Program-made: the position numbers and the translations under genes
The notes under the pieces: generated by a model
The model's input: the letters and a program-made list of their open reading frames with translations, nothing else
What the model was told of the DNA's origin: nothing
Database searches by the model: none
Source: an uncultured Candidatus Saccharibacteria bacterium
GTDB lineage: Bacteria; Patescibacteriota; Minisyncoccia; Phycocordibacterales; CAIZLB01
Direction of reading: 5' to 3'
DNA length: 64,000 nucleotides
Assembly: GCA_964450605.1 (NCBI GenBank)
Contig: CAYVEK010000002.1
Coordinates: 87,681-151,680 of the forward strand
Shown: positions 1 to 64,000 of the stretch, in pieces
Layout of the letters: the number at the start of each line of letters is the position of its first letter
How positions within the stretch are numbered: the stretch's first letter is position 1

Positions 1-1141
1 GTATATCCAATCTCCGCATGGACTTGGGATTGACTTATTCCTTCCATGTTATACTCAACAGGATCTTCAAGAGAAAGAACATTTTGACCTTCTCGATCTA
101 TCTCCATCAACATAGAATACAGCGTGGTTGTTTTTCCAGATCCTGTAGGGCCGGATATGAGTATAAGACCGTATGGTCTCTTGAGAGCTCGCTTAAGCAT
201 TTCCAAATGATCCGGCAACATACCCATAGAATCAAGTTTTTGAACACCTTTATCTTGATCCAAGATTCGCATCACAACTTTTTCTCCAAAATATGTAGGA
301 AATGTAGAAACACGAAAATCAATCTTTCTTCCGTCGGTACGAGCAGAAAAACGTCCGTCTTGTGGTTTTCGTTTTTCATCTAGCTTCATATCGCACAATA
401 TCTTGATACGAGCAACGAGAGCGTCGATAATATTTTTAGGAAGTTCAATACTTGTATTTAAAACACCGTCCACTCGATATCGAACTCGAACTTTTTCCCG
501 AAGTGGTTCGATGTGTATATCTGACGCACCTCCCTCTATGGCATATCGAAGAACTGTAGCCACGATCTTTTTAACAGGAGCGTCCTCAATAATATGTGTG
601 CCTGTATTTGAAGCTGATTCTGCAGTTTGGTCATTTTTAGTTGCGATAGTTTCAATACCTTCACCTATATCTCCAAACTCTTTTTCAAAATCAGACAGAG
701 CTTGATTAACTTCACCTGTTAAACCTTTATACATCTCAATACCCCTGTTGAAATCCTCTTCTGATATAAGATATATCTTATAGGTTATTCCACCCTTGGC
801 AGTTATAAAGTTTATAGCATCTCGCGCCTGTATGTTGTCAGGATCAACGAGTCCGACAGACAAAACACCACTTTTAATCTCAAGTGGAATGGCTTGATAA
901 TTTCGCGCAGCATCTTCGGGAATATAGTTAAGAATCTCATACGGTATGTTTTTATCTTCTATAAAATACGGCTCGAGATTCAGAAATTCAGCCTTAGCTT
1001 GAAGAATTTCATTTGACTTAATACCATACTCACGCAAAGCAGTCTCAAGAGGCTGACCCAACTCGACAGCCTTTTTCTCTAAAGCTTCAAGTGTGTCTTT
1101 GTCCAAAATATTCTTTTTTACAAGGATAGAGGCAAATGACA
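1..1141 (-). CDS. pilB: Type IV pilus assembly ATPase PilB/GspE family (partial; C-terminal part runs off the window start)
   Basis: Reverse-strand translation starts with ATG at 1139-1141 (MSFASILVKKNILDKD...). It has an N-terminal GspII-like region, and the Walker A motif GLILISGPTGSGKTTTLYS lies near residue 320, which is typical of PilB rather than PilT. The gene sits at the end of the pilMNOP cluster. Confidence 0.8.
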
Positions 1142-1150
1142 TGTTGTTTT

Positions 1151-1642
1151 TTAACGATTAACTTTTTTTGGCTGTACGACTGGTGGTTTTGGAGTTGTAG
1201 GAGTTGTTGTTGCGGTACTTGTACCCGTAGGAGCAACTTGCGGTGTTGAAGTTGAGACAACTTGTGTTCCTGTAGAGAGGCTTGCTTTTGAATTTAGACC
1301 TATAGGAAGAAATGGGTTTTCTCGACCGACTGGGAGCTTGTAATCAACTTCGAAAGGTTTATCTGGATAGTTTAGAGCCTGAAATGCTGGAGATTTAAAC
1401 AGACTAACATCTATCTTAACGGAATTAAGAGTAAGTATTCCGTTTACAAACTGTTTATCAAGTTTCAATTGTTCACTACTTGAGGCTGTTACAGGCTGAT
1501 CGGTTACTTTAACCAAACCTCCTGTTGATACATTTCTAGTCTGAGATGTATCTTTCTTAGATAAAACAAAATACCAGTATGCAAAGAATGCTATGACTAT
1601 AAGGACTAAGATTATGAGAATGTTTTTGTGTTTACTAAACAT
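1151..1642 (-). CDS. PilP-like pilus assembly protein: N-terminal TM, conserved GRENPF motif, Thr/Pro-rich tail
   Basis: 163-aa ORF with one N-terminal TM helix, the motif LPVGRENPFLP that resembles the PilP signature, and a low-complexity T/P-rich C-terminus. It lies between pilO and pilB. Confidence 0.5.
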   Translation of the reverse strand: MFSKHKNILIILVLIVIAFFAYWYFVLSKKDTSQTRNVSTGGLVKVTDQPVTASSSEQLKLDKQFVNGILTLNSVKIDVSLFKSPAFQALNYPDKPFEVDYKLPVGRENPFLPIGLNSKASLSTGTQVVSTSTPQVAPTGTSTATTTPTTPKPPVVQPKKVNR

Positions 1643-1650
1643 ATTTTTAT

Positions 1651-2274
1651 TTATTTAACATTATTTGAAGCGTCATATTTTAGCCAATATGTCTTTATAA
1701 CCATATTTATATTATATACAGGATCAGGATCGTTACCAGTTGGAGCATTAAAGTCTATAGAATCTATATCCATAATTCTCTTTGAGAACTCAATACGTCT
1801 CAAAAACTCCATAAAGTCTCCATATGTAAGACTTACAGAAAATGAAAGCGTTGCAACTCCGAGTTTAGAAGATTCTACTGACGCATCAGTTTGTACACCT
1901 GTTGATTGTACAATTTTCGGACTCTCAATAGATAGTTTTTTAACAGAACCTTCTGCTGATTTATATTGAGCAATTGTTCCCCTATCTGACACAACTGATT
2001 GCAATAAATTATCGAAATCAATAATCAATTTTACATTTTCGACGTTATCAGGAAGCATGGTTTTCATTTTTGCCCTATCTGCTTCTGATATACTGTTCTG
2101 TGCCTTGAGCAAGCTATCAATACGTGCATCGAGCTTTTTAGCATTATGTAGAGCTGTTTCGTATCTTTGAACCTCTACCTGTCGATCTTTAAGAGCTGCC
2201 AACTTATCAGCAGTAAAAAAGAAATATAGGAGTCCTGCTGCTATGAGAAGTATGATTGATAAAATCGTTTTCAT
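1651..2274 (-). CDS. pilO: PilO-like type IV pilus assembly protein
   Basis: 207 aa with an N-terminal TM helix followed by a coiled-coil region. It occupies the position after pilN in the operon. Confidence 0.55.
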   Translation of the reverse strand: MKTILSIILLIAAGLLYFFFTADKLAALKDRQVEVQRYETALHNAKKLDARIDSLLKAQNSISEADRAKMKTMLPDNVENVKLIIDFDNLLQSVVSDRGTIAQYKSAEGSVKKLSIESPKIVQSTGVQTDASVESSKLGVATLSFSVSLTYGDFMEFLRRIEFSKRIMDIDSIDFNAPTGNDPDPVYNINMVIKTYWLKYDASNNVK

Positions 2275-2282
2275 AATTTTGA

Positions 2283-2951
2283 CTATTGTTGTGTATTATT
2301 TGTCTTAGTTTCAGCTGTTGGTGCTGGACGAATAAGTGATGAGAAGTTTACAGCATTTTCGACAACTGTTGTATTTATATTAAACACGGCCAAATCCTGA
2401 CCTCTTGCCTTACTGAAATCACTAATACTTGTGTTTTTAAATGTTTTCTGTGCTACAACTTCTGAGAACTGTTTATCCTGTACAACTATAGATTCATATC
2501 CAACTCCCTGAGCTTTTAAACCTAAAGAAAATGTACCATCAGGCTTTCTTTTAAGAGAAAATCCTGTAAGAGAGACTCTGTCCAAAGTATTTCTTCCTAC
2601 CTCTGCAAACAATGGACGCACAGCAACATGGTTATCAAGAAGAGTTTTTAATATTTCCAATCTGTCATTTACTGCTTTTAAATCTTCTATGGTTTGAGCA
2701 TTGCTTCTTTCTTGGTACTTTGCCAAAGCTTTTTCGGCAGTAGTTTTATTTGAAACAGAAAGCTTATCGAGTGAAAATACTACCCCTGCAGCAACCAAAC
2801 TGCATATAAAAACAAAGAAAGAAATGAGAGTAAATAAACTTCCTCCACTAAATATAGAGCTACTTCTTTTTTGTATATGACCTTTGTCATCTACAACATT
2901 ATCAAGTGATGCTCTTGGTATAAATGATGTTGTTTGAAATCTTGTTTCCAT
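2283..2951 (-). CDS. pilN: PilN-like fimbrial assembly protein
   Basis: 222 aa with a single TM helix after a short cytoplasmic N-terminus. It sits immediately downstream of pilM. Confidence 0.55.
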   Translation of the reverse strand: METRFQTTSFIPRASLDNVVDDKGHIQKRSSSIFSGGSLFTLISFFVFICSLVAAGVVFSLDKLSVSNKTTAEKALAKYQERSNAQTIEDLKAVNDRLEILKTLLDNHVAVRPLFAEVGRNTLDRVSLTGFSLKRKPDGTFSLGLKAQGVGYESIVVQDKQFSEVVAQKTFKNTSISDFSKARGQDLAVFNINTTVVENAVNFSSLIRPAPTAETKTNNTQQ

Positions 2952-2975
2952 AATCTATGTTTAATTATATCAAAC

Positions 2976-4097
2976 TCAACCTTGCAATGCACGAAGTGCA
3001 AGGCCGATCGCAGCAGCAAAGGCTGTTCCAGATGCTAATAATGATTCTTGCAGAAATACAGGTGTCTCAAGTTTGGCAAAAGGTGCAGCTAATGAAACCT
3101 CACAGGCAAATGTTTTTTTGGCTATATCCATAAAACCGTATAAATTTGCCCCACCACCTGTTAACAGAATCTTCTGTACTGTTTTTCCAAACCTTTTTTG
3201 AAATTGGTTTATCATTGTACTCACTTCGCTGATGATATATTCTTGATGAATACTCATGAGTTCAATTATTTTATCTTGATCTGTTACATTTCCTTTACCA
3301 AGACTTCGTTTTAAATGTTCAGCTTGATCAAAAGTAACTCCAAGACCTTTAGATATAGAAAAAGTGATATCTTGTCCTCCTCTTGTAAGAATATGCGATG
3401 ATACGAGTATACCGTTGTCGACTATGTATGACTTTGTAGATGAGGCACCTAGATCAATAATCATGACTGGTGCATTTTCACCAGAAAGACACGCACGGGC
3501 CGTAGCAAATGCCTCTACTTCGAAAAAACTAGTCTGAAGAGCTGTTTCTTGAACTATGGTTGTATAGTTATTTAGAACTTGATTGTGTATAGCAACGAGC
3601 AAGACTTGTATCTTTTTAGACTTCTCTTCTTGTTGTTTTTTAAAGTCACTGTCAGACTCAACAAACTCCAAGCTTGTATCTCGAGGTGTTGGAATAACAA
3701 ACCAATCCATAGTCACCTCACTTATAGGAACAGGTATGTATTTTCGAGCTTCAAGAGGTATAACCGTTGCAAGTTCTGATTCAGCAACCGTAGGTATCTC
3801 AATAACACTTACCAAACTTAACTTGAGTGGTATAGCCATACCACCTTTCATAGTTGTTATTTCTGCCTCTTTGATAAGATCTTTTATAACATTGCAAATC
3901 TCAGAAGTTGTCATGTTCACAACTTGTCCAGTGGCAAGTTTACTGTATGGACCGAGACCTATCTCTCCATACGTTTCAAGTACAGCTTTTCCTTTTTTCT
4001 TTTTTACCTGAACTATTTTAAGCGAAGAAGATCCAATGTCTATACCAATGACACTGGTTTCTGGTGCTGAAAAAATATTTTTAGTAAAAAAAGACAT
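2976..4097 (-). CDS. pilM: Type IV pilus assembly protein PilM (actin-like ATPase fold)
   Basis: 373 aa. The N-terminal motif VIGIDIGSSSLKIVQV and the later EARKYIPVPISEV are typical of PilM. Confidence 0.8.
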   Translation of the reverse strand: MSFFTKNIFSAPETSVIGIDIGSSSLKIVQVKKKKGKAVLETYGEIGLGPYSKLATGQVVNMTTSEICNVIKDLIKEAEITTMKGGMAIPLKLSLVSVIEIPTVAESELATVIPLEARKYIPVPISEVTMDWFVIPTPRDTSLEFVESDSDFKKQQEEKSKKIQVLLVAIHNQVLNNYTTIVQETALQTSFFEVEAFATARACLSGENAPVMIIDLGASSTKSYIVDNGILVSSHILTRGGQDITFSISKGLGVTFDQAEHLKRSLGKGNVTDQDKIIELMSIHQEYIISEVSTMINQFQKRFGKTVQKILLTGGGANLYGFMDIAKKTFACEVSLAAPFAKLETPVFLQESLLASGTAFAAAIGLALRALQG

Positions 4098-4110
4098 ACG
4101 ATTACTCTAA

Positions 4111-4983
4111 TCATATCGCACTCTTTAATTCTCGCAAAGCTATAGCGACCTGTTCTTCTTTTTTAGGAGCACCTATAACATCACTTATACCTGGTGGAGT
4201 CCCATGCCATTCAAATCTATTTTCCATATAACTCACACCTTTGCCTGGAATAGTTTTTGCAATAATGATTGAAGGTTTTTCCGTTTCTTTTTTTGCCACG
4301 TCTATCGCACGTATCAATGCTTCTATATCATGCCCGTCAACTTGTTGTACATGCCAGTTAAACGCCTCCCATTTTTTATCTAGTGGATCCAAAGGCATCA
4401 CATGTTCGGTATTTCCATCTATTTGTATGTAATTACGATCAACTATGGCGATAAGATTCCCCAACTTTTCACGTGGAGCAAGCATAGCCGCTTCCCATAT
4501 CTGCCCTTCATCATGTTCTCCGTCTGACAATATACTATATATATAACGTGGATAATTTGAGCCAAATTCTCTTTTATCCGCTATAGCCATTCCTACTGCC
4601 TGAGAAAGTCCTGACCCAAGCGGACCCGAACTAGTCTCAAGTGCTGGTAAAAATTCTCTGTGTGGATGACCTTGCAATATAGAACCGAATTGTCGCAAAT
4701 TCATAAGTTGATCTAGAGAAAAATATCCTGCATGACCCATAGTTGCATACAATACTGGACATGTGTGGCCATTTGAAAGAACAAGACGATCCCTTTCTGG
4801 TGCAAACGGATGTTTAGCATCATGCCTCATTACCCCAAAATATAATGTCGCAAATATATCAGCTAAACCAAGAGGTCCTCCCGAGTGTCCTGATTTTGCT
4901 TTTGCGAGCATTTCTATAATAGATATTCTTATATCTCGAGCTTTTGTTTTTATATGTAATAAAGTATCAGAGTTAAGTGACAT
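4111..4983 (-). CDS. tkt: Transketolase, N-terminal (TPP-binding) subunit of a split transketolase
   Basis: 290 aa; the region SGHSGGPLGLADIFATLYF...NGHTCPVLYA...ILSDGEHDEGQIWEA matches the transketolase N-terminal section. No C-terminal subunit gene is adjacent. Confidence 0.85.
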   Translation of the reverse strand: MSLNSDTLLHIKTKARDIRISIIEMLAKAKSGHSGGPLGLADIFATLYFGVMRHDAKHPFAPERDRLVLSNGHTCPVLYATMGHAGYFSLDQLMNLRQFGSILQGHPHREFLPALETSSGPLGSGLSQAVGMAIADKREFGSNYPRYIYSILSDGEHDEGQIWEAAMLAPREKLGNLIAIVDRNYIQIDGNTEHVMPLDPLDKKWEAFNWHVQQVDGHDIEALIRAIDVAKKETEKPSIIIAKTIPGKGVSYMENRFEWHGTPPGISDVIGAPKKEEQVAIALRELKSAI

Positions 4984-4988
4984 AAATT

Positions 4989-5477
4989 TTATTTTTTAAG
5001 TTGAGCTATAGCAAACACATTATAATCTTGAGAGTTAACAATCATGAGATACCTATACGATCCTAGATTAAAATTTTCCGGTACTACGACTGAATAACCT
5101 TTATATGTATATGAAGGGGTTATGTATCCGAAATCGACATAATTTGTCTGATTTGAAACATTAGGAGTGTCCGCAAGCCACAAAGACCAGTTTCCTTGTG
5201 GAACCACCATATTTTCTGTTGTTAGAGACAAAACACTGTCAATTTGAGTTACACCAACTTTTCCAAATGTTTTATTAACACCTTGCGGATTACGAATAAC
5301 AAAAGTACCAAACACAGGATTTCCAGGAGTCAAATATGTTGAACCTACCTGAATCGGAGTTTTTACGGGGCCTATGGCAATATTACCAACACTAGACACT
5401 ACTGAAGGTAGATTTACCAACAATAGCAACATAACTACTATTAAAAATAGACCTATAAGCTTTTTCAGAATTCCCAT
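4989..5477 (-). CDS. Hypothetical secreted or membrane-anchored protein
   Basis: 162 aa with an N-terminal hydrophobic signal/anchor (LIGLFLIVVMLLLLV). No recognisable domain. Confidence 0.4.
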   Translation of the reverse strand: MGILKKLIGLFLIVVMLLLLVNLPSVVSSVGNIAIGPVKTPIQVGSTYLTPGNPVFGTFVIRNPQGVNKTFGKVGVTQIDSVLSLTTENMVVPQGNWSLWLADTPNVSNQTNYVDFGYITPSYTYKGYSVVVPENFNLGSYRYLMIVNSQDYNVFAIAQLKK

Positions 5478-5543
5478 ATCGTCAATTATAACATATACTT
5501 ATATACATACCGCAATTATTATTAAATATAATCTTTTAAACAT

Positions 5544-6083
5544 ATGAACATACGAACACTTACAGTATTTACACTAGCTTTCGCATTTGCAGCAACACCT
5601 TTGTTAGCTGAAGAGCGTGAGGGTAGACAAGATCGAGGAGGAATGATAGAGCGACGAGATGCTCGAATAGAACGAGTGGACAAAAAAATGGATAAACTAG
5701 AGGACCGAATGGAGAAAGGTGAAAAACGAGGTTTGGGTAAAAATGGAAATGCATCTTCAACAATAGATGCAACATGTGCTAAAGCAGCTATCGATGTTCG
5801 AAGTAGTGCTATATTAACAGCATTTAATACACACAATACAACAATATCTGCATTGATAGCTTCAAGTACTATCGGTGAAAAAGCTGCTTTTGACCTTGCA
5901 ACAAACGGAGAGCGACAGAAAGCATTGCGAGCAGTTCGACAAGCGCTAAAGATGGGACGAATGCAGGCTCGAAAGACTATGATGGAAGCTGAGAAAACAG
6001 CATTCACAACTTTCAAAACTTCAATGAAAGCATGTGGAGCAAACGGTAATGATGTTGAGAAAGGAGAACCTCTAGTTAACTAA
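5544..6083 (+). CDS. Hypothetical secreted protein with a charged, coiled-coil-like N-terminal region
   Basis: 179 aa with a signal peptide (MNIRTLTVFTLAFAFAATPLLA). It is followed by an intrinsic terminator at 6119-6141, which is why I prefer it over the overlapping antisense ORF. Confidence 0.45.
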   Translation: MNIRTLTVFTLAFAFAATPLLAEEREGRQDRGGMIERRDARIERVDKKMDKLEDRMEKGEKRGLGKNGNASSTIDATCAKAAIDVRSSAILTAFNTHNTTISALIASSTIGEKAAFDLATNGERQKALRAVRQALKMGRMQARKTMMEAEKTAFTTFKTSMKACGANGNDVEKGEPLVN

Positions 6084-6118
6084 ATTGATATAGATATCTG
6101 TATAAGATATGAAAATAC

Positions 6119-6141
6119 CACCACCTTAGGTGGTGTTTTTA
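6119..6141 (+). terminator. Rho-independent terminator (caccacc-tta-ggtggtg plus T-run)
   Basis: Perfect 7-bp stem followed by TTTTT. Confidence 0.6.
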
Positions 6142-6161
6142 TTATGTTATACTAATGAGAT

Positions 6162-6839
6162 ATGAAAGTCTGGATGATGATTATATTTGTATTAGTGATT
6201 TTAGGTGTTATTTATGTATATAAACCAGTAAGCCATTTTGGGGCAAAACTACTTATCAAACACGCTGGTGGAAAAAAGATCGCTCTCACTTTTGACGACG
6301 GACCCATACCTGCAACCTCCAAGCTACTCGACATGCTTGACGAAGTTGGGGTTAAAGCTACTTTTTTTGTCATAGGAGAAGAGTTATCTCGTCGCGGAGA
6401 ATTAACAAAAAAAGCATTTGATAAAGGTCACTCCATTGGGAACCATTCATGGGATCACCCTCATATGCTCGGCTGGCGCTCCGAATCTTTTATGAAGGAA
6501 CAGATTGAGAAAACAAATACCGAACTAGCTAAACTAGGAATAAAACCCAAATCTTTTCGATCTCCATTTGGAGAAACATCTTGGAGACTAACATCAATGC
6601 TTGAAAAGCATGGAAGTATGAAATACGTAGGCTGGACAGTGTCGAGCAAAGATTGGAAGCTTGATTACACAGCCGAAAAAATACATAAACTTTTTTCAAA
6701 TATAAAAGAAAATGAGGTTATATTACTTCATGACCGTGCATATGAAAAACCAGAACATCTAGAAGCTTTAAAAGAAGAGATACTTCGCCTTAAAAAAGAA
6801 GGTTTCTCTTTTGTAACTATCGACCAACTTCTTCCTTGA
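6162..6839 (+). CDS. Polysaccharide deacetylase (NodB homology domain, CE4 family)
   Basis: Motifs LTFDDGP and GNHSWDHP are typical of the NodB domain. An N-terminal TM helix is present. Confidence 0.8.
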   Translation: MKVWMMIIFVLVILGVIYVYKPVSHFGAKLLIKHAGGKKIALTFDDGPIPATSKLLDMLDEVGVKATFFVIGEELSRRGELTKKAFDKGHSIGNHSWDHPHMLGWRSESFMKEQIEKTNTELAKLGIKPKSFRSPFGETSWRLTSMLEKHGSMKYVGWTVSSKDWKLDYTAEKIHKLFSNIKENEVILLHDRAYEKPEHLEALKEEILRLKKEGFSFVTIDQLLP

Positions 6840-7530
6840 GTTCAGATAAGTTATCACTTGCATTTCCCTGTCCAAACACTGCAGAACCAACAACTGCAGC
6901 ATCCACACCTGCGGATTTAACATCGTGTATGTTGTCCAAATGTATTCCTCCATCCATTTGTATTGTTATGTTTGGATATTTTTCTTTCAGATCTGCAACA
7001 TGTGGCAACCATCTATCATCAAAAGATACACCTTGCTCCCCCACGTGTTCTATGGACATGCACTGAAAAAGCTTAACAGAACCTGAGTGTAATAGATCTT
7101 CTATACGAGCCTTATCAGTAACCCACTCATCATATGTACACGCGATGCCAACATCAGTCAGGAGAGCTGTAGTATCCTCTATGGCCTTAAGTAAACCAGC
7201 CTGTGTGCCGAATGCTGTCGGATGAAATATAAGAACACTTGCACCAAGGCGTGCATACACTTCTATGTACTCATATGCATCTTTAATCATCAGATCAAAC
7301 TGATAATCAACATCGTCCCATCGTGGCAATCCTATATCTTCAGTTAGAAGCTGATCAACGTGAAAATCTCGTGTTATATCTGCTCCACGAGTTGTGTACG
7401 GCCATGTCTTATGTGGTACATAAATACCATCGCAAATATCTACATGTATAGTTTCTGCTTGAGTAACAGAATTAACATGATCTTCTATAACATTAAATGA
7501 TTCTTCGAGAATCGCAGGAATGATTTTCAT
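6817..7530 (-). CDS. rpe: Ribulose-phosphate 3-epimerase
   Basis: MKIIPAILE...IHVDICDGIYVP...MDGGI...AGVDAAVVGSAVF matches the Rpe family pattern. It overlaps the 3' end of the convergent deacetylase gene. Confidence 0.75.
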   Translation of the reverse strand: MKIIPAILEESFNVIEDHVNSVTQAETIHVDICDGIYVPHKTWPYTTRGADITRDFHVDQLLTEDIGLPRWDDVDYQFDLMIKDAYEYIEVYARLGASVLIFHPTAFGTQAGLLKAIEDTTALLTDVGIACTYDEWVTDKARIEDLLHSGSVKLFQCMSIEHVGEQGVSFDDRWLPHVADLKEKYPNITIQMDGGIHLDNIHDVKSAGVDAAVVGSAVFGQGNASDNLSELKEEVGR

Positions 7531-7533
7531 TTT

Positions 7534-8004
7534 TTATTTATCTATTTTATTAATACGTCGAAGATGTCGCTCATCTTGAGAAAAAGATGTACTGAGCCAT
7601 ATATCAACAAGAGTTGTAAGCTCATCTTCATCTACAAAGCGTGCCCCTATAGATAACACATTTGCATCATTATGCTCTCGACTAAGTACGACTATCTCTT
7701 GAGCCTTTTCACCACCATAGCACACTACCGCTCGAACGTGAGGAAATCGATTTGCAACCATGGCTTCACCTTGACCTGATCCACCAAATATAACCGCCTT
7801 TTCTTCTCCTTTTGAATCAGAAACTGCACGAGCAGCTTTTGCTATATACTCAGGATAATCATCTCCTTCTGTATACACTTCCGCTCCGTGATCTATAACA
7901 AGACAACCTTTTTCAAGTAAAAAAGCTTTAACTTTTTCTTTATATTCAAATCCTGCATGATCTGTAGCGAGATGTATGGTTTTCATATCTTGGTTATAGC
8001 ACAT
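7534..8004 (-). CDS. rpiB: Ribose-5-phosphate isomerase B
   Basis: 156 aa. MKTIHLATDHAGFEYKEKV...CYGGEKA is typical of the RpiB/LacAB family. Confidence 0.85.
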   Translation of the reverse strand: MCYNQDMKTIHLATDHAGFEYKEKVKAFLLEKGCLVIDHGAEVYTEGDDYPEYIAKAARAVSDSKGEEKAVIFGGSGQGEAMVANRFPHVRAVVCYGGEKAQEIVVLSREHNDANVLSIGARFVDEDELTTLVDIWLSTSFSQDERHLRRINKIDK

Positions 8005-8007
8005 TTT

Positions 8008-9060
8008 TTACAAATCTTGCCCACCTGTAACTTTTTCAACTTTTGCTGACAAACCTGTCTCTTTATCAAAACTGTACTCACCTTTAAGTGCAAGAGTTAG
8101 CATATCAAGTCTGTCTTTTAATATCGCCTGACCTTCCGCTTCGTTTTCCGCATCTTTGGCAAAATGCGCAAGCACAGGATCTTGTATAGCTCGAGAATAT
8201 GAATATGTCATAGCAAATGGAAATGGACCAAGCTTCATAAGCTCTGATAGATTCATTGCTGCCTGAGTTGGAGTTTGTCCACCTGATAGAAATACTATAC
8301 CGCCGATATTTTTAGGAACAGTTGAAAGAAGGACATCTGCTGTGTGTTTTGCAACTTCTTCATGTGTAGCTGTTTCAACAGCACTTTTTCCAGAAAGCAC
8401 AAAAGATGTTTTGAGTATAACTCCTGTAATATCAACTTTATATAAAGCTAGTTCACCAAATAGATGCGTGAGTGTATTTTGTAATCGCTCGGCGCATTCA
8501 TATATAGAATGTGTTCCATCATATAACACTTCTGGTTCGATGATAGGTACCAAACCTGCTTGCTGTGCAAGTGATGCATAGAGCGCAAGGTTTCGCATAT
8601 TTGCCTCAACTCCACTGTCAGTAGAAGTCGTTACATCAACAACCGCTCGCCATTTTGTAAATCGTGCACCGAGTTTATAATATTCTTCAAGTCTTTCTTT
8701 TAGACCATCTAATCCTAGGGTTAGTTTTTCTCCTGTAAAGTTTGGCAAATCAACAAGACCTTTATCGACTTTGATACCTGGGACAATACCATGTTCAGTA
8801 CAATACTGTGCAAATGTTTTCCCCTTCTCTATCTCTTGTCTTAGAGTCTCATCATAAAATATAACTCCGCTTATATACTTCGATACATCTGGAGTTCCAA
8901 TAAGGAGTTTTCGGTACGCAAGACGATTCTCCTCTGTCTGTGCTATGCCAAGCGCTTCAAAACGCTTATGAATAGAGTTTGTGCTCTCATCAGCGGCCAA
9001 TAATCCTTTTCCTTCTGCAAATATCTGTTTGATTGTTTCGTGTAGTTTTTCTGTAGTCAT
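8008..9060 (-). CDS. fba: Fructose-bisphosphate aldolase, class I (eukaryote-type)
   Basis: GLLAADESTNSIHKRFEALGIAQTEENRLAYRKLL matches the class I FBA N-terminal signature. The protein is 350 aa. Confidence 0.85.
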   Translation of the reverse strand: MTTEKLHETIKQIFAEGKGLLAADESTNSIHKRFEALGIAQTEENRLAYRKLLIGTPDVSKYISGVIFYDETLRQEIEKGKTFAQYCTEHGIVPGIKVDKGLVDLPNFTGEKLTLGLDGLKERLEEYYKLGARFTKWRAVVDVTTSTDSGVEANMRNLALYASLAQQAGLVPIIEPEVLYDGTHSIYECAERLQNTLTHLFGELALYKVDITGVILKTSFVLSGKSAVETATHEEVAKHTADVLLSTVPKNIGGIVFLSGGQTPTQAAMNLSELMKLGPFPFAMTYSYSRAIQDPVLAHFAKDAENEAEGQAILKDRLDMLTLALKGEYSFDKETGLSAKVEKVTGGQDL

Positions 9061-9084
9061 AATATGACCATTATGGCATATTCT

Positions 9085-9777
9085 CTACTTCACCACCACC
9101 GCCTGATCTGTAACCCCAGGCACGAGGTTTATATGCTCCATAGCATCAGCCACCGTCCAGTATTCATCAGCTTTCCCATTCCATGGATCATGTATATAAA
9201 AACCTTCTGGATCTTTAGGGTCACCTTTAAAGCCTGTTATAAGTCGCGCGTGTTCCCCTTTAAAAGCCTTAACCTCAACACCAGCAGGCGTTGTCCAAGT
9301 GTACGGAGGTTCTGTTACAGATGTTGCACCCCAGATGATCACCGGATGTTTTTCTGATATCTGTTTTGCCAACCAGTCAGCAGTGATAGCTGTTCCTGTC
9401 GCATATTCCGCATCTCGTCCGTAAGCTTTTATAGCTTTAACCACAGGTAGACCATATGTTCCATAACCACCTTTTGGTTTGCCTGCAATATTTGCATGAC
9501 CAACAAATTGTTGTTGTGGATCATCCCAGATGTTTTTATCCCAGTCTTTAGCACGAGGTTTGTATCCGAACTTTAGTATGATAGACATATCACGCTGTAC
9601 AGAAATCTTGTAGTATGCAAGTGCCATACGAAGAGAAGCCGCCTCACAACTGTTTGCGAGTTGCTGTTTGTAGTACGGAACTTTTAGTTTTGTGACAGGA
9701 GTTGATTTTACAGCTGCGGATACAGAAAAAGAAAACAGTAGCAAAAATATGGCCGACAACTTTAATAGTTTTTTCAT
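9085..9777 (-). CDS. Secreted peptidase-C39-like (papain-fold) domain protein
   Basis: Signal peptide present; YYKQQLANSCEAASLRMALAYY resembles the C39_2 catalytic Cys region. Confidence 0.5.
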   Translation of the reverse strand: MKKLLKLSAIFLLLFSFSVSAAVKSTPVTKLKVPYYKQQLANSCEAASLRMALAYYKISVQRDMSIILKFGYKPRAKDWDKNIWDDPQQQFVGHANIAGKPKGGYGTYGLPVVKAIKAYGRDAEYATGTAITADWLAKQISEKHPVIIWGATSVTEPPYTWTTPAGVEVKAFKGEHARLITGFKGDPKDPEGFYIHDPWNGKADEYWTVADAMEHINLVPGVTDQAVVVK

Positions 9778-9791
9778 ATATATATTGTATG

Positions 9792-10379
9792 TTAACTATC
9801 CAGTTTATCCAAACCAACAGGCCTAAGTGTTTCTTTTGTAGGGTCATCAATCATGACTTCAAGGGTCCGTGCTTCTGAGATATCTATATTTAAAATACCT
9901 TCTAGGTGATCGTATTCATGTTGCAATAATCGTGCCAAAAATCCATCAGCTTTTTCTATAATAAAATCCCCCTTCTCATCTGTGTATTCTATGGTTATAG
10001 AACTCGAACGTTTAACATCACCCCAAAAAGGAGCACAACTTAGACAACCCTCTCGATATAAGTTTTGTTCAACGGATCGTTGTGTGATGCGAGGATTGAT
10101 ATATATCTTAAACACATCTCCAACATATGTAACAAATACAGCAACACTTTCTCCTATCTGAGGTGCAGCAAGTCCTCTACCAACCCCAGATATCTCTCTA
10201 TGTTTTTGCAAAACCTTACACAAATATTGCCCAACTACCAAACCTCTTTTGAGATCAACTTCCTCTGCTTTTGTTCGAAGCGCAGGGTGTCCTGCATATA
10301 CAAGATCCGGGCATTCTTCTACAACTTTTTGTAAAGATGATATTTTATCTTTTAATTTTTTATAGTAATCAGAATCCAT
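9792..10379 (-). CDS. def: Peptide deformylase
   Basis: GLAAPQIG, EGCLS and HEYDHLEG motifs are all present. Confidence 0.9.
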   Translation of the reverse strand: MDSDYYKKLKDKISSLQKVVEECPDLVYAGHPALRTKAEEVDLKRGLVVGQYLCKVLQKHREISGVGRGLAAPQIGESVAVFVTYVGDVFKIYINPRITQRSVEQNLYREGCLSCAPFWGDVKRSSSITIEYTDEKGDFIIEKADGFLARLLQHEYDHLEGILNIDISEARTLEVMIDDPTKETLRPVGLDKLDS

Positions 10380-10393
10380 ACATAATAAAGTTT

Positions 10394-10747
10394 TTAAAAA
10401 AGTCTACCACCTAAAACTGCATCTGCATTGTCTGGTTTTATAAGAATAACTTTTCCGTTCGTATCAGGGACTCCAAGTGTCAGAACCTCAGATTCAAATG
10501 GACCTATTTTTCGTGGTGGAAAATTTACAACACCTAGGACCAGACGATTTATAAGCTCTTCTTTTGTATACCGATCAACAATTTGTACAGACGATCTTTT
10601 TACACCAACATCTTTACCGAAATCTATAGTAAGTTTATATGCTGGTTTTCGAGCTTCAGGAAAGTCTTCAACCTGAATAACCTTTCCTACTCGAATATCT
10701 ATTTTTTCGAAATCATCTATAGTAGCCATATTTTGATAGTACCACAA
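10394..10747 (-). CDS. csaA: tRNA-binding protein CsaA (Trbp111 / EMAP-like OB fold)
   Basis: IDIRVGKVIQVEDFPEARKPAYKLTIDFG matches the CsaA family. Confidence 0.8.
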   Translation of the reverse strand: MWYYQNMATIDDFEKIDIRVGKVIQVEDFPEARKPAYKLTIDFGKDVGVKRSSVQIVDRYTKEELINRLVLGVVNFPPRKIGPFESEVLTLGVPDTNGKVILIKPDNADAVLGGRLF

Positions 10748-10776
10748 AAGTTAGACAGTGGTATATAATTATATTT

Positions 10777-10890
10777 ATGAAAGCACTTTTGCTACGCTTA
10801 CGACTCAAAGGCTTTAATCGCCTTGAAGCCCTTGCTGTAGGAGTTTTTATTGTGATAATTATCGCGATAATCTACGTACTACTACGATAA
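10777..10890 (+). CDS. Candidate 37-aa hydrophobic micro-protein (MKALLLRLRLKGFNRLEALAVGVFIVIIIAIIYVLLR)
   Basis: It is below the ORF-track length cutoff. TATAAT at 10764-10769 lies 8 bp upstream of the ATG, and a hairpin plus T-run terminator follows at 10888-10925. It carries a basic N-terminus and one TM helix. Confidence 0.25.
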   Translation: MKALLLRLRLKGFNRLEALAVGVFIVIIIAIIYVLLR

Positions 10891-10927
10891 CCCTTCGACC
10901 GACTCGTTCGGTTGAAGGGTTTATATT

Positions 10928-12628
10928 TTATACAGCTGTAACAGACTCTCTTTTTGCCAGACGTGCCAGATGTTTATTTCTTTCTTTATCAAATTTTTCA
11001 ACATCAAAGGCATATTCAGCTATCATGTTTGATGCATGATGTGCTCCAAGATAATGCGGCATTATCACATATGTTGCACCTGCGAGATACAATTCTTTTG
11101 CTTGATGTATATCATGAGATATAACCATGATTATTCCTTCGGGATTAAATCTTCGATAATATGTAACAAGTAATTTGTTAACCTTGTAATCCGGAATTGT
11201 TGAAACGATAATCTTTGCTTCGGGTATTCCTATCTCCTGTAAAAATTCAACATCTTCAGCGTCACCAAACCGAAATGGTATCTCAGCTTTTTGCATCTTT
11301 TTTACTGCTGTAGGATTAAAATCAACCACAACAAAAGATGAACCTAGTTTTTCTGCAACTTTTACAAAGTCATACCCAACTCTATCGTATCCAAATATAA
11401 ACATCTCAGGATGGTGGTCGTGAGCAGATGGTTCACGACGAGAGTGTCTTCTCCACTCAAACATGCGCAGTGGTTTTTTTGAGAAGTTGTATATCTCCCT
11501 TCCATACAAAGATGCATATGTTGATGTTGCAATAGTAATAACAGCAACGAGTGTTACAAGAGATGCTAGTTTTTGATCAACTTGTCCAAGTGATAGTCCA
11601 AGGGTCATAAGGATAAGTGAAAACTCGCTGATCTGAGAAATAGAAAGTCCGGCAAAAAAACCAGTTCGCGTTCGGTATCCTAGCATGTTCATAATCCACA
11701 CAACGATGGCGGGTTTTGCAAATACAACAAATATAGACAAAACTATTGCGGGCAGTATAAGCGTCGGAATATCTGTTAAAACCATCTGAGAACCAAGTAG
11801 TACAAAGAACAAAATAATGAAGAAATCTCGCAGTGGTCTCATACGAGAACCAATCTCATACGCATAACTTGATACAGAAAGAGTTACTCCAGCAATAAGC
11901 GCACCTATTTCTATAGAAAAACCGATGACATAAAAAAGTGCCGCCATACCAAGTCCCCACGCAACAGAGAACAAAAACAAAAGTTCTTGAGAACCTGCCA
12001 AAAAACCAGATAGTCTTGGTAAAATAAATTTACTAACAAGATACAAGATAAGACCTATTCCTAGACCCTTTGCACCTAACACGGTCATGGATTCAGATAA
12101 GCTGGTTGTGTTACCTGTATTTGAACCAAAAGCTGACACAAAAAGCAATATAAGCGTTGCAACAAGATCTTGCACGATCAAAAGACCTATCGTTATCTTA
12201 CTGTAGAGTTTATTTAAATTACCTTTATCGCCCAACAATTTTAAAACAATAATAGTACTGCTAAACGTTAAGGCAACTCCTCCATACATAGAGTGTACTG
12301 GATTAAAGCCTAATACATGCATAATCAAAAAACCTAAACCGAAAGTAACTGCAACCTGACAAAGTCCTATGATAAGCGAAGCTTTACCTGTCTCTTTGAT
12401 AACGGTCGGACTTAGACTTAGTCCAACAATAAACAAAAGTATAGATATACCTATCTTTGCGAACAATTCAACAAACTCTGTTGAATGCAAAGTATTTAAA
12501 ACATATGGACCTAGAATAATACCACTCAATATATATCCCGCAACCAGTGGTTGACGAAATGCGTGAGTAATGACCGCGACACATGTAGTAATAACTACTA
12601 TAAGACTAAGCTCCGTAAAAATATGCAT
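10928..12628 (-). CDS. Cation:proton antiporter (CPA2 / Kef-type) with a C-terminal RCK/TrkA-N domain
   Basis: 566 aa. About 12 TM helices followed by a Rossmann-like domain (IFGYDRVGYDFVKVAEKLG). Confidence 0.75.
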   Translation of the reverse strand: MHIFTELSLIVVITTCVAVITHAFRQPLVAGYILSGIILGPYVLNTLHSTEFVELFAKIGISILLFIVGLSLSPTVIKETGKASLIIGLCQVAVTFGLGFLIMHVLGFNPVHSMYGGVALTFSSTIIVLKLLGDKGNLNKLYSKITIGLLIVQDLVATLILLFVSAFGSNTGNTTSLSESMTVLGAKGLGIGLILYLVSKFILPRLSGFLAGSQELLFLFSVAWGLGMAALFYVIGFSIEIGALIAGVTLSVSSYAYEIGSRMRPLRDFFIILFFVLLGSQMVLTDIPTLILPAIVLSIFVVFAKPAIVVWIMNMLGYRTRTGFFAGLSISQISEFSLILMTLGLSLGQVDQKLASLVTLVAVITIATSTYASLYGREIYNFSKKPLRMFEWRRHSRREPSAHDHHPEMFIFGYDRVGYDFVKVAEKLGSSFVVVDFNPTAVKKMQKAEIPFRFGDAEDVEFLQEIGIPEAKIIVSTIPDYKVNKLLVTYYRRFNPEGIIMVISHDIHQAKELYLAGATYVIMPHYLGAHHASNMIAEYAFDVEKFDKERNKHLARLAKRESVTAV

Positions 12629-12647
12629 AGCCTAAGTATATCACTTT

Positions 12648-13055
12648 CTATTTGAGTGTTCCTATCTGTTGTTTTGCCAAAGCGGCTTCAGGTCCTCTTT
12701 TTCCACCATGTTGTGCTGTAAAGTTTGCCGTACCGTCTATTCCACACATCTTTAAAATAGATTTCTGTCCGCCTGGATGCTTTGTAATAAATGAAGTCAC
12801 ATCGTAAACTTTTCCATTTACGATAGTCCAACAACTTGAAGCATTGTTATGAGTTGCAACATCAGCAACAGTATATGTCGCAGTCACACCTGCAGAGACT
12901 GAGGATGATGCAGTGCCTGGAGTAGCTGACGTTGGAGCTATCGGCTGATTATATGTTTCATTTTGAATTTTACCGAGATACATAACTCCTGCTATGAGTA
13001 ACACAATAAGAACTGCCACAACTATAAGTAAGTTTTTGTTTTGATTATTTTGCAT
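12648..13055 (-). CDS. Membrane-anchored cytochrome b5-like heme-binding domain protein
   Basis: N-terminal TM helix, Ser/Thr-rich linker, then VYDVTSFITKHPGG...FTAQHG (HPGG heme-ligand motif). Confidence 0.6.
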   Translation of the reverse strand: MQNNQNKNLLIVVAVLIVLLIAGVMYLGKIQNETYNQPIAPTSATPGTASSSVSAGVTATYTVADVATHNNASSCWTIVNGKVYDVTSFITKHPGGQKSILKMCGIDGTANFTAQHGGKRGPEAALAKQQIGTLK

Positions 13056-13080
13056 ATATATTTATTATATCAATACAATA

Positions 13081-13497
13081 TTAACCAACAAGCCACAGAA
13101 CGGCATCAACTTTTGATTCAAACATGCGAATGTTATCTCTACCTGATAAGGCTATAGCAGCCTCTCCTGCCATCTTAGCCTTATCACTACCTCCAAAACT
13201 AGCAGTTTTTTCAACGTATGGAGCATTTGTTTTAGCAAAATCAACAAGAGCATCTAATGCCTCAGGTGCATACTCTCCAGTAAAATGACTTACATCTAGT
13301 AGAATTTTTACCGGTCTGTGATCCTGTTCGTATTTTTTCTGAATAAGAACTTTTGCGTCCGCAAGTTCTACTTTAAATACTTCGAGTGCATCATGTGTAA
13401 GATCTGCAACAAATTCTATGAGAATATACTCTTGTTCAAGTGTTGTTTTTATAGTCTTCATATATCTATATCCTACTATACTACCACTCTCGCGCAA
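13081..13497 (-). CDS. Hypothetical protein, possibly STAS/SpoIIAA-like fold (likely true start at MKTIKTTL)
   Basis: No strong motif; weak resemblance only. Confidence 0.3.
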   Translation of the reverse strand: MRESGSIVGYRYMKTIKTTLEQEYILIEFVADLTHDALEVFKVELADAKVLIQKKYEQDHRPVKILLDVSHFTGEYAPEALDALVDFAKTNAPYVEKTASFGGSDKAKMAGEAAIALSGRDNIRMFESKVDAVLWLVG

Positions 13498-14269
13498 GCT
13501 CGGTAGCTATGTCTGTTTTAGGTATAATAAGTTCTTGACCAGCAGATGTTGCAACATACGGACCAAGCTCGTATGCACCATACAGTAGTCTTAATCCATC
13601 TTTTTGAAGCACAAAGTTTTCCGGAATAACTGTTTCAACTATAGAATCTATCTCACCTCCCAAAGCATCACATCTTAAACAAGTTTCGGGATGACGAATA
13701 ATCTTATCCTTGATATAAGGAGTGAGATTTTTCTCATATCCGTCTTTTAAAAAATCATTAAGTGCTAATTTTTTATTTTTTGCAACATCTATCGTATCAG
13801 AACTAAAGAAAAAAGATCCATGTGCACCGCCCATATCTGTATAATTTTCATAACCAATAGATGCTACAGTTTTTTGGTCATTTAAAAAAATAAGTTCTTT
13901 TGCAACTGTCCTATCAGCAACAAATTCTCGTCCATCAAGAGGTGCTCCACTTTTTGCATATTCAGCAAGATTTGTTTCTAGCTCTTTAACATTTTTATTA
14001 AAAAGCTCACGCGCTTCTTTTTCAAGGGTTATATTTATATTATCTAGTTTTGCAAACTGTACATACTCAACTGTGGATGAGTTTGATGACGATGCATATG
14101 TAAAACTCTTTATTTCATATGGAGCAGTAGATGTGCTAGCGATATTTTGAGCTGGCTCTACAGGAATACCTGTGTCAGTACTGTTATTTATCTTTTTAAG
14201 AAAAAATATAGCGATTCCCAATATGATAAGGGTTATAAGTATAACTATGGTTCGTTTTGTTTCTGCCAT
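13481..14269 (-). CDS. Membrane-anchored DUF3298/DUF4163-like protein (RsiV-like)
   Basis: N-terminal TM helix; the C-terminal region LRLLYGAYELGPYVATSAGQELIIP resembles DUF3298. Confidence 0.45.
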   Translation of the reverse strand: MAETKRTIVILITLIILGIAIFFLKKINNSTDTGIPVEPAQNIASTSTAPYEIKSFTYASSSNSSTVEYVQFAKLDNINITLEKEARELFNKNVKELETNLAEYAKSGAPLDGREFVADRTVAKELIFLNDQKTVASIGYENYTDMGGAHGSFFFSSDTIDVAKNKKLALNDFLKDGYEKNLTPYIKDKIIRHPETCLRCDALGGEIDSIVETVIPENFVLQKDGLRLLYGAYELGPYVATSAGQELIIPKTDIATELAREW

Positions 14270-14347
14270 ATAGACATTATATCATTTACAAATAACAAAC
14301 AAACCCTCGCTGTGGTGGTAGCGAGGGCAGGCTGTGGTTAGGGATTA

Positions 14348-14839
14348 TTAAAATTTTTTCTGAAGATCTTTCGGTAAGGTTACCGTTCTTCTTTGTTTAG
14401 CCGCTTGGGTAGCGGCGCGACCTGCTCGACTAGTGTTTGCATTGGCAGTTTTAAGTTTTTCCATATTACCTGCCAATACTTCTGCTCGAGATTGAGCATC
14501 CGGGTGTTTGATTTCGCCAGCTCCAAGTTTATGAATAGTGGCATTTATTCTCTGCATCAAGTAGTAGAGCTCTTCTTGATTGAGTTTGTGAACATCTCGA
14601 GTAATAAGGGCTTGTATACCAGGGACTTTATTTGTGACAGATCGATCACCTGCCAGTATCCATGCGAGCCTACCTTGCTCCTGTTTGCATCGAGCACGGA
14701 GCTCTTCCATGTATTGCTTCATGTTTGAACGTTTTGTTCTGCTCCGAAGGAAAAATTCTTTTCCGAACATAAAAATGAGAGCAAGAACGATAACGATAAC
14801 GATAACGATAACGACAACGGACGTGGTAAGAGTGTTCAT
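14348..14839 (-). CDS. Hypothetical single-pass membrane protein; its TM helix is encoded by a hexanucleotide tandem repeat
   Basis: The N-terminal VVVIVIVIVIVLALIF helix maps onto the (CGATAA)n repeat. Confidence 0.35.
   Translation of the reverse strand: MNTLTTSVVVIVIVIVIVLALIFMFGKEFFLRSRTKRSNMKQYMEELRARCKQEQGRLAWILAGDRSVTNKVPGIQALITRDVHKLNQEELYYLMQRINATIHKLGAGEIKHPDAQSRAEVLAGNMEKLKTANANTSRAGRAATQAAKQRRTVTLPKDLQKKF
14788..14817. repeat. Hexanucleotide tandem repeat: CGATAA x4 plus CGACAA
   Basis: Seen directly in the sequence. On the minus strand it encodes (VI)n in frame. Confidence 0.9.
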
Positions 14840-14927
14840 GTAAATGGATTGTTCGAGTTTTGTGTTTTGTACGGCACCATACCGTACATCTATATTTTAC
14901 TCCCGCACGTACAAGCAATGCAAAAAG

Positions 14928-15965
14928 TTATGCACCGCGTTTGCCCACTACCCTCTTGTGTAACCATGATCCTGGAAGCATGTGATGAAAAAACTTTGTT
15001 TTGCCATGACCGTAGAATATAAACAATAGGGCTGCTGAATATACTACAAGATCCTCAACTTCCCAAGCTCCGTATTGCATAAACATTGTCACCACAGACG
15101 CGGCAAAGAAACAGGCTATAAGAACAGTGTTTATACGCGTCAGATAACCAAGTATAAAAATAATTCCAAAAATAAGTTCAGCAAAACCAGTACTTAAAAT
15201 AAACAGCTTATTTGTAAACCATGGGAATACATCTGCCATAAAGTTCCAAGGATGAGCATTTAAAAACGCCGCACTAAGCTCTGGGGTCATGAGTTTTTCG
15301 GTGAACGCGAGCACGATAAGTGTAATACCTGTACCGAGTCGAACGAGCTCCACTGCATGCTTATCCAACTTACATGAACACCATGAATCTTTTGGAGAAT
15401 TTTTTATAAAGAAAAAAACTGCGAGTGATATGAGTAATGCATTTTCAAGAACAATAATCCATCCATGGGTAAACCCCAGCATAATGCACATTGCAAGAAG
15501 TACAACAGAAGCTAGTCGAGGTAGTATATTTAAAATAAACATAAGACCTATGACGATCTGGGTGTACTTCAGGGTTTCTGCAACTGTTCCGATAACTTTA
15601 AACTCTGGTATTAAAATGATATTCCACAAGAAACTAACAGATACCAGAAATAAACCAAGTACAACCTGTGCAGTTCGTGTTATACCCTTTTCGTGTACAT
15701 ATCCAAAAACCAAAAGCTTTCGTGGTGTTTTTATATATGAGTCCAAAACTCCAAACACAAGAACCGCTATCAGAGTTATGAATGACCAGATCAAAACCTC
15801 AGTACTTGTTATTCCGTAAAAAGGCATCACACTTCCACTTGATAAAACTTTTTCACTATCAACAAACCATTTTACATGAGCTGAGGCGACAAAAGGAATA
15901 ACACACAGTACAGTGATGAATAGTATTTTTTTAAACATGTTTTTATGATAGCACAAAGTTGACAT
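14928..15965 (-). CDS. Polytopic membrane protein (about 8 TM helices; weakly DoxX-like)
   Basis: Signal/anchor followed by multiple hydrophobic helices. No catalytic motif recognised. Confidence 0.4.
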   Translation of the reverse strand: MSTLCYHKNMFKKILFITVLCVIPFVASAHVKWFVDSEKVLSSGSVMPFYGITSTEVLIWSFITLIAVLVFGVLDSYIKTPRKLLVFGYVHEKGITRTAQVVLGLFLVSVSFLWNIILIPEFKVIGTVAETLKYTQIVIGLMFILNILPRLASVVLLAMCIMLGFTHGWIIVLENALLISLAVFFFIKNSPKDSWCSCKLDKHAVELVRLGTGITLIVLAFTEKLMTPELSAAFLNAHPWNFMADVFPWFTNKLFILSTGFAELIFGIIFILGYLTRINTVLIACFFAASVVTMFMQYGAWEVEDLVVYSAALLFIFYGHGKTKFFHHMLPGSWLHKRVVGKRGA

Positions 15966-16043
15966 AACAAGCGCTATGGTTTATGATCCATATCATAAAT
16001 CGCTAAAAGCGCTCTTATTTTTATAAAATAAGTAAAAACAAAA

Positions 16044-16075
16044 ATCAGAGAATCAACTCTCTGATTTTTGTTTTT
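16044..16075. terminator. Bidirectional intrinsic terminator (atcagaga-loop-tctctgat, flanked by an A-run and a T-run)
   Basis: 8-bp perfect stem flanked by an A-run and a T-run. Confidence 0.55.
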
Positions 16076-16221
16076 AAATTTATAAAATCATTGTACCTTA
16101 TGTATCCCATTCTATATTTCAATCTTTTGGAATCTATAGGTCTCAACTGATTCTAGTTAAATTTTTGATAAATAAATATTAAAGAATTATTAAACTATTC
16201 ATAATAAATCTCCAAACATGA

Positions 16222-16590
16222 CTAATTAACTACCTCTGAGACTCTTTCTGTTTTTGTGTCTACATAGTACCAACCTTTTGTAGCTGCATGATCTATCTGG
16301 TTTTCAAAAACATGTACCATATACGTATGATCATCAATTTTTTCTGCTGAAAATGTCGGCGTTCCAACAGCTGGATTTTTTTTCTTTGATTCGTTTAATG
16401 TTTTAATCCACTTCTCGATATCTGCAGAATTATTTTTTACAAGTTCAATAGCACGGTCAGGAGTCGTTACCTTATCTTTATTTACAGTACTGTATTTATT
16501 ATATATAAAGACACTTCCTGCCCCTAAACACAAGCCTACCGACAGTGCAACTAGAACAGATATCGAACCTTTTTGTTTTGAAAAAATCAT
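16222..16590 (-). CDS. Small secreted/lipoprotein-like hypothetical protein
   Basis: Signal peptide with ...LCLGAG; no recognisable domain. Confidence 0.35.
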   Translation of the reverse strand: MIFSKQKGSISVLVALSVGLCLGAGSVFIYNKYSTVNKDKVTTPDRAIELVKNNSADIEKWIKTLNESKKKNPAVGTPTFSAEKIDDHTYMVHVFENQIDHAATKGWYYVDTKTERVSEVVN

Positions 16591-16610
16591 ATTTTTATAT
16601 TAAAAGTAAT

Positions 16611-16823
16611 TTATAAATTCTTCATTATCTCTTCATCTTTTTGTTTTATAGTATCTTTGTACTTATCTACACCATCCAGTACTTCTTGTTTTTTATCCAT
16701 AAATTTTTGATAATACGGTTTTCCGTTTTTATCTTTCAAAAAGTACAGTGCACAGACAGCGGCAATAAGAATAAACAAAAAGAAGAGAGAGAAACCTGAT
16801 TGTGTTTTAATTATTTTTACCAT
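16611..16823 (-). CDS. Small membrane protein, hypothetical
   Basis: 70 aa with one TM helix. Confidence 0.25.
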   Translation of the reverse strand: MVKIIKTQSGFSLFFLFILIAAVCALYFLKDKNGKPYYQKFMDKKQEVLDGVDKYKDTIKQKDEEIMKNL

Positions 16824-16827
16824 ATGT

Positions 16828-17208
16828 TTATTTATTCATTGAATGAATACCAAACGTATTTCCCTCAGTATCACAGCAAATAGAGATAAAACCATATTCT
16901 CCAATACTCATCTTTGGTTTATAAATCTTTCCGCCAGCCTCAACAACTCGAGCCTCTTCGATAGCACAATCCTCTGATCCAAAATAAACAATAGTTCCAC
17001 TACCACCAGCCTTTACACCGTCCATCTGTACTAGTGCACCTCCTGCCCCGTAAGAATCCATTTGACCAGGAAAACTCATCATCTTCATAGACTGGTCTGT
17101 TGGGTTGCCCAGAGGTTCTAGTTTTGTATCAAGAACTTTTTCGTAAAACGCGGTAGCCCTGTCCATATTGTCTACATATATTTCGAACCAAACGACTGAT
17201 TTTTTCAT
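16828..17208 (-). CDS. VOC family protein (glyoxalase / bleomycin-resistance fold)
   Basis: VWFEIYVDNMDRATAFYEKVLDTKLE ... GFISICCDTEGNTFGIHS matches the VOC fold pattern. Confidence 0.7.
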   Translation of the reverse strand: MKKSVVWFEIYVDNMDRATAFYEKVLDTKLEPLGNPTDQSMKMMSFPGQMDSYGAGGALVQMDGVKAGGSGTIVYFGSEDCAIEEARVVEAGGKIYKPKMSIGEYGFISICCDTEGNTFGIHSMNK

Positions 17209-17258
17209 AGTTTTTTTGAATTAAGTTTAGTAAATATATAAAGATGATAACACAAAAC

Positions 17259-20252
17259 TTATTGATTTATCAGCTTTCTGGTCTTTGGACCAAAATACCC
17301 TGAAGCAGGTTTTATGCTATGTGCTTTTTGATACTCAATCAAGGCATCTTTTGTTAGCTTTCCAAAATAATTAGTACTTTTATCTTGGCCCAATATTTTT
17401 GCTTTAGGTCCACTATTTTCCTTAATTAAAAATTGTTGAAGATCCTTAACGTCTGATCCGACAGAGCCAACCTTTAAATCTCGAACAAAAACTTTTGTAT
17501 TTATTTTTTTAAAAGGTGCACCGTTATTATTTGTTTTTTCTTCGGCAAATAATTGAGGCCATTTTTTCTTCAACTGCTCTGCTTCTGTTTTTTTGCCCAT
17601 TTTATACAGATATTCAACTTGTTGAGCTATACTACTTCCACCCGCACCAGGTCCCACCTGAGCACTCGCGCCAGCAGACAAAGTCTGACCAAAAAGAGAG
17701 AATATAGAGAAGTGTGGAGCGGTACACGTTATAGTATTTGTACTAGTATTTACAGAACAATCGTTGAGTGCTGACCATTCACCATTTGCATAGTGATACA
17801 AACGAAGAGTCGCCTCATCCAAACCTGCAATATCTGCATCTGAATATGTATACGTTATAGTAACAGGCAAAGCAAAAGAATCGAGAATAACATTTGAATT
17901 TATAATAGCCTTAACGTCAAAAACTATATCTCCAACTTTCACGGTTGTACTTGTAGGTTTACCAATAAGTCCAATAACAGGATTTCCAGGTAAAGATTGG
18001 ATCTGTATAATCACATTTGATGATGTCGAGGTGAAGTTTGCCGGAGTAGTAATCATAAACGTTGCTCCACCCTCTGTAAGTTGTGTTGTTGTTGTAGCAC
18101 TTACAGTTACATCTGTTGAAGTTGCTGATGTTTGAACAACTGATGCTTCACAACCTATTGTTTTAAATGTATCGTCAGATGACGTTGCTGTATTTGTATA
18201 CCCATCACGAGATACAATTTTATAGTAATACGTTGAGCAAGGAACTAGATTTGTTAGAGCTATAGAATGAGAAGTAACTCTGGGTGAGGTGTCTGTTTCC
18301 GCTGTACTGCTACTAAATTTAACTACTCCATAGTATACACGACTTGAAGCATTTTCATTCGTACTCCAAGTTATAGACGCTGATGTTGAGGAAGTACTTG
18401 TTGCAGAAACAGATGTTATGACAGGTGCTGTAGTGTCACCCATGGTAAAGTTCCAAGAAGTACTCGCATTTACACCTGCAAAGTACGCATGTGACCCATC
18501 TCTAAAAGCTGTACTTGGAATCATTACATAGTAGCCAACTCCTTCTTGAAAATCATTTACAGGATTAACAACTATAGTGTTTGTACCACTTCCCGTTACC
18601 GTTGAGCTTGCAACATTTATTGTCTCAAACACCGTATTGTCAGCTGTTTTGTAAATCGTAATATCACTTGTACTTGCATATACAGTCGTACTAAACAACA
18701 TCGTTAGATTTGTTGATGTTGCAACGCCGGTCGAGTTGTCTGCTGGAGTTAGAGACGAGATACTTGGTGCATTTGTTGTGCTAATTGATACATTTTTAGC
18801 TATAACAGTTGGCAAGGCTCCAAGAGCACCGTACTCAACAACATATCCAGGCAGTGTTGTTCCTGTACAAGGAAGATCGTTCCATTTTCCAGATCCACCT
18901 GATAAGAATTGACCACAATCTTCATTTGAACCCGCATCATTTGGTTCACCAGTTCCCCAGTTTGCGTAATTACCACCAAAAGTAGATCCTCCACTTGCAC
19001 CACTCCAAAACTGTGTACCTGTCTCAGGCCCTGTCGCCCACTTCCAAGCACCTTCGACAGCAGAATCAGAAGCGCCCATCCAACCGGCATTCGATAAACG
19101 AGCTGCGACGAAATCATTTTCTTGTTGTGAAGTAATGGTTGTTAGGTACCCAGTAGCACCATATTTTGTAAGTGAAGCTGCTGCGGCTTGTGCCCCTTGC
19201 CATGTAAGTGTACTTGATATGTATTCATATAGATGGCCGTTATCTGCAAAAAATACTTCACCTGAAGGTACAAGAGAAACTTCAAGAGTGTCTGACCCTG
19301 TACTTGCTCGAGTATATGTAAGTGTTGAAAGAGCGTTATTAATATCCGTAACCGTTCCGCTAAAATACAATGTTGAACCAGTTGTTCCGCCTGTAAACGT
19401 AAGACCTGTTGTATTTGACATTGCCAATGTTCCACTTGTAACTCGCAACTTCACAGGTGTTGTTGATGCTCCATTTCCGCTTATTTGTACATCAGTTATA
19501 GGCATTGCCACATTTGCAGTACCTGTGACTGTATCTGCACCTACAATAGAAAAGTTTGCAGGAGGTGTGGCAGAATATGTTTGTACTCGAGTAGAGTGTA
19601 CAAAATGAACACCACTGTTATACCACGTTGATAAACCAGAAGATCCACTTCCTTGCAAGGTTGCAGAACTATCCGTTGTATTAAAAGTACCAACAAGACT
19701 ATTGTCAGCAAGATTTCTCACAATGACAGATATAACTGTTGCATTTGTACTTGTTGCAGAAAACTCAATACTATACCCAATAGAATTGTTAAGAGAAAGT
19801 GCCGTTGTTCCAAGTGAGGTTGTAACTCCTCCAACTATTTTATATACAAATATTCCACCACTTCCGATATGTGCAAGATAATGATCATTTGTCCCTGATT
19901 GATATCGCAAAACAAGTCCTAAAAACTGACCAAAGTTTTCTCCCGCAGGAAGAGTTGCTATGATACGCTGGTCCTGTTTATTTTCTGAACTTGGTCGTAA
20001 CAAAAACTTTGTCAAATAATCTGAACTTGCATACGACGATCCTTGCAGTTGATTGTTCGATATATTCCACATACCTCCTGCCGTATCTATCCACCCATTA
20101 CCGGCGCCCGATGTTGAGCCTGGAGTAGAAGACGTTGCAGTATCTGCTCGAGTAAATGAATCATCGACAACTGGATACCATGTCGTTGCGCTAACTGATA
20201 CCGACAATAATGATACTGAAAAAATAAATAAAAATTTTGAAACTTGTTTCAT
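17259..20252 (-). CDS. Large secreted multidomain surface protein: C-type lectin-like domain, Ig-like (Big) and FN3-like domains, C-terminal peptidoglycan-binding domain
   Basis: 997 aa with a signal peptide. The lectin-like region is WQGAQAAAASL...QQENDFVA...EGAWKWATG...ANWGTGEPNDAGSNEDCGQF...GKWNDLPCT. The FN3-like region is SITWSTNENASSRVYYG...CSTYYYKIVSRDGYTN. The C-terminal PG_binding_1-like region is LKVGSVGSDVKDLQQFL...LIEYQKAH. Confidence 0.75.
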   Translation of the reverse strand: MKQVSKFLFIFSVSLLSVSVSATTWYPVVDDSFTRADTATSSTPGSTSGAGNGWIDTAGGMWNISNNQLQGSSYASSDYLTKFLLRPSSENKQDQRIIATLPAGENFGQFLGLVLRYQSGTNDHYLAHIGSGGIFVYKIVGGVTTSLGTTALSLNNSIGYSIEFSATSTNATVISVIVRNLADNSLVGTFNTTDSSATLQGSGSSGLSTWYNSGVHFVHSTRVQTYSATPPANFSIVGADTVTGTANVAMPITDVQISGNGASTTPVKLRVTSGTLAMSNTTGLTFTGGTTGSTLYFSGTVTDINNALSTLTYTRASTGSDTLEVSLVPSGEVFFADNGHLYEYISSTLTWQGAQAAAASLTKYGATGYLTTITSQQENDFVAARLSNAGWMGASDSAVEGAWKWATGPETGTQFWSGASGGSTFGGNYANWGTGEPNDAGSNEDCGQFLSGGSGKWNDLPCTGTTLPGYVVEYGALGALPTVIAKNVSISTTNAPSISSLTPADNSTGVATSTNLTMLFSTTVYASTSDITIYKTADNTVFETINVASSTVTGSGTNTIVVNPVNDFQEGVGYYVMIPSTAFRDGSHAYFAGVNASTSWNFTMGDTTAPVITSVSATSTSSTSASITWSTNENASSRVYYGVVKFSSSTAETDTSPRVTSHSIALTNLVPCSTYYYKIVSRDGYTNTATSSDDTFKTIGCEASVVQTSATSTDVTVSATTTTQLTEGGATFMITTPANFTSTSSNVIIQIQSLPGNPVIGLIGKPTSTTVKVGDIVFDVKAIINSNVILDSFALPVTITYTYSDADIAGLDEATLRLYHYANGEWSALNDCSVNTSTNTITCTAPHFSIFSLFGQTLSAGASAQVGPGAGGSSIAQQVEYLYKMGKKTEAEQLKKKWPQLFAEEKTNNNGAPFKKINTKVFVRDLKVGSVGSDVKDLQQFLIKENSGPKAKILGQDKSTNYFGKLTKDALIEYQKAHSIKPASGYFGPKTRKLINQ

Positions 20253-20281
20253 TATAGAATCAAGTATATCAAAGTATTATT

Positions 20282-20761
20282 TTAAATACACACCTCAACT
20301 GTTTCAATCACAACTGAAACTCTCGGTCTGTCTGCCATATCTACTGCAACCTGTTCGATTTCAGCAACTATATCCATACCTCCTATAACTTTTCCGAAAA
20401 CAGTATGTTTGGTATCTAAAAATAGATTATCTTTTACGTTTATGAAGAACTGGCTACCGTTTGTGTTTGGACCAGAATTTGCCATAGAGATAGTTCCTGC
20501 CAAGTTATGATTCTCTGCATGTATTTCATCTGCAAACTTGTACCCTGGGCCGCCTGTTCCCCAAAAATCAATCTTTTCGTCATCTTTAGTTAACGGATCA
20601 CCACTTTGAATCATAAAACCAGCAATCACTCGATGAAATTTTACACCGTTGTAAAATCCATCTTTTGAAAGTTTGATGAAGTTCGCAACCGTATTTGGTG
20701 CTAGTTTTTGAAATAATTCGAGAGTAATATCGCCACGATTTGTATGTAGAATTGTTTTCAT
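20282..20761 (-). CDS. ppiB: Peptidyl-prolyl cis-trans isomerase, cyclophilin type
   Basis: FHRVIAGFMIQSGDP...NGSQFFI matches cyclophilin. Confidence 0.9.
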   Translation of the reverse strand: MKTILHTNRGDITLELFQKLAPNTVANFIKLSKDGFYNGVKFHRVIAGFMIQSGDPLTKDDEKIDFWGTGGPGYKFADEIHAENHNLAGTISMANSGPNTNGSQFFINVKDNLFLDTKHTVFGKVIGGMDIVAEIEQVAVDMADRPRVSVVIETVEVCI

Positions 20762-20789
20762 GGGATGAGTGTAACATAAAACCTATGTA

Positions 20790-21467
20790 TCACGAATCCC
20801 CTTCTATATCCTCAGCCACGATCCAATCACAACCCTCCGGACCAACCACTGCAGTGTGTTTTACATGTGAAGGAACATCAAATCTCTCACCGGCCTTAAA
20901 GGTTTTATCAAAACCACTGGTAAAAGTAACTGAGCCTCTGAGTATATAAAAAGCTGTTCTTCCTTTATGTTCATGTTCTTCGTACACAGTGTTAGGTGCA
21001 TCTGTCCATTCGAAGATGTGGAGGTATCCGTCTTTTTTGAATTGACCTTTAAGGTAATCTTTTATTAATTCAATATCTCGCAAATCTTTTTCACGAGCAC
21101 TATCAGCTTTGCATACTAAAATATTCGGTAATGACTGAACAGGTATATCGTTGATTAAATCTGCCTCTGAAAGAACTTTTTGAACATCAAAGAAATAATT
21201 TTGTTTTTCCAAATACACATCTCCATATATTTCTATATCATCTTTTATTAGTCGTTTACGATTCCATTTTTGTTCGTACTCAGAATCTAGGATAAAACCC
21301 TCTGACATAAGGCGATTAAATAAATCTGGAGCAACTAAAATATCCAGGTCTCTAGTATCTCGAATTCCTCTTACTGCAAGGTTTGAACCTCCTATGAGCA
21401 TATATTGACCCGTTGGTAAGTTGAGGGATTTAACTTTATTTATTATGTCTGTGGGTGTATATGACAT
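20790..21467 (-). CDS. Fusion protein: N-terminal minimal nucleotidyltransferase-like domain plus C-terminal cupin domain
   Basis: N-terminal GGSNLAVRGIRDTRDLDILV is MNT-like; C-terminal HEHKGRTAFYILRGSVTF...H is a cupin motif. Confidence 0.45.
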   Translation of the reverse strand: MSYTPTDIINKVKSLNLPTGQYMLIGGSNLAVRGIRDTRDLDILVAPDLFNRLMSEGFILDSEYEQKWNRKRLIKDDIEIYGDVYLEKQNYFFDVQKVLSEADLINDIPVQSLPNILVCKADSAREKDLRDIELIKDYLKGQFKKDGYLHIFEWTDAPNTVYEEHEHKGRTAFYILRGSVTFTSGFDKTFKAGERFDVPSHVKHTAVVGPEGCDWIVAEDIEGDS

Positions 21468-21469
21468 GT

Positions 21470-21793
21470 TTATATATTCTCTAACGGATACACATCCATT
21501 GCAATCTCATCATATGGGTGCACTTCTTTAATAGCCCTGATAACCTCTTGCAGTTTTTCCCTCGAACAGATTGTTTCTATTCTTTCTTCTATCACCTCTT
21601 CAAACTTTCCAACTTCACCGATATGAGGGTTTGCACCAACTTCAGGTTTAAATCTCCCTATACCTTTTGAAGAAAAAGTACAGTACGTGTAGTTACCTAT
21701 TTTTCCTGCTCCTGCTTTTCCCATAGCTTCTCGAACAATATCAGTGTGAGTTTCTGGGACGAATATGACGATTTTGACGTTAAGTGAGTTCAT
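21470..21793 (-). CDS. Stand-alone YqfO/Nif3-insert-type PII-like domain protein
   Basis: IFVPETHTDIVREAMGKAGAGKIGNYTYCTF...RFKP...HPYDEIAMDVYPLENI closely parallels the PII-like insert of Bacillus YqfO (AYVPEHYADEVKEALFSAGAGHIGQY...AHPYEEVAYDVYPLEN), as I recall that sequence. Confidence 0.6.
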   Translation of the reverse strand: MNSLNVKIVIFVPETHTDIVREAMGKAGAGKIGNYTYCTFSSKGIGRFKPEVGANPHIGEVGKFEEVIEERIETICSREKLQEVIRAIKEVHPYDEIAMDVYPLENI

Positions 21794-21797
21794 ATTA

Positions 21798-22616
21798 TTA
21801 TTTTAATTTCTTAATTGTATTATTAGACTGCAGTGATTTCATTTGAGATATTGCAATTTCATTTAATTTTAATATTCTATCAGATTGAGTCATTCCCATT
21901 TTTATAAACTCAGCATTCAATGTTTCTAGATTTGCAAGACATACAAGCTCATACACATCAGCATAATCACGCATATTTCCTTCTTTATTTTTATTCTTAC
22001 TCTTCCACTCCTGAGCAGTCATTCCGAAAAGTGCCTTATTTAAAATATCAGCCTCGTTTGCATAGATTCCTACCGCATCCTGTTTTGATAATTTATTTGG
22101 TAAAACAATATTTTCTTTAATTGAATCTGTGTGAATTTTATAATTTATTTTTGTCAAAACTCTTTTTGCATCCCATCCAATCGTTAGACGTTCGGCTTCA
22201 TCTATTTTCAACCTTTGAAACTCTTTGATCAGATACAGTTTAAACTCAGCAGAAATCCAAGTGGCAAATTCAAATGCAATGTCTTTATGGGCAAATGTAC
22301 CTCCGCCATTTCCAGACTTAGAGATAATTCCAACGGCACCTGTAGTCTCTATCCACTTCTGAGGTGATAAAGTAAAACTATTGGAACCAGCCTCTTTTTT
22401 AAAGGCGTCGAATTCGACCCCTTTGAAATTTAAATTATTAACCCTTTCCCAAACACCCAAAAACTCTATAGTAGAATAATTTCTCATCCAATTTTTAACA
22501 ACATCTTTTGGCTCATTTGGATTCTTATATCGAGCAATATCAGTAAGGGAAATATAATCATCCTGACCCTGTCTAAATGTGTATATTTGAATACCTTGAG
22601 TGTTTATCTTCTTCAT
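21798..22616 (-). CDS. KilA-N domain protein (phage-derived DNA-binding module) with an antirepressor-like C-terminal region
   Basis: N-terminal ISLTDIARYKNPNEPKDVVKNWMRNYSTIEFLGVWE fits the KilA-N pattern. Confidence 0.65.
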   Translation of the reverse strand: MKKINTQGIQIYTFRQGQDDYISLTDIARYKNPNEPKDVVKNWMRNYSTIEFLGVWERVNNLNFKGVEFDAFKKEAGSNSFTLSPQKWIETTGAVGIISKSGNGGGTFAHKDIAFEFATWISAEFKLYLIKEFQRLKIDEAERLTIGWDAKRVLTKINYKIHTDSIKENIVLPNKLSKQDAVGIYANEADILNKALFGMTAQEWKSKNKNKEGNMRDYADVYELVCLANLETLNAEFIKMGMTQSDRILKLNEIAISQMKSLQSNNTIKKLK

Positions 22617-22648
22617 ATTTGCTCAAAGTGTATCATACTAAAAATCTT

Positions 22649-23122
22649 TTATTTATGTTGTAATGTTTGAACAACAATACGATGTCTATATTTGGCATGT
22701 CTAACAGACTCATCTAAAAATCTAGTGATTCGAACATCACGATTGCCGTCAGAGATAATACGAACATCTGCCACAAAAAATTCATTATTTGCTTTAAAAA
22801 GAAATCTAAAACATGTCCACTCTTCCATGCTTAAGATATAGTCTTTCGCATTATGTATGATAAAACTTTTTATCTGCGGAGTTGTGAGAACTAAATGGTC
22901 TATGTTTTGATCAATACTTTCAAAAATATTTTTATACTCCGCATCCTCTGTTTGTTCATACACATCTACCGTAATATCAGGAGTTGGAGACTCAGGTTTA
23001 TCGCACCCCCAATTTTTAAAATCAGGACTAATATAGTTAAAAATATCTTGGGCAGAAGCGAGGATTTCTGTACCGTCAGTAGAGCCAATCGTTACAGATG
23101 TGTCTAGCTTATTACAAATCAT
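22649..23122 (-). CDS. Orphan hypothetical protein (157 aa); first of three small genes each preceded by the conserved GTTGGAC...GTTAGAAC element
   Basis: ATG lies directly adjacent to repeat copy A. No known domain. Confidence 0.3.
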   Translation of the reverse strand: MICNKLDTSVTIGSTDGTEILASAQDIFNYISPDFKNWGCDKPESPTPDITVDVYEQTEDAEYKNIFESIDQNIDHLVLTTPQIKSFIIHNAKDYILSMEEWTCFRFLFKANNEFFVADVRIISDGNRDVRITRFLDESVRHAKYRHRIVVQTLQHK

Positions 23123-23123
23123 T

Positions 23124-23150
23124 GTTGGACGGATTGATACAAGTTAGAAC
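23124..23150. repeat. att-like conserved element, copy A (GTTGGACGGATTGATACAAGTTAGAAC)
   Basis: Three copies occur at 23124, 23514 and 23901, spaced 390 and 387 bp apart. Each sits just upstream of a minus-strand small gene. Confidence 0.8.
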
Positions 23151-23154
23151 CGTT

Positions 23155-23505
23155 TTAATTAAAATACAAGAACATTCCCATCACCAAAATCAGCTGAATT
23201 CCCACAGTAAACAGTAATCTTTTAAATCCTGTAGACTGAACCAATGAAGCGTGTTGCAAAACACTCACACCGATAGGATCAATCTGGTTTCCTAAATCAG
23301 TAGGCTTTGTTGATGGATCATAAAGATATACTGCCAGCGACAATGTGTACACAAGAATTGCCTGAAGTAATCCGCTAATAATGGTTTGATTTTCCTGATA
23401 TTTGAAAAATACTGTTGATATTAGTGAAAACACTATAGCAGTAATGAATAAAATTGTGAGCGAAACTTTTTTGGATCTATAATACATACATAAATAATAC
23501 CACAA
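23155..23505 (-). CDS. Orphan small membrane protein (3-4 TM helices); annotated start is TTG, and an internal ATG at 23487 is more likely the true start
   Basis: Hydrophobic helices; no known domain. Confidence 0.3.
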   Translation of the reverse strand: MWYYLCMYYRSKKVSLTILFITAIVFSLISTVFFKYQENQTIISGLLQAILVYTLSLAVYLYDPSTKPTDLGNQIDPIGVSVLQHASLVQSTGFKRLLFTVGIQLILVMGMFLYFN

Positions 23506-23513
23506 AACCTCTC

Positions 23514-23540
23514 GTTGGACCGATTACGTGAAGTTAGAAC
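23514..23540. repeat. att-like conserved element, copy B (GTTGGACCGATTACGTGAAGTTAGAAC)
   Basis: Direct repeat of copy A/C. Confidence 0.8.
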
Positions 23541-23561
23541 TGCTTTGATAAAATCAAGCCT

Positions 23562-23861
23562 TTAATTGCCTGAAAAACAGATATACTCATGAGTATTAAT
23601 TGTTAATATAAAATCTTGTATTTGAGAAGAAACACTTGCTAATTCTTCAGAGAACTTGAACGTCTTCAACTCGGATATCAATTGAGGAACTTGTAGTGTA
23701 TTGAAAATTGTATCTCCATAAGGATCAATTCCCCAGAGAGTTTTGAAAGTTTTTTCCTGATCCCTGTCATGTATTTCAGCAAGAAGACGACCGAAATCTA
23801 GGTTTGAATCGGTTATTATTTTCCCATGTTCGTCTTGTAAGAATATTCCTATTGGTTGCAT
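23562..23861 (-). CDS. Orphan small cytosolic protein (99 aa)
   Basis: No known domain. A TGTGAT-N3-ATCACA palindrome lies between repeat C and its ATG. Confidence 0.3.
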   Translation of the reverse strand: MQPIGIFLQDEHGKIITDSNLDFGRLLAEIHDRDQEKTFKTLWGIDPYGDTIFNTLQVPQLISELKTFKFSEELASVSSQIQDFILTINTHEYICFSGN

Positions 23862-23882
23862 ATTGTGATCATATCACACAAT

Positions 23883-23927
23883 TTGTTAACAAAATCACTT
23901 GTTGGACGGATTACGTGAAGTTAGAAC
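23883..23927. repeat. att-like conserved element, copy C, fused to a 22-mer (TTGTTAACAAAATCACTTGTTG) that is identical to the sequence abutting the tRNA-Gln 3' end at 28004-28025
   Basis: Exact 22-nt identity seen in the sequence. Confidence 0.85.
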
Positions 23928-23993
23928 CTCTTTATATCATACTTTGGTGGGTAAATATGCAGTGATGAGGACATGTGAAAAAGTCTAATACCA

Positions 23994-24022
23994 TTGACAT
24001 TTGTATCTATGGATTGTATTAT
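23994..24022 (+). promoter_or_regulatory. Sigma-70-like promoter TTGACA-17-TATTAT upstream of the radical SAM gene
   Basis: Consensus hexamers with 17-bp spacing. An AT-rich promoter abuts a GC-rich ORF. Confidence 0.5.
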
Positions 24023-24058
24023 TGCAGGCAGAAACCAAACCCTCAAACTCCCGCACAA

Positions 24059-25917
24059 TGAACAAAATAATCGCTCCCCTTCTCGTCATCTGTATGATGG
24101 CCTTGAACCTCACCACCAACACATCTTGGGAGGTTAATCTCTCACCAGACTCCGTCTGCAAAATGATCTACAACCACACGGACGTAGACAAACCAATCAC
24201 CCTCAAAGCTCGTTCTGTTGAAGTCGAGATGTACGTAGAGTACGGATGGGGTTGGAGGACAGTTAACGTGCTTGGTGAACCCAAGACCGAAATATCCTTC
24301 AAACCGGGCCCTGCATACATCGTTCCGATCTGTGATATCAGAGTGCTTTCCAATAAGAAACGTCATACCGACTTCGCCTTGCGAGTCTGCGCCGTGGCCG
24401 CTCCGTACTGGATATGCAATAAGAATCCAAATCGTCGCCTCAGCCTCAACAGTCGAACGCCATTCTCGTTGCAGAACGCTCTCCGATGTGTCGCTGAAGC
24501 AGCTCAAAACGAAGAAGGTCCACTCAATGCAAATTGGACTGATCCCGAACTCGTTCACGAATCAATGATGCTCTTCGATGATTACGAAGAGAACGCTGCC
24601 AGCTTTGCAGACCGCCTCCGGCTCATTCAGCCAAACGTCCTGTACATCGGATCAATGACCCTGTCTTTCCCCGGGGCTGTCGAACTTGCCCGCACAGCAA
24701 AGCAAATGTTTGGAGACGGGATTCTCGTAGTGCTTGGCGGCCGACATGTGAACGAAACGTTTTACACGGAGGCAAATCAAATCAAGCATCACAAAGGATC
24801 ACCGCTCCTACTTATGCAGCAAGGAAAGATCGACCAGGTCTTCGACTTGGTCGTCTCAGGCGATGGAGAGCATATATCATTAAAGATCGCCGAGATTGTC
24901 CAACGCGTCGCGACGGACAATCTAATGGTGCGAAACTTTTTTGATCACTCGCTCGAACTTTCCGAGGCTCCAGGAATCTGGCAAGCCGGATGGATCACCG
25001 CTCGGAACGAGATCGAAACGGTGCGTAGTTTAAAACCGCAAGACCGCAGCAGTTTACCAATCCCGGCAGAGGTCTTTGGTATCACCTCGCGCTTCCCTAT
25101 CTTTGGCACGGATTACACCGCGCACGTCTACAGCGATTCAAGTCGAGGCTGCGTGCGAGACTGCAGCTTCTGCAGCGAACGTCGATCAGTGGCCGGAGGT
25201 ATGCAAAACCCTGCGGCCAGTGCTGATCGATTGTTTAGACAGCTTCTTACAGTTCAAGAAATCGGCAGGATCAACGAGTGCTCGGTCAGTGCCTTCGTGG
25301 AGGATTCAATTCTCCTCGCCGGCAGTCCGCAGTACTTATCACGTCTTGCCGATCTTATGGAGAAATCCAAGTTCAACATGAGGTTCGGCGGTCAGTTCAC
25401 CGTAGCTGACCTAACAAACCCCCTCGTGCAACAACAGATTCAAAGACTACAGCAATATGGGTTGTACTATATCTACACAGGTATGGAAACAATCAACCCT
25501 GAAGCTGCGGCAGCCATGAGCAAAAACCGTAAGAAGAATACCCCGTGGTTAACACAAAACACCGAGGCTATAGACTTCGTGAGCAGGATCGGGCTAAAGT
25601 TCGGAGTGTCGGTTCTCTTCGGTATCGGCGAAAGCCAACTCGAGAGACTCCTACACCTGGACACACTCGCAGAGTGGCAGAGAGAATATCAAAACCCCTG
25701 CGTAGTCAGCCTGAATTGGGCGACCGAACACCCACTACTCAACCAGTCGTCACACGACTTTGTTGAGTGGGGCACCAACAGAGACGATCCTCGTCTTAGT
25801 TTGATGCAAGAGGTGTTCGGGGAATCATCCGCAAGGTATTGTTTCCACCCCCTACCCAACACAGAAGAACTCAGTATAATCGCGGAAAAGTTCAGAAACC
25901 TCAACAACCGTACGTAA
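24059..25917 (+). CDS. B12-binding-domain radical SAM enzyme (class B-like); GC-rich gene. The ORF-track start at 24001 is a TTG inside the promoter, so the likely start is ATG 24059 (MNKIIAPLLV...)
   Basis: CxxxCxxC motif in GCVRDCSFCSE. An upstream Rossmann-like B12-binding-type segment (ILVVLGGRHV) is present. About 50% GC by eye versus roughly 36% background. The N-terminal ~150 aa are unassigned and include a hydrophobic leader. Confidence 0.65.
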
Positions 25918-25978
25918 AGTAAGCAACCCTGACTACGTACAAATCCTCGTACCGGAGCAATCTGGTGCGAGGCATTTT

Positions 25979-27043
25979 TTATAATAATTCTTTGCAGGCA
26001 ATTACCAATGTATCAATATCTTTCTTACTATTTGATATTGATAGAGATATTCTAATAAGTGGAATACCGGGTTCTACAATACTATATCCCATATTATCAG
26101 ATACACTGATTTTATATTGATCTAATAATTTTTTAACTACATCTGCAGTTAGATCTCTATCCCCTACTGACAATGTAATAATATGATTTACTTGGTGTGG
26201 CACCTCATAAATATATTTCTCTAGACCATTTAATTTAAATTGCTCTACTAGATACAATCTAAGATCATGTATATGTTTTTCAAAATCAACTTCGTTAAAT
26301 TGCTTTAACATCTCAACCGTTGAAAATAACTCCTTGGTATAACCACCGAGATCAATCTGAGGATACTCACAATCCTCAGATATATATTTATATTTAAATC
26401 CTTTTTCCAAAACACAGAGACCGAGATGTAGTTCAGCACCGATGAACTTCGATGATGTAGCAATGTATGCATCCGTATAATGCAATGGATAGATTTTTGA
26501 TCCACCAATCATCTGCGCTCCATCTGCAATACATACAGCATCTGGATATTTTTCTTTTACATGTTTAAAAATAGACTCAACTGGATATTCTTGTCCGGTT
26601 AATCTCGATACATGTGAATGAATGACAACGACAACAATTCCTTCATCTTCCAGAATCATAGGTCCCTCATCTGGATCGAATACTGTAACTGGATGTGACT
26701 GAAATGTGAATTGATGCTTTGTTGCATAGTTTGGATATGACATATCTTCCAATGACAGCTCTCCTCGTTGCAATATATCTTTAATCCAAAAAACCTCATG
26801 GGCATCTAAGAATATGGATATAGGTTTTCCGTTCTTACTCACCATATCAACAATATATGCAATATGGGTTGAAACATTCTGATCAATATAGACATGTTGG
26901 TCAACGTCAGTCCATAGAACTGACATATCCTGACGCAACCGCGAAACCAACTCACCCGAGTCTTGTTTGATCTCTGTATTAGATAGGAGTTTTGGCTTTC
27001 TACCATCACAGCTGTTCAAATAAATTATCGGCATTAGATTCAT
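25979..27043 (-). CDS. PLP-dependent aminotransferase class V-like (cysteine desulfurase / epimerase fold)
   Basis: VCIADGAQMIGGSKIY...ATSSKFIGAELHLG resembles the class V Lys region. Confidence 0.55.
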   Translation of the reverse strand: MNLMPIIYLNSCDGRKPKLLSNTEIKQDSGELVSRLRQDMSVLWTDVDQHVYIDQNVSTHIAYIVDMVSKNGKPISIFLDAHEVFWIKDILQRGELSLEDMSYPNYATKHQFTFQSHPVTVFDPDEGPMILEDEGIVVVVIHSHVSRLTGQEYPVESIFKHVKEKYPDAVCIADGAQMIGGSKIYPLHYTDAYIATSSKFIGAELHLGLCVLEKGFKYKYISEDCEYPQIDLGGYTKELFSTVEMLKQFNEVDFEKHIHDLRLYLVEQFKLNGLEKYIYEVPHQVNHIITLSVGDRDLTADVVKKLLDQYKISVSDNMGYSIVEPGIPLIRISLSISNSKKDIDTLVIACKELL

Positions 27044-27061
27044 AGTAGCATATCGATATCT

Positions 27062-27982
27062 CTATACCATATATGTCAGAGAATCCTCATAGGCAAGGTC
27101 TTCCCCTTTTAAGATCTTTTGGTATATGTCTTTCACCTTTGAAGTCAGCGGCCCTATCTTACCCTCACCTATCTTCCGCGCATCCACTTCAATAACAGGC
27201 GCTACAAAAGAAGACGTCCCGCAAGCAAAGACCTCATCTGCCACATACAATTCTGTTAAATCAATATTTCGTTCCATCACAGGAATATTCAAACTCTCCG
27301 CAATTTTAAAAATTATTTTTCTATTAATTCCCTCAAGAATATCATTAGATGAGTTTGGAGTAATCAAAGCTCTATTTCGCACAATGAAAATATTTGCCGC
27401 ACTCAACTCGCACACATGTCCGTCATTGTCTAAAAATATACAGTCATCATACCTACTGTCGAGTGCATCTTGTTTACCTAATACTGAGTTCACATACGCT
27501 CCATTAACTTTGGCTCTAGATGGTATTGAATAATCAGGAATACGTCGCCATACACTTGTTTTCAGCCGCACACCATTTTGAGGAATGATCGGATTGGCTT
27601 CATATATGAATATACTTAGCATCGTCTTAAGCCCTCTTGATCGAGTACCTGGAACCAAATCGACCACGTGTACTGTAGCTCTGACAAATGATAACGCAGT
27701 TATATTATTTGCTTTTATAACTTCTGATACAGCTTTTTCAAATCGCGCATAAGCCCACTCTGATTCAAAAGTATCAATGCCAATTATTTTTGATGAGTTG
27801 ATGAGTCGAGTGTAGTGATCTTTGAGATAGAGTGAAGCTATTCCTTTTTTAGTAGAAATAACTGGAAATACAGTGTATACACTGAGGCCATATAGTACAG
27901 CAGAACTCGCCACACTTAGATGAGCGTCTTCGATTGGGATGATTTTGTTTCCAAAATAGGCTTGAGGATGTATGTTGGACAT
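27062..27982 (-). CDS. Class IV aminotransferase (branched-chain amino acid / D-amino acid aminotransferase family)
   Basis: EVFACGTSSFVAPVIEVD and overall length fit fold type IV. Confidence 0.7.
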   Translation of the reverse strand: MSNIHPQAYFGNKIIPIEDAHLSVASSAVLYGLSVYTVFPVISTKKGIASLYLKDHYTRLINSSKIIGIDTFESEWAYARFEKAVSEVIKANNITALSFVRATVHVVDLVPGTRSRGLKTMLSIFIYEANPIIPQNGVRLKTSVWRRIPDYSIPSRAKVNGAYVNSVLGKQDALDSRYDDCIFLDNDGHVCELSAANIFIVRNRALITPNSSNDILEGINRKIIFKIAESLNIPVMERNIDLTELYVADEVFACGTSSFVAPVIEVDARKIGEGKIGPLTSKVKDIYQKILKGEDLAYEDSLTYMV

Positions 27983-28022
27983 TACGATAAATTATAAAGT
28001 TTTTTGTTAACAAAATCACTTG

Positions 28023-28094
28023 TTGCCAGACTTGGAATCGAACCAAGATTAACGGGATCAGAATCCGTTGTCCTACCTTTAGACGATCTGGCAA
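28023..28094 (-). tRNA. tRNA-Gln (anticodon CTG)
   Basis: Hand-folded cloverleaf: acceptor TGCCAGA/TCTGGCA (U1-A72); D arm GTCT-AAAGGTA-GGAC; anticodon loop TTCTGAT with one stem mismatch; T arm CTTGG-TTCGATT-CCAAG. No CCA is encoded. Confidence 0.7.
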
Positions 28095-28133
28095 TAGCCC
28101 CATTATACATATTTATAAAGTTTTTTCCACCAA

Positions 28134-28450
28134 CTCTTGACACCACAAAAAACCAGCGCTAGACTAAATTACGGCACCTTCAAAGGAATCTCTCTGATCT
28201 GTTTTCAGAAGAGCTCTTCCGGTCCTCAGGTGACCAACTTCCAACCAACCTGCCACCATCATGGCCCAACAAAAACCCAAACCACCTCGTCACGTATCTC
28301 ACCAGACCAGAAAAGGAGGGTCCTCCCCCCATTCAGGTCAAGCTCTCGCTGTCATCTGGGAAGGCCGAAAGCCTCCCAAGAAGCGGCACTGAGATCGTTA
28401 TCAACCCAAAACCCCGCCTCGGCATTACGCCGGGCGGGGTCCATTTTTTT
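28134..28450 (+). ncRNA. Candidate structured noncoding RNA or degraded GC-rich insert: TTGACA-17-TAGACT promoter, about 280 nt of ~55-60% GC sequence, then a strong intrinsic terminator (28411-28450)
   Basis: The only ORF (28137..28490) translates to a low-complexity peptide and reads through the terminator. An 11-bp GC-rich hairpin plus T7 closes the element. RNA family not identified. Confidence 0.25.
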
Positions 28451-28473
28451 ATATAACTCAACCAACCCTCCTT

Positions 28474-29724
28474 TTACTGAACACCATTAACTCCATCATA
28501 TTTAGCCTCACCAACTATAGTGTTATATGCAGGTCTATACAAAAACACTTTGTTGTTTTTCTCGTAGAGCAAGATAACATCTCCATCCTGTGCATACATA
28601 AACAAACTATTTTTTCCAACAGATGTCTTTCTTACCTCTTCTATACTTGTAATGGTATAGATAATGGGTGTCTCTTTAACCGAAAGAGTTGTCAATTTTT
28701 CAACTCGTTCAGCTATGATTTGGTCACCTGTTTTTCCAGCATCTTCTCGTGTAGTTTTTCCAAACATTTCTTCAAAAAACTTTTCAAAAGAAAAATCTTT
28801 CACATTTGCAGTTGGTACAACAACAGGCTCTGTTGCAATAACTGATCCTTGTAGGCCAAATTTGTCTGAATATTTTACAGTCTTTGTAATCTTTCTTCCT
28901 TTACTGTTGTATGCCTGACGAGTATCTGTTCCTGTAGATGTAAACTGTACAAGATAGCCGGCAAGTTTTCCGTCTTCTGCAGTGATCTCTATTTTTCCTT
29001 TTGCAAGGTTTTCTGCGAATTGTTTATTGTTCTTAATCTCTTTTGCTGTAAGTTTTCTATTTTTTGCTTTAGCAAGTTTATTTACGTTTGCGATTAAAAC
29101 TGCTGGTTTAACTTTTATAGAATACACAGTTTTTGTTCCAACTTTTTTTGTTGTAACAGAAAACCAGTTTGTATTTGTCCATATAGCATCAACAGCACTT
29201 AGTGTATCAACTGAATTACTTTGTTTTGTTTTCTTAAATTCTGAACCATCAACACGTAGCCATACTCCACTGTATTGATCAAGGGCTGTTGTGTACAGTT
29301 TCTGCTGTGCGATTTTTACATACTCTGGATACATGTATACATACATCGCTTTTAAACTCGTATCATCATTTGCAATGGCAACTATGATATCAAACGGAAT
29401 CGCATAGTCATACATCAACATATATTCCGATGTAATATACATAGTACCTTTTAGCTCCACCAGATTATTTATATTATCTGTAGAAATCTTTAAATCTGCT
29501 TTTACCTTAGAAGTATCTTTTTTTGTTTTTGCACCTGGCTCAGTTATAGTTTCAACTGAGTCAACTTTAAAACTGATCTGTTCAGTACCGTTTAAACTTT
29601 CAGAAAGGAGTGGTGATTGTTTAAACAACTCCATTACTTTATCTTCTAACATACCGGCTTTTGCAGACGTCGCCCATGATAACGTCAAAAGGAACACTGT
29701 TAGGCTAAATATTATTTTTTTCAT
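28474..29724 (-). CDS. Secreted hypothetical protein (416 aa) with signal peptide
   Basis: MKKIIFSLTVFLLTLSWATSAKA signal; no known domain. Confidence 0.4.
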   Translation of the reverse strand: MKKIIFSLTVFLLTLSWATSAKAGMLEDKVMELFKQSPLLSESLNGTEQISFKVDSVETITEPGAKTKKDTSKVKADLKISTDNINNLVELKGTMYITSEYMLMYDYAIPFDIIVAIANDDTSLKAMYVYMYPEYVKIAQQKLYTTALDQYSGVWLRVDGSEFKKTKQSNSVDTLSAVDAIWTNTNWFSVTTKKVGTKTVYSIKVKPAVLIANVNKLAKAKNRKLTAKEIKNNKQFAENLAKGKIEITAEDGKLAGYLVQFTSTGTDTRQAYNSKGRKITKTVKYSDKFGLQGSVIATEPVVVPTANVKDFSFEKFFEEMFGKTTREDAGKTGDQIIAERVEKLTTLSVKETPIIYTITSIEEVRKTSVGKNSLFMYAQDGDVILLYEKNNKVFLYRPAYNTIVGEAKYDGVNGVQ

Positions 29725-29783
29725 ATGTATATTGTATCTGTTTTTATGCTTGTTTTACAAGGTTTTTTAAGGGTTTATATAAC

Positions 29784-29811
29784 TTGACAATGGGCTCAAA
29801 TATGGTATAAT
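29784..29811 (+). promoter_or_regulatory. Sigma-70-like promoter TTGACA-16-TATAAT, followed by a 5'UTR hairpin (atcgtgg-aaaagta-ccacgat, 29826-29846)
   Basis: Consensus hexamers; perfect 7-bp hairpin. Confidence 0.5.
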
Positions 29812-29880
29812 ATATACATCCTGACAAATCGTGGAAAAGTACCACGATCCAGGCTCAACCAAAACTCCAGCACACGAACC

Positions 29881-30189
29881 ATGAAACTTGTTAAAATTCT
29901 CTTCGCCGTCCTGACCGCCGCCACCTTCAGCTCCTGCACCATCGAGGTGCAGAGCCGGGGAGGTTACAGCGGTGGCGGACCCGTGGTCCGCCCGCTGACC
30001 GGAAACCCCTACACCTATCAAGGCGGAGGGTACTACGGCCGGCCGGCCCCGACGGTCCGGCCCCAGACCCCCTACCGGCCCAATGGCCGGGCCTATCCGG
30101 AGGAAACCTCCGGATTTGTAGGGGTCCCGTGGACCCAGGCAGAAAAGAACGAAATGAGGTTCTCGACCTCAAAATGGGGTGGGTTGTAA
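29881..30189 (+). CDS. Small GC-rich (~65%) Gly/Pro/Tyr-rich putative lipoprotein
   Basis: Signal peptide with ...TFSSC lipobox-like site. A compound hairpin terminator lies at 30214-30258. Composition is strikingly different from its neighbours. Confidence 0.4.
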   Translation: MKLVKILFAVLTAATFSSCTIEVQSRGGYSGGGPVVRPLTGNPYTYQGGGYYGRPAPTVRPQTPYRPNGRAYPEETSGFVGVPWTQAEKNEMRFSTSKWGGL

Positions 30190-30272
30190 AACCCTGCCCC
30201 CCTATCTGCCAAAACCCCCGGACCACACTCACACTGTGGCACCCGGGGGTCTTTTTTTATATACACCAAAAC

Positions 30273-31190
30273 CTATATCTTCAAATATTTTCGTATCGCC
30301 AAGAAACTTGAAACTGCACCGAGACACGCACCAACAACTGCAAGGCTAAGTATGAGTAGTGGCAGATTGTCCTGATAGTAACTAAACAAGTTTACACCTG
30401 TACCAAGTTTTTCAGTCCACTCACCTGCCCAGTGTGATAATGGGAACAAGATAAGCACAGTAACTATCGCCGACACAACTCCATACAGTATGCCAACCGT
30501 CACAAATGGACCTCGTATATATGTCTCACTCGCTCCAACAAGTCGCATAACAGATATCTCTTCACGGAAGATATAGATAGCGAGTCGTATTGTGTTAAAC
30601 GTGATGAGTATAGAAACTATAGCAAAGAATATGACAAGAAGAACTCCAAGTTTGTTTGATGCAGTGATGATACGTGACAATGCGTCGATAGCCTGCTTGT
30701 TTTTTGTGTAGTTTATTTTATCAATGATATCACTGTCTCCACTTTCTTTTTGTTTTAAATACTCTACGATAGCATCATATTGTGAGGGATCTTTAGCTTT
30801 AATGTTCATACTTGCAGGAAGTGGATTTTCCCCGATCTCATTGAGAGCCTGGAGTGTAGCTTCTTCTTCCTGGTGTCGAGCTCGAAAACGATCATATGCA
30901 TCTTTTCGAGATATGTATTCTACTTCAGCAACTTCTGGTCTCTTTTGCACATCTTTGATGGATGCCAAGATCTGATCTTCGCTTGCTGTTTTTACAAAAT
31001 ACACATTTATATCAACTTTGCTTTTTATAGTTTCAAGGGTTGAAGAAAGTACAACTCCTGAAAATACAATCATTGATATAACAGTCAGAGTAACTGTCAT
31101 GATAAGAACAGATGCAAGAGAAACAGAACCATTTCTCCAAAAACTGATTGCTCCTGATTTTATAATTCGTTTAAGCTTTGTGAAAAACAT
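30273..31190 (-). CDS. ftsX: Cell division permease FtsX
   Basis: Four-TM topology with a large extracytoplasmic loop; adjacent to ftsE. Confidence 0.8.
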   Translation of the reverse strand: MFFTKLKRIIKSGAISFWRNGSVSLASVLIMTVTLTVISMIVFSGVVLSSTLETIKSKVDINVYFVKTASEDQILASIKDVQKRPEVAEVEYISRKDAYDRFRARHQEEEATLQALNEIGENPLPASMNIKAKDPSQYDAIVEYLKQKESGDSDIIDKINYTKNKQAIDALSRIITASNKLGVLLVIFFAIVSILITFNTIRLAIYIFREEISVMRLVGASETYIRGPFVTVGILYGVVSAIVTVLILFPLSHWAGEWTEKLGTGVNLFSYYQDNLPLLILSLAVVGACLGAVSSFLAIRKYLKI

Positions 31191-31209
31191 ATAGTATTAA
31201 ATATTTGAT

Positions 31210-31890
31210 TTATAAAATATACTTACCTTCTGGACTATCGAGAACTACGCGGCCATCTTTCATAGTTATAACTCTTCGACCAAGATTATCTATCACACCA
31301 ACATTGTGTGTTGTAAGAATAATAGTTGTTCCAAGATCATTGATCTTTTTCAACAACTGAATAATCTCATATGTGTTTACTGGATCAAGATTTCCTGTAG
31401 GCTCATCAGCAATAATAAGATCTGGCTGATTAACGATCGCTCGAGCAATAGCAATACGCTGTCTCTCTCCTCCTGAAAGTTCATCAGGAAAGTTATGCGC
31501 TTTATGTTTAAGACCAACAAGCTCAAGTGCATGTGGTACATCTGACTCTATCTCTTCGTCAGGACGACCTGCTGCTTCCATGGCGAATGCTACATTTTCA
31601 TAGGCTGTTTTATCTGGCAACAAACGAAAATCCTGAAATACTGTTCCAACACGTCGACGATATTCATTTATCTGTCGCTTTTTAAGTTTGTGAATATTTA
31701 CCTCTTCAAAAGTCATCTCGCCCTCTGTAGGTATCTCTTCCGCAAGTATAAGTTTAAGAAGTGTAGTCTTTCCTGCACCTGAATGTCCGACAATAGACAC
31801 AAATTCTTTTGGTTTAATATGAATATTTATATCTTTAAGCGCTATATCACCTGTATGATACAGCTTAGTTACTTTATTGAACTTCAGCAT
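31210..31890 (-). CDS. ftsE: Cell division ABC ATPase FtsE
   Basis: Walker A GHSGAGKTT, LSGGERQR signature, Walker B IIADEPT. Confidence 0.9.
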   Translation of the reverse strand: MLKFNKVTKLYHTGDIALKDINIHIKPKEFVSIVGHSGAGKTTLLKLILAEEIPTEGEMTFEEVNIHKLKKRQINEYRRRVGTVFQDFRLLPDKTAYENVAFAMEAAGRPDEEIESDVPHALELVGLKHKAHNFPDELSGGERQRIAIARAIVNQPDLIIADEPTGNLDPVNTYEIIQLLKKINDLGTTIILTTHNVGVIDNLGRRVITMKDGRVVLDSPEGKYIL

Positions 31891-31898
31891 GGGTATTA

Positions 31899-32774
31899 TT
31901 ATAGCATGTTTCGCTCTGCGTCCAAGAATGCATCTATATCCCCATCAAGCACATCGTCAACAGAACTTGTTTCGTACTCAGTTCTATGATCTTTAACCAT
32001 CTTGTATGGATGAAGCACATATGAACGTATCTGATTTCCCCACTCTACACTCACCTGTGATGTGGTTGATAAACCTTTTTCTTTTGCTAAAGCATCTTCT
32101 TCTTGTTTCTTGAGCAACTTTGCCTGTATGATAGCTATAGCCTTTTCTTTGTTTTGACCTTGTGATCGCTCGGTTGTTACATGTACCGATATGCCTGTTG
32201 GTTTGTGAACTACACGTACCGCAGTTTCTCTTTTATTTACATTTTGTCCACCCGGACCTCCTGCTCGAGCAAATGATATATCCAAATCACTTTCTGGGAT
32301 CGAAGCATCTATTTTAAATTCTACTTTTGGTACCACTTCAACTAAAACAAATGAAGTATGCCTTTGACTCTTTGCATTAAATGGAGAAACACGCACCAGT
32401 CTATGAACTCCTGACTCGTGTTTAAGCCTACCATAAGAACCCCTACCCTTTATCTCAAACATTACTTGTTTATATCCACCTAAACTATTTTCATGGTCAT
32501 GCAAAAGCGTCAAACCCCAACCTTGTTTTTCTGCATATTTTCTATACATAGAAAAAAGCATACCTGCAAAATCTTCAGCATCATCACCTCCTGCGCCGGC
32601 TATGATAGTTATGATGGCATCCATCTGTGAATAGTCTTGAGCCAGTAGTTCTTGTTTAAGATCCTGAAGCTCTCGCATCATAAGTTTTGCTTTTTCAGCA
32701 TCAACCCAAAAATCCGGCTGAACCATAGCAACCTCTATTTCTTCTATACGTTTTTTTGTCAGAGCAAGTGACAT
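31899..32774 (-). CDS. prfB: Peptide chain release factor 2 with a strongly shortened domain 1 and no programmed +1 frameshift site
   Basis: SPF motif and GGQ motif ([12 protein letters not shown]) are present. The protein is 291 aa versus about 365 in E. coli. Only 23 bp separate the ATG from tRNA-Thr, leaving no room for a frameshift leader. Confidence 0.85.
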
Positions 32775-32797
32775 TGGTGTAAATATAGCACACTAGG

Positions 32798-32870
32798 AGC
32801 CAAAGGCGAGGATCGAACTCGCGACCTATGCGCTACGAGTGCATTGCTCTACCAACTGAGCTACTTTGGC
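32798..32870 (-). tRNA. tRNA-Thr (anticodon CGT)
   Basis: Hand-folded: acceptor GCCAAAG/CTTTGGC; D arm GCTC-AGTTGGTA-GAGC; anticodon loop CTCGTAG; T arm GCGAG-TTCGATC-CTCGC. Confidence 0.7.
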
Positions 32871-33056
32871 GAAAACTTTCGTTTTTCAGAAAAAGTTCGG
32901 AATATTTTTCTGCTGAAAAATTTCCTCTGCCTCGGAGCCAAGCTCCTGCGGCAAGCCTTTTTCTTCAAAACTCAAGTTTTGATTATATATCTACTGTGAA
33001 AGACTGCATTTGCAGGAGCGAAGCTCCGAAATCGCAGTCTGAAGCATTGGATATAT

Positions 33057-33326
33057 TTATTTCATAAGTTCAGCCAACTTCTCTCGATGCTCTTTCATCA
33101 CTGCCATAGTTGCCTCCATCTGTCCTTTTCCCTTTTTCATCTCCTCCTGTATCTTGTCACCTATCTGTTTAAAAAACTCAGGATTCTTTTGAACCATAGC
33201 AATAATCTTTTCCTGTTGATCAGCAGGAACGTCTTTAAGTTGCCGTTTTAATAATTGTTTTGTTAGGAAATCTTTAAAAAATGCCATATGAGAACTACTG
33301 TACCAAAGACACACGAAGTTCTGCAA
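33057..33326 (-). CDS. Small hypothetical protein (likely start at MAFFKDF)
   Basis: Charged, helical; no known domain. Confidence 0.3.
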   Translation of the reverse strand: MQNFVCLWYSSSHMAFFKDFLTKQLLKRQLKDVPADQQEKIIAMVQKNPEFFKQIGDKIQEEMKKGKGQMEATMAVMKEHREKLAELMK

Positions 33327-34185
33327 CTGTACGCTCTGCCGCTTGTAGTGTTATAACTGCACGCTCTAGATCAGATGAGACTAGATAGTCTTCTGACTTT
33401 TTAAGGGCTGCCTTGGCTGTATCTACTAACTCTTTTTTATCGTCGGTAACTTTAAATGAATCTAGCTCTGTATATAAAGCTGATATCTTTTTCTTTACAG
33501 TCTCTGGCGTTGAAGATGCTATGTCATCTTCTGGTTCTATAGCTAGTTTAACAACTTCTTTCTTTTCAAGTTTAAGTCGTAGATCTGTTGCAGCAAGAAC
33601 TTCTTCAACAACAACTGGAGAAACTGTATATAGCTGATCAGCCTTTAGAGCAGTTTCTAGATCGAGAACTATCTCTTTTGCTTCGGTTATTTTATTTTCT
33701 TTAACAAGAGCAGCCACTCTGTTTCTAACCTCACGAGATCTGTTTGATAGCTGGGCAACAAGTATATCTTTTTTAGTCTCACTATCTGTAACAGCTTTTA
33801 GTGCATATATCTCTCGCTGAGCTTTGGATAGAGACATCTTTGCTTGAATACTTGATTCTGAACTTGCAACCTCTCCCGCCACTTGAGAAAAGTTTGTCCA
33901 GAATACATGTGAATAGTTTACAAAAATACCGAGAAGCACTATCGGCAATACATAAAACGCATATTGTAGTTTTGTTTTAAACAATATGTCGAAAGGATTC
34001 TGAATATTTACAAATGGAGATTTGACATTGTGCTTATATGCACCTGATTCTATATCTTGTGTGATACGAGCAAAGAGAGAGTTTTTTTCAGAAACAGACA
34101 AAGACGCAGACTTTTCAAGTCGTCGAGATACAGGATTTTTTAGATCCTTCAACATATTCTCAATGTTTGAATTATGCTTTGTCAT
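33295..34185 (-). CDS. Putative anti-sigma factor (single-pass membrane protein), translationally coupled to the upstream ECF sigma factor
   Basis: 14-bp overlap with the sigma gene; TM helix near residues 85-105; coiled-coil extracytoplasmic part. Confidence 0.35.
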   Translation of the reverse strand: MTKHNSNIENMLKDLKNPVSRRLEKSASLSVSEKNSLFARITQDIESGAYKHNVKSPFVNIQNPFDILFKTKLQYAFYVLPIVLLGIFVNYSHVFWTNFSQVAGEVASSESSIQAKMSLSKAQREIYALKAVTDSETKKDILVAQLSNRSREVRNRVAALVKENKITEAKEIVLDLETALKADQLYTVSPVVVEEVLAATDLRLKLEKKEVVKLAIEPEDDIASSTPETVKKKISALYTELDSFKVTDDKKELVDTAKAALKKSEDYLVSSDLERAVITLQAAERTVAELRVSLVQ

Positions 34186-34780
34186 ATTTTTTCTTTAGAG
34201 TTTCAATAATACGATGAATCTGTACTGAGATAGTGTTTTCACGTTCACCAAGTGCTTGAGCTATATCAGATACGGACATATCTTCGATATATCTCATATA
34301 CAATAGCTCCTGCTGTTTTGGTTTAAGTTCTTTGATCTTGCCCAAAAGATGTTTGTGATCTAAACCTACCTCTACTGCCTCAAAGGCCTCATCATCATAA
34401 TCTATCTCGAAACCTTCATCGATAAGTGCGTCTAGTGAATGGTTTTTCTTTGATCGATAATGATCTATGATGGCGTTTCGAACAGATCTGAAAAGGAAAG
34501 CTCTGTGATTTAACCCTTGAGAGTGCTCAGACTCTGAGTCTCTCACCTTTTTAAGGTGACCAAAATAGTTCACAAACACATCTTGAACAACGTCAGTTGC
34601 TTTATCTCTGTCAGTAAGACGGAAAAAAGCAAACTTTATCAACGCGTCAACATGTTCTCTGTACAATTGTTCAAAGTACTGATAAAACTCCGTTTCTGAA
34701 ATAGATCGTATATCGTGAGCTGTTGTCACCTGTGTGTGCGAGTCTGACATATGCTTTTGTATATACTGATCGTCCTTCAT
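34172..34780 (-). CDS. ECF-type sigma-70 family RNA polymerase sigma factor
   Basis: Region 2 (DVVQDVFVNYF) and region 4 helix-turn-helix (MSVSDIAQALGERENTISVQIHR). Confidence 0.75.
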   Translation of the reverse strand: MKDDQYIQKHMSDSHTQVTTAHDIRSISETEFYQYFEQLYREHVDALIKFAFFRLTDRDKATDVVQDVFVNYFGHLKKVRDSESEHSQGLNHRAFLFRSVRNAIIDHYRSKKNHSLDALIDEGFEIDYDDEAFEAVEVGLDHKHLLGKIKELKPKQQELLYMRYIEDMSVSDIAQALGERENTISVQIHRIIETLKKKYDKA

Positions 34781-34854
34781 ATAAGATAACGTAATAAATG
34801 TATATATATTACAAGTATTCAGGCCTAAAAAAAGCCTTTATTTATAAGATGAAA

Positions 34855-35319
34855 TTAGAGGACTTCTGGACCCTGCAATCGCAAATCCATCAGTACAAAT
34901 TCTTGGTTTAAATAATAATTTGGAAGCACCGCACGTATCTTGAAACCAAACTTCTCATAGAACGGCCTAGCCTTCCAATGCATACCTGTTTCAAGCTTTA
35001 TAACATGGCACTCTTTCTCTCGGGCAGAATCGATAAGATGTTGAACCAAAAGTTTACCCACACCCTTACCCCGCTCGCTCTGTTTTACTATAACAGCATC
35101 TATGGAAGCAACGCCGGTGTTAGTCTCCATAACAGCATAGCCTATAATGGCTTGATTTTCATCTCGAGCAACGTATACAGCCTTTCGCTTTGGGTATTCT
35201 TTTGTAACTTCGCCTACATGATCTCCATCAGACAAAGACCACTCGGTAGAGTTGAACTCGTCGAGTACGTCTGGATGTTTTTTGAGATCAAATTCACGAA
35301 TACTTATCTCTTTATGCAT
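34855..35319 (-). CDS. GNAT family N-acetyltransferase
   Basis: VKQSERGKGVGKLLVQHL acetyl-CoA binding motif. Confidence 0.75.
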   Translation of the reverse strand: MHKEISIREFDLKKHPDVLDEFNSTEWSLSDGDHVGEVTKEYPKRKAVYVARDENQAIIGYAVMETNTGVASIDAVIVKQSERGKGVGKLLVQHLIDSAREKECHVIKLETGMHWKARPFYEKFGFKIRAVLPNYYLNQEFVLMDLRLQGPEVL

Positions 35320-35380
35320 AACGTCTTATAGTATAGCACACATAAGGGTTTTTGGCTTTAATAGCTTTTTATAATTAAGA

Positions 35381-36067
35381 GTGTTACATTTTCTACGAAC
35401 ACAGACCTTTACAATGAAATACCGTAACCCTGTTAAATGGTCTGTAACTCACTATATCAGACCTAAAAACAAAAAAGTGAGGAAATCAGAGCCTCAAAAG
35501 ACTCCGAAACGAAGTGTTTTTGTGAAATTTCTCAACAGTCTTCAAAATCGTGGACCCCTTCATGCAGTTCGCGGACCTGTATGGGAAAAATTCACAGCAG
35601 AGGTCAGACAAGGAATGGAGGAAGCGGGAACTTGGCCACAAGGTACGCAAGATGCCACGCCTCAAATAATCGCCGAGTATGTGAGTCGACTACAAAAAGC
35701 TTTTTGGGACGATATAGATTTCGACAAATGGACAAATCATCGTAAAACCCAGGATTTATTTTCTGGAAAAAAACATGAACACATCCTCGAACGCCGTCGA
35801 GTCTTTCGTTGGGTTTACGAGAAAATTCGCAGATGGGGTATGCGTCACCAATATGCATACTTGCTCGATAAGTGGTTTTCTCACCACATTCCTGGAACCA
35901 TAGCCCAAACATGGGTACGTTGGGATTTTGACCCTCATGATCGCAGTCATATTTACAGAGTAAGCCGACAAGGCATATGCATCACGCCCTTTAAAGGGGT
36001 CATCTCTCCACCAATCAGTCGACGAGTAATACACCTCGATGTTTCTGAAAAATCCCGTGATTTCTAA
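35381..36067 (+). CDS. Hypothetical basic Trp-rich protein; moderately GC-enriched (~44%)
   Basis: No known domain. An imperfect hairpin plus T-run terminator follows at about 36075-36110. Confidence 0.3.
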   Translation: MLHFLRTQTFTMKYRNPVKWSVTHYIRPKNKKVRKSEPQKTPKRSVFVKFLNSLQNRGPLHAVRGPVWEKFTAEVRQGMEEAGTWPQGTQDATPQIIAEYVSRLQKAFWDDIDFDKWTNHRKTQDLFSGKKHEHILERRRVFRWVYEKIRRWGMRHQYAYLLDKWFSHHIPGTIAQTWVRWDFDPHDRSHIYRVSRQGICITPFKGVISPPISRRVIHLDVSEKSRDF

Positions 36068-36111
36068 CGAACCCTTTCGTCTTCTGGACGGAGGGGTGTA
36101 TTTTTTTATGT

Positions 36112-38484
36112 TTAGCCCTTAACCACAAAACTCACAATCTTGTTTTTGATATAGATAGTTTTAACAATCTCCTTGCCGTCAAGATGACTTGCGACTATCT
36201 TATGAGCTCTGTCGAGTACTGATTTTTCTTCTTCACCCTCTTCTATCTCTATCTCACCTCGCAATTTTCCATTTACCTGAATACCAACAACTACAGTGTC
36301 CGCCAATATCTTTTTCATATCAACTTTTGGCCAATCACTTAGATGAATAGATTTTTTATTTCCAAACTTAGTCCACAACTCTTCAGATATATGTGAAGCA
36401 AATGGGGCAATAAGTTTTAAGAATGTTTCAAAATCTTTTTGCGGAACACTCTCACATGTTTCTAATTCATTTAACAAAATCATGAGTGATGATACTGCAG
36501 TATTGAAACAAAATGTATCGATATCCTCTGTAACTTTTTTAATAGTTTTATGTATATGTGATACGATCTTAGGATCAAGTTTTGTTTTATTTTTACTATC
36601 AACTTTTTCAGCAAGTCGCCATACACGATCAACAAAACGCCGTGTTCCGATAATACTGTCAGTACTCCAAGGCAATGAAGAATCAAATGGACCAATAAAC
36701 ATCTCGTACAATCTAAACGCATCGGCTCCGTATGTGTTTATACAATCATCAGGATTAACTACATTTCCCCATCGCTTACTCATCTTACGATTGTCAGAGG
36801 CTAGTATCATGCCTTGATTTTTCAAAACCTTAAACGGTTCATCAGTTGGAACAAGCCCCAGGTCATACAAAAACTTATGCCAAAATCGTGAATACAGCAA
36901 ATGCCCAGTTGCGTGTTCTGCACCACCTACATACACATCAACATCTCTCCATAGTTCTACCGCTTTTTTACTTGCGAACGCTGATTTATTTTTAGGATCC
37001 ATGTATCGCAAGAAGTACCAAGAAGAGCCTGCCCATCCTGGCATAGTATTTGTTTCGTACCCAGCTTTCATCCAAGATGAAATAGCAGCGAGTGGAGACT
37101 CTCCTGTTCCTGTCGGTTCATATGAAGTTACTTTTGGTAGATTTAATGGAAGCTCTGATGTTTTAAGAGGTACAACAACTCCATCTTTATCATGCTTTAT
37201 AGGCACAGGTTCGCCCCAATATCGCTGTCGAGCGAAAACTGCGTCACGCATTTTGTACTGAAATGTTTTTTGAGCACCTATACGTTTTGCTACCTGTTCA
37301 GCATCTTCCAAAATAACAGTCTTTATATCTATATTGTATTTTTGAGCAAATTCTTTATCTCTATCATCCTCATCTGGCACACCCATAACTGCACCTGTTC
37401 CATACCCTGATAAAACATAGTTTGCTACATATATGGGAATATGTTTTTTTGTATCAGGATGAATGGCTGATACACCTTCAACCAGAATACCAATTTTTTC
37501 TTTTAAATCCTGCTCATTATTTGACCAATGTTTTGACTGTTCAGCATAGTCACTTGCTATAGGATGATCTCTGGCAATAACCATAAAAGTAATTCCTGAC
37601 AGTGTATCAAGTCTTGTCGTGTATGCTTCTAGAGAATCCACCCCATTAACCGGAGTACTTAATCTGAACACAACTTTGTGACCTTGACTCTTTCCTATCC
37701 AATTTCGCTGAATTGTTTTTATGTGCTCACTCCAGCCTAGCTTATCCAAACCAGAAAGCAATCGATCAGCATATGCTGAGATGCGCATAAACCACTGACG
37801 CATCAGCTTTTTTTCAACTGGAAAACCTCCTCGCTCACTTTTACCGTCTATAATCTCATCGTTGGCAAGCACCGTACCAAGTCCTGGACACCAGTTTACT
37901 TCACTGTAGCCCTCATAAGCCAAGCGATATTTCATCAACTCTTTTTCTTTTTCAATCTTTGTTAGTTTTTTCCACTCTTTTGTTTTTTCTAGCTTTGCAA
38001 TCAACTCTTTGATCGGCCGAGCTTTGTTTTTCTTTTCATCATAATATGAATTATATAGCTGTAAGAAAATCCACTGTGTCCATTTATAATATTCTGGATC
38101 AGTCGTGTTTACTCGTCGAGACCAGTCATATGAAAGACCGATGATAGATAACTGTTTTTCAAACGTTTTAACATTTACCTCCACCGCTTTTCGCGGATGA
38201 ACTTTATGTTCAATAGCATATTGCTCCGCTGGAAGACCGAATGCATCATATCCCATAGGGTGTAATACGTTATACCCTTGCATACGCTTCATACGAGCAT
38301 ACACATCACTTCCTATATATCCACGAGGATGTCCTACATGCAAACCTGCCCCAGATGGGTACGGGAACATGTCGAGAACATACATTTTTTTCTTCTTTTT
38401 ATCCTGAGCTGTTTTATATGTTTGTTTTTTATTCCACTCCTTCTGCCACTTAGCGTCTGTTTTTTTATGATCGTAAAATTTCAT
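36112..38484 (-). CDS. leuS: Leucyl-tRNA synthetase
   Basis: HIGH-type motif (HVGHPRGY), the KMSKRWGN motif, and a length of 790 aa. Confidence 0.95.
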   Translation of the reverse strand: MKFYDHKKTDAKWQKEWNKKQTYKTAQDKKKKKMYVLDMFPYPSGAGLHVGHPRGYIGSDVYARMKRMQGYNVLHPMGYDAFGLPAEQYAIEHKVHPRKAVEVNVKTFEKQLSIIGLSYDWSRRVNTTDPEYYKWTQWIFLQLYNSYYDEKKNKARPIKELIAKLEKTKEWKKLTKIEKEKELMKYRLAYEGYSEVNWCPGLGTVLANDEIIDGKSERGGFPVEKKLMRQWFMRISAYADRLLSGLDKLGWSEHIKTIQRNWIGKSQGHKVVFRLSTPVNGVDSLEAYTTRLDTLSGITFMVIARDHPIASDYAEQSKHWSNNEQDLKEKIGILVEGVSAIHPDTKKHIPIYVANYVLSGYGTGAVMGVPDEDDRDKEFAQKYNIDIKTVILEDAEQVAKRIGAQKTFQYKMRDAVFARQRYWGEPVPIKHDKDGVVVPLKTSELPLNLPKVTSYEPTGTGESPLAAISSWMKAGYETNTMPGWAGSSWYFLRYMDPKNKSAFASKKAVELWRDVDVYVGGAEHATGHLLYSRFWHKFLYDLGLVPTDEPFKVLKNQGMILASDNRKMSKRWGNVVNPDDCINTYGADAFRLYEMFIGPFDSSLPWSTDSIIGTRRFVDRVWRLAEKVDSKNKTKLDPKIVSHIHKTIKKVTEDIDTFCFNTAVSSLMILLNELETCESVPQKDFETFLKLIAPFASHISEELWTKFGNKKSIHLSDWPKVDMKKILADTVVVGIQVNGKLRGEIEIEEGEEEKSVLDRAHKIVASHLDGKEIVKTIYIKNKIVSFVVKG

Positions 38485-38673
38485 ACGGTTTATTATATCA
38501 ATAGATTAGTAAATAACATGTCGAGTACGGGTGAGAAGGTTATACAAAACCAGCCCCACCCTATCTAAGGGCAAGGTTGAGAACAAGGTATAGGTTTTTC
38601 GATAGTATCTGCTTTGGACTAACCATATATATTTGAACTATATACTTGTTTGCCCTTTTAGGCAAATTATGAT

Positions 38674-38928
38674 ATGGTTCTTTGTATGTCATTAAACGTA
38701 CAAATCAGTAAAAACCAAGGTGAGTCACCATCATCTGTACTTCGACGATTTACAAAGAAAGTGCAGGAGTGGGGTGGTCTAAACAAAGTTCGAGAGAAAA
38801 GATATTCTGAGCGAGCTATGTCACACTACAAAACAAAGCAATCAACATTGAAAAAGCTTAAAAAGAACGCAGAGCGAATGGCCGAAATTAAGCTTGGAAA
38901 GTTTTTCAATACACAAAAGTCTCGATAA
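38674..38928 (+). CDS. rpsU: 30S ribosomal protein S21 (probable start at MSLNVQISK)
   Basis: VLRRFTKKVQEWGGLNKVREKRYSE resembles S21. Confidence 0.65.
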   Translation: MVLCMSLNVQISKNQGESPSSVLRRFTKKVQEWGGLNKVREKRYSERAMSHYKTKQSTLKKLKKNAERMAEIKLGKFFNTQKSR

Positions 38929-38937
38929 ACTTATCTC

Positions 38938-39375
38938 ATGCGTGTACTTGTTGATACAGATACATTATTGGCTACGTACACAACAAAAAAAGCACCTGTA
39001 CTATCTGGTGCTTTTTTGTTATCTATAAAAGAAACTATCTTAGGAAAAGAGTATGATCTATCTGTAAGTTTTGTTGGACCAACAACAATGCGCCGGATAA
39101 ATAAAACAAATAGAAACATAGATAAGGCAACAGATACTCTTTCATTCCCTATCGAACTTGGAGTCAAAGGTTCTGGAGAGCTATATATATGTATGGACAA
39201 GATTATTTCAAAATCAAAAAAGTTTGAATTAACTCCCAAAAAATATCTCGAATACGTTCTTGTGCACAGCATGGTTCATCTACTTGGATACGATCACGGT
39301 GATAAGATGGATGCTGTGGAGAAAAAGCATTGTCAAAAACTTCACATAAACTATCCTTACAGGTATACTGAATAG
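38938..39375 (+). CDS. ybeY: rRNA maturation endoribonuclease YbeY
   Basis: HSMVHLLGYDH metal-binding motif. Confidence 0.85.
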   Translation: MRVLVDTDTLLATYTTKKAPVLSGAFLLSIKETILGKEYDLSVSFVGPTTMRRINKTNRNIDKATDTLSFPIELGVKGSGELYICMDKIISKSKKFELTPKKYLEYVLVHSMVHLLGYDHGDKMDAVEKKHCQKLHINYPYRYTE

Positions 39376-39378
39376 TAT

Positions 39379-40668
39379 ATGAAGAAGTCTGAACAAAATA
39401 CGGCAGTGCTTGAAGTTGGCACAAAGTCACTTCGTATTTTGGTATTGGACAACACTGACACTGAAAAGAGGAAAATATTGGCAACAGCTTCTGTACCAAT
39501 ACAATATATAAAACGAGGAATCATTTCCAACCCTGATGAACTCATACAGTCTATACGACTTGGCCTTTCAAGTATTCAAAAGCAATTTTTACCTAAAATA
39601 CAAAGTATAGTTATCGCACTATCTGGAACTTCCCTAACTAGTATTATCAGCAGTGCACAGATAGAGATACCTCCTCGAACTGGAGTGGTTGATAGTAGAA
39701 CCTTAGACGCACTCATGCAGAAAGTTGAGGACCGTATCCCTGAGTCTATTATCCAAAATAGAAAGATAGTTCAGATCATCCCTCAAGAATACCGCATCGA
39801 CAATAAACGAGTTCCTGGAGATAAAGCACTTGGTCTGCGTGGATTATCTCTTGAGATGAAAGCTCTCTGCATCATGGTGCAAAAACAACATCTTGAAAAT
39901 ATACTCTACGCCTGTGAACAATGTGGTCTACAACCTGAGGACGTGCTTATCGGTCATTATGGATATGCAGAAACCCTAGTCAAAGAACCGGATCGTCTTG
40001 CTGGTGTATGTATTGTAAATATTGGAGGCGACACAACATCTGTTATCACATATGACGAAGGTGTACCACTTTTCTTTGAGGTACTACCTATCGGATCTCA
40101 GGATATAACCAAAGATCTGGCGCTCGGACTCAAAGTAACCATCGAACGAGCTGAGCAGATAAAACTGAATCCTCAGAGTGAATTACAAAAACTTACAACT
40201 GAACTTACTGAAGTAATATTAAAAAAACACAAAACAACCGTTAAACGCGATCAACGAGAGCGTGCTTTGTACATGAACTTGGAAGAAAAATATCACGAGG
40301 TAGTTTTTGCTCGATTGATAGATATATTTGAACTTGTGCAAGGACATTTGCGAAAAATAAAAAAAGATAGACTTCTTCCTGCCGGAGTGCATATCTGCGG
40401 ATCAGGAGGAAAGATTGCTGATATAGATATCATCGCAAAAGAAATACTTCACCTCCCTGTTCAGATAGTAAAAGATACTGAGTTATATAAAACTATCAGT
40501 AAACACAAGATTAGTAATGAATCAAACCCTCCTTTTTACACACCAGACTATCTTTCCTTGTACGGTACAGCTGTTGTATATCTTCAGACAGAAGAACCAA
40601 GTCGATACCACCCTCACGAGTCATTAGGAACCAAGATTTTAGGCTGGTTTAAGCAGTTTTTGCCTTAG
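39379..40668 (+). CDS. ftsA: Cell division protein FtsA
   Basis: Actin-like ATPase fold immediately upstream of ftsZ; 429 aa. Confidence 0.8.
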   Translation: MKKSEQNTAVLEVGTKSLRILVLDNTDTEKRKILATASVPIQYIKRGIISNPDELIQSIRLGLSSIQKQFLPKIQSIVIALSGTSLTSIISSAQIEIPPRTGVVDSRTLDALMQKVEDRIPESIIQNRKIVQIIPQEYRIDNKRVPGDKALGLRGLSLEMKALCIMVQKQHLENILYACEQCGLQPEDVLIGHYGYAETLVKEPDRLAGVCIVNIGGDTTSVITYDEGVPLFFEVLPIGSQDITKDLALGLKVTIERAEQIKLNPQSELQKLTTELTEVILKKHKTTVKRDQRERALYMNLEEKYHEVVFARLIDIFELVQGHLRKIKKDRLLPAGVHICGSGGKIADIDIIAKEILHLPVQIVKDTELYKTISKHKISNESNPPFYTPDYLSLYGTAVVYLQTEEPSRYHPHESLGTKILGWFKQFLP

Positions 40669-40697
40669 TACGGCAGCAAAATCACGACACGTTCTTC

Positions 40698-41969
40698 TTG
40701 TATATCAAACTTCCCAATCCATATTTTTGTGGTATTATTCCAACCATGCCACAAGTAAAAACTGACGTTCAAACATTTGCCAGAATTATGGTTATCGGAG
40801 TGGGTGGATCTGGTAAAAATGCAACAAACCACATGATCGAAGCAAAAGTTAAAGGTGTTGATTTCCTTGCCGTAAACACAGATGCTCAAGATCTACAAAA
40901 TTCTCTTGCCCCTCGCAAGATACATATAGGTAAAAACTTAACAAAAGGCCTCGGAGCAGGTATGAATCCTGAAGTAGGAAAAAATGCCGCCGAAGAAACT
41001 CGAGCCGAGATCCAAGAATCTCTAAAAAATGCAGACATGGTATTTGTTACAGGTGGACTTGGAGGAGGAACAGGAACAGGAGCAAGCCCTGTTGTTGCTA
41101 AACTAGCAAAAGAGATGGGTACCCTAACTATCGGAGTTGTTACAAAACCTTTTGCCTTTGAGGGAAATCGACGTATGCGACTTGCAGAAGAAGGTCTTGC
41201 TGAGCTATCTCGCTCAGTTGATGCTCTTGTTGTTGTGCCTAACGACAAACTTCTTGCTGTTGTAGATAAAAATACTACTGCCAAGGATGCATTCTCTATG
41301 TCCGATGAGGTGCTTCGACAAGCCGTTGAAGGTATTTCACAACTTATCACAACACCTGGAAGTGTCGGAAACATCGACTTTGCTGATATACGAGCCGTTC
41401 TTGAAAATGCAGGCTCAGCGCTTATGGGTATTGGAACAGCAAGTGGAGAAAATCGTGCAACTGACGCCGCTAAAGCAGCAATATCATCACCTCTTATCGA
41501 CGTATCTATACATGGTGCAAAAGGAGTTCTCTTCTCTATCGCCGGAAGCGATGATCTAACTATGTATGAGATCTCAGAAGCAGCTCGAGTTATTACAGAA
41601 TCTGTTGACCCTGATGCCAAGATTATCTTCGGTACAGTCAAAGATGAAAGTCTAAAGAAAAATGAAATAAAAATCACTGTTATCGCAGCCAACTTTCCTG
41701 ATAAACTCACAGCCGTTCGAAACATCTTCAAAGATCGAGATGCCATGATACAAGATAGCCACTCTCAATCAGACTCCCCTACAAAAGGAAAGATTTTTAA
41801 CTCTATCGGCAACATCTTTAAAGAAGAACCTACTCCAACTCCAGCTCCAACAAAAGTTGAGGAGATTATCGATGACACTACAAACTCAAATGTAATGAAG
41901 CCTGCTCCAGACGATGATGAATGGAGTGCTGTTCCAGCTTTTCTACGAAGATCAAAAGGTCGAAACTAA
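40698..41969 (+). CDS. ftsZ: Cell division GTPase FtsZ (likely start at MPQVKTD, about 40746)
   Basis: The tubulin-like GTP-binding loop GGLGGGTGTGASP (GGGTGTG signature) and the NTDAQ motif. Confidence 0.95.
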   Translation: MYIKLPNPYFCGIIPTMPQVKTDVQTFARIMVIGVGGSGKNATNHMIEAKVKGVDFLAVNTDAQDLQNSLAPRKIHIGKNLTKGLGAGMNPEVGKNAAEETRAEIQESLKNADMVFVTGGLGGGTGTGASPVVAKLAKEMGTLTIGVVTKPFAFEGNRRMRLAEEGLAELSRSVDALVVVPNDKLLAVVDKNTTAKDAFSMSDEVLRQAVEGISQLITTPGSVGNIDFADIRAVLENAGSALMGIGTASGENRATDAAKAAISSPLIDVSIHGAKGVLFSIAGSDDLTMYEISEAARVITESVDPDAKIIFGTVKDESLKKNEIKITVIAANFPDKLTAVRNIFKDRDAMIQDSHSQSDSPTKGKIFNSIGNIFKEEPTPTPAPTKVEEIIDDTTNSNVMKPAPDDDEWSAVPAFLRRSKGRN

Positions 41970-42005
41970 ACTAGACCATAAAAAATCAAACCATGAGATT
42001 CAAGC

Positions 42006-42950
42006 ATGATGTATACTTACATCATGCTTGATCTTATTATCATAGGAGGAGGACCTGCTGGAGCTGCAGCAGGTGTATACGCTTCTCGAAAAAGATTAAA
42101 AACAGCTCTCATAACAGATTCTTTTGGTGGACAAAGTGTTGTCTCAACAGATATACAAAACTGGATAGGCTCTCCTCATATAAGTGGAGATGCTTTAGCA
42201 AAAAGTCTTGAAGCGCATGTTCGAGAATATGCAAGTGATATCACAACTATATATGATCATCACCGAGTCGTTGCTGTTCGAAAAGATGGCATGACATTTT
42301 CTGTTGACGTTCAAGATAGAAGTGGATCAGTAGAGACACTCACCTCTCGTGCTGTGCTGGTCGCCACAGGAAGCAAAAGAAAAAAACTACAAGCAAAAGG
42401 CGCTGATATATTTGAACACAAAGGTGTTACCTACTGTGCGTCATGTGATGGTCCTGTATTTTCAGGCATGCCAGTTGCTGTTATAGGTGGCGGAAACGCA
42501 GCGTTTGAAACAGCTCTGCAGCTTTCTGCATACTGTTCTCATGTCTATTTGTTAAATAGAACAGATACATTTAAAGCTGATGAGATAACAGTTGAAAAAG
42601 CTCGTAAAAAAGAAAATCTTACTATCATCACAAACGCCTCAACAGATGAAGTTGCCGGAAGTATGTTTGTAGAAAAACTTCTATATACAGAGTCAGGTGA
42701 GAAAAAAGAACTTGCTGTGAATGGTGTTTTTGTCGAGATCGGACAAGAACCAAATACCGATTTTGTAAAAGGTTTAGTTGATATGAATACAGTTGGAAAT
42801 ATCATCGTTAATCCAAAAACACAAAGAACTTCTGTTGACGGTGTTTGGGCTGCTGGAGATTGTACTGATGGTTTGTATCATCAGAACAATATCGCAGCTG
42901 GAGACGCGGTGAAAGCGCTGGAGGATGCATATGTTTGGTTGCAGGGGTAG
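42006..42950 (+). CDS. trxB: Thioredoxin-disulfide reductase
   Basis: FAD-binding GGGPAGAAAG, redox CASCDG, NAD(P)-binding GGGNAA. Confidence 0.85.
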   Translation: MMYTYIMLDLIIIGGGPAGAAAGVYASRKRLKTALITDSFGGQSVVSTDIQNWIGSPHISGDALAKSLEAHVREYASDITTIYDHHRVVAVRKDGMTFSVDVQDRSGSVETLTSRAVLVATGSKRKKLQAKGADIFEHKGVTYCASCDGPVFSGMPVAVIGGGNAAFETALQLSAYCSHVYLLNRTDTFKADEITVEKARKKENLTIITNASTDEVAGSMFVEKLLYTESGEKKELAVNGVFVEIGQEPNTDFVKGLVDMNTVGNIIVNPKTQRTSVDGVWAAGDCTDGLYHQNNIAAGDAVKALEDAYVWLQG

Positions 42951-42956
42951 ATAAAA

Positions 42957-43440
42957 TTATTCTTTATAGTTCTGAACTATTTGTTCGATAATACTAGTTG
43001 TAGATATTTGTCTGTCATTGTTTATGACACTGTCTTTTTCTGATATACAAAGCTCAACACCTATATCTTTAAAAGACTGACGAAACGGTTCCCATGTATC
43101 ACGGTCCAGTGAAATAAAAATATCAGGACGAAGTGTTGCAACTATTTCACTTGTTTTTATCCTTTCTCCTGAAATTTCGTCTTTTGCTAAAAATGAATAA
43201 TCAACATCTTTTAAGCAATCTATTATTCTCATTTATAATAGGCCTTTTACTACCTTTTTTCTTTACAACCATTGAATCTGCTAATACAGCCACTATAAGA
43301 ATATCGCCTAAAGATTTCATTTTTTTAAAACCTGTCACATGTCCTACATGCAATAAATCAAAAACACCGTCAGTAAAAACTATTTTTTTATCTCTATGCT
43401 GATCTCGTATTTGAGAAAGTTGTGTATGATTAATGATCAT
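42957..43440 (-). pseudogene. Frameshifted cytidylyltransferase-family gene (glycerol-3-phosphate cytidylyltransferase / RfaE-domain-II-like) split into 43440..43201 and 43232..42957
   Basis: The N-terminal part carries the HxGH motif (FDLLHVGHV). The C-terminal part continues the family in a different frame, and the two ORFs overlap by 32 bp. This could be a sequencing error or an authentic frameshift. Confidence 0.6.
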
Positions 43441-43468
43441 ATTTGTGGGCGATACAGGACTCGACCTC
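43441..43468 (-). repeat. Duplicated 3' fragment of tRNA-Val (about 25-28 nt: TTTGTGGGCGATACAGGACTCGA), 145 bp from the intact gene
   Basis: Direct repeat of the intact tRNA-Val 3' end at 43585-43607. There is no matching 5' acceptor strand, so it is not a complete tRNA. Confidence 0.8.
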
Positions 43469-43586
43469 TACGAGGTCAGTACACCTTTGCGGTTTGATTC
43501 GGACAAAAGTCCTCACAAACATCGCAAAGCTTTTCGAGTCCTGAAAAAAGCTTCGCTTTTTTAATTATACAGTATTGTGATATTTG

Positions 43587-43659
43587 TGGGCGATACAGGA
43601 CTCGAACCTGTGGCCTTGTCTACGTCAAAGACACGCTCTACCAACTGAGCTAATCGCCC
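43587..43659 (-). tRNA. tRNA-Val (anticodon GAC)
   Basis: Acceptor GGGCGAT/ATCGCCC; D arm GCTC-AGTTGGTA-GAGC; anticodon loop TTGACGT; T arm ACAGG-TTCGAGT-CCTGT. Confidence 0.8.
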
Positions 43660-43753
43660 GTCTATAGGTTCCATAGTATCATGGAAGGGCTATTCTGTGG
43701 AGCCACACTTCCCTTGATTTAACAAGGGATTATTGCTATATTTAAGACCGTCA

Positions 43754-43825
43754 GGCCCCATCGTCTAACGGTTAGGACAGCAGGTTTTCAATCTGTTAAT
43801 CGGAGTTCGATTCTCCGTGGGGTCA
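43754..43825 (+). tRNA. tRNA-Glu (anticodon TTC)
   Basis: Acceptor GGCCCCA/TGGGGTC; D arm GTCT-AACGGTTA-GGAC, typical of Glu; anticodon loop TTTTCAA; T arm CGGAG-TTCGATT-CTCCG. Confidence 0.7.
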
Positions 43826-43859
43826 CCTTAAACAGGCGGTATGGGTAGCTTTATTTAAA

Positions 43860-44153
43860 ATGAAAACAACTAAATTAGTATCAATTTTAAACATTGTATT
43901 TATTCCCTTGTATGGATTTTTCTTATGGTTTTTTGCAAACTCACCAAGGATTGGATTCTTTGGAGTATTGTATATGGTTCTTATTTTAGGTAATCTTTTC
44001 TTGCATATATTAAAGAAAGATATATCTCAAAAAATACCTAGGTGGTATCCTACATTGAAGAATGTTGTGATTTCACTTAGTATTGTATCGAGCACTTACT
44101 TTATTGTATGGCTATACTTTGCTTTAAACTATTTAATATCTACTTTACCGTAG
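43860..44153 (+). CDS. Small membrane protein, hypothetical (3 TM helices)
   Basis: Hydrophobic helices only. Confidence 0.3.
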   Translation: MKTTKLVSILNIVFIPLYGFFLWFFANSPRIGFFGVLYMVLILGNLFLHILKKDISQKIPRWYPTLKNVVISLSIVSSTYFIVWLYFALNYLISTLP

Positions 44154-44362
44154 ATTTATTGGCCAACTCCCAGTCTTCATATAATATATGAGCAGTTATC
44201 TAATGACACCAGAAACCCCCTCTGGCATGGTTATAAAACCTAGATTGATAATATTAAGGATCACGGTCGGGCACCTTGCCTAAAAAGTCTCCTCTTCCAA
44301 GGAGACTTTTTAGATTATTTGAATCATTATCAGGATGTGCTTCAAAGTATACGGTCTCCCCC

Positions 44363-45289
44363 CTACCTCACCATCCTCAACACTAACTTCTCAAACCATT
44401 TTATAAATATCAAACCAAGTATAGCCGAAGCGACATTGAACAATATGTGCGCTAGAGAAACCTGCATAGCTGAGCTATCTGAAAGTGACATGATAAATTC
44501 TGACACTGGTTTTAAAAACGGCAAGACAAGTATCACTCCGAGCACATTAAATACAAAATGTGCCATCGCTGCCCTCTTTGCTTCTTTATCCATCACAGCT
44601 GCTGCGATAAGTGCAGTTGAGGTTGTACCGACATTTGTTCCGAGAAGTATTGCAAATGCCTGCTCAAATCCAACAAGTCCTGCTCCTGCTAGTATAACCA
44701 TAATTCCTGATATAAGAGCACTTGATTGTAGTACAACAGTTATAAGCAATCCTATCAAAAGGCTGATGTATATATTTGCATTATCTGTTAATAGTTTCAT
44801 TATCCACGGATCATTTTTCAAAGGCTCAACGAGAACTGAAATGATAAACAGTGTCGAGAACATCAATCCAAAATAAAATATTGGTTTTCCAAGATGACTA
44901 AAGGCTGTTTTTATTTTCATTAACAAAAATCCAAGCACGAGTATAAACGGCGCAACTTCGAGTAGTTGAAATGCTATCAACTGTGTTGTGATGGTTGTTC
45001 CGATATTTGCACCAAAGATAACTCCGAGACTTTGCCTAAATGTCATAAGACCACCTTGTACCAAACTGATAGCAATGACTGTTGTTGCAGTTGAAGACTG
45101 TAGTATCGCAGTGATCACTGTTCCTATCAGAGTTCCTCGTAGTGGTGTTGAGGTTATACTTTGTATGATTGATTTAAATCTATTTCCTGCAAGTCTTTCG
45201 AGCTGTCGACTAAACTTTTCAATCGCAAAAAGAAATACGAAAATAACAGCAATGATGGAAAATAAAATATAGGTTAAGCTAGTTGGCAT
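44363..45289 (-). CDS. Na+/phosphate cotransporter family (NptA-like) membrane protein
   Basis: Duplicated Na_Pi_cotrans-like segments (GANIGTTITT ... GTNVGTTSTA). Confidence 0.65.
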   Translation of the reverse strand: MPTSLTYILFSIIAVIFVFLFAIEKFSRQLERLAGNRFKSIIQSITSTPLRGTLIGTVITAILQSSTATTVIAISLVQGGLMTFRQSLGVIFGANIGTTITTQLIAFQLLEVAPFILVLGFLLMKIKTAFSHLGKPIFYFGLMFSTLFIISVLVEPLKNDPWIMKLLTDNANIYISLLIGLLITVVLQSSALISGIMVILAGAGLVGFEQAFAILLGTNVGTTSTALIAAAVMDKEAKRAAMAHFVFNVLGVILVLPFLKPVSEFIMSLSDSSAMQVSLAHILFNVASAILGLIFIKWFEKLVLRMVR

Positions 45290-45325
45290 GAATACATTTT
45301 ACCTGTATTTTGCTGGGTTATTTGC

Positions 45326-45354
45326 TTGACTTTTAGCACTAAATGCTGTATTAT
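45326..45354 (+). promoter_or_regulatory. Sigma-70-like promoter TTGACT-17-TATTAT
   Basis: Consensus hexamers with 17-bp spacer, about 115 bp upstream of the GC-rich gene at 45470. Confidence 0.5.
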
Positions 45355-45378
45355 ACGAGCGCACCTTAACACTATTTT

Positions 45379-45422
45379 CATTGCATGATTAAGATCATTT
45401 TTGTGATTTTAATCATGCAATG
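45379..45422 (+). promoter_or_regulatory. Perfect 14-bp inverted repeat (CATTGCATGATTAA-N16-TTAATCATGCAATG) in the 5'UTR
   Basis: Seen directly. It lies between the promoter and the start codon, so it may be an operator or an RNA stem-loop. Confidence 0.5.
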
Positions 45423-45469
45423 GAAGACAAAAATTCATCAACCAAAACCCTTCTGTTGCATGCATCACC

Positions 45470-46237
45470 ATGAAAATCCGCATTCTACTGGTCCTCGTGA
45501 CCATCCTCATCACCCTGCTCTTCAACAGCACCGCCTCAGCAACCGCTGAGAAGGATGGAGGGTTTGGCAAACCCTCCATCACTACCCACGTCGAGTGGGC
45601 TCAACAATACCTCGCCTTCGGGGCGGGGATAAACCTCACAGACGACCCTGTTCTGCAAGGCTCCATTACCCTTAACTGGGATAATGGCACCTACCTGTTT
45701 TTATGGGGTTCCACTGATATGTCTGGTCGGCCCGGAAGCTCACTCGGGGACGAGTATGATCTCGGGCTAGGTTGGGCCGGCAACCTCAAAGGCTGGAGCA
45801 TCGACATCGGTGTCACCTACTTCGACGAACCCCACATGGGGAAAGTCGGACATCTCGGCGAAGAAGACATCCTGTATGTGCACCTGAAGGCTGGTCGCGA
45901 TATCGGCCGTGGATGGACCGCATCAGCAGCATTTGAAAGCTATATCACCATGCCGAACACTGAGTACAACGGTGGAAACCTGTACTCAGTCGAGTTGGCA
46001 AAAACTTTCAAAGCATCAGAACGGCTGTCCTTCCCCTTCTCGATCTCTGCCGTCTACGATGATGGTGGGTTCGGATTTGATTCCGGCTGGTTCCTTCGTG
46101 GGAACCTGGGCGCAGACATCACCCTGTCGAAAACACTCACCGCCAATATCGGCGGACGGTACTATGTGCCGTTTGATGTTGACGACGGAAGAGAAACCGA
46201 TGCAATGCTCTACCTCGGCTTCACGTGGAAGCCGTAA
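45470..46237 (+). CDS. GC-rich (~55%) secreted beta-rich protein with outer-membrane beta-barrel-like character (MipA/OmpV/OmpW-like alternating strands)
   Basis: Signal peptide; repeated alternating hydrophobic/polar beta-strand segments; aromatic-rich C-terminus (YLGFTWKP); composition is atypical for this genome. Confidence 0.35.
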   Translation: MKIRILLVLVTILITLLFNSTASATAEKDGGFGKPSITTHVEWAQQYLAFGAGINLTDDPVLQGSITLNWDNGTYLFLWGSTDMSGRPGSSLGDEYDLGLGWAGNLKGWSIDIGVTYFDEPHMGKVGHLGEEDILYVHLKAGRDIGRGWTASAAFESYITMPNTEYNGGNLYSVELAKTFKASERLSFPFSISAVYDDGGFGFDSGWFLRGNLGADITLSKTLTANIGGRYYVPFDVDDGRETDAMLYLGFTWKP

Positions 46238-46318
46238 CGGGGTCGATAAGTACCCCAAACTTATCAATTGCGCACGAGTCCGGAAACGGGCACGGGCGCT
46301 TTTTATGTAACAATATTA

Positions 46319-48337
46319 TTATTGAATCTTTGGATTTACTGTTATTTTAAAGTTTTGATATAAAAAATATTTACCATAATCACCGCCTTCATGAATATTG
46401 ATTTTAAAATAACCGGTGTACACTTTAGGTGTTGTCCCATCACTATTTAGATATGAATCATTTAAATACCTATTAATAGTCGCTGTTCCTCGTGCACCAC
46501 CGCTCGATGTGCCCAGAGAACCATATGTAGGCAACCCTTCACCATAGCCATATACCGAAAATCCAAAAGTTTTATTTGTATCACTTGATACTATTTTAAT
46601 AGTAAAATCTTTATTACCCTCACCATCAGTCATTACTAGATCAAGAGTACACTGGTCAAGTGTATATGTTACTGCTCCTACTAACACACTTTGAGGACAG
46701 TCTGCAAAATTTGATGGATTTAGAATTGTAGGCTCAGAAATTTGGGTTACCACAGGAGGTGAAACAACTGATGATGGAACGCTGATCCGTGCCGTTGCAG
46801 GAATAACGTATGTAGATGTTGGCGACAACGTACCACTACTTATTTCACTGACACCGTAGAATGAACTTATACCCGCATCATCAATAAATCTAAGTCCCGT
46901 AGGTCCATATACTTGAAATTTAATATTGTAAGAAGTGTCAGTTAACTTGGCGGCAAAAACATCTATGTTTAGATTTTTTCGACTATTTTTTGGAACACTA
47001 AAGCCTAGACTGGCCAATTGAATATAATACACTCCCTCATATTTAGTAAATGATGAAGTATTAACAGGAATTGTTGCTAATACGACATTTCCATCTCTAA
47101 CAACAAAAGATTTTATTACTTCTGCAGGATTAAGAACTTCTCCTTTTAAATTTGTTAAAGTAGTTTGCATATTTACTCGAGCAAGTTGTACATTTCCACC
47201 CACAGCTTCCACTGAGATAGTATATGCTCTGAATGAATCATCTTGACTTGTAATATTTGTACTTACAGGAACCGTAGGAGTTGCTGTAGAAGTAGGATTG
47301 GTTGTTGATCCAGGGACTATCTGACTGTTTATTAACGCACGTGTTATTGGCCCAACATATCCATCACCAGGCTGAATATTATTTGCTAACTGATAACCTA
47401 TAACCGCTTTTTTTGTCTCAAAATCAAATGAACCTGTAGGCGCTATATTTAACCAACCTTTAAGTGCCAGAAATCTTTGTAACTTAAGAACCTCGCTACC
47501 TGTCATGCCTATTTCAAGGTTTGTATTGATATATGGAGACTGATCAATGGCAACAACTGTAGTTGCTGGCGCTGAAACACTAATAATTCCAGAACTTACA
47601 GTTCTACCATATCCACCTTTTATAGTAGGTACAATTTGTTCGTCATATAGCTCTATATTATATCTTCCTGCTGGAACCGTGTTAAACACTAATGCATTTT
47701 GCACTTTGCAACCAACTTTTGTTAGATCTACACGTGCAACACCTGCAGCAACATCAAAATATCCGAGATCACAGTAAAGTTTTCCTTGTGAATTAAAAGC
47801 TGTGTCAACAAGTATTGCGTGAAGATTACCTTTTATATTGTATATATGATTCCAACGAATTTCATACACTTTACCAAGCTCCCATGTTTCATCAGATTTC
47901 TGAGTGATTAGTTGCACAAATGGACCTGCCACATATTCTCTCAGATAGTCTTTATTATTAGAACCAGAAGTCTGGTCCGTTGATGGTGTTGAAATATTAT
48001 TACATGAAATATTTTTAATTTTCAGACGTGTCGATGGTCCAACATATCCTGTTGGGGATATCTGATTAGCAGATTGAAAGCTTTTTACAGCCCTTACAGT
48101 TGCGAGACCAAAAAAACCACTGGGATTTGTATTTAAATACTTATTTTCTTGTAGAAAATCCTGAAGGACAGAAACCTCACCATTTGTGAGTGAGTCTACA
48201 GATCGGTAGCGAAGATTATTTTTAATATCTAAACAAGAACTAGTTCCTTCAGGATCGATATCTGTATCTTGTGCAAAAACCGAAACCTGTATACTGCAAC
48301 TAAAAATAAGTACTGCTAAAAAAAATAGTTTATTCAT
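46319..48337 (-). CDS. Large secreted protein with two peptidoglycan-binding (PG_binding_1-like) domains and beta-rich repeats
   Basis: Signal peptide; the PGB-like segments are GEVSVLQDFLQENKYL...VKSFQSANQI and MTGSEVLKLQRFLALKGW...VIGYQLANNI. Confidence 0.55.
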   Translation of the reverse strand: MNKLFFLAVLIFSCSIQVSVFAQDTDIDPEGTSSCLDIKNNLRYRSVDSLTNGEVSVLQDFLQENKYLNTNPSGFFGLATVRAVKSFQSANQISPTGYVGPSTRLKIKNISCNNISTPSTDQTSGSNNKDYLREYVAGPFVQLITQKSDETWELGKVYEIRWNHIYNIKGNLHAILVDTAFNSQGKLYCDLGYFDVAAGVARVDLTKVGCKVQNALVFNTVPAGRYNIELYDEQIVPTIKGGYGRTVSSGIISVSAPATTVVAIDQSPYINTNLEIGMTGSEVLKLQRFLALKGWLNIAPTGSFDFETKKAVIGYQLANNIQPGDGYVGPITRALINSQIVPGSTTNPTSTATPTVPVSTNITSQDDSFRAYTISVEAVGGNVQLARVNMQTTLTNLKGEVLNPAEVIKSFVVRDGNVVLATIPVNTSSFTKYEGVYYIQLASLGFSVPKNSRKNLNIDVFAAKLTDTSYNIKFQVYGPTGLRFIDDAGISSFYGVSEISSGTLSPTSTYVIPATARISVPSSVVSPPVVTQISEPTILNPSNFADCPQSVLVGAVTYTLDQCTLDLVMTDGEGNKDFTIKIVSSDTNKTFGFSVYGYGEGLPTYGSLGTSSGGARGTATINRYLNDSYLNSDGTTPKVYTGYFKINIHEGGDYGKYFLYQNFKITVNPKIQ

Positions 48338-48446
48338 GTGAATGAGGAGTGAGTTTATTAATAATATTGATTATAACATATATATCCGAGAATGGACACA
48401 TAGAGCACTGATACTAGACAAATAGAATATTTGCTACAATACACCC

Positions 48447-49607
48447 ATGAAAAAACTCAGCCTCAATATCCTCTACCTCTTTATCGGCCTATCTCTTTTA
48501 TCTATCATCACTAAAACCATCGATAAAAAACTAAGCACTTCAAACAAATCACAGACCGCAACCACAACCACAGATCTTGCCGAACAGTCTAAAAAAGATC
48601 CTATACAGGAACAGCTTGATCAGATGTCGATCGAAGAAAAGATAGGCTCTCTACTTATACTCGGATTTCGAGGGCCTGTGATAAATGAACATATTCAAAC
48701 ACTGATAACTAAACATCATGTTGGTGGAGTAAACCTACTTAAGTGGAATATCGAATCGGCCGATCAAATGAAAAAACTTTCCGCTGATTTGCAAAATCTA
48801 TATACAAAAAATCATAACAACTTACCTTTCATCGTATCCGCCGATCAAGAAGGTGGAACTGTTGTTAGATTTAAATTTTTAAATGAAAAAACCGCACAGC
48901 CTGACATGAAGACTGTTGGACAAGTTATCGAAATAACAAAACGTCGTGCAAAAGAACTGAAATCACTCGGAGTAAATATGAATTTTGCACCTGTTGCTGA
49001 CTATATAACAAATACAAAAAGTTTTCTATATAACCGAACTTTTGCAACAACAACTGAAGGCACTATAACTCTCGCAAAAACAGCGGCTGAAGTATATATG
49101 GCACAAGGTGTTATGCCAGTGTTTAAACATTTTCCTGGATATGGAAATAGTACTATAGATCCACATAAAGCGATGACGGTATTTGATGGAACGAGAGAAA
49201 TGTTTAATCAAAACATAGAAGTATTTAAAAACATTTTACAAAATGAAAAAGATATACCTGTAATGACTGCTCATATACAAGTCCCTTGGGTATCGAACTT
49301 ACCCGCAACAAAAGAGCCCTACTTTATGACCGACATGTTACGAAATGATTTTTCATATCAAGGTGTAGTCATAACCGACGATCTAGACATGGCATCAGTT
49401 GGAGCTGATCAGGGTAAAAATGCAGTTGATGCTATAGTTGCAGGAGCTGATATGATTATCAGTACTCCAAATGATACGAACCATTTTGTAATTATCGAAG
49501 CTCTGAAAAAAGCAGTAGATGAAGGAAAAATATCTCAAAAAAGACTTGATGAAGCGGCATATAGAGTGCTCAAGTTACGAAATAAGATGGCGGAAATACA
49601 AGGGTGA
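48447..49607 (+). CDS. nagZ: Glycoside hydrolase family 3 beta-N-acetylhexosaminidase (NagZ-like), membrane-anchored or secreted
   Basis: SADQEGGTVVRF and KHFPGYGNSTIDPH motifs. Confidence 0.75.
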   Translation: MKKLSLNILYLFIGLSLLSIITKTIDKKLSTSNKSQTATTTTDLAEQSKKDPIQEQLDQMSIEEKIGSLLILGFRGPVINEHIQTLITKHHVGGVNLLKWNIESADQMKKLSADLQNLYTKNHNNLPFIVSADQEGGTVVRFKFLNEKTAQPDMKTVGQVIEITKRRAKELKSLGVNMNFAPVADYITNTKSFLYNRTFATTTEGTITLAKTAAEVYMAQGVMPVFKHFPGYGNSTIDPHKAMTVFDGTREMFNQNIEVFKNILQNEKDIPVMTAHIQVPWVSNLPATKEPYFMTDMLRNDFSYQGVVITDDLDMASVGADQGKNAVDAIVAGADMIISTPNDTNHFVIIEALKKAVDEGKISQKRLDEAAYRVLKLRNKMAEIQG

Positions 49608-49662
49608 TTTGTGTGGTGGGTTTGGTATGATGTGAGGTGAACTTAACCACCAATCCAGCACC

Positions 49663-50064
49663 ATGAAACTGCTACATCCAGCTGACCCCGCTCTGATAAC
49701 AGCCCTTCAAAGGGTAATCCGATCTGCACAAGATCAACAATGCTCCATACCTGAGGACCCTGAAGAAACCCCTATCGCCGAACTTTTCGAGTCTTCCGCA
49801 AGAAGCGAGAACTCACAAGCGTTTCGAAAGATGATGTTCGACCGTTTCTCTCGCGGGATCGTACTTTGCGAACTTATCCCCACTGTCGAAGGAAGGAAAG
49901 TTTGCCTTGAGGTCTGTCCTGCTGCCAACTTCAGGGTCGTTATCCCTGGCCAGTGCAACATCGGAGTCGATCTCCGGACGACCGTAAAGATATGTGCACT
50001 GGTTCACCCAAGCACTCCTTTTTCACAGATTCTGCACAGTGCAATCGAAAAGGCGATGCAATAG
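49663..50064 (+). CDS. GC-rich (~52%) hypothetical protein, Cys-containing
   Basis: No known domain. A hairpin (ccccgagggtttttcgggg) plus T-run terminator follows. Confidence 0.3.
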   Translation: MKLLHPADPALITALQRVIRSAQDQQCSIPEDPEETPIAELFESSARSENSQAFRKMMFDRFSRGIVLCELIPTVEGRKVCLEVCPAANFRVVIPGQCNIGVDLRTTVKICALVHPSTPFSQILHSAIEKAMQ

Positions 50065-50218
50065 TGCAGACACGACCATATCACACCCAGCCCCGAGGGT
50101 TTTTCGGGGCACTTTTTATTATTTGACTTCACTTACAAAAACACTATAATAACATCGTACTTCGAGTATTTAAAACTTCTCTAAGAGCAGAAAAACGGCT
50201 ACTGCCACTAGTCTTAGA

Positions 50219-50650
50219 CTATTGAGATGGGGAGAACGTCGTACCCCAGAGAAGTTTTAAGTTCTTGAAGTATTTTTCTTTTGCCAAAAACATAGTTACC
50301 AAAATATAACCTTTTATATTTGTATCGTATTCCAAAACAGCAACATGGGGTTTTGTTTTAAATTCACGATCGATATATTTAACAAACAAGAATCTTTTAT
50401 CTTTATTTTTTGAAATAAAAATTTGTTGGTGTGCAAAAGTTATCAAGGTTAGTTTATGTATTAGATATAAACCAATCTCATCTTTTTCTAAAATATGTTT
50501 TAGAGAAACCCTAGTACAAAAAACTTTACCTTTTGGGACATAATCTGAATTAATGTACATATTTAAATAAATAAGTTTGTGAGGATCTGGTATTTGATCA
50601 CCCCTATCAAACACTATTAATTCTTCAATTATTTTTTGTAACAAAAACAC
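50219..50650 (-). CDS. Hypothetical protein (143 aa)
   Basis: No known domain. Confidence 0.3.
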   Translation of the reverse strand: MFLLQKIIEELIVFDRGDQIPDPHKLIYLNMYINSDYVPKGKVFCTRVSLKHILEKDEIGLYLIHKLTLITFAHQQIFISKNKDKRFLFVKYIDREFKTKPHVAVLEYDTNIKGYILVTMFLAKEKYFKNLKLLWGTTFSPSQ

Positions 50651-50695
50651 TTAACCATCCTACCACCCCACCCATCAAGAAATTCTGAAGAAAAG

Positions 50696-51406
50696 TTAAA
50701 CTTTCCCTCCACCCATCCTCCACTCATCAATCTTTTTATGATCCCCACTCAATAAAACTTTTGGTACTTTATATTTTTTACCGCCCCACTCTAAAACCTC
50801 TGGTCGAGTGTATACATCATGAGATGAAACTCGACTCTCTTCTCTACTATCAAAATTACCGAGCACGCCTGGAACCTGTCGAGCAATAACATCCATCATA
50901 ACCATAGCTGGTAACTCACCACCTGTAACAACCCAAGGGCCTACTGATACATCCACCATCTTGTATGCTTTTTTAACTCGTGCATCGATACCTTCATATC
51001 GCCCACACAAGATGATAATGTCTGTGTATTTTTGAACCCAGGTATGAGCTGTTTCTGTTGTAAACTGTTCGCCACCAGGAGACAGAAAGATTATCAGTTT
51101 TTTACCTTTTCTTTTTCCTATCTTTTTGTCAGCTTTTTCTATAGCCTTAAGTACAGGCTCGGCTTTCATGACCATACCAGGACCTCCTCCGTACGGCCTA
51201 TCATCCACCATACGCAAAGGTTTCTCCTTAAACCGCTGTGCACCCTTTGGTTTTACAAAATCCCGAGGATTATAAAACTCAGTTTTAATATACCCCTCCT
51301 CTATCCCTCGAGCTATTATAGAAGCCTGTATATACGACGTAAAAGCCTCGCCAAAGAGAGTTATGAAGTGAAATGTAATTGGTTGTATCTTGGCCTTCTT
51401 AGCCAT
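50696..51406 (-). CDS. trmD: tRNA (guanine37-N1)-methyltransferase TrmD (start taken as ATG 51404-51406; the ORF track extends to 51445)
   Basis: ILCGRYEGIDARV and VGPWVVTGGELPAMVMMDVIARQVPGVLGN match TrmD. Confidence 0.9.
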   Translation of the reverse strand: MAKKAKIQPITFHFITLFGEAFTSYIQASIIARGIEEGYIKTEFYNPRDFVKPKGAQRFKEKPLRMVDDRPYGGGPGMVMKAEPVLKAIEKADKKIGKRKGKKLIIFLSPGGEQFTTETAHTWVQKYTDIIILCGRYEGIDARVKKAYKMVDVSVGPWVVTGGELPAMVMMDVIARQVPGVLGNFDSREESRVSSHDVYTRPEVLEWGGKKYKVPKVLLSGDHKKIDEWRMGGGKV

Positions 51407-51472
51407 AGTCGACCGACCTAATGCGAGCTCCAAACGAAATGTCAAATGTGAGTGCAGTGGTCGGTCGACTAT
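51405..51472 (-). promoter_or_regulatory. 14-bp perfect inverted repeat (ATAGTCGACCGACC-N40-GGTCGGTCGACTAT) whose 3' arm abuts or overlaps the trmD start codon
   Basis: Seen directly. On the mRNA it would sequester the ribosome-binding region. Confidence 0.45.
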
Positions 51473-51534
51473 ACCTACGAAAAACCTATAAAGTTCAACT
51501 ATAGCCCAGTATATCCCAGACTCCCTGAAAACAC

Positions 51535-51566
51535 AAAACCCCGTCTTGCGACAGGGTTTTATGACA
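51535..51566. terminator. Bidirectional intrinsic terminator (ccccgtc-ttgc-gacaggg with a one-nucleotide bulge, flanked by A and T runs)
   Basis: Hairpin plus flanking runs. Confidence 0.5.
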
Positions 51567-51663
51567 TTTCGTTTTAGGAGCCTGCCATGAATTGCTTCTG
51601 GCGCTCACATACAGCCATACTAGCATATTTGATCTTAAAAGTCAAATATTAGGCCAGTTTTTG

Positions 51664-52365
51664 CTATTTTCGAGATGTAAGCTCTTCTTTTGCCTTCTTT
51701 AGGATATCTGTAGCCATCTCTTTTCCTCCTAATCCGAAAGATATACCTAGTGCAATAGATGCGGCAACAACAGCTCCAATAAACAGTGTGTTGATCAAAG
51801 TTACTGCGATTCCTAGCTGAACAAGGGCTGACAAAACAGCAAATACAATCACCGCCGCCTTTGTAACAGTTCCCAATGCTCGTGCTGAAGAAAGGTGTGC
51901 GTTTGCAGCGGCTGCTGTAACAGTCTTCTTAAGAACATCGGCAACAAGCACGGCAACAAGAAGTATAAGTACAGCGACAACTATTTTTGGTAGGTATATT
52001 GCAACCATTGTTCCGATAATAGCTGAAACATCACCTAGTCCTAGAACTTGTAATATCGCTAGGAACATAACTGTAATAATAGACCACTTGATAAGTCCAC
52101 CGAAAAATAGACCTGTGTTTAGATCCATACCACCTTTTTTCAAAAGGTTTTCTGCTCCAGCCTGTCGCAATGCAGAATCAAGTTTAATTTTCTCAAATAC
52201 AGTTTTAATAAGTTTGCCAATATAATCTGCAACGATCCATGTTGCGATAAATATAATAAAAGCAAAGAAAATAAGTAATCCGTATCCAAGTAACGCCTCT
52301 TTCACACTTTCGTATGAAGTTGTTACTGCTCCTCCTATACCTGTAGTCATGATTTGTGTTGGCAT
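51664..52365 (-). CDS. Membrane protein with conserved-TM-helix repeats (MscS-N-terminal / PF05552-like)
   Basis: Repeated hydrophobic helices separated by short charged loops. Confidence 0.4.
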   Translation of the reverse strand: MPTQIMTTGIGGAVTTSYESVKEALLGYGLLIFFAFIIFIATWIVADYIGKLIKTVFEKIKLDSALRQAGAENLLKKGGMDLNTGLFFGGLIKWSIITVMFLAILQVLGLGDVSAIIGTMVAIYLPKIVVAVLILLVAVLVADVLKKTVTAAAANAHLSSARALGTVTKAAVIVFAVLSALVQLGIAVTLINTLFIGAVVAASIALGISFGLGGKEMATDILKKAKEELTSRK

Positions 52366-52417
52366 ATAAAATATAATGATTATGTTAAATTGATAACATC
52401 TTCATTATACCATATCC

Positions 52418-53203
52418 TTACCGGAAGAAACCCATCTTATCCATTGCTACGATATGCTCAAAATCCAGCACATCTCGTATAAGTCTATCCCCTATAGAGT
52501 GCCTGTATTTAAAATCTTCTTGATCTAAGGCAGCGTATTTTAGCTCTCGTCCCAGATCTCGTTCAAGTTCAGCTACAACCTCTGTTACCTGACCAGGAAT
52601 CTTGTCGAAAATAAGAATCATATCTATCGGTGATTGATGATTTGTCGCGTCGATGAAAAATCCAGATAGCAGTATCGTTTTCAAACGAGGAAGATCTTGC
52701 ACGTGTTCAACAATACGATCTTTGTCTCGAGGTACGGCTGATAAAATCAAATCAGTAATAGGTTGTCGAAGCGGAAAATCAGGATTCATCTGATATACTA
52801 CGGAATTATTTTTCTGTGCATCTGGAGTGATGATATTTTTACGTGAAGCAATCACTATTCCCTGTCGCATAAAATCTCGAAGGTCGGGGAGTAATTTGTC
52901 TGATTTAAGTTTTGTTAAATGAATCAGTTGTTTTAGTGTAAATTCTTTATGAGAATTTATAGAAAATATTTTCCACAACTTAGCTTTTGAATTTCCACCA
53001 AAAAGTTGTTCCATGAGAACTAACTCTGTTGGAACTTTTCCTGACAAAACACTTTCTTGCATCACTGGAGCTTCTTTTGTGATACGTTTTGTTACAGGTT
53101 TTACCTTCTTCTTAGTTTTTGTTTGAGTTTTTTTCTTGAATACTTTTTTGCTGTTCTTTTTTGCCACTTTTCGGACAACAGGTTTTCTGGATTTCTTTTT
53201 CAT
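52418..53203 (-). CDS. Hypothetical protein with a Lys-rich histone-H1-like N-terminal tail
   Basis: N-terminal KKKSRKPVVRKVAKKNSKK...KTKKKVKP; C-terminal globular part is unassigned. Confidence 0.35.
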   Translation of the reverse strand: MKKKSRKPVVRKVAKKNSKKVFKKKTQTKTKKKVKPVTKRITKEAPVMQESVLSGKVPTELVLMEQLFGGNSKAKLWKIFSINSHKEFTLKQLIHLTKLKSDKLLPDLRDFMRQGIVIASRKNIITPDAQKNNSVVYQMNPDFPLRQPITDLILSAVPRDKDRIVEHVQDLPRLKTILLSGFFIDATNHQSPIDMILIFDKIPGQVTEVVAELERDLGRELKYAALDQEDFKYRHSIGDRLIRDVLDFEHIVAMDKMGFFR

Positions 53204-53230
53204 ACACTATACATTTTATCACAGACCGAT

Positions 53231-53275
53231 AAAAGAAAAACCCCGTAAGGGGTATCCCTTACGAGGTTTTTCTTG
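53231..53275. terminator. Bidirectional intrinsic terminator (cgtaaggg-gtat-cccttacg)
   Basis: 8-bp perfect stem with flanking A/T runs. Confidence 0.55.
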
Positions 53276-53314
53276 CGTAATTTGAGTCTGTGCAGACTTT
53301 AAAGTCTAAACTTA

Positions 53315-53725
53315 TTATTTTAGCTCAACTTTACCTCCAGCCTCTTCAACTTGCTTCTTAAGAGCGTCGGCATCTTCTTTCTTCATACCAGCTTTAAGAG
53401 TTGATGGTGCTGCGTCTACTAGATCCTTAGCCTCTTTTAGACCTAGACCCAGAACTTCTTTAACTACTTTGATAACAGCGATCTTGTTTGCTCCACCGTC
53501 TGCAAGAACAACATCAAATGATGTTTTCTCCTCAGCTGCGGCTGCGCCACCTGCTGCAGGACCAGCTACTGCAACTGCTGCAGCTGATACTCCAAATTTC
53601 TTTTCTAGGAATTTAACAAGTTCGTGTAGTTCGATAACTGACATCTTTTCAATGGCATCAACTACTGTTTTGAATTGAGCAGGAGTTTCAATAACTTCTG
53701 TCATGTTTGTGTCTACTTCTGACAT
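53315..53725 (-). CDS. rplL: 50S ribosomal protein L7/L12
   Basis: Ala-rich hinge and the C-terminal [23 protein letters not shown]... Confidence 0.9.
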
Positions 53726-53758
53726 AAATTTTTCTTAAATATTAATTAGTAAATTAGA

Positions 53759-54247
53759 TTAACCTTTCTTTTCCGCAATTGCGTTAAGAGCGAGTACAAA
53801 TCGCTGTATCGGTGAATTGATAAGTTGTACAAACTGAGCTTGAAGAGTCTTGATACCTGGAATAGAAGCGATAGTGATCATGTCACCTTTTGCTTTATAT
53901 TCTCCATCAAATACTCCACCAAGAATAGTAAGTTTATCTTTGAACTTTTTTGTAAACTCAAGAACTTCTCGAGCTGGAGCAAGTAGGTCTGCGCCGTATA
54001 CAAGTGCAACTTCGCCATCAAGGGCAGGAAGTTCTCCTGTAACACCAGCCTCAACCAACGCTCGTTTGATCAAAGTTTTCTTAGCAACTCTATATCCAAC
54101 ATCTGCAGATCGAAGAGCTTTTCGAACCTCTCCAACTTCACCAACGTTTATGCCGTGAAATTGTAGAAATACAACAGTCTTTGAATCAGCAAGTATCTTA
54201 GATACATCTGATACGATTTCACTCTTTTTTGACTTTGAAATCGCCAT
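53759..54247 (-). CDS. rplJ: 50S ribosomal protein L10
   Basis: Family-typical N-terminus; position upstream of rplL. Confidence 0.9.
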   Translation of the reverse strand: MAISKSKKSEIVSDVSKILADSKTVVFLQFHGINVGEVGEVRKALRSADVGYRVAKKTLIKRALVEAGVTGELPALDGEVALVYGADLLAPAREVLEFTKKFKDKLTILGGVFDGEYKAKGDMITIASIPGIKTLQAQFVQLINSPIQRFVLALNAIAEKKG

Positions 54248-54385
54248 GGTTGTTTTGATTTAAATTGTTAATGTGTTTTTGTGGACCAACAATAGGTAGA
54301 AAAGACTTCTACATAGGGCTTCTGGACGACTAGGTCGCTTGCCTATGGTCTTGGAGGCCACATCGAAACAATAGCATATTTTCTG
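54248..54385 (-). promoter_or_regulatory. Possible L10 leader (rplJL autoregulatory 5'UTR)
   Basis: 138-bp structured leader upstream of rplJ; based on position only. Confidence 0.25.
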
Positions 54386-57106
54386 CTATTTTGCAATGAC
54401 TCCCCCGAGCACAAAGAGCAGGTATGCATAGTCAGCTCTGGTTGAGGCATATCTAGCCTTTAGGTTTGGATTATTTGAGTAGCGATCTATGTTTTTGATA
54501 GATCTTTTTATCTTCTCAATAAGTAGGGTTAGTTGTTTCTTTTGTTCATCAATAGTTCTTTTTTCTAGCTGATCGAGATATTTTATATATCTTGTTTTTA
54601 GATAAAAACCTGTGGTAGATGATGCGAGTCTTTGTTTTGTAATCTGTAGCTTTTCTTCGAATGTCTGCGTGGTCGTGGTAGCTTGTGATATCTCTATGGA
54701 ACCGTTTTTTGTTATATCTATAACACTTGTTGGAGTTATATACTCCTCTATATGCAAATCTGGTATAGATAGCACCGCATGATTATTTTGCATTGTGATG
54801 ATTGCGGGCATATATAGCGGAATATGCTCATATGTTTGAACTTGTATATTTCCTGTTGTTGGAGAGTTTGTTATATGAGCAACAGTTGTTGTTGATATGG
54901 CTCTACTTTGTATCTGCACTGATATATGTTTCGAAGAATTATCATTATCGTTCAGTTCAATATATTCTAAACCTTTATCAAAAGTTTTAAGCCCTACCTC
55001 ACCTTTTGACTCTATAAACGAGCTCGATATGTTTTTGTATGTTATAGGCTTTCCTTTCGTTGGTAAAATGCGCAGCTCAATAGGTTCAGCAAGAGGTTCA
55101 AGATCTTCTATAATAAGCCTACTGTATGTTTCTGCTTTTATATCTAAACCACTAGATGCAGTAGGGATATTATCAGAAAGTATATTATATATGTGTTGTC
55201 GAATACTCCCTTCATTCATCATATCGGCATGGGTATATCCAGTATCACTTAGATCAACTTCTGTTGTTATACCTGTTCTACCTCCACCCCGCTCAACAAC
55301 GCCATCTCCCATATTGTCATATAAAGGAATAGCTCTTTTAGTATGTTCTATAAAACCACTAACAGTTGGAACTCCGACACCGACTATTTGAAACTGTTGT
55401 ACACTTTGAATCTGTTCGCTTTGTATATATGAATGTATAGCCTTAGCTTTTTCAAATAAGTCGTGGTTAAAAACAGTAGAGCCTGTACGCAATACTTGGT
55501 TAAATTCTTCAACTGTATGTACAGCACTAGCACCAACTGCCATATCTCCAACATAATCAAAATATGTTTTTTGAGGAAGCAACATATACGCAGTTGGCAT
55601 ATTTTTTCCAAGATCTTTTGCCACAGAAGATTTTAGTATAAGCCCTCCCGCAACAGATTGTTCGTGGCCAAATAAAAGTGAAGTAACGGCTTGTGGTGTT
55701 CCATGCTCAGGTATGCCAACATATACAACCTTATCTATAGGTAGATATATATCGTGCTTCTTGGCATAGGCCAATAGATAACGAACGATCAATCCACCAT
55801 TACTGTGCGTAACCAAAGTCACCTTACCTGTTTTCGAATCTTTTGCTGATTGATATATCGAATCAAGTATATATCGAGTAAATGTTGACGTTCCATTTGA
55901 AAGCAATACTCCCTCTTGAAGCAGGGTGTCCGGCGCAAATCTCCAATCATATGGAACACTATCAAAATGACGTATGACTTTTTTAGAAACTAGGCTGTTC
56001 ATATCAGATACAAAGTCTTTGTATATAGACTTATCAAGCAATACTCCTCCAAAAATATTTGTTTTAGATAAAATATCTCTTGTATATATACCAGGTTCTA
56101 CAGCTTCTCCGTATTTATTCATAAAGAGTTTTTTAACATCAGCATTTCTGTTTGGTTCCCATAGCTGATTTTCATATCGACTATTTTTTTGATACAAACG
56201 ACTCCCCATGAGTCCTGGAAAAAATAAAACATTTGAACAGCATATAGTTAGATCTTTTCTGTTCTTTGTTTTCGACCATGGTGTGAAATGTATATTACCA
56301 AGCATCTTATTTAGAGGTTGAAGATCTGGCTGAGTTGAAGTGCCGAACCAGTTATCTGTTGCGTCTAAAGGTCGAAAAGATTCGGTGTCAACATCTTGTA
56401 CTATAGCGTACTGATTTTGATTAAAATCTGTTTTGTGTACAGATAGATTAGACGTCTGTACGAGTATGGCTTTATTATTTGCTTCAAAAAGTGAGTCTTG
56501 TATGTTTACGGTAGTGTTATCAAAACCATATATCCCCATATCAGTATTAATAAAATCAGAATCCCGTACATCAACAGTACTTGAGCTAAACAACTCTATA
56601 CCTTTACCTTTCCAATTTTTAAGTTTTGTATGTTTTATCATGAGCTTAGACTCTTTCCATACATTTATAAATCTGCCTGCTCCAAAACTGTCTGTGTATA
56701 AGTTGTCTATAGATATATCTGACTTGTTCCATCCGCTCATAAAAGAAGAATTGTTTTTTCCTATCAGTTTTACATGTTGTACATATGCACGATAGTTATC
56801 ACCTGATATAAGAGATGATGACATATTGTTTGCAGTGAAGACTGTTGGTTTTAGTTCTGTACCCAAAACAGATAACGAAGAGTTTTTAAAAAATATCGAT
56901 TTTTCAAACCTGACTTCGACACCAGAATCTATGCGCAAATCAGCATTTAAAAAGGTTGTCGAAGTTTTAACAACATATGGACTACCAGCCTTTGTCCATA
57001 CCACCGGTTTACTATATAAACCACCAACAATGGTTTCGGCATATATATGTTTTGGTGCACATGCACAAAGTATGCACATAATCGTGAAATATATTTTCAT
57101 GTACAC
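54386..57106 (-). CDS. Large secreted protein: N-terminal right-handed beta-helix-like repeats, a central alpha/beta-hydrolase of the LCAT/PGAP1-like lipase type, and a C-terminal coiled coil
   Basis: Signal peptide; LVTHSNGGLIVRYLL resembles the GHSMGG nucleophile elbow of LCAT/PGAP1-like lipases. Confidence 0.5.
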   Translation of the reverse strand: MYMKIYFTIMCILCACAPKHIYAETIVGGLYSKPVVWTKAGSPYVVKTSTTFLNADLRIDSGVEVRFEKSIFFKNSSLSVLGTELKPTVFTANNMSSSLISGDNYRAYVQHVKLIGKNNSSFMSGWNKSDISIDNLYTDSFGAGRFINVWKESKLMIKHTKLKNWKGKGIELFSSSTVDVRDSDFINTDMGIYGFDNTTVNIQDSLFEANNKAILVQTSNLSVHKTDFNQNQYAIVQDVDTESFRPLDATDNWFGTSTQPDLQPLNKMLGNIHFTPWSKTKNRKDLTICCSNVLFFPGLMGSRLYQKNSRYENQLWEPNRNADVKKLFMNKYGEAVEPGIYTRDILSKTNIFGGVLLDKSIYKDFVSDMNSLVSKKVIRHFDSVPYDWRFAPDTLLQEGVLLSNGTSTFTRYILDSIYQSAKDSKTGKVTLVTHSNGGLIVRYLLAYAKKHDIYLPIDKVVYVGIPEHGTPQAVTSLLFGHEQSVAGGLILKSSVAKDLGKNMPTAYMLLPQKTYFDYVGDMAVGASAVHTVEEFNQVLRTGSTVFNHDLFEKAKAIHSYIQSEQIQSVQQFQIVGVGVPTVSGFIEHTKRAIPLYDNMGDGVVERGGGRTGITTEVDLSDTGYTHADMMNEGSIRQHIYNILSDNIPTASSGLDIKAETYSRLIIEDLEPLAEPIELRILPTKGKPITYKNISSSFIESKGEVGLKTFDKGLEYIELNDNDNSSKHISVQIQSRAISTTTVAHITNSPTTGNIQVQTYEHIPLYMPAIITMQNNHAVLSIPDLHIEEYITPTSVIDITKNGSIEISQATTTTQTFEEKLQITKQRLASSTTGFYLKTRYIKYLDQLEKRTIDEQKKQLTLLIEKIKRSIKNIDRYSNNPNLKARYASTRADYAYLLFVLGGVIAK

Positions 57107-57183
57107 ATAGTTACATATGTGTATTCAAGAACATCCAAAGAAAACATAAAGACCACCCGAAGGTGGTCTTTATGTGTATGAGA

Positions 57184-57627
57184 TTATTCTGCTGACTCTT
57201 CTGCTTCTATATCTGCAGCATCTGCTTCAGCGATAGGAGTTCGAACCATCTGCATCTTAAGTCGTTTGTTGATCTCCTTAACAGCTTTGTCTCGGATGTA
57301 ATACAACTTAGCTCGTCGTACTTTTGATCGTTTTACGATCTCAACCTTATCAATGTTTGGAGAATATAGAGGGAAAATTCTTTCTACTCCGTATCCGTTT
57401 GAAGATTTTCGAACAGTGAATGTTGCTCCACTTTCTGTACCATGTTTTCGAGCGAGTACCATACCCTCAAAAACCTGAAGACGAGTTTTACCTTTTTCCT
57501 GGATCTTCTGGTGTACACGAACAGTGTCTCCTGATCGAATATCAAGAGCTTTTCGAGCGTTTTTATCTACTTGTGACAGTGTTATAGCCATAGGGACATT
57601 TTTAGCATATTTGAGGGTAATAATCAA
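57184..57627 (-). CDS. rplS: 50S ribosomal protein L19 (probable start at MAITLSQV)
   Basis: RSGDTVRVH...FEGMV is the L19 signature. Confidence 0.9.
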
Positions 57628-57667
57628 GGGGACGGGTCAAAAAGGGCTTGGCTGTATAGGCTAGGGT

Positions 57668-60538
57668 TTAAAACCCTATTCCACCTTTACTTTCAGCTGG
57701 TTTAGGTTCTTCTTTTTTATACTTTTTCATAATCTCGTCTTCCACAATATCTCTATCCTGACCATATGATAGATATGATAACTCTTTAAGGTTTTCCACT
57801 ATGGCCATATTTCCCTTTTCATGAGGCATCATCTGTATATTAAATGGCTTTGTAGGTTTTCCATAAGCCAACATCTTAATGTAAGCATTGAGGTTATCTA
57901 TATTCATAATATCACTAGCTTTGAATATAGGTTCGAACTGTTTTTCCAAAAACTCTGCATCAGACGCACCAACTCGAAACACAACCATATTTCCAACGTT
58001 TCCAAATACAGAGCTTTTTATCTTATCATCGAGCTGATCGATAAACTGATGAGCAATACTTAGAGACAGCTTATATTTTCGAGCCTCAGAGAGAATAGTT
58101 GAAATAGACGGAGTTGTTACGTTCTGGAACTCATCTATATATAGATAAAACGGAGGCATATCTTTACCAAAAGAGTCTACTCGAGACAAAGCCGCCATAA
58201 GTATCTTACCTACAATGATAAGTCCGATAAGACTTGAGTTAATCTCTCCCAATCGTCCCTTTGCCAAGTTTACAAGCAATATCTTTTTACTATCCATGAT
58301 CTCACGGAAATTAAAACTAGACTGCTCCTGAGCAATGATAGGTCTCATAATATCGTTAGCAAGAAAGACATCGAACTTTGAAGTGATATAAGGGACCATG
58401 TTTGCGAGTCCAGACTCTCCACTTGTTTTCTCAGCAATCTCAACCCAGAATTGTTTTACTATAGGATTTTTACATCGAGAAACTTTCATGTCACGAAAAC
58501 TTTTGACTGCCATAACTCGTGACACATCAAGCAATGTACATCCTGTTGAAGGGTCTTCTATAACCAGCATAGTTGCGTTTCGGAAATATTGCTCAAACAT
58601 AGGACCCATGGACTCTGGAACACCGCCGTACAGTTTTTGGAAAATACTAAAGAGCTCGTTTACCACAAATGTTTTTTGCTCAGGATATGCAGGATCATAC
58701 TCGAGCATGTTAAGCGCCATCGGACGTTCTGTATAACTTGGATCAAAATAAATCACATCGTTGTACCGCTCGGGCGGAATCTTTGACAAGATATCTTGCA
58801 CATCATTTCCATGAGGATCTATAAAACAAACACCATCACCATTTTTGATATCTTGTACGATCAGATTTTTTAAGATACTAGATTTTCCCACACCTGTTTG
58901 TCCAATCACATACATGTGACGCAAACGATCTTCTGGTGCCATGTATATCATCTGTTCGACATTTCGATGAATATTTTTACCAAGCAAAACTCCTTCTCGA
59001 GGAAGATCTAATGGTGCCGGAGCAGTTCCGGCTTTAGATTGTTTAAGTTGAGGAGCGTTACTACCACTTGAGGCAACCGGAAAGTGCATAACTGTCGAAA
59101 GTTCTCGTAGAGACATCGGTAGTATTGTTTGATCGTCAAATGATCGAAATACAAAATCTTCGACCAGCTGATCAAGCTTGCCTTTTTCTTGTCTTTTCCA
59201 AACAAAACTATTTCCGAGTGTGTTTGTGAACTGATTGAATCCTGATTCAAGATCAGAAAGTATAGCTTCAGCACGAGAGCGATTATTTGCCGATGCGAGG
59301 ATACGAATGTTTGTCTCAACAATAGGACTACTAATCTTTTGCGTTATCTGTTCTATTGCAACCTGATCGATGGCGATATCTTTTTTATCAGAATCTTTTT
59401 TAGAACCTGCCATATCTTTTCCAAGCTCAGCCGCTGCTTTTTTGAACTGACCCCAGATAGTATGTTGTATATCAATCGCCTCTTTAACTTTGTCTCCTTT
59501 ACGAATCTTATCAAGAGACTCTTTATAGAGCTTTGTATAATAATTTCCAACCTGATTAAATGTAATCTGAATAGACGCACCTTCACCTTCTCTATTTATC
59601 TTAGACAATGTGTTCAAGATGACGTTTATAGGATCATGATCAAATTGATCATATGTTTTTATTGGATAGACATCATTGTTTCCATAACTTGCAACAGAGC
59701 CAACAACTATACCTTCTGCATTGAAGATATTGTAATCATCGTGCTGTATTAAAAGGTTTGCTCCTGGAAAAACAGATGTAACATGTTTTTCAAATAAATC
59801 CGTCTTATCATTTGGAACAGACGCATAGAAGATAAACTGTTCACTTCCGTCAGCAACAGCAACTTCGATGGTCATATGATTTCGACTATCACCATGTTTT
59901 TTACCCGCCTCACTGATAGACATCATTCCGGCATAAAACTGCTCCATCGCAGACAACATCTCTTTGAGCGGACGAGCTCTATCTTGTTTGCCTTCTTTGT
60001 CATAATCAGGCAAAGCAACTTCATACAACGTGTGGCTCAAAGTTTTCTGTAAAGGTTCACCTTCTTTTAGACCAACCGGTTGCATTCCTGCTTTTATATA
60101 CTCAGCCAAAAATCTATGAAAATCATCCTCAAGATGAGGGTTACCTGTTTTTTTAACTATAGCCAAGGCATTATAAATACCTTTTTCAAGCATGATAGTG
60201 AAAAACTGTTCCATGTCTTTATCGTGGGTCTCGGGTGATAGCTTGAGAACAATCTCAGTTGCAGCTTTCTCAACTTGAGCAGGAGTCGCTTTGTATACCT
60301 CATGTAATAAATCACGTCCTGATTGTTTGTGGTAATCTTGAATCTCCTCTTTGATAATCTCATCAAGTTCTTGTTTTGCACCAACAGACTCTTGGTGTTT
60401 TACACGCTCACGTAAATACGCCAACTCTTCTTCGATAGACGCAAAAGGGTTTTGCTCTGCAGATGATGCAGAGTTTTCTTTTTTCAAAGATTCATTTTGT
60501 TTCTTTTGCTCTTGTTCTCCAGAGGTTTGCATATACAT
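57668..60538 (-). CDS. Type IV secretion / conjugation-family ATPase (VirB4/TraC-like AAA_10 domain), orphan
   Basis: 956 aa. Walker A MYVIGQTGVGKSS followed by VCFIDPHGND, and Walker B YLYIDEFQNV. Large N-terminal non-ATPase domain. Confidence 0.55.
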   Translation of the reverse strand: MYMQTSGEQEQKKQNESLKKENSASSAEQNPFASIEEELAYLRERVKHQESVGAKQELDEIIKEEIQDYHKQSGRDLLHEVYKATPAQVEKAATEIVLKLSPETHDKDMEQFFTIMLEKGIYNALAIVKKTGNPHLEDDFHRFLAEYIKAGMQPVGLKEGEPLQKTLSHTLYEVALPDYDKEGKQDRARPLKEMLSAMEQFYAGMMSISEAGKKHGDSRNHMTIEVAVADGSEQFIFYASVPNDKTDLFEKHVTSVFPGANLLIQHDDYNIFNAEGIVVGSVASYGNNDVYPIKTYDQFDHDPINVILNTLSKINREGEGASIQITFNQVGNYYTKLYKESLDKIRKGDKVKEAIDIQHTIWGQFKKAAAELGKDMAGSKKDSDKKDIAIDQVAIEQITQKISSPIVETNIRILASANNRSRAEAILSDLESGFNQFTNTLGNSFVWKRQEKGKLDQLVEDFVFRSFDDQTILPMSLRELSTVMHFPVASSGSNAPQLKQSKAGTAPAPLDLPREGVLLGKNIHRNVEQMIYMAPEDRLRHMYVIGQTGVGKSSILKNLIVQDIKNGDGVCFIDPHGNDVQDILSKIPPERYNDVIYFDPSYTERPMALNMLEYDPAYPEQKTFVVNELFSIFQKLYGGVPESMGPMFEQYFRNATMLVIEDPSTGCTLLDVSRVMAVKSFRDMKVSRCKNPIVKQFWVEIAEKTSGESGLANMVPYITSKFDVFLANDIMRPIIAQEQSSFNFREIMDSKKILLVNLAKGRLGEINSSLIGLIIVGKILMAALSRVDSFGKDMPPFYLYIDEFQNVTTPSISTILSEARKYKLSLSIAHQFIDQLDDKIKSSVFGNVGNMVVFRVGASDAEFLEKQFEPIFKASDIMNIDNLNAYIKMLAYGKPTKPFNIQMMPHEKGNMAIVENLKELSYLSYGQDRDIVEDEIMKKYKKEEPKPAESKGGIGF

Positions 60539-60564
60539 ATATTATATAGGCAAACACCTTTCTA

Positions 60565-61050
60565 TCAAAGAGCTTTTCTCCAAATTGTTTTTGTAGTCTC
60601 TATTTCTTTTTTAGAACTCTCTTCACAAGGCAAGGCTTCTATCATATCGACGATGGAGCATATATCTTGTATTTCTTCTTTAGACAACTCTTCGTTACGT
60701 GGAGCTTCATCATTTGTTCTTTCAACCCACCGCCAGAGCGTATAAGAAATATCTTCATATGAAGAAGCTGAACTTACAACCTGTGCCAGCGCACTAAGTG
60801 CTCCTTTAGAAAAATATCGCCAAACTTTTGGATGAAGATCTTGAAAATTATTTTCATCTATACCCACCTCACCTAAAGCATCTGGATTTGTAACAAGTAA
60901 ATCTTTGAAATCTTTCCATGAATGCTCTCTATACCATTTGAACTCACCCCACTTTTCATGTTCCTCACAGCATCCGATGATATCTATATCTGCAAAAGGT
61001 GGTGTGTCTTTCTCAGGCCAGGATTCTATATGTGAGATGAGATTATTCAT
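60565..61050 (-). CDS. Acidic Trp-rich hypothetical protein, immediately upstream of and co-directional with the VirB4-like gene
   Basis: No known domain. Confidence 0.3.
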   Translation of the reverse strand: MNNLISHIESWPEKDTPPFADIDIIGCCEEHEKWGEFKWYREHSWKDFKDLLVTNPDALGEVGIDENNFQDLHPKVWRYFSKGALSALAQVVSSASSYEDISYTLWRWVERTNDEAPRNEELSKEEIQDICSIVDMIEALPCEESSKKEIETTKTIWRKAL

Positions 61051-61136
61051 ATGTATATATTAGCAGATATTTCACAGTGGACCAAAATGGATTATTTGAC
61101 AGTTGCACATACCCCCCATAGGTATATAATATATAC

Positions 61137-61409
61137 ATGCACGGGATACACAAAGATCATAAAAAAATAACAACTCGCTTAAAACGAATCCTTGGACAAC
61201 TACAAGGTGTTCAGAAAATGATAGAACAAGATGTCTACTGCATAGATATAATCACTCAAACAAGCGCCATCAAGAACGCCATCTCTGCTCTTGAGGATGA
61301 GATGCTTGAAAGCCACTTATCTCACTGCCTCACCGCACCTGAAAATAAAAATAGGCTCCAAAAGATGCAAAGTGAAATATTAAAAGTATATAAACTAAAA
61401 AGAAAATAA
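61137..61409 (+). CDS. csoR: CsoR/RcnR-family metal-sensing transcriptional repressor
   Basis: RLKRILGQLQGVQKMIE...C.DIITQ...H..C: the family W-X-Y-Z ligand positions are present. Confidence 0.8.
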   Translation: MHGIHKDHKKITTRLKRILGQLQGVQKMIEQDVYCIDIITQTSAIKNAISALEDEMLESHLSHCLTAPENKNRLQKMQSEILKVYKLKRK

Positions 61410-61410
61410 T

Positions 61411-61929
61411 ATGATCTCCGTTGAACATAAAAAATATATTACATACCTTCTCAAATATCTGGGAGTGGCTCTTATTGCCGGATCTGTTGTACATGTTGGA
61501 ACCCTACACAATGGAACAACTCGTTATATCGTGCTTGGAATTATTGGATTAGTTTTAATGATTTCGGGTAATATTTTAGAATCGAAACAAACTGGTGAGA
61601 AAATAGACTTCAAATATTTTGTACTTATAACTACCCTATCTCTAGCAACAGGATTCTTTTCTGGAGGAATACAACACTATTTAGATAACCCTCGGTATGC
61701 AGGATATCTACTGGCCACAGGTCTACTGTGTTCATATATCATTTTCTTTTTAAAAGACAAAACCAAACTACACACAAAAAACATACTCGTAGTTGCATTG
61801 ATTGCACTCGGTATAGTTGTTATATCTTTGAATTTGCCCTACAGCACAATCTCAGACCATCATTCACCTGTACAGCAGGAAAACTCACCGCACACAGACC
61901 CCCCTGGAACACCAGCACATACCCATTAA
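61411..61929 (+). CDS. Membrane protein with a His-rich C-terminal tail (HHSPVQQENSPHTDPPGTPAHTH)
   Basis: Four TM helices; His-rich metal-binding-like tail; 1-bp gap from csoR. Confidence 0.4.
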   Translation: MISVEHKKYITYLLKYLGVALIAGSVVHVGTLHNGTTRYIVLGIIGLVLMISGNILESKQTGEKIDFKYFVLITTLSLATGFFSGGIQHYLDNPRYAGYLLATGLLCSYIIFFLKDKTKLHTKNILVVALIALGIVVISLNLPYSTISDHHSPVQQENSPHTDPPGTPAHTH

Positions 61930-61951
61930 AAAAATAATTTAAATAAAAACT

Positions 61952-62353
61952 ATGAACTATAAACTTACAACAATAATATTGGCAGGAATACTCATCTTAT
62001 GTATCGGTTGGCAAATCGGATCAGCTGGACGACATGCTGAATACCGAGATCACAAGAAAATGATGATGGAAATGATGGGAGGTGAAGGAATGTCTATGAT
62101 GTCAAAAAAACATGACATGAAAAATATGATGGATGGAATGACACAAAACCTGCAAGGAAAAACAGGAGATGCTTTGGATAAAGCTTTTTTAACAGACATG
62201 ATTGTGCATCACCAAGGTGCTGTTGATATGGCAAAAGAATTACAGAAAGGAACAAAACGACCTGAACTACAAAAGATGGCAAATGATATAATACAGGTTC
62301 AAACAAAAGAGATAGACATGATGCAGAAGTGGTTGAGTGAATGGTTTAAATAA
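61952..62353 (+). CDS. DUF305 domain protein with an N-terminal Met-rich segment (MMMEMMGGEGMSMMSKKHDMKNMM)
   Basis: DKAFLTDMIVHHQGAVDMA is the DUF305 core. Met-rich motifs are typical of Cu(I)-binding proteins. Confidence 0.7.
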   Translation: MNYKLTTIILAGILILCIGWQIGSAGRHAEYRDHKKMMMEMMGGEGMSMMSKKHDMKNMMDGMTQNLQGKTGDALDKAFLTDMIVHHQGAVDMAKELQKGTKRPELQKMANDIIQVQTKEIDMMQKWLSEWFK

Positions 62354-62366
62354 TCAGAAGACTCAA

Positions 62367-62398
62367 CAAAAAAACACGGCGTGCCGTGTTTTTTTTGT
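62367..62398. terminator. Bidirectional intrinsic terminator (cacggc-gt-gccgtg with A-run and T-run)
   Basis: Palindrome flanked by A7 and T9. Confidence 0.6.
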
Positions 62399-62400
62399 TT

Positions 62401-62928
62401 TTATTTACCCTTCTCCATCAAATAGCCGTCATATCTAAACATAAGCGTTGAATTATTTTTCTGATACTCAGGCCATACACGAATCTCATTTTTACCAACA
62501 AATTCTTGTCCCCAGCTTTTATACTGATTGATTAGTACAGGTGTATCAGGTATAGACTTAAAATCTTTATCAAATTTTAAAGACAAATGCGGTTTTCCAT
62601 CTTTTGTCTCTACGCTCCACTTACCAGAACCTTCGGTTTTTGTAGGATCTGGAAACTCATATCCTTCTGGATAATCTCCAGCTTCACTATATGAATAAAT
62701 CTCTTTCATAGAAAAATTTCCTGTTGACTCAAGTGTGAGTGTCACACTCCCTGAATCACTTGCTCCTGATTGCCAAGTTCCAACCATAGTATCTCGAGTC
62801 ATTTTTACCTGAGGTGTAGAAGTTGCAGTGTTTTGAACAGGAACAATCACTGCCTCATTTTTATTTTTAAACCAGATGTATGATCCGATTGCGAGGAGGA
62901 TGATTATTAATAGTATTATTTTTTTCAT
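62401..62928 (-). CDS. Secreted/anchored hypothetical protein
   Basis: N-terminal hydrophobic anchor; no known domain. Confidence 0.35.
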   Translation of the reverse strand: MKKIILLIIILLAIGSYIWFKNKNEAVIVPVQNTATSTPQVKMTRDTMVGTWQSGASDSGSVTLTLESTGNFSMKEIYSYSEAGDYPEGYEFPDPTKTEGSGKWSVETKDGKPHLSLKFDKDFKSIPDTPVLINQYKSWGQEFVGKNEIRVWPEYQKNNSTLMFRYDGYLMEKGK

Positions 62929-62935
62929 GTGTATA

Positions 62936-63388
62936 TTATTTTAATGTAAAACTAAAAATTTCACTAATTTTTTCCACAGTATCAGTAAACTGATTATCAA
63001 AAAGCAGATATTTATCCAAATCTGAAAATGAAACCCATTTATATGCCCTTACCTCTTCTGGTTGAAGTTGTATATTCTGATCACTACCTACAAATCTAAA
63101 ACCAAAAAAGTGTCGTTCTGATCCTATGTACTCAACACCATCTTTCATCTTAGGTGTTTTAAATGTTGTAAAAAGAGGGTTTTTACTTTCACCTATGAGT
63201 TTGAGCAAGTCTCTATCTATACCCAACTCTTCTTTAATTTCTCTATATACTGCCTCTTGTAAAGATTCACCGTCTTCAACACCTCCTCCAGGTATGGCAA
63301 AATACTTTTCTTCAAATGAGTTTAGATTCACGAGAAGGAATTCTTGGCGGCTATTAACTATGAGTGCGGAGACACCTTTTCTGTACAT
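62936..63388 (-). CDS. NUDIX hydrolase
   Basis: Nudix box GGGVEDGESLQEAVYREIKEELGI. Confidence 0.8.
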   Translation of the reverse strand: MYRKGVSALIVNSRQEFLLVNLNSFEEKYFAIPGGGVEDGESLQEAVYREIKEELGIDRDLLKLIGESKNPLFTTFKTPKMKDGVEYIGSERHFFGFRFVGSDQNIQLQPEEVRAYKWVSFSDLDKYLLFDNQFTDTVEKISEIFSFTLK

Positions 63389-63392
63389 ATAA

Positions 63393-63710
63393 TTATTTAA
63401 TACTAATTGGCTTATAAATCTCGAACTTCTTCATACCATAACCATCCAAAATAATTTCTCTTAGTTCTGGAAACAACCGCTCTAACCTAAAATACATATG
63501 TGATAGCTCCACCCTTTTGGGTACAGAATCGTCAAGAGTATTTAGATTAAACCCTACATTCATAGAATATTGTATGTTCTGATCAAACTTCTGAATGTTA
63601 ATCAAGATACATGCTTCAGAGCCTTTAAAACCCAAATCCTTACCTGAGACATCAAAACCTTTTGAGGAAAAAATATTTTCTATTGTTGATTTAAATTCGT
63701 TAGTTTTCAT
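63393..63710 (-). CDS. Hypothetical protein
   Basis: No known domain. Confidence 0.3.
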   Translation of the reverse strand: MKTNEFKSTIENIFSSKGFDVSGKDLGFKGSEACILINIQKFDQNIQYSMNVGFNLNTLDDSVPKRVELSHMYFRLERLFPELREIILDGYGMKKFEIYKPISIK

Positions 63711-63727
63711 AGTAATAGTTTATTATC

Positions 63728-64000
63728 TTAATGGTTCTTATGGGGAGCAATACTTCTAATTTCAATACCTTTGACCCCTCCTATAAAATCACACGACATG
63801 GCTGCCTTAACAATATAGTATGCTCCATTATTTTCCTTGGGTATAGCTCTAAAATAAATTTCATCTCCTTGATCATCAAACTGTTGAATGTTTACAAATT
63901 CAGGATGCGATTTTAATATCATTTTTCCAGCGACTTCCATACATGATCTATAGTTCCATATATAATATCGGAAACCTACCGCAATAAGTAGAATCACTAG
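63728..64000 (-). CDS. Hypothetical protein (apparent GTG start at 63997; may extend past the window end)
   Basis: No stop codon before the window edge. Confidence 0.25.
   Translation of the reverse strand, partial: LVILLIAVGFRYYIWNYRSCMEVAGKMILKSHPEFVNIQQFDDQGDEIYFRAIPKENNGAYYIVKAAMSCDFIGGVKGIEIRSIAPHKNH

Follow-up and report, generated by a model that had tools for sequence, protein, structure and literature searches.

The lectin gene lies on the minus strand of the 64-kb window, by which we mean the whole stretch of DNA analysed here. The original prediction had placed an open reading frame of ~1000 residues at 17259–20252, and this proved exact, since the frame fills that interval on the minus strand and encodes 997 residues. 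Public assemblies (NCBI/Logan) hold an identical 997-aa protein, and the gene has 0 nucleotide differences across three assemblies. The DNA comes from a member of the Patescibacteria, of Parcubacteria/Paceibacteria type, which makes the episymbiont context considered in the original prediction a reasonable one. The gene, the modules of its product from N- to C-terminus, and the codons of two key motifs are as follows:

17259..20252, minus strand: whole gene, encoding a predicted 997-aa secreted modular lectin (from the ORF list; ATG start)
20187..20252, minus strand: signal peptide, residues 1–22 (hydropathy and inspection)
19560..20186, minus strand: ConA-like beta-jelly-roll N-terminal extension, residues 23–231 (fold comparison)
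19248..19559, minus strand: D1, a beta module with one helix, residues 232–335 (family alignment, AF2 model)
18825..19247, minus strand: C-type lectin domain (CTLD), long form, residues 336–476 (Pfam, PDB, Foldseek, BLASTP)
18939-18947, minus strand: EPN codons
18876-18884, minus strand: WND codons
18438..18824, minus strand: Big_5 bacterial Ig-like stalk domain, residues 477–605 (Pfam PF13205)
18147..18437, minus strand: FN3-type stalk domain, residues 606–702 (Pur_ac_phosph_N, Foldseek)
17679..18146, minus strand: D5, a beta-sandwich stalk module, residues 703–858 (family alignment, AF2 model)
17463..17678, minus strand: linker, K/E-rich, variable and partly helical, residues 859–930 (low-confidence in the AF2 model)
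17262..17462, minus strand: PG_binding_1, helical, putative non-covalent murein anchor, residues 931–997 (Pfam PF01471)
17259-17261, minus strand: stop codon

The AF2 model of the full-length protein has a mean pLDDT of 81, with values of about >90 at residues 232–860 and 920–997. The N-terminus carries a Sec-type signal peptide, MKQVSKFLFIFSVSLLSVSVSA, without a lipobox cysteine, which was judged by eye and by hydropathy, so that its cleavage site is inferred. This is the sole hydrophobic segment in the protein (Kyte-Doolittle 1.8, residues 4–22), and neither hydropathy nor the AF2 model gave any TM segment beyond it. Because the only such segment is N-terminal and signal-like, and because the protein contains three conserved intradomain Cys pairs, an extracytoplasmic location is the likely one.

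Predicted fold and calcium sites of the C-type lectin domain

Residues 336–476 form a genuine long-form CTLD, a conclusion on which the HMM, the PDB sequence search, the predicted fold and the ligand alignment agree. Lectin_C had been proposed from the letters alone, and an HMM search bears it out: Pfam PF00059 matches residues 350–463 with 48 bits (cut-off 22.6), and a precomputed PF00059 match is present in all 120 listed relatives. Using phmmer against the PDB, the domain matches the CRDs of langerin, CD23, MBP, DC-SIGN and mincle, the best of these being langerin (E=2.6e-10), and BLASTP against rat MBP-A yields E=3e-12. In the AF2 model, residues 331–476 have pLDDT values of 84–97, and the strands and helices follow the canonical double-loop CTLD order (beta1-alpha1-alpha2-beta2-long loop-beta3-beta4-beta5). 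Foldseek comparison of this model with the CTLDs of aggrecan, MBP, mincle and CEL-I gives target-normalised TM (TMt) values of 0.72–0.82. The structure model that had been suggested as a check predicts an animal-CRD fold.

The motifs on which the original prediction was based are literally present. The WIGL-type beta2 core reads WMGA at 391–394 (WMG at 391–393), where W391 is invariant and G393 is conserved in ≥90%, and the EPN at 436–438 lies inside GEPND, followed by EDC at 444–446 and WND at 457–459. DC-SIGN carries WMGL in the WIGL position (PMC7618208). When the domain is aligned to rat MBP-A, the ligand positions are found to be occupied (D396/E400/E436/N438/D439/E444/D445/N458/D459). 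Those of Ca2+ site 2, E436, N438, E444, N458 and D459, align with MBP-A E185, N187, E193, N205 and D206, and all five are invariant in 120/120 family members. Those of the auxiliary Ca2+ site 1, D396, E400, D439 and D445, align with MBP-A D161, E165, D188 and D194; D396, E400 and D445 are invariant in 120/120, while D439 is absent from the lists of conserved columns. Across the same 120 members, EPN, E444-D445-C446, WND, C462, D396 and E400 are all invariant. The EPN motif confers binding to Man/Glc/GlcNAc/Fuc, and its exchange for QPD leads to a preference for Gal; the ligand assignment in MBP-A was reportedly established from the structures of Weis et al. A review likewise supports that assignment, and links EPN to mannose/fucose/glucose specificity through Ca2+ site II (PMC7618208).

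The cysteine pattern was not as predicted. The pair C446 and C462, the only cysteines of the domain, is predicted to form the C2-C3 long-loop disulfide, but the second expected pair is absent, leaving one disulfide instead of two. The C1-C4 (alpha1-beta5) bond is missing, as alpha1 and beta5 of the query are without cysteine, and no further conserved Cys column was found in the CTLD in the 120-member family alignment. Since the definition of the CTLD asks for at least two intrachain disulfides, C1-C4 and C2-C3 (PMC7618208), this protein falls one short of it, and in the absence of the canonical C1-C4 bond its stability and behaviour may differ from those of animal CRDs. A canonical two-Ca2+ CRD without one of its two 'defining' disulfides is relevant to the definition of the CTLD fold.

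Compared with animal group II and collectin CRDs (rat MBP-A, langerin, DC-SIGN, mincle), the patescibacterial domain has in common the WIGL-type core, EPN, WND, the C2-C3 pair and the positions of both Ca2+ sites. Sequence E-values lie between 1e-10 and 1e-12, yet identity is only 22–30%, and the domain differs from its animal counterparts both in lacking C1-C4 and in an insertion, relative to MBP-A, of ~16 residues ahead of the EPN loop. The setting is different too. Instead of a collagen-like region, a coiled-coil neck or a type II TM anchor, the CRD sits between D1 and Big_5 on a bacterial stalk with a murein anchor, and no coiled coil is predicted beside it in the AF2 model. Among bacterial surface proteins, intimin and invasin resemble it in that a CTLD-superfamily domain ends a row of Ig-like domains. 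Their CTLDs are compact, without the long loop or a Ca2+/sugar site (in the classification of Zelensky and Gready); their ligands are proteins (Tir, integrins), and a beta-barrel in the outer membrane serves as their anchor. The patescibacterial protein, in contrast, has an intact long loop, two intact Ca2+ sites and PG_binding_1 as its anchor, and there is no intimin-type Pfam match.

Second head, stalk and putative wall anchor

In the predicted structure, the 209 residues 23–231 adopt a jelly-roll beta-sandwich of the concanavalin A-like superfamily. By fold comparison, this head is similar to lectins, to CBMs and to the receptor-binding modules of phages, its nearest structural matches being CBM66, GH43 and GH16 modules and DUF1080 putative glycosyl hydrolases; the ConA-like fold is also found in glycoside hydrolases and in non-lectin proteins. 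There is no sequence-level family match for it, and the likeness to the TM4 gp23 RBD, the phage J-1 Dit CBM2 and the B. subtilis levanase CBM66, at 10–17% identity, is one of fold only. It is a lineage-specific add-on, and constitutes a second carbohydrate-binding-type fold in the protein. Module D1, which in 120/120 members stands ahead of the CTLD, has a mean identity of 60% to the query and pLDDT values of 87–97 in the AF2 model, with no match to Pfam, to PDB sequences or to an intra-protein profile. The ConA-like module and the two conserved beta modules (232–335 and 703–858) had been overlooked in the original prediction.

The predicted Ig-like and FN3 spacers were largely recovered. Big_5 (PF13205) scores 37.1 bits over residues 493–603 (cut-off 23.6), and the region is all-beta with pLDDT >93 in the AF2 model. 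The FN3-type domain that follows was identified through Pur_ac_phosph_N (31.6 bits, residues 615–698, cut-off 30) and through Foldseek matches to FN3 arrays, whereas the generic fn3 model reaches only 18 bits on the 606–702 region, under its cut-off of 25; it contains a Cys pair, C672/C701, that is invariant in the 120-member alignment. D5 is present in 119/120 members, with pLDDT values of 94–97 and a near-invariant cysteine pair (C832/C843), and has no significant PDB or Pfam match, only a sub-threshold match to PGF_pre_PGF. The linker (859–930) is the least conserved segment of the protein (18% identity to query, entropy 2.7). It carries 12 K/R and 6 D/E in 60 residues, and its pLDDT falls to <50 at 862–873 and 905–918 in the AF2 model.

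The C-terminal anchor was correctly anticipated as a PG_binding_1-like domain: PF01471 scores 31.6 bits over residues 932–994 and 35.8 bits when the C-terminal segment is searched alone, both against a cut-off of 23. The AF2 model predicts four helices here (933–945, 949–956, 965–977 and 989–996; pLDDT 81–96), so that an HMM score above the cut-off goes together with a predicted helical-bundle fold, and a PHROG endolysin family aligns with residues 888–997 (E 2e-4). The anchor varies among the 120 relatives, with one PG_binding_1 copy in 83, two in 7 and none detected in 28, and some relatives carry LysM or carboxypeptidase-regulatory domains (precomputed Pfam). Whatever the anchor, the D1-CTLD-Big_5-FN3-D5 core is constant in 119/120. 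Aap of Staphylococcus epidermidis, a wall-associated modular adhesin with an N-terminal L-type/ConA-like lectin head, makes a useful comparison. Aap is attached covalently by LPXTG/sortase, whereas the protein described here has a non-covalent PG_binding_1 anchor, a CTLD beside its jelly-roll head and no sequence similarity to Aap.

Conservation across the family and at the locus

Bacterial CTLDs had been called uncommon, a statement that fails within the CPR, where this family comprises at least 428 clusters, almost only in Patescibacteria MAGs. In the 120 members examined for family-wide invariance and identity, the CTLD is 66% identical to the query, the highest of the domains, against 47–53% for the stalk domains. 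In syntenic orthologues, it is 88% identical, compared with 59–68% for the stalk and 84% for LeuRS. That the most conserved part of the protein, the CTLD, exceeds both LeuRS and the stalk argues for strong purifying selection on a site that works, and for a ligand that is conserved instead of particular to a strain. The variability between strains that the original prediction expected of an adhesin is thus contradicted by the orthologues, by a site that is invariant in 120/120 and by the identical gene in three assemblies. CTLD-less paralogues carry the same stalk.

A related genome shows the same gene order at this locus, which lies among housekeeping-type genes. Next to the lectin gene, we found no conserved neighbour tied to pili, secretion or host interaction, nor any sign of a prophage or of a conserved operon partner. 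The window also encodes FtsX, FtsA/Z, a GH3 enzyme and another PG_binding_1 protein, a set that is consistent with a murein wall.

Proposed role and alternative readings

On balance, we read the protein as a Sec-exported modular lectin that is kept non-covalently on the patescibacterial cell wall, where it likely serves attachment to glycan-coated surfaces. Following export by way of its signal peptide, the C-terminal PG_binding_1 domain would hold it in the cell's own murein, while the stalk (Big_5, FN3, D5) and the flexible charged linker would push the two heads outward. Via Ca2+ site 2, the CTLD would bind sugars with equatorial 3- and 4-hydroxyls (mannose/glucose/GlcNAc/fucose type), with Ca2+ site 1 (D396, E400, D439, D445) stabilising the loop, and in this lineage the ConA-like head may add a further point of contact with glycans, probably of another kind. 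A likely target would be a polysaccharide conserved across lineages, either of the cell wall of a partner or host or of a matrix. Adhesion to partner cells is plausible, and the protein may bind host cells, as put forward in the original prediction. Saccharibacteria in culture cannot do without their glycan-binding envelope proteins, and their binding to the host drops by about half when soluble mannose or glucose is added (PMC10633639, PMC11623550). These envelope proteins, and the lectin-like minor pilins of Saccharibacteria, are similarly CPR surface proteins of lectin-like fold with a proposed role in the recognition of host cell-wall glycans (PMC11623550, PMC10633639); they are, however, type IV pilus subunits or VCBS/dockerin/FN3 proteins, as opposed to a murein-tethered CTLD of Parcubacteria type, so that the likeness is by description only.

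So very high a conservation of the CTLD across CPR classes, whose hosts presumably differ, sits uneasily with the recognition of particular hosts, and the ligand could equally be a self or a generic one. The CTLD might then organise the cell's own envelope, binding its secondary cell-wall glycopolymer or a glycosylated S-layer or pilus and so cross-linking murein to an outer glycan layer. This would suit a domain conserved at housekeeping level (88% against 84% for LeuRS in orthologues), a site that shows no variation among many CPR classes expected to have different hosts, the syntenic chromosomal position amid housekeeping-type genes and the nucleotide-identical gene in three assemblies. We nevertheless regard it as rather unlikely, because different heads occur on one and the same stalk and anchor, by exchange or addition (gain of the ConA-like head, CTLD-less paralogues), which is more typical of outward-facing binders, because no glycosylation or S-layer genes are conserved beside the lectin gene, and because PG_binding_1 is undetected in 28/120 members.

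The protein could also point the other way, so that its PG/LysM module attaches to a foreign wall. Glycan capture, whether for scavenging or matrix attachment, or a released lectin that bridges to foreign (host) murein through its PG_binding_1/LysM end, would accord with an anchor that is non-covalent, exchangeable with LysM or absent, with the nearest relatives of the ConA-like head by fold (CBM66, GH43, GH16 and DUF1080 putative glycosyl hydrolases), and with the GH3 enzyme and other PG_binding_1 protein in the window. We find this quite unlikely, given that the Pfam scan gave no catalytic domain in the protein, that no transporter or hydrolase is conserved beside the gene, and that a soluble lectin needs no rigid multi-domain stalk.

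It is highly improbable that the CTLD is a scaffold for proteins or other non-sugar ligands, in which EPN and WND would be structural only. The missing C1-C4 disulfide and the insertion ahead of the EPN loop could be taken that way, and non-carbohydrate ligands are common among CTLDs, but CTLDs that lose sugar binding typically lose their Ca2+ motifs (group V CTLs; PMC7618208), and this domain retains the ligand positions of both sites, each of them invariant in 120/120 apart from D439.

Finally, the literature ties the CLec fold to Patescibacteria only through DGRs, whose variable proteins (Mtd, TvpA, CPR/DPANN targets) likewise place CLec-superfamily ligand-binding domains on surface proteins and abound in CPR genomes. 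They combine a hypervariable binding face with a template repeat and a reverse transcriptase, whereas the lectin protein has none of these and its face is invariant. An origin as a DGR variable protein or as a phage or prophage receptor-binding protein, for which a KilA-N phage-type regulator ~1.5 kb upstream and the resemblance of the ConA-like head to phage receptor-binding modules might also be cited, is effectively refuted. The 64-kb window contains no template/variable repeat that involves the gene, and the neighbours and large ORFs that were scanned include no reverse transcriptase. It is conservation, not variability, that peaks in the ligand-binding region; three assemblies show 0 nucleotide differences, Lectin_C (PF00059) is the family that the domain matches, and a related genome has the locus in synteny. 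There are no phage structural genes, the only PHROG match being the wall-binding part of an endolysin and the BFVD fold search returning generic FN3 arrays only.

Each domain, taken alone, is of a known type, and public annotation already lists relatives as 'lectin-like' or 'peptidoglycan-binding', so the degree of surprise is moderate. Since the lectin is a widespread single-gene family with an outward-facing architecture and an intact, invariant site of well-understood chemistry, its proposed role as a surface-attachment lectin is directly testable with recombinant protein. A labelled CTLD would be a practical reagent, with which the ligand could be traced to particular cells or polymers of the source community. 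At the molecular level, what determines the recognition of hosts or surfaces has been worked out for few cultured Saccharibacteria only, and for essentially none of the Parcubacteria-type CPR. A bolder and unlikely extension is that the family acts as a general glycan receptor of Parcubacteria/Paceibacteria-type CPR for partner cells, its CRD being an old bacterial lineage and not a recent animal import. If true, ultra-small bacteria would have had the 'animal-type' C-type lectin site since far back in their evolution, and the recombinant domain could serve as bait in the search for the hosts of Parcubacteria/Paceibacteria-type CPR.

Domain architecture of the lectin gene product

The lectin gene lies at 17259..20252 on the minus strand, precisely where the original prediction had placed it, with an ATG start and 997 codons in the ORF list, and the same 997-aa protein is on record in NCBI and Logan assemblies. 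Pfam recognises Lectin_C at residues 350-463 (48 bits, cut-off 22.6), giving HMM support to the predicted lectin, together with Big_5 at 493-603 (37.1 bits, cut-off 23.6), the FN3-type Pur_ac_phosph_N at 615-698 (31.6 bits, cut-off 30) and PG_binding_1 at 932-994 (31.6 bits, cut-off 23, or 35.8 bits for the tail scanned by itself). The proposed C-terminal domain of peptidoglycan-binding type is thereby borne out, and the proposed Ig-like domain stands as Big_5. For the proposed FN3 domain the FN3-type model is narrowly above its cut-off and the generic fn3 model, at 18 bits, is under its cut-off of 25. A phage endolysin family in PHROGs also matches residues 888-997, including the helical PG_binding_1 domain, and the preceding linker (residues 859-930) is variable, K/E-rich and modelled with low confidence. 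Residues 1-22, the sole hydrophobic stretch in the protein, resemble a Sec signal peptide and have no lipobox. A promoter and terminator scan returned one promoter-like site upstream (20307-20279), in a number of sites not above chance, and found no terminator.

Two conserved beta modules complete the architecture: D1 (residues 232-335), always directly ahead of the C-type lectin domain (CTLD, residues 336-476), and D5 (703-858). Neither gave anything significant by single-sequence Pfam, member-wise Pfam on sub-alignments, profile search against PDB sequences or hhalign against the query's other modules. The D1-CTLD-Big_5-FN3-D5 core is unchanged in 119 of the 120 family members that we aligned. 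Three domains carry one conserved cysteine pair each (446/462 and 672/701, both invariant, and 832/843, at least 90% conserved), a pattern that would fit an extracytoplasmic protein.

Both ends of this core vary. PG_binding_1 is present once in 83 of the 120 members and twice in 7, and it was not detected in 28; LysM or carboxypeptidase-regulatory domains are listed for some relatives. Some genomes also encode proteins that match the stalk and anchor only (query residues 498-979 or 606-979) and have other N-terminal parts. Such Big_5/FN3/D5/anchor loci, lacking the CTLD, are L050, L053-L056, L059, L061-L063, L065 and L067-L075, sometimes in a MAG that has a complete CTLD version as well (L037 alongside L050, for instance). 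Apparently the same stalk and anchor are reused with different N-terminal parts in many CPR genomes, and the overall picture is of a display scaffold whose heads and anchors can be exchanged.

Since most relatives align with the query only from about residue 232 onward, residues 23-231 form an extra module, common to just one other protein among the 120 family members. It has no Pfam match and no PDB sequence match, and a word-index homology search found no relatives, which reflects the sensitivity limit of the word index and not a true absence: an exhaustive HMMER search of 1.84 billion representatives yielded 228 clusters at E<=1e-3. Of 150 near-full-length matches, which lie in proteins of 200-1900 aa, 126 have the module starting no later than residue 60. 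An AlphaFold2 model built from an alignment of 23 matches is all beta (pLDDT 96.3, pTM 0.92), and on the modelled structures the query is predicted to bear two heads with carbohydrate-binding-type folds. This ConA-like module (19560-20186, minus strand; proteins P0121-P0269) usually comes straight after a signal-like N-terminus and is sometimes repeated; some proteins join it directly to FN3 and PG_binding_1. It constitutes a sizeable domain family lacking a Pfam model, and would merit its own domain definition.

The predicted sugar site and its conservation

A search of PDB sequences with the query returned animal carbohydrate-recognition domains (CRDs) only, namely langerin (E=2.6e-10), CD23, MBP, DC-SIGN, mincle and aggrecan. 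The lectin motifs quoted in the original prediction are all literally present: EPN at 436-438 (within GEPND), EDC at 444-446, WND at 457-459 and, as the WIGL-type core, WMG at 391-393. For a residue-level comparison we used the rat MBP-A CRD (reference sequence a 100% match to PDB chain 1kwt_A), which aligns with query residues 331-476 at a BLASTP E-value of 3e-12. In this alignment D396, E400, D439 and D445 correspond one-to-one to D161, E165, D188 and D194, the ligands of Ca2+ site 1 in the MBP-A structures. Likewise, E436-P437-N438 correspond to E185-P186-N187, E444 to E193 and W457-N458-D459 to W204-N205-D206, a set that contains all of the ligands of the sugar-binding Ca2+ site 2 (E185, N187, E193, N205 and D206). 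Relative to MBP-A, the query has an insertion of about 16 residues (approximately 409-428) ahead of the EPN loop. E436, P437, N438, E444, D445, C446, W457, N458, D459, C462, D396, E400 and W391 are invariant in the 120-member alignment (A1), and the predicted two-Ca2+ mannose-type site thus appears, at the level of sequence, to be intact and invariant.

The cysteines depart from what had been proposed. Two CTLD pairs were claimed, and only C446 and C462 (C195 and C209 in MBP-A by the same alignment) are present, which predicts one disulfide only, C2-C3 in the long-loop region. Canonical CTLDs have a further pair, C1-C4, linking helix alpha1 with strand beta5; the query lacks it, and no further conserved cysteine column occurs in the CTLD across the 120 aligned relatives. 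Since a recent review defines the CTLD fold by at least two conserved disulfides (PMC7618208), the query, with C1-C4 missing, falls outside that definition. The fold is predicted to form, though with one disulfide only: in the full-length AlphaFold2 model built from A1 the CTLD has pLDDT values of 84-97, with strands and helices in canonical order, and in a Foldseek search against the PDB this part superposes on the CTLDs of aggrecan, MBP, mincle and CEL-I with target-normalised TM scores of 0.72-0.82.

The CTLD and D1 are the most conserved parts across the family, with mean identities to the query of 66% and 60%, against 47-53% for the stalk domains, 37% for the anchor and 18% for the linker. 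Compared with the syntenic orthologue P0003, the CTLD is 88% identical, D1 68%, Big_5 67%, FN3 66%, D5 59%, the anchor 58% and the linker 43%, while LeuRS, a housekeeping comparator, is 84% identical in the same genome pair. Two Logan assemblies, made from different sequencing runs, show no nucleotide difference across the lectin gene and its 6-kb flanks. The original prediction had suggested looking for variation between strains; with the CTLD more conserved than LeuRS in the P0003 pair, the pattern is the opposite of that of a strain-variable adhesin, and the predicted sugar site appears to be under strong purifying selection.

Family distribution and genomic setting

A full-length search with the query gave at least 428 clusters. 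PF00059 is present in all of the best 120 of these, nearly all of which share the same architecture in about 780-800 aa; the few source names given among them are 'peptidoglycan-binding protein', 'Ig-like domain-containing protein' and 'lectin-like protein'. Named sources of the listed relatives are Patescibacteria, Paceibacterota or Pacebacteria. In GTDB species genomes we found 74 loci, nearly all of them in MAGs with CPR titles (Paceibacterota, Paceibacteria, Minisyncoccia, Zambryskiibacteriota, Kaiserbacteria, Roizmanbacteria, Magasanikbacteria, Levyibacteriota, Saccharibacteria and Patescibacteria group), the off-group titles being 8 'uncultured Gammaproteobacteria' and 1 Chitinophagaceae. 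The former (L011, L013, L014, L016, L029, L032, L035 and L036) include a 1.61-Mb chromosome. These labels are doubtful, since several such loci have flanking gene families in common with loci of CPR title. Because the query match ends at about residue 855-892, the members so titled have no PG_binding_1 match there, and relatives of this type, for example P0043, bear LysM instead. The family gene is broken into two or three shorter ORFs in L005, L042, L066, L076 and L078, which could be assembly-error frameshifts or real pseudogenisation, and two family genes stand in tandem at L030 and L055. All of the domain types are already known, and relatives are automatically annotated as lectin-like in databases. 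In the literature we found no description of this family or of any canonical Lectin_C protein of CPR bacteria; the only link found between C-type-lectin folds and Patescibacteria concerned CLec folds related to diversity-generating retroelements (DGRs).

The closest sequences to the window's LeuRS come from Patescibacteria/Parcubacteria (70% for the nearest with a name), and the window also encodes FtsA, FtsZ, FtsX, PilM/PilO-like proteins, a VirD4/TraG-like ATPase, a GH3 enzyme and a second PG_binding_1 protein; the stretch belongs to the chromosome of a CPR bacterium whose envelope is of murein type. A related 618-kb contig shows broad synteny (KilA-N, cyclophilin ... lectin ... SpoIIAA-like, cytochrome b5, Na+/H+ exchanger), its lectin orthologue lacking the ConA-like head. 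Across 76 related loci, ORF clustering found no conserved neighbour gene (the commonest neighbour family occurs in 11 of the 76), and the cyclophilin adjacency is kept only in the closest relatives. Other features of the window are as follows.

1651-4097, minus strand: PilM (134 bits) and a weak PilO-like gene, adjoining transketolase at the window start
23112-23933: 45-nt repeat motif in three copies, 64-100% identity, spacing 390 and 387 nt
24001-25917, plus strand: gene for a 638-aa radical-SAM protein, on the opposite strand to its neighbours
46319-48337, minus strand: 672-aa protein with two PG_binding_1 domains at its N-terminus (86.7 bits), the only Pfam family matched
48447-49607, plus strand: GH3 (NagZ-like) glycosidase, divergent from the adjoining 46319-48337 gene
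54386-60538, minus strand: adjoining genes for a 906-aa protein and a 956-aa VirD4/TraG/HerA-like ATPase

The 672-aa protein, whose PG_binding_1 region was the sole match when the window was searched by tblastn for paralogues, is predicted to be another murein-associated envelope protein. The PilM/PilO-like genes belong to a type IV pilus assembly cluster, the other known attachment device of CPR bacteria. In the 906-aa protein a right-handed beta-helix is joined to a lipase domain of LCAT/DUF676 type, and the pairing of this protein with the ATPase is reminiscent of the type-IV-secretion-like system reported to be essential in a cultured Saccharibacterium (PMC10633639). The three 45-nt copies go with three small genes that follow one another on the minus strand (22649..23122, 23155..23505 and 23562..23861), none with a Pfam or PHROG match; each gene has one copy at its start or just ahead of it, and the motif is probably a promoter or 5' element repeated along this array. 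The radical-SAM gene, in a 2-kb bin of 50% G+C (33-41% in the rest of the window), was possibly acquired horizontally.

A probable role in glycan attachment

Most plausibly, the protein serves attachment to a glycan-bearing surface. It would be exported by Sec, its C-terminus would be held non-covalently in the cell's own peptidoglycan, and three beta-sandwich modules with the flexible linker would push the heads beyond the wall. There the CTLD would bind sugars with equatorial 3-/4-OH groups (mannose, glucose, GlcNAc, fucose) via Ca2+ site 2, the mode of binding associated with the EPN motif in animal lectins (PMC7618208). In cultured Saccharibacteria, essential envelope proteins carry polysaccharide-binding domains (PMC10633639), some minor pilins are described as lectin-like, and soluble mannose or glucose roughly halves host binding, the specific lectins still to be identified according to the authors (PMC11623550); this work supports glycan recognition as a CPR strategy. 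The query CTLD may work like a collectin or langerin CRD, although it differs from these in having neither the second disulfide nor the neck or membrane context. It is also unlike the CTLDs of bacterial intimins and invasins, which are compact, Ca2+-free and protein-binding.

Conservation of the site at housekeeping level across many CPR classes argues for a conserved glycan as ligand; candidates are a sugar common in walls or matrices and even a self glycan, and a strain-specific host epitope is unlikely. Because site conservation points in this direction, the probable reading, by no means a secure one, is in our view a Ca2+-dependent lectin that is tethered to the wall and serves in attachment to a glycan surface; two others stay live: a function at the cell's own envelope, which a self glycan would suit and which we regard as unlikely, and use in capture or as a released bridging protein, which we rate as rather improbable. 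A DGR target was rejected: a search for direct repeats of at least 40 nt found no template/variable-type repeat in the whole window, there was no reverse transcriptase among the scanned neighbours and large ORFs, and the protein is unlike DGR variable proteins. A prophage or phage receptor-binding protein was likewise rejected: in the gene and the genes around it PHROGs matched only the endolysin wall-binding part and the KilA-N regulator, and the BFVD fold library returned only generic FN3 arrays. The protein is a real and clean case that lends itself to direct testing, but it brings no conceptual surprise.

Follow-up and report, generated by a model that had tools for sequence, protein, structure and literature searches.

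A probable integron-like cassette array anchored at a tRNA-Gln gene in an uncultured Candidatus Saccharibacteria bacterium

The window analysed here is a stretch of 64,000 nucleotides from an uncultured Candidatus Saccharibacteria bacterium. The locus under study lies between an intact tRNA-Gln gene and a KilA-N gene, and is made up of genes, short leaders and copies of a 28-nt sequence that we refer to as the element. Its features, from the tRNA onwards, are as follows.

28022..28093, minus strand, tRNA-Gln(CUG), intact, with 3' end ...TCTGGCAAC (ARAGORN; Rfam 57 bits)
28003..28025, minus strand, copy 1 of the 23-nt exact repeat: the terminal CAAC of the tRNA (4 nt), then AAGTGATTTTGTTAACAAA, the 19-nt aminotransferase-unit leader
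23901..28021, minus strand, unit 1 of 4,121 nt: three genes, a 32-nt context and element C (Pfam, NCBIfam TIGR04434)
27062-27982, minus strand, class IV aminotransferase of unit 1
25979-27043, minus strand, class V-like aminotransferase of unit 1
24061-25917, plus strand, B12/radical-SAM gene of unit 1, GC 50%
23929..23960, minus strand, 32-nt context, gene strand GCATATTTACCCACCAAAGTATGATATAAAGA, found before the element at the ends of multi-gene units
23901-23928, minus strand, element C, gene strand GGTTCTAACTTCACGTAATCCGTCCAAC, end of unit 1; identical in the related loci L006 and L094
23882..23904, minus strand, copy 2 of the 23-nt exact repeat: the CAAC that closes element C, then the p99 leader
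23514..23900, minus strand, unit 2, the p99 cassette of 387 nt: ORF 23562-23861 and element B
23868-23876, minus strand, extended -10 of p99, TGATATGAT
23514-23541, minus strand, element B, end of the p99 cassette
23124..23513, minus strand, unit 3, the p110 cassette of 390 nt: ORF 23155-23487 (small membrane protein) and element A
23494-23502, minus strand, extended -10 of p110, TGGTATTAT
23124-23151, minus strand, element A, end of the p110 cassette
22649..23122, minus strand, p157 ORF, its start codon directly after the CAAC of element A
21798..22616, minus strand, KilA-N gene, the PADLOC candidate defence gene PDC-S22, first of a KilA-N/YqfO/cupin block

No annotation was found for p99, p110 or p157, the p99 family profile matched nothing in Pfam or the PDB, and single-sequence AlphaFold2 models were poor (pLDDT 32 for p157 and 53 for p99). 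Across the array loci examined the cargo comprises PDC-S22, a NucC-like nuclease, Barstar (in L090, the sole recognisable immunity gene) and orphan small proteins; such cargo is typical of mobile cassette arrays. An extended -10 sequence, TGnTAnnMT, stands upstream of 23 of the 66 genes in the window, mostly ending 6–12 nt before the start codon, and by consensus matching the leaders of p99, p110, p118, p129 and Barstar carry this host extended -10 at 6–7 nt before the start codon. Since it lies to the right of the CAAC that closes the element, the promoter is separate from the recombination element.

On the gene strand the element reads GGTTCTAAC-N7-AATCCGTCCAAC. Its three copies in the 64-kb window are confined to this locus, co-oriented with the genes and set between minus-strand genes; as a preliminary description of this DNA had reported, they begin on the plus strand at 23124, 23514 and 23901, where dinucleotide shuffles lead one to expect 0 matches, and a repeat search recovered them as a 45-nt family with spacings of 390 and 387 nt. 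Only 1 of 27 positions separates copies B and C, and copy A departs at 5 of 27. The copies begin 3–21 nt past the upstream stop codon or, for copy C, after the 32-nt context. Alignment with copies from related loci defines the conserved unit as 28 nt that close, on the gene strand, in an invariant CAAC: the 16 aligned copies, from 6 loci, are 27–29 nt long and end in CAAC, apart from a single decayed exception that ends in CAAAC. The element had been tied to the gene that it precedes; most likely it is instead the 3' end of the upstream cassette. This association is not strict, since the element after p110 is of type 2 in L006 instead of type 1.

The near-equal spacing, previously remarked on, only reflects two cassettes of similar size. 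It would also be expected had a unit of about 390 bp been duplicated in tandem and then diverged, or had the assembly introduced an artefact, but the proteins of 157, 116/110 and 99 amino acids are mutually unrelated and the three units have the element alone in common (blastp, blastn). The same arrangement was moreover assembled independently in an NCBI contig and two Logan runs, L090 and L091 come from two runs, and the assembly k-mers exceed the repeat in length. We therefore regard duplication or misassembly as scarcely credible. Nor are the copies degenerate, as had been supposed. Copy C is identical at 27 of 27 positions in L006, where the genes in common are only about 76–78% identical, which indicates selection on the element or its recent spread. 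Neighbouring elements of one genome are near-identical (B and C here; L094_3 and L094_4 in L094), and this calls for gene conversion or a common origin.

An element HMM found no match beyond the three copies in the 64 kb, leaving the window's other ~60 genes without one, and about 1.1 Mb of unrelated loci gave none. Scanning with the exact pattern gave no match in 185,579 GTDB species genomes or in IMG/VR; looser IMG/VR scans returned only chance-level word matches without extended similarity, and a JGI metagenome scan returned one true relative (L006) and five chance matches. A fourth, partial copy proposed at 27974, GTTGGACATTACG, is present as sequence, but is the coding start of the aminotransferase, ATG TCC AAC, and a chance match, since it is not conserved in the L094 orthologue (ATG TCC ACC). 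Three further identities for the element were rejected. The idea of a general promoter or RBS word fails because the element has no further copies in the window and the promoter consensus sits to the right of CAAC. By inspection the element does not fit an ECF-type promoter for the sigma factor encoded at 34172-34780, the AAC-to-CGTC spacing being 11 nt and not 16–17. It matches no Rfam family as a structured RNA, either at the gathering score in the window or at E<=1 across 22600-24100.

Integron cassettes are promoterless and expressed from the Pc promoter beside attI, and the boxes of attC, R''/L'' and L'/R', are inverted. The first heptamer of the element, GTTGGAC, does fit the core consensus GTTRRRY literally, as previously noted, and its complement GTCCAAC fits RYYYAAC; together with co-oriented small, mostly orphan genes split by a repeated site, this could recall a degenerate integron or a CALIN, that is, an attC cluster without an integrase. 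However, the site is 28 nt long rather than 57–141 nt, and its two boxes are direct repeats, not inverted. When copies A, B and C were folded as single-stranded DNA on both strands, z ranged from -0.9 to +0.9, no better than shuffles, with no hairpin, and the gene strand of an L090 copy gave z +0.5; the preliminary description had likewise seen no full attC fold. The cassettes also have their own promoters, and no IntI is encoded by the window ORFs that were scanned. A remnant of a true integron is thus very improbable.

We compared the window with five related metagenomic loci (L006, L090, L091, L092 and L094, some on short contigs), for which the source metagenomes include SRR11567520, SRR11567528 and ERR8482633. 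The arrays of L092 and L094 are also preceded by the same tRNA-Gln. In L092 the tRNA is joined straight to the leader of p110, so that its 3' end ...TCTGGCAAC runs into AAGAGGTTTTGTGGTATTATTTATG; in the window that p110 leader follows element B instead. Because of this join, the window can be seen to hold an extra 4.5 kb, made of two element-ended units with CAAC on both sides. The segment 23514-28021 is missing from L092 with clean ends at the CAAC core, bearing out the presence/absence difference that the preliminary description had proposed to look for among syntenic strains. The tRNA-Gln and the 4.1-kb unit are common to the window and L094 at 88.7% identity, homology ends 3 nt past CAAC, and what follows is p99 in the window and DUF6602 in L094.

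Cassettes and their neighbours vary in the other comparisons too. The p99 cassette is missing from L092, L094, L090 and L006, and in L090 the p99 leader stands before Barstar. The p110 cassette is found behind tRNA-Gln (L092), behind p99 (window) or behind a cupin gene and the context (L090, L091, L006), and is followed by p157 or p118. The p129 cassette has an identical leader in L091 and L094, and the element before it is of type 1 in the former and type 2 in the latter. The 32-nt context is kept before the element in the window, L094, L006, L090 and L091, behind differing genes (rSAM or cupin). BLAST breakpoints fall between -3 and +3 nt from CAAC in informative pairs, the crossover point being inferred from homology breaks and its position uninformative where two loci have similar elements. 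The joins have only 4–7 nt of identity in common, too short a stretch for homologous recombination. Array genes of the window and L092 are 89–95% identical at the nucleotide level, against 76–84% for the flanking core genes, which suggests that array segments were exchanged laterally.

The limits first drawn around the region were too narrow, as the array reaches through p157 to the KilA-N block. This block is bounded by CAAC-ended elements in L090, L094 and L006, where differing cassettes precede it, and its homology with L094 and L090 begins at window position 22667, within the end of p157. Tentatively, the 3' end of p157 (about 22665-22669, gene strand CAAAC) may cover a decayed junction with the KilA-N leader. 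The KilA-N gene itself is spread over many phyla, in more than 590 species, without common flanks, and the element was not found with the KilA-N genes of other phyla. Synteny traced through YqfO is mostly uninformative because this protein is 80–94% identical across CPR bacteria: the loci L095-L108 reached in this way are unrelated, and L094 is related. Some of the apparent change in gene order could have arisen if the KilA-N block was duplicated and its copies were then lost differentially.

These junctions bear on whether the element is instead an expression signal, an operator, insulator or site of factor-dependent termination or processing, around which gene content changed by ordinary indels or by homologous recombination between short repeats. 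Recombination between short repeats has been proposed for the promoter/stem-loop cassettes of T4-type phages. In every case the element occupies the gap from a stop codon to the promoter that follows, and its orientation never changes; it is C-rich, G-poor and unstructured; and there are no hairpin terminators between the array genes, all of which would suit such a signal. Against this, the element is missing at the other ~60 genes of the window, type-1 and type-2 elements interchange before the same leader, the tRNA-Gln 3' end replaces the element before p110 with only CAAC in common, the identity at the joins is too short for homologous recombination, and Rfam yields no match even at E<=1. 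We consider an expression signal improbable.

At the other end of the array, the identity that had been described between copy C and the flank of tRNA-Gln is exact, but 23 nt long rather than 22. Positions 23882-23904 equal 28003-28025, where 0.01 such matches are expected by chance, and the repeat includes just the last 4 nt of the tRNA. The insertion point lies at those 4 nt. It may represent the segment of identity on both flanks of the 4.1-kb unit. The 3' end of tRNA-Gln is the anchor of the array, equivalent to attB or attI. The element also resembles the tRNA from the T-loop to the acceptor end. Shuffles reached the observed similarity score in 0–4 of 5000 cases for type-2 copies and 61–115 of 5000 for type-1 copies, in a test whose window was picked after the alignment was seen and whose looser version was not significant.

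This resemblance raises the question of whether the elements are fossil scars, displaced fragments of the tRNA-Gln 3' end left by classical tRNA-targeting integrative elements that have lost their integrases and most of their genes, are now inactive, and among which single cassettes never moved by themselves. Type-2 elements do share GGTTC...CTGGCAAC with the tRNA 3' end, no integrase lies nearby, and in L093, which is more distantly related, a serine-recombinase island lies 1.3 kb from tRNA-Gln. Accretion beside tRNA genes and scattered partial tRNAs are also well documented (PMC4383910; 10.1101/2020.12.28.424599). However, the elements measure 28 nt against 23 nt for the corresponding tRNA segment, and their conservation as a family, 27/27 against ~77% for the genes, does not fit neutral decay. 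The modules are compact, consisting of promoter, ORF and element without pseudogene debris, the same cassette appears behind differing neighbours with breaks at CAAC, and elements within a genome are near-identical. Fossil scars are therefore an unlikely explanation, though less so than an expression signal.

We conclude that the locus is probably a tRNA-anchored, integron-like cassette array maintained by a site-specific recombinase acting in trans. The relatives thus largely support the earlier proposal of a cassette-like array at tRNA-Gln, assembled through successive rounds of site-specific recombination with a GTTG/CAAC core by a recombinase that is lost or distant. Such an array would span the stretch from tRNA-Gln to the KilA-N block. 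Each small cassette would consist of a short leader with a host extended -10 promoter of the leaderless type, one ORF, and the element, which begins 0–3 nt (sometimes ~20 nt) past the stop codon and closes in CAAC; larger units would carry three genes, with the 32-nt context before the element. We infer a recombinase, encoded outside the window, that would act at the CAAC core and may still be active. Recombination between an element and the tRNA-Gln 3' end (...CTGGCAAC) would insert units beside the tRNA, and recombination between two elements would excise or replace internal cassettes. Events of this kind could have brought the 4.1-kb aminotransferase/radical-SAM unit and the 387-nt p99 cassette to their place between tRNA-Gln and the p110 cassette. 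In terms of integron logic, the tRNA end would take the role of attI and the element that of attC, but the sites would be short and double-stranded rather than folded single strands, and the cassettes would bring their own promoters.

No recombinase Pfam domain was detected in 40 scanned ORFs of the window, including all of at least 180 amino acids, in agreement with the preliminary description, and there was no recombinase on the contigs of L006, L090, L091, L092 or L094, nor an integrase remnant at any locus examined. KilA-N was considered for this role and rejected: there was no supporting evidence, the element does not accompany KilA-N genes in other phyla, and KilA-N has no PDB homologue. 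A tyrosine recombinase is plausible, as the default guess for a target at a tRNA 3' end.

Of the known systems, sedentary chromosomal integrons and CALINs share with this locus co-oriented, compact and mostly single-ORF cassettes, a site that abuts stop codons, one fixed insertion point at the head of the array, sites near-identical within a genome, content that varies among close relatives with boundaries at the site, and orphan and defence/immunity-type cargo. They differ in having an adjacent IntI, folded attC sites of 57–141 nt in place of an unstructured 28-nt site, an attI/Pc head instead of a tRNA 3' end, and cassettes without promoters of their own. Xer-dependent modules, such as IMEX at dif and the pdif modules of Acinetobacter plasmids, lack an integrase, are bounded by sites of about 28 nt and are moved by the host recombinase; pdif sites alternate in orientation, the IMEX site lies at the replication terminus, and the site is an 11-6-11 dyad. 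The small modules without integrase and the ~28-nt bounding sites are alike here, but by inspection the arms match at only 3 of 11 (type 1) or 7 of 11 (type 2) positions, there are no clear inverted half-sites around CAAC, all sites are direct repeats, and cumulative GC skew is monotonic across the locus, with no switch.

Integrative elements and islands that target tRNA genes (Islander, PMC4383910; Prochlorococcus tycheposons, 10.1101/2020.12.28.424599; streptococcal ICE/CIME accretion, PMC5704250) also have an intact tRNA at the proximal end, direct repeats, units stacked beside the tRNA, variability that is highest near it and att-like sequences resembling its 3' part, and their integrase-less units would likewise need a recombinase in trans. 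Here, in contrast, a unit may comprise one ORF in as little as 387–390 nt, only 4 nt of the repeat fall within the tRNA, and the element has a conserved sequence of its own and is probably no displaced tRNA fragment; the intact tRNA at one end that belongs to the Islander definition is present, and no integrase was found in the locus. The rAID-1 clusters of Bacteroidales are horizontally acquired, co-directional small genes, among them orphan immunity genes, with intergenic repeats reminiscent of integrons (Ross et al. 2019, 10.1101/471110). Their definition calls for a 5'-terminal XerD-like recombinase with >44% identity to BF9343_RS08045, at least two co-directional downstream genes, repetitive intergenic sequence and immunity-gene content (10.1101/471110). 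Co-oriented small genes with repeats between them occur here as well, with the Barstar of L090 as the one recognisable immunity gene; whereas rAID-1 is limited to Bacteroidales and has the XerD-like enzyme adjacent, this locus has a CPR host, a tRNA anchor and no adjacent recombinase.

It is possible, though we put this more tentatively than the array itself, that the locus represents a previously undescribed gene-capture system of CPR/Patescibacteria, with promoter-bearing single-gene cassettes, an unstructured, double-stranded 28-nt site at their ends that mimics the 3' end of tRNA-Gln, and a dedicated recombinase, its gene elsewhere in the genome or on a visiting element, that would insert the cassettes at this tRNA and reshuffle them. 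With the same reserve, such a system may be an integron in function that differs in its sites and anchor, and probably in its enzyme too. If a dedicated enzyme exists, it would form a new recombinase/site pair with a site of about 28 nt and a 4-nt core beside the tRNA end, and could be a possible tool. Integron-like shuffling of genes at the population level can, on this reading, exist without attC hairpins, and because these are lacking, tools such as IntegronFinder would miss the array. In CPR bacteria, genomes measure about 1 Mb, few mobile elements have been recognised, and little is understood of how accessory genes are gained. A compact cassette array beside a tRNA gene, carrying candidate genes for defence and immunity together with a metabolic unit of three genes, and reshuffled among close relatives, would give a concrete and testable route for such acquisition in the CPR.

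The window is chromosomal DNA of low GC content (~37%) from a CPR/Patescibacteria-type bacterium, and FtsA/FtsZ, LeuRS, a release factor, FtsE/FtsX and TrmD are among its genes. The genes of the region lie on the minus strand, so that gene orientation runs from 28093 down to 21798. In that direction tRNA-Gln is followed by two aminotransferases (class IV, AT-IV, and class V-like, AT-V), a B12/radical-SAM gene (rSAM; opposite strand, GC 50%), three small proteins named by their length in amino acids (p99, p110 and p157), KilA-N, YqfO and a cupin. p110 is listed as 116 aa when counted from an upstream TTG. The main features are:

28022-28093, minus strand: tRNA-Gln(CUG)
24061-25917, plus strand: rSAM gene
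23901: copy C of the 28-nt element
23514: copy B
23124: copy A
21798-22616, minus strand: KilA-N gene, 272 aa
21470-21793, minus strand: YqfO-family protein, 107 aa

A repeat search returned a 45-nt family in the window with spacings of 390 and 387 nt, and the motif matches at copies A, B and C are real, with 0 matches expected from shuffles. The near-even spacing remarked on in the preliminary description stands as a fact, but its reason is merely that two cassettes (leader, ORF and element) are of like size. Likewise, the word shared by the tRNA flank and copy C is an exact match, although it is 23 nt long (23882-23904, identical to 28003-28025) and not 22. The three small genes do differ from one another; since the proteins and units are alike in the motif alone, a diverged tandem duplication is ruled out, and duplication or artefact, which regular spacing might suggest, is scarcely credible as an explanation.

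Exact element patterns were absent from GTDB genomes and IMG/VR, and an exact-pattern scan of JGI metagenomes yielded one true relative, L006. Protein searches with p110, the 416-aa tRNA neighbour and YqfO as queries identified the further metagenomic loci L090/L091, L092 and L094, and the more distant L093.

Table. Gene orders at element-bearing loci. (E), element ending in CAAC; ctx, 32-nt context before the element at the end of multi-gene units.
Window: FtsX, 416aa, tRNA-Gln (E) AT-IV, AT-V, rSAM, ctx (E) p99 (E) p110 (E) p157, KilA-N, YqfO, cupin
L092: FtsX, 414aa, tRNA-Gln (E) p110 (E) p157, KilA-N, YqfO
L094: CTP synthase, DsbB, tRNA-Gln (E) AT-IV, AT-V, rSAM, ctx (E) DUF6602 (E) DUF1653 (E) p129 (E) KilA-N, YqfO, cupin
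L090/L091: ...156aa (E) Barstar, 128aa (E) DUF6176 (E) KilA-N (pseudogene), YqfO, cupin, ctx (E) p110 (E) p118 (E) p129...
L006: ...YqfO/cupin remnant, ctx (E) p110 (E) p118 (E) hydrolase (E) KilA-N...

At L092 the tRNA end reads ...GGTTCGATTCCAAGTCTGGCAAC followed directly by AAGAGGTTTTGTGGTATTATTTATG, the p110 leader, whereas in the window the same leader stands after element B (...AATCGGTCCAAC then GAGAGGTTTTGTGG...). The window is longer than L092 by 4,508 nt, which correspond to two units, each starting AAGTGATTTTGTTAACAAA and each ending in an element. Homology between the window and L094 (88.7%) begins 24 nt before the tRNA and stops 3 nt beyond the CAAC that ends element C. In the informative pairs, those with upstream partners unlike in kind (the tRNA or an element ahead of p110, a type-1 or a type-2 element ahead of p129, and unlike cassettes ahead of KilA-N), homology begins 2-3 nt inside CAAC. 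Because such joins have just 4-7 nt of identity in common, the sequences argue that recombination was site-specific and not homologous. The 23-nt exact repeat is the expected remnant of recombination between the tRNA flank and a unit with a p99-like leader start.

Upstream of tRNA-Gln, synteny differs between L094 (3061-3085) and the window (28094-28117): CTP synthase and DsbB are found in the former, and FtsX and the 416-aa gene in the window, L092 and L093. As homology begins only 24 nt before the tRNA, the tRNA and array lie in another chromosomal context in L094. Two independent Logan assemblies (SRR11567520 and SRR11567528; L001-L003, position 1 at window 28049) are identical in sequence and both stop within tRNA-Gln, which fits a branching of the assembly graph at the tRNA through strain variants or through other genomes with the same tRNA 3' half. 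Between the 416-aa gene and tRNA-Gln lies a GC-rich spacer (28100-28470) with no Rfam match, which contains a sigma-70-like site (TTGACA-17-TAGACT; 28137-28165, plus strand) and a possible, very basic 43-aa ORF (28261-28392, plus strand); L093 has a similar spacer with a small basic ORF.

Alignment of 16 copies from six loci gave an element of 27-29 nt ending in CAAC, with one decayed copy ending in CAAAC, and two variants, type 1 (GGTTCTAACTTCACGTAATCCGTCCAAC) and type 2 (GGTTCCAATCTCATACCACACTGGCAAC). In most cassettes it starts 0-3 nt past the stop codon that lies upstream. Matches to an element HMM were confined to the element-bearing loci; the remaining window and 1.1 Mb of unrelated DNA gave none. 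The copies had been described as degenerate; copy C, however, is identical in L006 and L094 even though the genes they share with the window are only 76-89% identical, which points to conservation of the element and not to decay. An origin as fossil scars of classical integrative elements is unlikely. The element resembles the T-loop-to-acceptor segment of tRNA-Gln (shuffles reaching the observed score: type 2, 0-4/5000; type 1, 61-115/5000), but a looser test of this likeness was not significant, and no Rfam family matched. Context-type sites of L090/L091 (L090 3713-3738 and 1384-1406) carry an extra insert of ~20 nt (GGGAACACTTATGCAAGG) right after GGTTCTAA, and this insert gives rise to a small GTTC...GAAC hairpin.

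The cassette leaders right of CAAC contain TGnTAnnMT, ending ~6 nt before the start codon. This extended -10 box occurs within 60 nt upstream of 23/66 window genes (for example 23494-23502, 23868-23876 and 20767-20775), in most cases with its end 6-12 nt ahead of the start; the background rate is 0.046 per 60 nt. Such frequency marks TGnTAnnMT as what would be the organism's ordinary, leaderless-type promoter, and its transcription seems as a rule to be leaderless or nearly so. This promoter type accounts for the 'TTTTGTG' part of the 45-nt repeat and sets that part off from the 28-nt element, which we rejected as a promoter word. The reading of the element as an expression signal, with rearrangement of the ordinary sort, is rather improbable.

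Among known systems, integrons, tRNA-seeded accretion islands (the Islander model, PMC4383910; tycheposons, 10.1101/2020.12.28.424599; CIMEs, PMC5704250) and rAID-1 arrays (10.1101/471110) come closest, and each of them is defined by tests that the window array does not pass. A true integron or CALIN would share the cassette layout, but the element does not fold as single-stranded DNA (z-scores -0.9 to +0.9), and this explanation is very improbable.

Neither the 40 window ORFs scanned, which include every one of 180 aa or more, nor the element-bearing contigs showed a recombinase domain. L093, whose 416-aa neighbour is 59% identical, lacks the element and has an unlike tRNA-Gln 3' flank; a large serine recombinase island with a ParB/N6_N4-methyltransferase gene (4813-8034) lies 1.3 kb from its tRNA-Gln, and this tRNA thus also serves as a hotspot for elements of another kind. 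A further lineage (L097-L104) has a large serine recombinase directly upstream of YqfO, the position of KilA-N in the window; the YqfO-family protein itself is 80-94% identical in >1,500 protein clusters, which come from diverse lineages of the CPR. Between the window's cupin and glyoxalase genes, 17259-20761 (minus strand) encodes a peptidyl-prolyl isomerase and a secreted protein of 997 aa with C-type lectin, Big_5 and PG-binding domains. L092 and L094 have neither gene at this place. The stretch is a second, unrelated indel of 3.5 kb, and neither of its ends carries an element.

Between the window and L092, nucleotide identity is 89-95% for the array genes and 76-84% for the flanking FtsX, 416-aa and glyoxalase genes. 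Along its full length KilA-N matches PDC-S22, a candidate defence family of PADLOC (E 3e-126). More than 590 GTDB species across bacterial phyla and archaea have close homologues, at 56-82% aa identity and without common flanks, so that this single gene is extremely mobile. DUF6602 matches NucC-like and PD-DExK nuclease models, L090 carries a Barstar gene, and p99 belongs to an unnamed ~100-aa family. The rSAM gene (flanks 23994-24022 and 25945-25972; TIGR04434 family, 400 bits), on the opposite strand, has a GC content of 50% versus ~36% in its surroundings. A near-consensus sigma-70 promoter (TTGACA-17-TATTAT) and a hairpin terminator are its own, and it has the look of a foreign gene set within the 4.1-kb unit beside the two aminotransferase genes. 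We favour, as the probable explanation, a tRNA-anchored cassette array that is integron-like in its working and served in trans by a putative site-specific recombinase.

Follow-up and report, generated by a model that had tools for sequence, protein, structure and literature searches.

The closest described relatives of the protein analyzed here are captured by TIGR04434 (rSAM_Pput_1520, "B12-binding domain/radical SAM domain-containing protein"), which is a model of hypothetical-equivalog type with no function assigned to it. Literature searches yielded no biochemical data for any member of this radical SAM (rSAM) family, and nothing relevant on TIGR04434/Pput_1520, on PF03483/COG3382 in combination with radical SAM, on B12-binding rSAM proteins with aminotransferases in Patescibacteria, or on codon usage in the Candidate Phyla Radiation. 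The best structural match is AprD4 (PDB 6fd2), the radical SAM 1,2-diol dehydratase of apramycin biosynthesis, which is not known to bind cobalamin and acts with a partner reductase, AprD3; the next best matches are B12 methylases.

Organization of the locus

The rSAM gene is located on the plus strand of the window (the whole 64-kb stretch of DNA that was analyzed), where it appears to form a self-contained transcription unit, with a consensus promoter, a C/A-rich leader lacking a Shine-Dalgarno (SD) sequence, a 619-aa open reading frame and an intrinsic terminator:

23994-24022, plus strand: AT-rich sigma-70-type promoter, TTGACA-17-TATTAT (best site in a promoter scan)
24030-24057, plus strand: C/A-rich 5' leader, no SD, start of the GC-rich tract (read from the sequence)
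24058-25917, plus strand: rSAM gene, 619-aa Rossmann and radical SAM enzyme, TIGR04434-like, monocistronic, 50.8% GC
25945-25981, plus strand: intrinsic terminator (hairpin 25945-25972), 12-bp stem with 7 G-C pairs, followed by a T-run

The two promoter hexamers, TTGACA (23994-23999) and TATTAT (24017-24022), are separated by a 17-nt spacer and match 11 of the 12 consensus positions. The same element is present 5' of the rSAM orthologs in L047 (the closest sibling), L002, L005, L006 and L044, and the last four of these also share comparable "cagaaacc.caaaccc" leaders and a hairpin at the equivalent place, distinct from that of the window but conserved. SD sequences are nearly absent from genes across the window. 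The terminator is common to the rSAM gene and the end of the convergent gene for a pyridoxal phosphate (PLP) enzyme, and the GC-rich tract stops there.

Windowed GC analysis bore out the earlier claim of a GC-rich gene embedded in AT-rich DNA: the GC content of the rSAM coding sequence is 50.8%, compared to 37.8% in the rest of the window (z = 6.1), and its GC3 is 0.58, against an average of 0.29 for the window genes, with C-ending codons being favored. The bins spanning 24001-26000 are at 0.50 GC and all other 1-kb bins at 0.30-0.46, and other 1860-bp stretches of the window reach at most 0.448 (mean 0.378, sd 0.021). The rise, previously noticed close downstream of the promoter, indeed lies just 3' of the -10 hexamer (end at 24022); past the hairpin, GC content steps down again.

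Several other readings of the locus were rejected. An overlapping or antisense gene as the source of the high GC was discarded because every alternative frame contains at least 15 stops in all 8 orthologs examined, the only deviation being a mild but consistent depletion of stops in frame +3. A structured RNA or riboswitch was discarded given that an Rfam scan of the window detected four tRNAs only, with no cobalamin riboswitch, and nothing convincing in another GC-rich unit at 28.1-28.45 kb. An anti-phage defense system was set aside as well, with no matches to PADLOC defense models among six locus proteins.

Domain architecture of the radical SAM protein

The AF2 model of the 619-aa protein (pLDDT 93.2) suggests a four-part architecture, in which a hydrophobic helix, a beta-sandwich and a Rossmann-type (B12-binding-like) domain would precede a radical SAM barrel holding a single [4Fe-4S] cluster:

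24061-24105, plus strand: N-terminal hydrophobic helix, residues 2-16, signal-anchor-like (AF2 model)
24109-24300, plus strand: small beta-sandwich domain, residues 18-81 (AF2 strands, pLDDT ~90)
24379-25047, plus strand: residues ~108-330, B12-binding-like domain of Rossmann type; its GGxHxxET and SGDGE motifs are invariant
25150-25173, plus strand: CxxxCxxC [4Fe-4S]/SAM motif, C365/C369/C372 (sequence and homolog alignment)

The radical SAM core recognized in the first-pass annotation is confirmed by the Radical_SAM profile (PF04055, 39.8 bits against a gathering threshold of 29.5), by the presence of a partial TIM-barrel fold, and by the C365-x3-C369-x2-C372 motif, which is invariant across 99 homologs and comprises the only invariant cysteines of the family. 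The preceding B12-binding-type segment is seen as a Rossmann domain in the predicted fold, but the Pfam B12-binding profile (PF02310) does not recognize it, with a score of 16.5 bits against the cutoff of 32.1. The unusual N-terminus with its leader also holds up: the first ~107 residues match no Pfam family and open with the hydrophobic helix, which is conserved solely within the Patescibacteria subclade. The beta-sandwich is followed by a low-confidence linker up to residue ~107. When 1.84 billion proteins were searched exhaustively for the beta-sandwich domain, only P0002 and a repeat protein, P0145, came up.

The conserved PLP enzyme and the adjacent aminotransferase

Two genes converge on the rSAM gene:

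25979-27043, minus strand: PLP gene, 354-aa class-V-fold PLP enzyme, 34% GC, GC3 0.26 (PF00266, 42.4 bits)
27062-27982, minus strand: BCAT, class IV branched-chain aminotransferase (PF01063, 138.6 bits; NF005146, 246.6 bits, cutoff 279)

Both had been described as aminotransferase genes of native composition lying directly downstream of the rSAM gene. Their composition is native and they are adjacent, but both are encoded on the minus strand, convergently with the rSAM gene, and are not operonic downstream genes. The PF00266 match to the PLP protein (cutoff 21.5 bits) covers residues 138-203 only. Within this region, K199 (nt 26447-26449) aligns with the PLP lysine of 3zrp. Across the family, D174, Q177 and R331 are invariant, and H144, S198 and K199 nearly so, whereas the Cys loop of NifS/SufS is deleted in 17 of the 17 members and present in a NifS-like control from L049. 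It is a small family, represented by 14 clusters in a set of 5.8 billion proteins.

The rSAM gene has the PLP gene as its neighbor in 13 distinct loci, and the two are fused in three ~990-aa proteins, with the rSAM portion at the N-terminus and the PLP domain at the C-terminus. This conservation supports a functional tie between the rSAM enzyme and its class-V-like neighbor, in agreement with the link drawn originally. All-against-all clustering of the neighborhood ORFs revealed no third conserved partner. BCAT, which shares the strand of the PLP gene and starts 18 nt upstream of it, is a lineage-specific neighbor outside the conserved module: the window and L047 are the only places where it adjoins the pair, with other genes flanking the pair elsewhere, so the suggested three-gene pathway is not supported.

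Judging from fold and gene context, the rSAM enzyme might generate a 5'-deoxyadenosyl radical from SAM and thereby modify a small substrate that bears an amine or a carboxylate. Its reaction could be a putative cobalamin-mediated C-methylation or an AprD4-like, B12-independent radical rearrangement or dehydration. The rSAM enzyme would work together with the convergently encoded PLP enzyme, and BCAT would be merely local. Because the PLP site is complete but the desulfurase cysteine is lost, the most likely role of the PLP enzyme is transamination, or some other processing, of the substrate or product.

Base composition across orthologs

At the DNA level, we compared eight rSAM orthologs and three members of a second, Gcw_chp-like family. 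In all 8 rSAM orthologs, GC content is ~0.5 and GC3 is 0.48-0.58, although the host genomes range from ~38 to 52% GC, with core GC3 from ~0.29 in the window to ~0.6 in L044, where core genes are at 52-55% GC. In contrast, GC3 of the PLP gene is 0.26-0.38 in every ortholog measured. The protein identities of the rSAM and PLP enzymes co-vary (r = 0.96 over 15 pairs). The closest rSAM relatives (55-91% identity) all come from sibling-type genomes (Patescibacteria/Saccharibacteria-type) and carry the same N-terminal extension, whereas homologs from other phyla show 37-44% identity and host-like GC; a metagenome scan for further close orthologs recovered distant ones only.

At four-fold sites, the identity between the window gene and its more distant orthologs is 0.32-0.41, close to the 0.27-0.29 expected at saturation. 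Polarized synonymous changes in the rSAM gene (GC-to-AT vs AT-to-GC) number 35 vs 38, 53 vs 44 and 41 vs 41, and on the window and L047 branches, 34 vs 27, where decay towards the host composition predicts ~3.4:1; parsimony polarization with diverged outgroups is noisy and pulls such counts towards 1:1. The implied equilibrium GC3 is 0.45-0.61 for the rSAM gene and 0.32-0.39 for the PLP gene. Given that the changes in the two directions are balanced, the rSAM composition appears to be at equilibrium.

The rSAM gene is not the only one of this kind. The Gcw_chp-like gene (45470-46237), from a family unrelated to rSAM, is GC-rich too. Its counterpart in L048 has a GC3 of 0.76, against 0.27-0.42 for the neighboring genes, and the one in L049 has a GC3 of 0.61, against mostly 0.21-0.28 around it. 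Furthermore, at the site of a GC-rich lipoprotein gene in the window, L047 carries a non-homologous but also GC-rich lipoprotein gene. A general rule equating GC-richness with the secretome was rejected because two signal-peptide proteins of the window (997 and 416 aa) are encoded by AT-rich genes and two GC-rich ORFs lack a signal peptide.

A direct repeat at a tRNA gene

A perfect direct repeat flanks the rSAM, PLP and BCAT genes:

23882-23904, plus strand: left copy of the 23-nt repeat, TTTGTTAACAAAATCACTTGTTG (0.01 chance matches expected)
28003-28025, plus strand: right copy of the same 23-nt repeat, abutting the tRNA 3' end

The tRNA is tRNA-Gln(CTG), at 28022-28093 on the minus strand. 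Thus, the locus shows flanking direct repeats with one copy at a tRNA 3' end, as in a tRNA-associated island. The other hallmarks of such islands, an integrase or recombinase (Pfam search of seven genes) and a sibling whose site is empty (L047), were not found: in L047, the right copy is present with one mismatch and the left copy is absent, but the same three genes are in place. Alternatively, the repeat could correspond to a common promoter or operator.

Origin of the GC-rich composition

Taken together, the best explanation, to which we give a slightly better than even chance, is that the GC content of the rSAM gene is a long-maintained, gene-specific property of an enzyme that acts with the PLP partner, and not a sign of recent import. 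Under this scenario, the gene would be held at GC ~0.5 and GC3 ~0.55, with C-ending codons, across the clade regardless of host GC, while the co-inherited neighboring PLP gene would stay AT-rich. The pair resides in a plastic, recombining region by tRNA-Gln and moves among relatives, but this movement does not account for the composition. A gene-specific force would set it, with biased gene conversion and selection acting on the transcript or its codons as candidates. Translational selection of the ordinary kind, driven by high expression, appears unlikely because the ribosomal-protein genes of sibling genomes (L002, L048) are neither GC3-rich nor C3-rich.

The first-pass annotation suggested a small acquired three-gene pathway, which we read as a recent horizontal acquisition from a distant GC-rich donor with the composition not yet ameliorated, and itself named best homologs in sibling genomes of the same composition as an observation that would refute its view. 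That is precisely what we find. Such an acquisition would fit the sharp 13-point GC step and the direct repeat by tRNA-Gln that brackets the three genes, but appears highly improbable in view of the native composition of both aminotransferase genes, the sibling-type origin and shared N-terminal extension of all relatives with 55-91% identity, and the host-like GC of the homologs from other phyla. Moreover, synonymous sites are saturated between orthologs, but GC3 has stayed the same and substitutions run evenly in both directions, with no decay. Pfam scans of seven genes, the three inside the repeats and the four to their left (21798-23861), detect no integrase domain. A different kind of import, in which a promoter-to-terminator rSAM unit is swapped by homologous recombination among Patescibacteria, some with ~52% GC (L044), and the AT-rich window copy was recently drawn from such GC-richer relatives, is the leading, if unlikely, competitor. 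Among L002, L005 and L043, the synonymous divergence (d4) of the rSAM gene is 0.46-0.66, 2-3 times lower than the 1.17-1.41 of the adjacent PLP gene, with DnaX and Dus saturated in the same genome pairs; simple weak GC selection does not produce such low values, which hint at extra recombination or cassette replacement. The conserved promoter and terminator could serve as homology arms, the 23-nt repeat lies at a tRNA gene, and, in L044, the rSAM gene looks native. The window/L047 alignment is a mosaic in which the block of KilA-N, rSAM, PLP and BCAT genes is less diverged than the FtsEX and RF genes. However, rSAM codon usage matches that of the L044 core poorly (r = 0.38; for threonine, the rSAM gene favors ACC and L044 favors ACT) and that of GC-rich genes from AT-rich genomes better (r = 0.60-0.71), and because of this mismatch we rejected import from L044-like relatives as the main explanation, retaining it only as a rival. 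Nor does it square with the congruence of the rSAM and PLP-gene distances, the equal synonymous identity of the two genes between the window and L047 (0.81 vs 0.81) with no net GC-to-AT decay, or the parallel behavior of the second gene family, and it leaves the AT-rich PLP gene of the GC-rich host L044 unexplained.

The low synonymous divergence of the rSAM gene relative to its neighbor and the mosaic divergence just described would also be compatible with GC-biased gene conversion, whereby the rSAM cassette, in common with further accessory or surface genes, recombines unusually frequently in these populations and has its GC3 lifted by biased repair, without selection on the transcript. In line with this, fast-evolving, surface-type proteins are the products of other GC-rich units, among them the lipoprotein swapped for a non-homolog in L047. 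Nevertheless, we regard this mechanism as quite unlikely. The tract runs from the transcription start to the terminator, the PLP, BCAT and KilA-N genes are AT-rich despite belonging to the same low-divergence block, and it is C-ending codons in particular that are favored. In addition, to our knowledge, the reported effects of biased gene conversion in bacteria are far smaller than +0.3 GC3, which we count against it.

Returning to a long-maintained gene-specific composition, we tentatively consider, as a possibility with the odds against it, that AT-rich Patescibacteria possess a class of monocistronic "GC-island genes", the rSAM gene being one, with a gene-specific set-point imposed by selection on the transcript (mRNA stability or decoding). 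These genes may share a consensus -35/-10 promoter, an SD-less C/A-rich leader, C-ending codons and a strong terminator, and the set-point may be decoupled from the genomic mutational bias and inherited past synonymous saturation. Given the predicted signal-anchor, the Ig-like domain and the secreted products of several island genes, the rSAM enzyme could possibly act at or beyond the membrane; if true, such a location would have no known precedent among radical SAM enzymes.

Compositional outliers are customarily taken as evidence of recent horizontal transfer. Because adjacent, co-diverging genes hold GC3 of ~0.55 and ~0.30 across hosts with 38-52% GC, composition-based transfer calls would be wrong for this lineage, a methodological warning backed by the persistent GC-richness of the second gene family. 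More generally, ultra-small bacteria appear to be subject to some force that shapes base composition at the level of single genes. The compact two-protein module of radical SAM and PLP enzymes, sometimes fused, is widespread in Patescibacteria and tractable for biochemistry.

Comparison with known systems

The rSAM protein is a Patescibacteria-type variant of the uncharacterized TIGR04434-like family. Residues 108-601 align to positions 1-496 of the 515 in the TIGR04434 model (E = 1e-119) and the invariant motifs are shared, but the score of 400.5 bits falls below the cutoff of 550, which makes the protein a member of a related subfamily and not an equivalog. For comparison, L020 passes with 612 bits, whereas L017 from Pseudomonas typographi falls short with 422 bits. 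The ~107-aa extension with the helix and beta-sandwich is missing in the Pseudomonas, Agrobacterium, Marivirga and myxobacterial members, and, in place of the PLP partner, a B3/4-domain protein and a class I methyltransferase are encoded next to 10-11 other members.

AprD4, although the best structural match, is only 13% identical to the window protein, and its context differs: no AprD3-like reductase or aminoglycoside pathway is conserved nearby, and the PLP enzyme is the sole conserved neighbor. Identity to the class B (cobalamin-dependent) rSAM enzymes TsrM, CysS, MgmA, TokK and OxsB is 10-14%. The predicted N-terminal domain resembles their Rossmann-type cobalamin-binding fold, although the PF02310 score is below threshold (16.5 vs 32.1 bits). 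Unlike the methylthiotransferases RimO and MiaB, the window protein lacks a second [4Fe-4S] cluster held by three cysteines of the N-terminal domain.

The PLP partner differs from the desulfurases SufS and NifS in the deletion of the loop with the catalytic persulfide Cys. Otherwise, it is a fold-type I protein, with TM of 0.61-0.70 to AGXT, SufS and ALAS, and keeps the His, Asp-x-x-Gln, Ser-Lys and C-terminal Arg of the class V enzymes (AGXT, SufS, NifS).

Base composition of the radical SAM locus

The radical SAM gene (rSAM gene) stands out from the AT-rich window, with 0.508 GC and 0.58 GC at third codon positions (GC3) in its CDS, compared with 0.377 GC for the rest of the window and a mean GC3 of 0.29 across the window genes. 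Both 1-kb bins spanning 24001-26000 are at 0.50 GC and all other bins at 0.30-0.46; the highest value for any other 1860-bp stretch is 0.448 (z = 6.1 for the rSAM CDS). The first-pass annotation had noted this contrast and its onset close behind an AT-rich promoter, and both observations are confirmed: the step starts directly 3' of the -10 hexamer (last base 24022) and ends past a terminator with a 12-bp stem. The promoter was also called correctly, matching 11 of the 12 consensus positions as the best site in the region.

Features of the rSAM locus and the further GC-rich units
23994-24022, +: promoter, TTGACA (23994-23999), 17 nt, TATTAT (24017-24022)
24058-25917, +: rSAM gene, 619 aa
25945-25972: terminator
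25979-27043, -: class-V-fold PLP enzyme gene (PLP gene)
27062-27982, -: class IV aminotransferase gene (BCAT)
28137-28450, +: GC-rich unit, possible 43-aa peptide or ncRNA
29784-30258, +: GC-rich unit, lipoprotein-like ORF, 102 aa
45326-46305, +: GC-rich unit, Gcw_chp-like ORF, 255 aa
~49640-50118, +: GC-rich unit, 133-aa protein

The window contains four further GC-rich units (0.50-0.63 GC), each with a promoter-like element, of the TTGACA/TTGACT type in at least three, and all four with a C/A-rich leader and a GC-rich terminator. Together with the rSAM gene, all five lie on the minority (plus) strand. Essentially no window gene has a Shine-Dalgarno sequence and, in many, TATAAT is located 5-10 nt ahead of the ATG, a spacing which suggests that the mRNAs are leaderless or have very short leaders.

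Persistent GC-richness like that of the rSAM gene is seen in the Gcw_chp-like family across three Patescibacteria genomes. The GC3 of these genes is 0.64 in the window (45470-46237; neighbours across the three genomes, about 0.26-0.36), 0.76 in contig L048 (8001-8765; neighbours, 0.27-0.42) and 0.61 in contig L049 (8001-8753; neighbours, mostly 0.21-0.28), and the proteins are just 38-58% identical. A hairpin, CATTGCATGATT...AATCATGCAATG, is present in the 5' leader, at 45379-45422 in the window and about 75-30 nt upstream of 8001 in L048, with conserved arms; it might be a regulatory RNA element, and had no match in Rfam. Two further GC-rich genes of the same sort were found in locus L005, where 19089-20066 encodes a GC-rich 325-aa secreted protein with a PEP-CTERM-like tail (VPEPG, a hydrophobic stretch and RRK), unexpected in a Patescibacteria-type genome. 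In L047, the closest sibling of the window, a non-homologous GC-rich lipoprotein gene occupies the site of the lipoprotein-like unit.

Evidence for a stable composition rather than recent transfer

The GC-rich gene had been suggested to be acquired, but the evidence speaks against a recent transfer: all eight orthologues with DNA are GC-rich, substitutions are balanced, and the gene diverged together with the PLP gene. In these eight (window, L047, L002, L005, L006, L033, L043 and L046), rSAM GC3 is 0.48-0.58, and that of the adjacent PLP gene is 0.26-0.38 in every orthologue measured; host genes are at 0.29 on average in the window, about 0.33-0.37 in L005 and about 0.40 in L002. In the GC-rich host L044, core genes (DnaX, Dus, enolase, iPGM) have GC3 of 0.54-0.63, and the PLP gene rather than the rSAM gene is the compositional outlier. 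Compared with the more distant orthologues, the window gene is near saturation at four-fold sites (identity 0.32-0.41; saturation expectation 0.27-0.29), and the pairwise identities of the rSAM and PLP proteins co-vary (r = 0.96, 15 pairs). In the rSAM gene, the polarised counts of synonymous GC-to-AT vs AT-to-GC changes are 35/38, 53/44 and 41/41; the equilibrium GC3 that they imply, 0.45-0.61, coincides with the observed value, and that of the PLP gene is 0.32-0.39. On the window and L047 branches, there are 34 GC-to-AT and 27 AT-to-GC changes, whereas decay to host composition predicts about 3.4:1, a comparison weakened by polarisation noise. More distant homologues have host-like GC3 (L008, L009, L016 and most other phyla); the shift is restricted to this clade.

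The locus itself shows signs of lateral movement. The three genes (rSAM, PLP and BCAT) lie between the two copies (23882-23904 and 28003-28025) of a perfect 23-nt direct repeat, the right one abutting a tRNA-Gln. When the window is compared with L047, the KilA-N gene, rSAM gene, PLP gene and BCAT have synonymous identities of 0.73-0.81 and FtsX, FtsE and RF only 0.51-0.56, so the first four, as a block, were shared more recently than the backbone. In the L002/L005/L043 comparisons, four-fold-site synonymous divergence is 0.46-0.66 for the rSAM gene vs 1.17-1.41 for the PLP gene, compatible with additional exchange of the rSAM cassette. However, the AT-rich genes in the shared block stayed AT-rich; rSAM codon usage fails to match that of the L044 core genes (r = 0.38) but does match that of other GC-rich genes of AT-rich genomes (r = 0.60-0.71); a scan of seven genes around the locus detected no integrase domain; and the left repeat copy is absent in L047. 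These points count against import as the origin of the GC-richness. The result of interest is a base composition that is stable and specific to the gene, yet looks like the product of horizontal transfer.

The region at 20.8-32.8 kb is a plasticity zone, with mosaic divergence from L047; the genes lying between FtsX and BCAT, and those between the rSAM and KilA-N genes, are not the same in the two genomes. Three copies of a 45-nt repeat (23112-23156, 23502-23546 and 23889-23933; 64-87% identical, ~390 nt apart), each preceding a short ORF of unknown function on the minus strand (157, 116 and 99 aa), are laid out like a cassette array adjoining the rSAM locus, and the third copy also precedes the L047 rSAM gene. 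In L043/L044 1-13058, from a host of ~52% GC, the rSAM-PLP pair borders a mostly AT-rich type I restriction-modification/T5orf172 island.

Several other causes of GC-richness were set aside, namely, an overlapping ORF, a simple secretome rule and ordinary high-expression codon bias, the latter because ribosomal-protein genes are not GC3-rich. Frame +3 stop codons are depleted in the CDS of all eight orthologues relative to synonymous-codon shuffles (e.g., 19 observed, 30.7 ± 3.9 expected), which looks like a codon-context effect rather than an overlapping gene.

The radical SAM protein

The predicted radical SAM core was borne out, with 39.8 bits against the Radical_SAM profile (threshold 29.5) and the motif C365-x3-C369-x2-C372. 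Because the only invariant cysteines are the three of the SAM cluster, the enzyme has no auxiliary cluster. Residues 108-601 align to NCBIfam TIGR04434 ('B12-binding domain/radical SAM domain-containing protein', function unknown) with 400.5 bits, below the cutoff of 550. An AlphaFold model built with 99 homologues (pLDDT 93.2) has the following layout:

Residues 2-16: helix
Residues 18-81: beta-sandwich, followed by a poorly defined linker
C-terminal to the linker: Rossmann domain, then rSAM barrel

The B12-binding-type Rossmann segment proposed earlier thus holds as to fold, but the Pfam B12-binding match is sub-threshold (16.5 bits; 32.1 required). The odd, unmatched N-terminus with its leader was a sound observation: the ~107 residues are confined to a Patescibacteria subclade and missing in the Pseudomonas, Agrobacterium, Marivirga and myxobacterial members, and an exhaustive search of 1.84 billion representatives retrieved just one clade member and an Ig-repeat protein of weak similarity. 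The enzyme represents a new lineage-specific variant of a known, uncharacterised radical SAM family. We found no paper on this family or its partner genes.

Gene context and the PLP partner

For ten or 11 other family members, the genes that follow instead encode a B3/4-domain protein and a class I methyltransferase, a context that suggests an amino-acid-like or aminoacyl-type substrate. In L020, a Saccharibacteria MAG (8007-11419 and 13718-15176), this version of the system is GC-rich as a block (0.51-0.54 vs 0.36 background), made up of the rSAM gene, the B3/4-domain gene, a 142-aa ORF and a methyltransferase-family gene whose L020 copy has no Pfam match; close by, an amino-acid-kinase/PUA gene is likewise GC-rich. 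In locus L050, a PduO-type cob(I)alamin adenosyltransferase domain (PF01923; 1-428) lies 6.5 kb from a fused rSAM-PLP gene, so this genome at least handles corrinoids.

In the window, the two aminotransferases do adjoin the rSAM gene, but both are on the minus strand, converging on it. Of the proposed three-gene pathway, the rSAM/PLP pair stands: a PLP gene of this kind comes next after the rSAM gene at 13 separate loci. The two converge in the window, L047, L002, L005, L043, L046, L033, the P0002 contig, L008, L009, L016 and L035, and run in the same direction in L010. BCAT adjoins the pair only in the window and L047, so the conserved unit consists of two genes, not three; genes outside the pair vary, and clustering of neighbourhood ORFs yielded no third conserved gene. 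Three proteins (~990 aa each) are rSAM-PLP fusions with the rSAM part N-terminal. From this arrangement, the class-V-fold PLP enzyme is predicted to be the working partner of the rSAM enzyme. It retains H144, D174, Q177, S198, K199 and R331, and its model fits AGXT, SufS and ALAS to a similar degree, but it differs from NifS/SufS in lacking their Cys loop.

Follow-up and report, generated by a model that had tools for sequence, protein, structure and literature searches.

The gap between the gene for tRNA-Gln(CTG) and the stop codon of a convergent gene for a 416-aa protein (positions 28094-28473 of the window, that is, of the whole 64,000-nucleotide stretch of DNA that was analysed) raises the question of what is encoded by a promoter-driven, terminator-capped, GC-rich segment in a genome of ~37% GC. 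A reading made from the sequence only proposed the segment as a candidate stable structured RNA devoid of any credible ORF, possibly SRP RNA, tmRNA or RNase P RNA, and otherwise an unclassified RNA or a decayed acquired gene. The anatomy from which that proposal started is largely correct (Table 1): the block is GC-rich (0.51-0.56 over 28175-28474 versus 0.33-0.41 in the flanks), it lies next to tRNA-Gln, and it possesses its own promoter, the -35 hexamer of which had been placed one base too low, and a strong terminator hairpin followed by T7. The promoter is close to consensus, with a start predicted by promoter scan at ~28171-28172 and a predicted transcript of ~280 nt, and TTGACA-17-TAGACT is the sole site of its kind on the plus strand in those gaps of the window that exceed 200 nt, counting ORFs of 90 aa or more as their borders. 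The terminator hairpin is preceded by an A-tract on its 5' side; a layout of A-tract, hairpin and U-tract would stop transcription both of the unit and of the convergent 416-aa gene (28474-29724, minus strand), and the terminator is probably bidirectional.

Table 1. Features of the unit and of its divergent neighbour, in window coordinates
Feature	Position	Strand	Remarks
tRNA-Gln(CTG)	28022-28093	-	Divergent neighbour, outside the unit; own promoter TGGAAA-16-TATAAT
Sigma-70-type promoter	28137-28165	+	-35 TTGACA 28137-28142, 17-nt spacer, -10 TAGACT 28160-28165
Conserved block ATTACGGCACC	28168-28178	+	Where the transcript is predicted to begin; occurs once in the window
5'-proximal stem-loop domain	28173-28235	+	Outer helix GGCACCU/AGGUG(A)CC around an inner hairpin; from per-sequence folds
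G-poor, CA-rich leader	28236-28260	+	Little predicted pairing; directly 5' of the AUG; no Shine-Dalgarno motif
43-codon ORF plus stop, MAQQKPKPPRHVSHQTRKGGSSPHSGQALAVIWEGRKPPKKRH	28261-28392	+	Candidate polycationic microprotein; sole ATG of the transcript
C-rich motif CCTCCCCCCATTC	28322-28334	+	Within the ORF in the window; in the 3' UTR in L005, L089, L006 and L007
Internal hairpin GGGAAGGCCGAAAGCCTCCC	28358-28377	+	Aligns locally with GGGGAGGCCGAAACGCCTCCC of L007, where CGGTTTTT follows
Intrinsic terminator	28411-28450	+	12-bp GC stem with one bulged U (28411-28440), CCA, T7 (28444-28450); from the fold

Related contigs were fetched using the flanking 416-aa protein and ftsX, and an ftsX-based scan of GTDB species genomes grouped the window with the Patescibacteria/Parcubacteria (Paceibacterota). 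Homologous units are present in six lineages (L004, L005/L087, L089, L006, L007 and L091/L092) at the equivalent place, downstream of ftsX, a lipoprotein gene and, where present, the 416-aa gene, and they retain both promoter and terminator, in agreement with the discrete unit that had been proposed. The neighbour on the promoter side is tRNA-Gln in L004 (ftsX 93% identical to that of the window), L005 (the same as L087/L088; 94%) and L089 (93%), and pyrG in L006 (88%) and L007 (84%), so that the link to the tRNA is incidental; the contig of L091/L092 (83%) carries no tRNA-Gln. The body of the unit is absent between the same flanks in L008/L090 (ftsX 84% identical to that of the window), which are closely similar to L007 in this region, and the unit is likewise absent in the relatives examined with ftsX identity of ~82% or below, where other genes adjoin tRNA-Gln or follow ftsX. 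A scan for the architecture across 95 loci and the window yielded no further copy. Given its absence from L008/L090 and from the more distant relatives examined, the unit is accessory and of narrow distribution: it is a real, conserved promoter-to-terminator unit confined to a small clade of uncultured Parcubacteria.

The surroundings of the unit have peculiarities of their own. A 102-aa lipoprotein-like ORF (signal peptide plus Cys; 29881-30189, plus strand) forms an island of 65-70% GC, with a GC3 of 0.75 compared to 0.26 in typical genes, and has no Pfam match. Lipoprotein-like ORFs are convergent to ftsX in L003-L008, L010 and L012, and similarly placed ORFs occur in L009, L085 and L095; since the position recurs in most of the related loci examined, this is a real gene of aberrant composition. 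Further GC-rich genes of the window are those at 24058-25917, 45470-46237 and 49663-50064, all on the plus strand: a radical-SAM gene (GC3 0.58) and two genes without a Pfam match (0.64 and 0.50); the GC-rich genes, the lipoprotein-like one included, thus span GC3 values of 0.50-0.75. On the minus strand at ~51525-51645, upstream of the own promoter of a trmD-like gene, a TTGACT-17-TAGTAT promoter is followed by ~60 nt and the terminator AAAACCCUGUCGCAAGACGGGGUUUUGUGUUUU; comparison with Rfam gave no family (best E=0.14, terminator only), and this segment is a candidate sRNA of ~85 nt. A second unit, hereafter unit B, was observed on the reverse strand of three related loci (L007 ~7740-8105; L008 and L090 ~7610-7975), where it occupies the place of the window's 416-aa gene. 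It consists of a TTGACA promoter, a 5' hairpin, a CA-rich leader, CAACCUGCC, that abuts the AUG as in the window, an ORF of 36-42 codons, a long 3' UTR and a terminator, and it contains a 14-nt block, CGGAAGGGGGTGGT, the frame of which in L007 differs from that in L008/L090.

The 3' flank of tRNA-Gln varies among close relatives (window 20000-28022, L004 4679-7768, L005 3464-8496). In the window it carries a class-IV aminotransferase gene, a class-V-like aminotransferase gene and a radical-SAM gene, which are absent in L004, and in L005/L087 a serine recombinase gene and a ParB-methyltransferase gene; KilA-N genes lie near this flank, and Logan contigs break inside tRNA-Gln. The flank looks like a hotspot of integration or rearrangement. 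Integration at tRNA-Gln was considered as the origin of the unit and rejected: the element lies 5' of the tRNA, and the copies in L006 and L007 adjoin pyrG, with no tRNA-Gln beside them. Other short GC-rich, hairpin-rich segments (e.g. 62-72% GC over 50-100 nt), unrelated in sequence to the window element, are found within ~200 nt upstream of tRNA-Gln in the more remotely related L048, L051, L079 and L042.

A -35/-10 pair and a hairpin with U-run are present in all seven sequences, with compensating changes in the stems. The -35 hexamer is identical in L004, L005, L089, L006, L007 and L091, and the -10 hexamer reads TAGACT, TAAAGT, TATACT or TAAGCT. The block ATTACGGCACC is invariant in five of the seven sequences (window, L004, L005/L087, L089 and L006) and, among the fetched loci, occurs in the elements only, apart from a chance match to a eukaryotic retroelement (L086), the one match obtained when JGI metagenomes were scanned with TTGACA-N16-19-TANNNTNN-ATTACGGCACC. 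The architecture of the 5' stem-loop was predicted independently in L004, L005, L089, L006 and L007, with inner hairpins of differing sequence. In the outer helix, GGCACC pairs with GGUGACC, GGUCGCC, GGAAGCC or AGGUGC, with a bulge that shifts between the first two of these, and in the inner stem a U-A to C-G double change distinguishes the window from L004. The shared architecture is that of separate per-sequence folds: since sequence alone does not allow the inner hairpins to be aligned, RNAalifold gave no consensus structure for the 5' UTRs as aligned by MAFFT. The terminator hairpin is kept, with differing stem sequences, in L004, L005, L089, L006, L007 and L091, and its long U-run is always on the strand of the element. 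Since pairing survives sequence change in both, the 5' stem-loop and the terminator behave as constrained RNA structure. In the terminator of L005 (3075-3100) the loop is inverted relative to that of L089 (~8755-8780; ACTC versus GAGT), whereas the two stems are the same, a difference that template switching inside a hairpin would be expected to produce.

The proposed stable structured RNA is nevertheless supported only weakly, and the middle of the unit is neither conserved nor strongly structured. The fold z-score of -4.7 with the terminator becomes -2.6 without it, and the region of ~28236-28290, comprising the leader and the early ORF, is predicted to be almost wholly unpaired. All homologues carry a CA-rich, G-poor stretch of 25-35 nt before the ATG, which the folds leave unpaired in six of the seven; the exception is the window, with a weak 4-bp stem around the AUG. 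A C-rich motif, CCCCCAUU(U/C)CA, is conserved in five of the seven sequences and in four of them (L005, L089, L006 and L007) precedes the terminator. The failure of the sequence-only reading to find the hallmarks of RNase P RNA, tmRNA or SRP RNA was confirmed by the searches. An Rfam 15 cmscan of the window at the gathering threshold returned four tRNAs and no family for the unit, a cmscan of 27950-28600 at E<=10 returned just weak matches to the terminator hairpin, and a scan of eight related loci returned tRNAs only. With ARAGORN the window yielded its four tRNAs, and neither it nor the related loci scanned gave a tmRNA; the minimum free energy and centroid folds consist of separate local hairpins with an unpaired centre and have no 6S-type closing stem joining both ends.

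The claim that the segment has no credible ORF did not hold. The ORF of the window has its stop 19 nt ahead of the terminator hairpin, and there is a counterpart in every homologous locus: in all seven sequences, with just 1-3 ATGs per transcript, an ORF of 31-72 codons begins at the first or near-first ATG, 56-90 nt past the predicted start, and stops short of the terminator (43 codons in the window, 41 in L004, 32 in L005, 31 in L089, 35 in L006, 66-72 in L007 and 42 in L091). Composition-matched shuffles reproduce such an ORF in 3-9% of trials per sequence; given ORF bodies whose divergence has reached saturation, chance is not a plausible reason for its retention in six lineages. The 117-codon frame previously described as the only one does exist and does pass the terminator, but it starts inside the -35 box, and the separate ORF had been overlooked. 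A GTG start within this frame was rejected, the frame having no stop before the terminator, as was leaderless expression of the 43-codon ORF, since none of the homologues has a -10-like box ahead of the ATG.

The encoded peptides are all strongly basic (25-41% K+R+H, 0-6% D+E), and AlphaFold2 predicted no secondary structure for that of the window (pTM 0.18). Gene callers left the ORF uncalled on all fetched contigs. Pfam gave no match for the element with either the 117-codon read-through frame or the 43-aa ORF, and Pfam together with NCBIfam assigned none of the seven peptides to a family at E<=10, the known small ribosomal proteins (bL34, bL36, bS21 and others) included; phmmer found no match to the 43-aa peptide among 1.84 billion representative proteins, and a word-indexed collection contained none to the 72-aa peptide of L007. 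By local alignment, the internal hairpin of the window ORF is a relic of the terminator that is in use in the L007 homologue, now deprived of its U-tract and read through. With this relic and the C-rich motif both inside the ORF, the C-terminal half looks like a recent read-through extension, and the element like a mosaic.

Taken together, the comparisons make it rather probable, in our judgement, that the unit is an mRNA, monocistronic and leadered, that encodes an orphan microprotein of polycationic and intrinsically disordered character. We regard as unlikely, albeit worth serious consideration, that it is instead a non-coding, trans-acting sRNA in which the 5' stem-loop, the terminator and the single-stranded CA-rich and C-rich tracts, serving as seeds, are functional and the ORF is a compositional by-product. 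The close pair L005/L089 bears on both possibilities. The UTRs of these two are ~95% identical and the ORFs ~82%, and the UTR-like parts therefore outdo the ORF in conservation, as an sRNA would have it; the substitutions in the ORF are patchy and all change an amino acid, none being purely synonymous, and the fourfold sites of ftsX are 73% identical (27% diverged) in this pair. Conversely, the three net indels in the ORF are of 3 nt each and the six in the UTRs of 1-2 nt, a distinction that is drawn from one informative pair and argues for coding, and the stop codons align (TGA/TAA).

A sign of selection on the peptide comes from L004 and L091, the peptides of which are significantly similar (TRR..KK..P.HML.A..Q; z=5, 0 of 500 shuffles) although the DNA no longer aligns; half of their 14 identical residues (7) are specified by different synonymous codons, as read by eye, which is the pattern expected under selection at the protein level. 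Amino-acid conservation with a synonymous excess is thus seen in L004/L091 and unseen in L005/L089, and it is insignificant in the other 19 of the 21 pairs, in which peptide similarity is no better than in shuffled controls. Further points against coding are the GC3 of the ORFs (0.38-0.69 compared to 0.26 in typical genes), the C-rich motif and relic terminator that the window ORF contains and homologues have in their 3' UTR, the empty database searches and gene calls, and open frames that are partly compositional, since stops are rare in T- and G-poor sequence. Also in line with an sRNA are the C-rich motif, which stands before the terminator in L005, L089, L006 and L007 whatever the reading frame, the conserved block of unit B that is read in different frames, and a leadered, strongly promoted layout that is unlike that of the surrounding leaderless genes. 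What weighs against it is that an ORF of 31-72 codons is opened by the first or near-first AUG in all six lineages despite a saturated body, and that homology between the window and L004, which runs from the promoter at ~85% identity and returns at the terminator, breaks exactly at the ATG. Moreover, sites complementary to the C-rich motif are not in excess in the 64-kb window (11 versus 6.7 +/- 2.5 expected).

The two functions could also be combined, in a regulatory sRNA with an ORF for a small peptide, as known from SgrS/SgrT, RNAIII/hld and SR1/SR1P. Such a dual-function RNA would accommodate the maintenance of the ORF together with a UTR constraint that exceeds that of the ORF, as well as the conserved single-stranded C-rich and CA-rich tracts, but no target was found in the window, and a second function is unneeded, as 5' stabilisers and terminators by themselves suffice to account for conserved UTRs. 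We consider it improbable, more so than an sRNA pure and simple, and both are retained as rivals because the RNA-level features are the best-conserved parts of the unit.

Neither of the origins suggested earlier fares as well. A decayed, horizontally acquired GC-rich gene, the promoter and terminator of which would be coincidental, is effectively excluded. It would suit a GC content far above the genome average and the rearrangement of the tRNA-Gln side among relatives, but no protein or DNA homology was detected in any frame or collection searched (blastn gave one 29-nt chance match to phages and nothing in plasmids); the element flanks the tRNA at its 5' end, the usual side of integration being the 3' side; promoter, 5' stem-loop and terminator exceed neutral sites in conservation across the lineages; and other genes of the window are GC-rich as well, the lipoprotein-like one keeping its place across the clade. 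A divergent housekeeping RNA (SRP RNA, tmRNA, RNase P RNA or 6S RNA) is effectively excluded too, and is the least probable of all, for while the promoter/terminator layout and GC enrichment resemble those of stable RNA genes, cmscan was empty at both thresholds for the window and the eight related loci, ARAGORN and the predicted folds gave neither a tmRNA nor a stem closing the two ends, and the unit is missing at the syntenic site in the sister lineage L008/L090 and in the relatives examined at or below ~82% ftsX identity, where a universal RNA would persist.

The mRNA interpretation has to be seen against the mode of translation in this lineage. Of the window's 52 ORFs with 150 aa or more, none is preceded by a Shine-Dalgarno motif, and in many a TAnAAT box stands 6-9 nt ahead of the ATG, implying mRNAs that are mostly leaderless. 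The missing motifs fit the loss of the anti-Shine-Dalgarno motif that has been reported for a subgroup of Parcubacteria (PMC9297842). Since the genome uses no Shine-Dalgarno motifs, the lack of one at the AUG of the unit need not speak against coding.

If the unit is indeed a leadered mRNA, the segment 28137-28450 would be transcribed from the near-consensus sigma-70 promoter, and transcription would end at the strong, probably bidirectional terminator. The stem-loop begins 2-5 nt from the predicted 5' end, a known stabiliser geometry, and it could accordingly serve as a stabiliser or as a regulatory operator. The leader of ~25 nt, poor in G and rich in CA, would permit initiation independent of a Shine-Dalgarno sequence at the single AUG, opening the 43-codon ORF for a lysine-, arginine- and proline-rich peptide predicted to lack a fixed structure, and the composition of this peptide suggests that it may bind a polyanion (RNA, the ribosome or DNA). 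The clade keeps the ORF, along with its position and basic character, under very fast sequence turnover, in part by mosaic replacement, and the high GC content stems from the C-rich leader, from Pro, Arg, Gly, His and Gln codons of unusually high GC3 and from three GC hairpins. Rapid turnover and absence in sister lineages make a core ribosomal role of the peptide unlikely.

Parallels exist for individual parts of this arrangement. The E. coli ompA 5' UTR and the B. subtilis aprE and ermC leaders are 5'-terminal stabilising stem-loops; as in these, the stem-loop of the unit lies close to the (predicted) 5' end, at a distance of 2-5 nt, with a mostly unpaired initiation region behind it, and, like small-protein mRNAs with 5' stabilisers, the unit has a single cistron and an intrinsic terminator at its end. 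Unlike them, it has no Shine-Dalgarno motif, its coding part of 31-72 codons is hypervariable, and its stem-loop is a stabiliser only by presumption. With SgrS/SgrT, S. aureus RNAIII/delta-haemolysin and B. subtilis SR1/SR1P it shares the format of an RNA of ~250-450 nt with its own promoter and terminator and a short ORF, and the RNA parts of the unit are conserved at least as well as the peptide; it differs from SgrS, RNAIII and SR1 in having no likeness to them in sequence or structure, no Rfam match, and a seed and target that are hypothetical. The ribosomal proteins bL34, bL36, bTHX and bS22 resemble the peptide in size (30-45 aa), extreme basic charge, lack of a predicted fold and strong promoter, whereas the peptide has no Pfam or NCBIfam match at E<=10 and, in contrast to the high conservation of ribosomal proteins, is hypervariable, absent in L008/L090 and accessory. 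Finally, conserved non-coding flanks around a fast-diversifying, cationic, Pro/Arg/Lys-rich peptide recall families of proline/arginine-rich antimicrobial peptides, and close-pair substitutions that all change an amino acid, as in L005/L089, recall families of hypervariable peptides; unlike antimicrobial peptides, however, the unit has no signal peptide or export partner, and the likeness is one of composition.

A broader and considerably more speculative proposal, which we hold to be doubtful, is that the unit and unit B represent a family of accessory micro-gene cassettes of Shine-Dalgarno-less Parcubacteria. In these, a conserved promoter, stem-loop, leader and terminator would surround a polycationic, hypervariable peptide whose diversification proceeds through patchy replacement and frameshift, as expected of a conflict or interaction factor, for example an episymbiont's effector or antimicrobial-like peptide, or a modulator that binds nucleic acids.

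As the unit is not a missing housekeeping RNA, it has no bearing on the core biology of the Candidate Phyla Radiation (CPR). To our knowledge, the small proteins and sRNAs of the CPR are almost unexplored, and gene callers miss them; if the unit is the mRNA that we favour, it would add an unannotated, strongly promoted micro-gene to the genomes of this group. It would also illustrate how translation of a leadered mRNA may proceed in an otherwise largely leaderless lineage that has abandoned Shine-Dalgarno pairing, and the contrast between its conserved flanks and its hypervariable ORF would offer a testable case of fast microprotein turnover.
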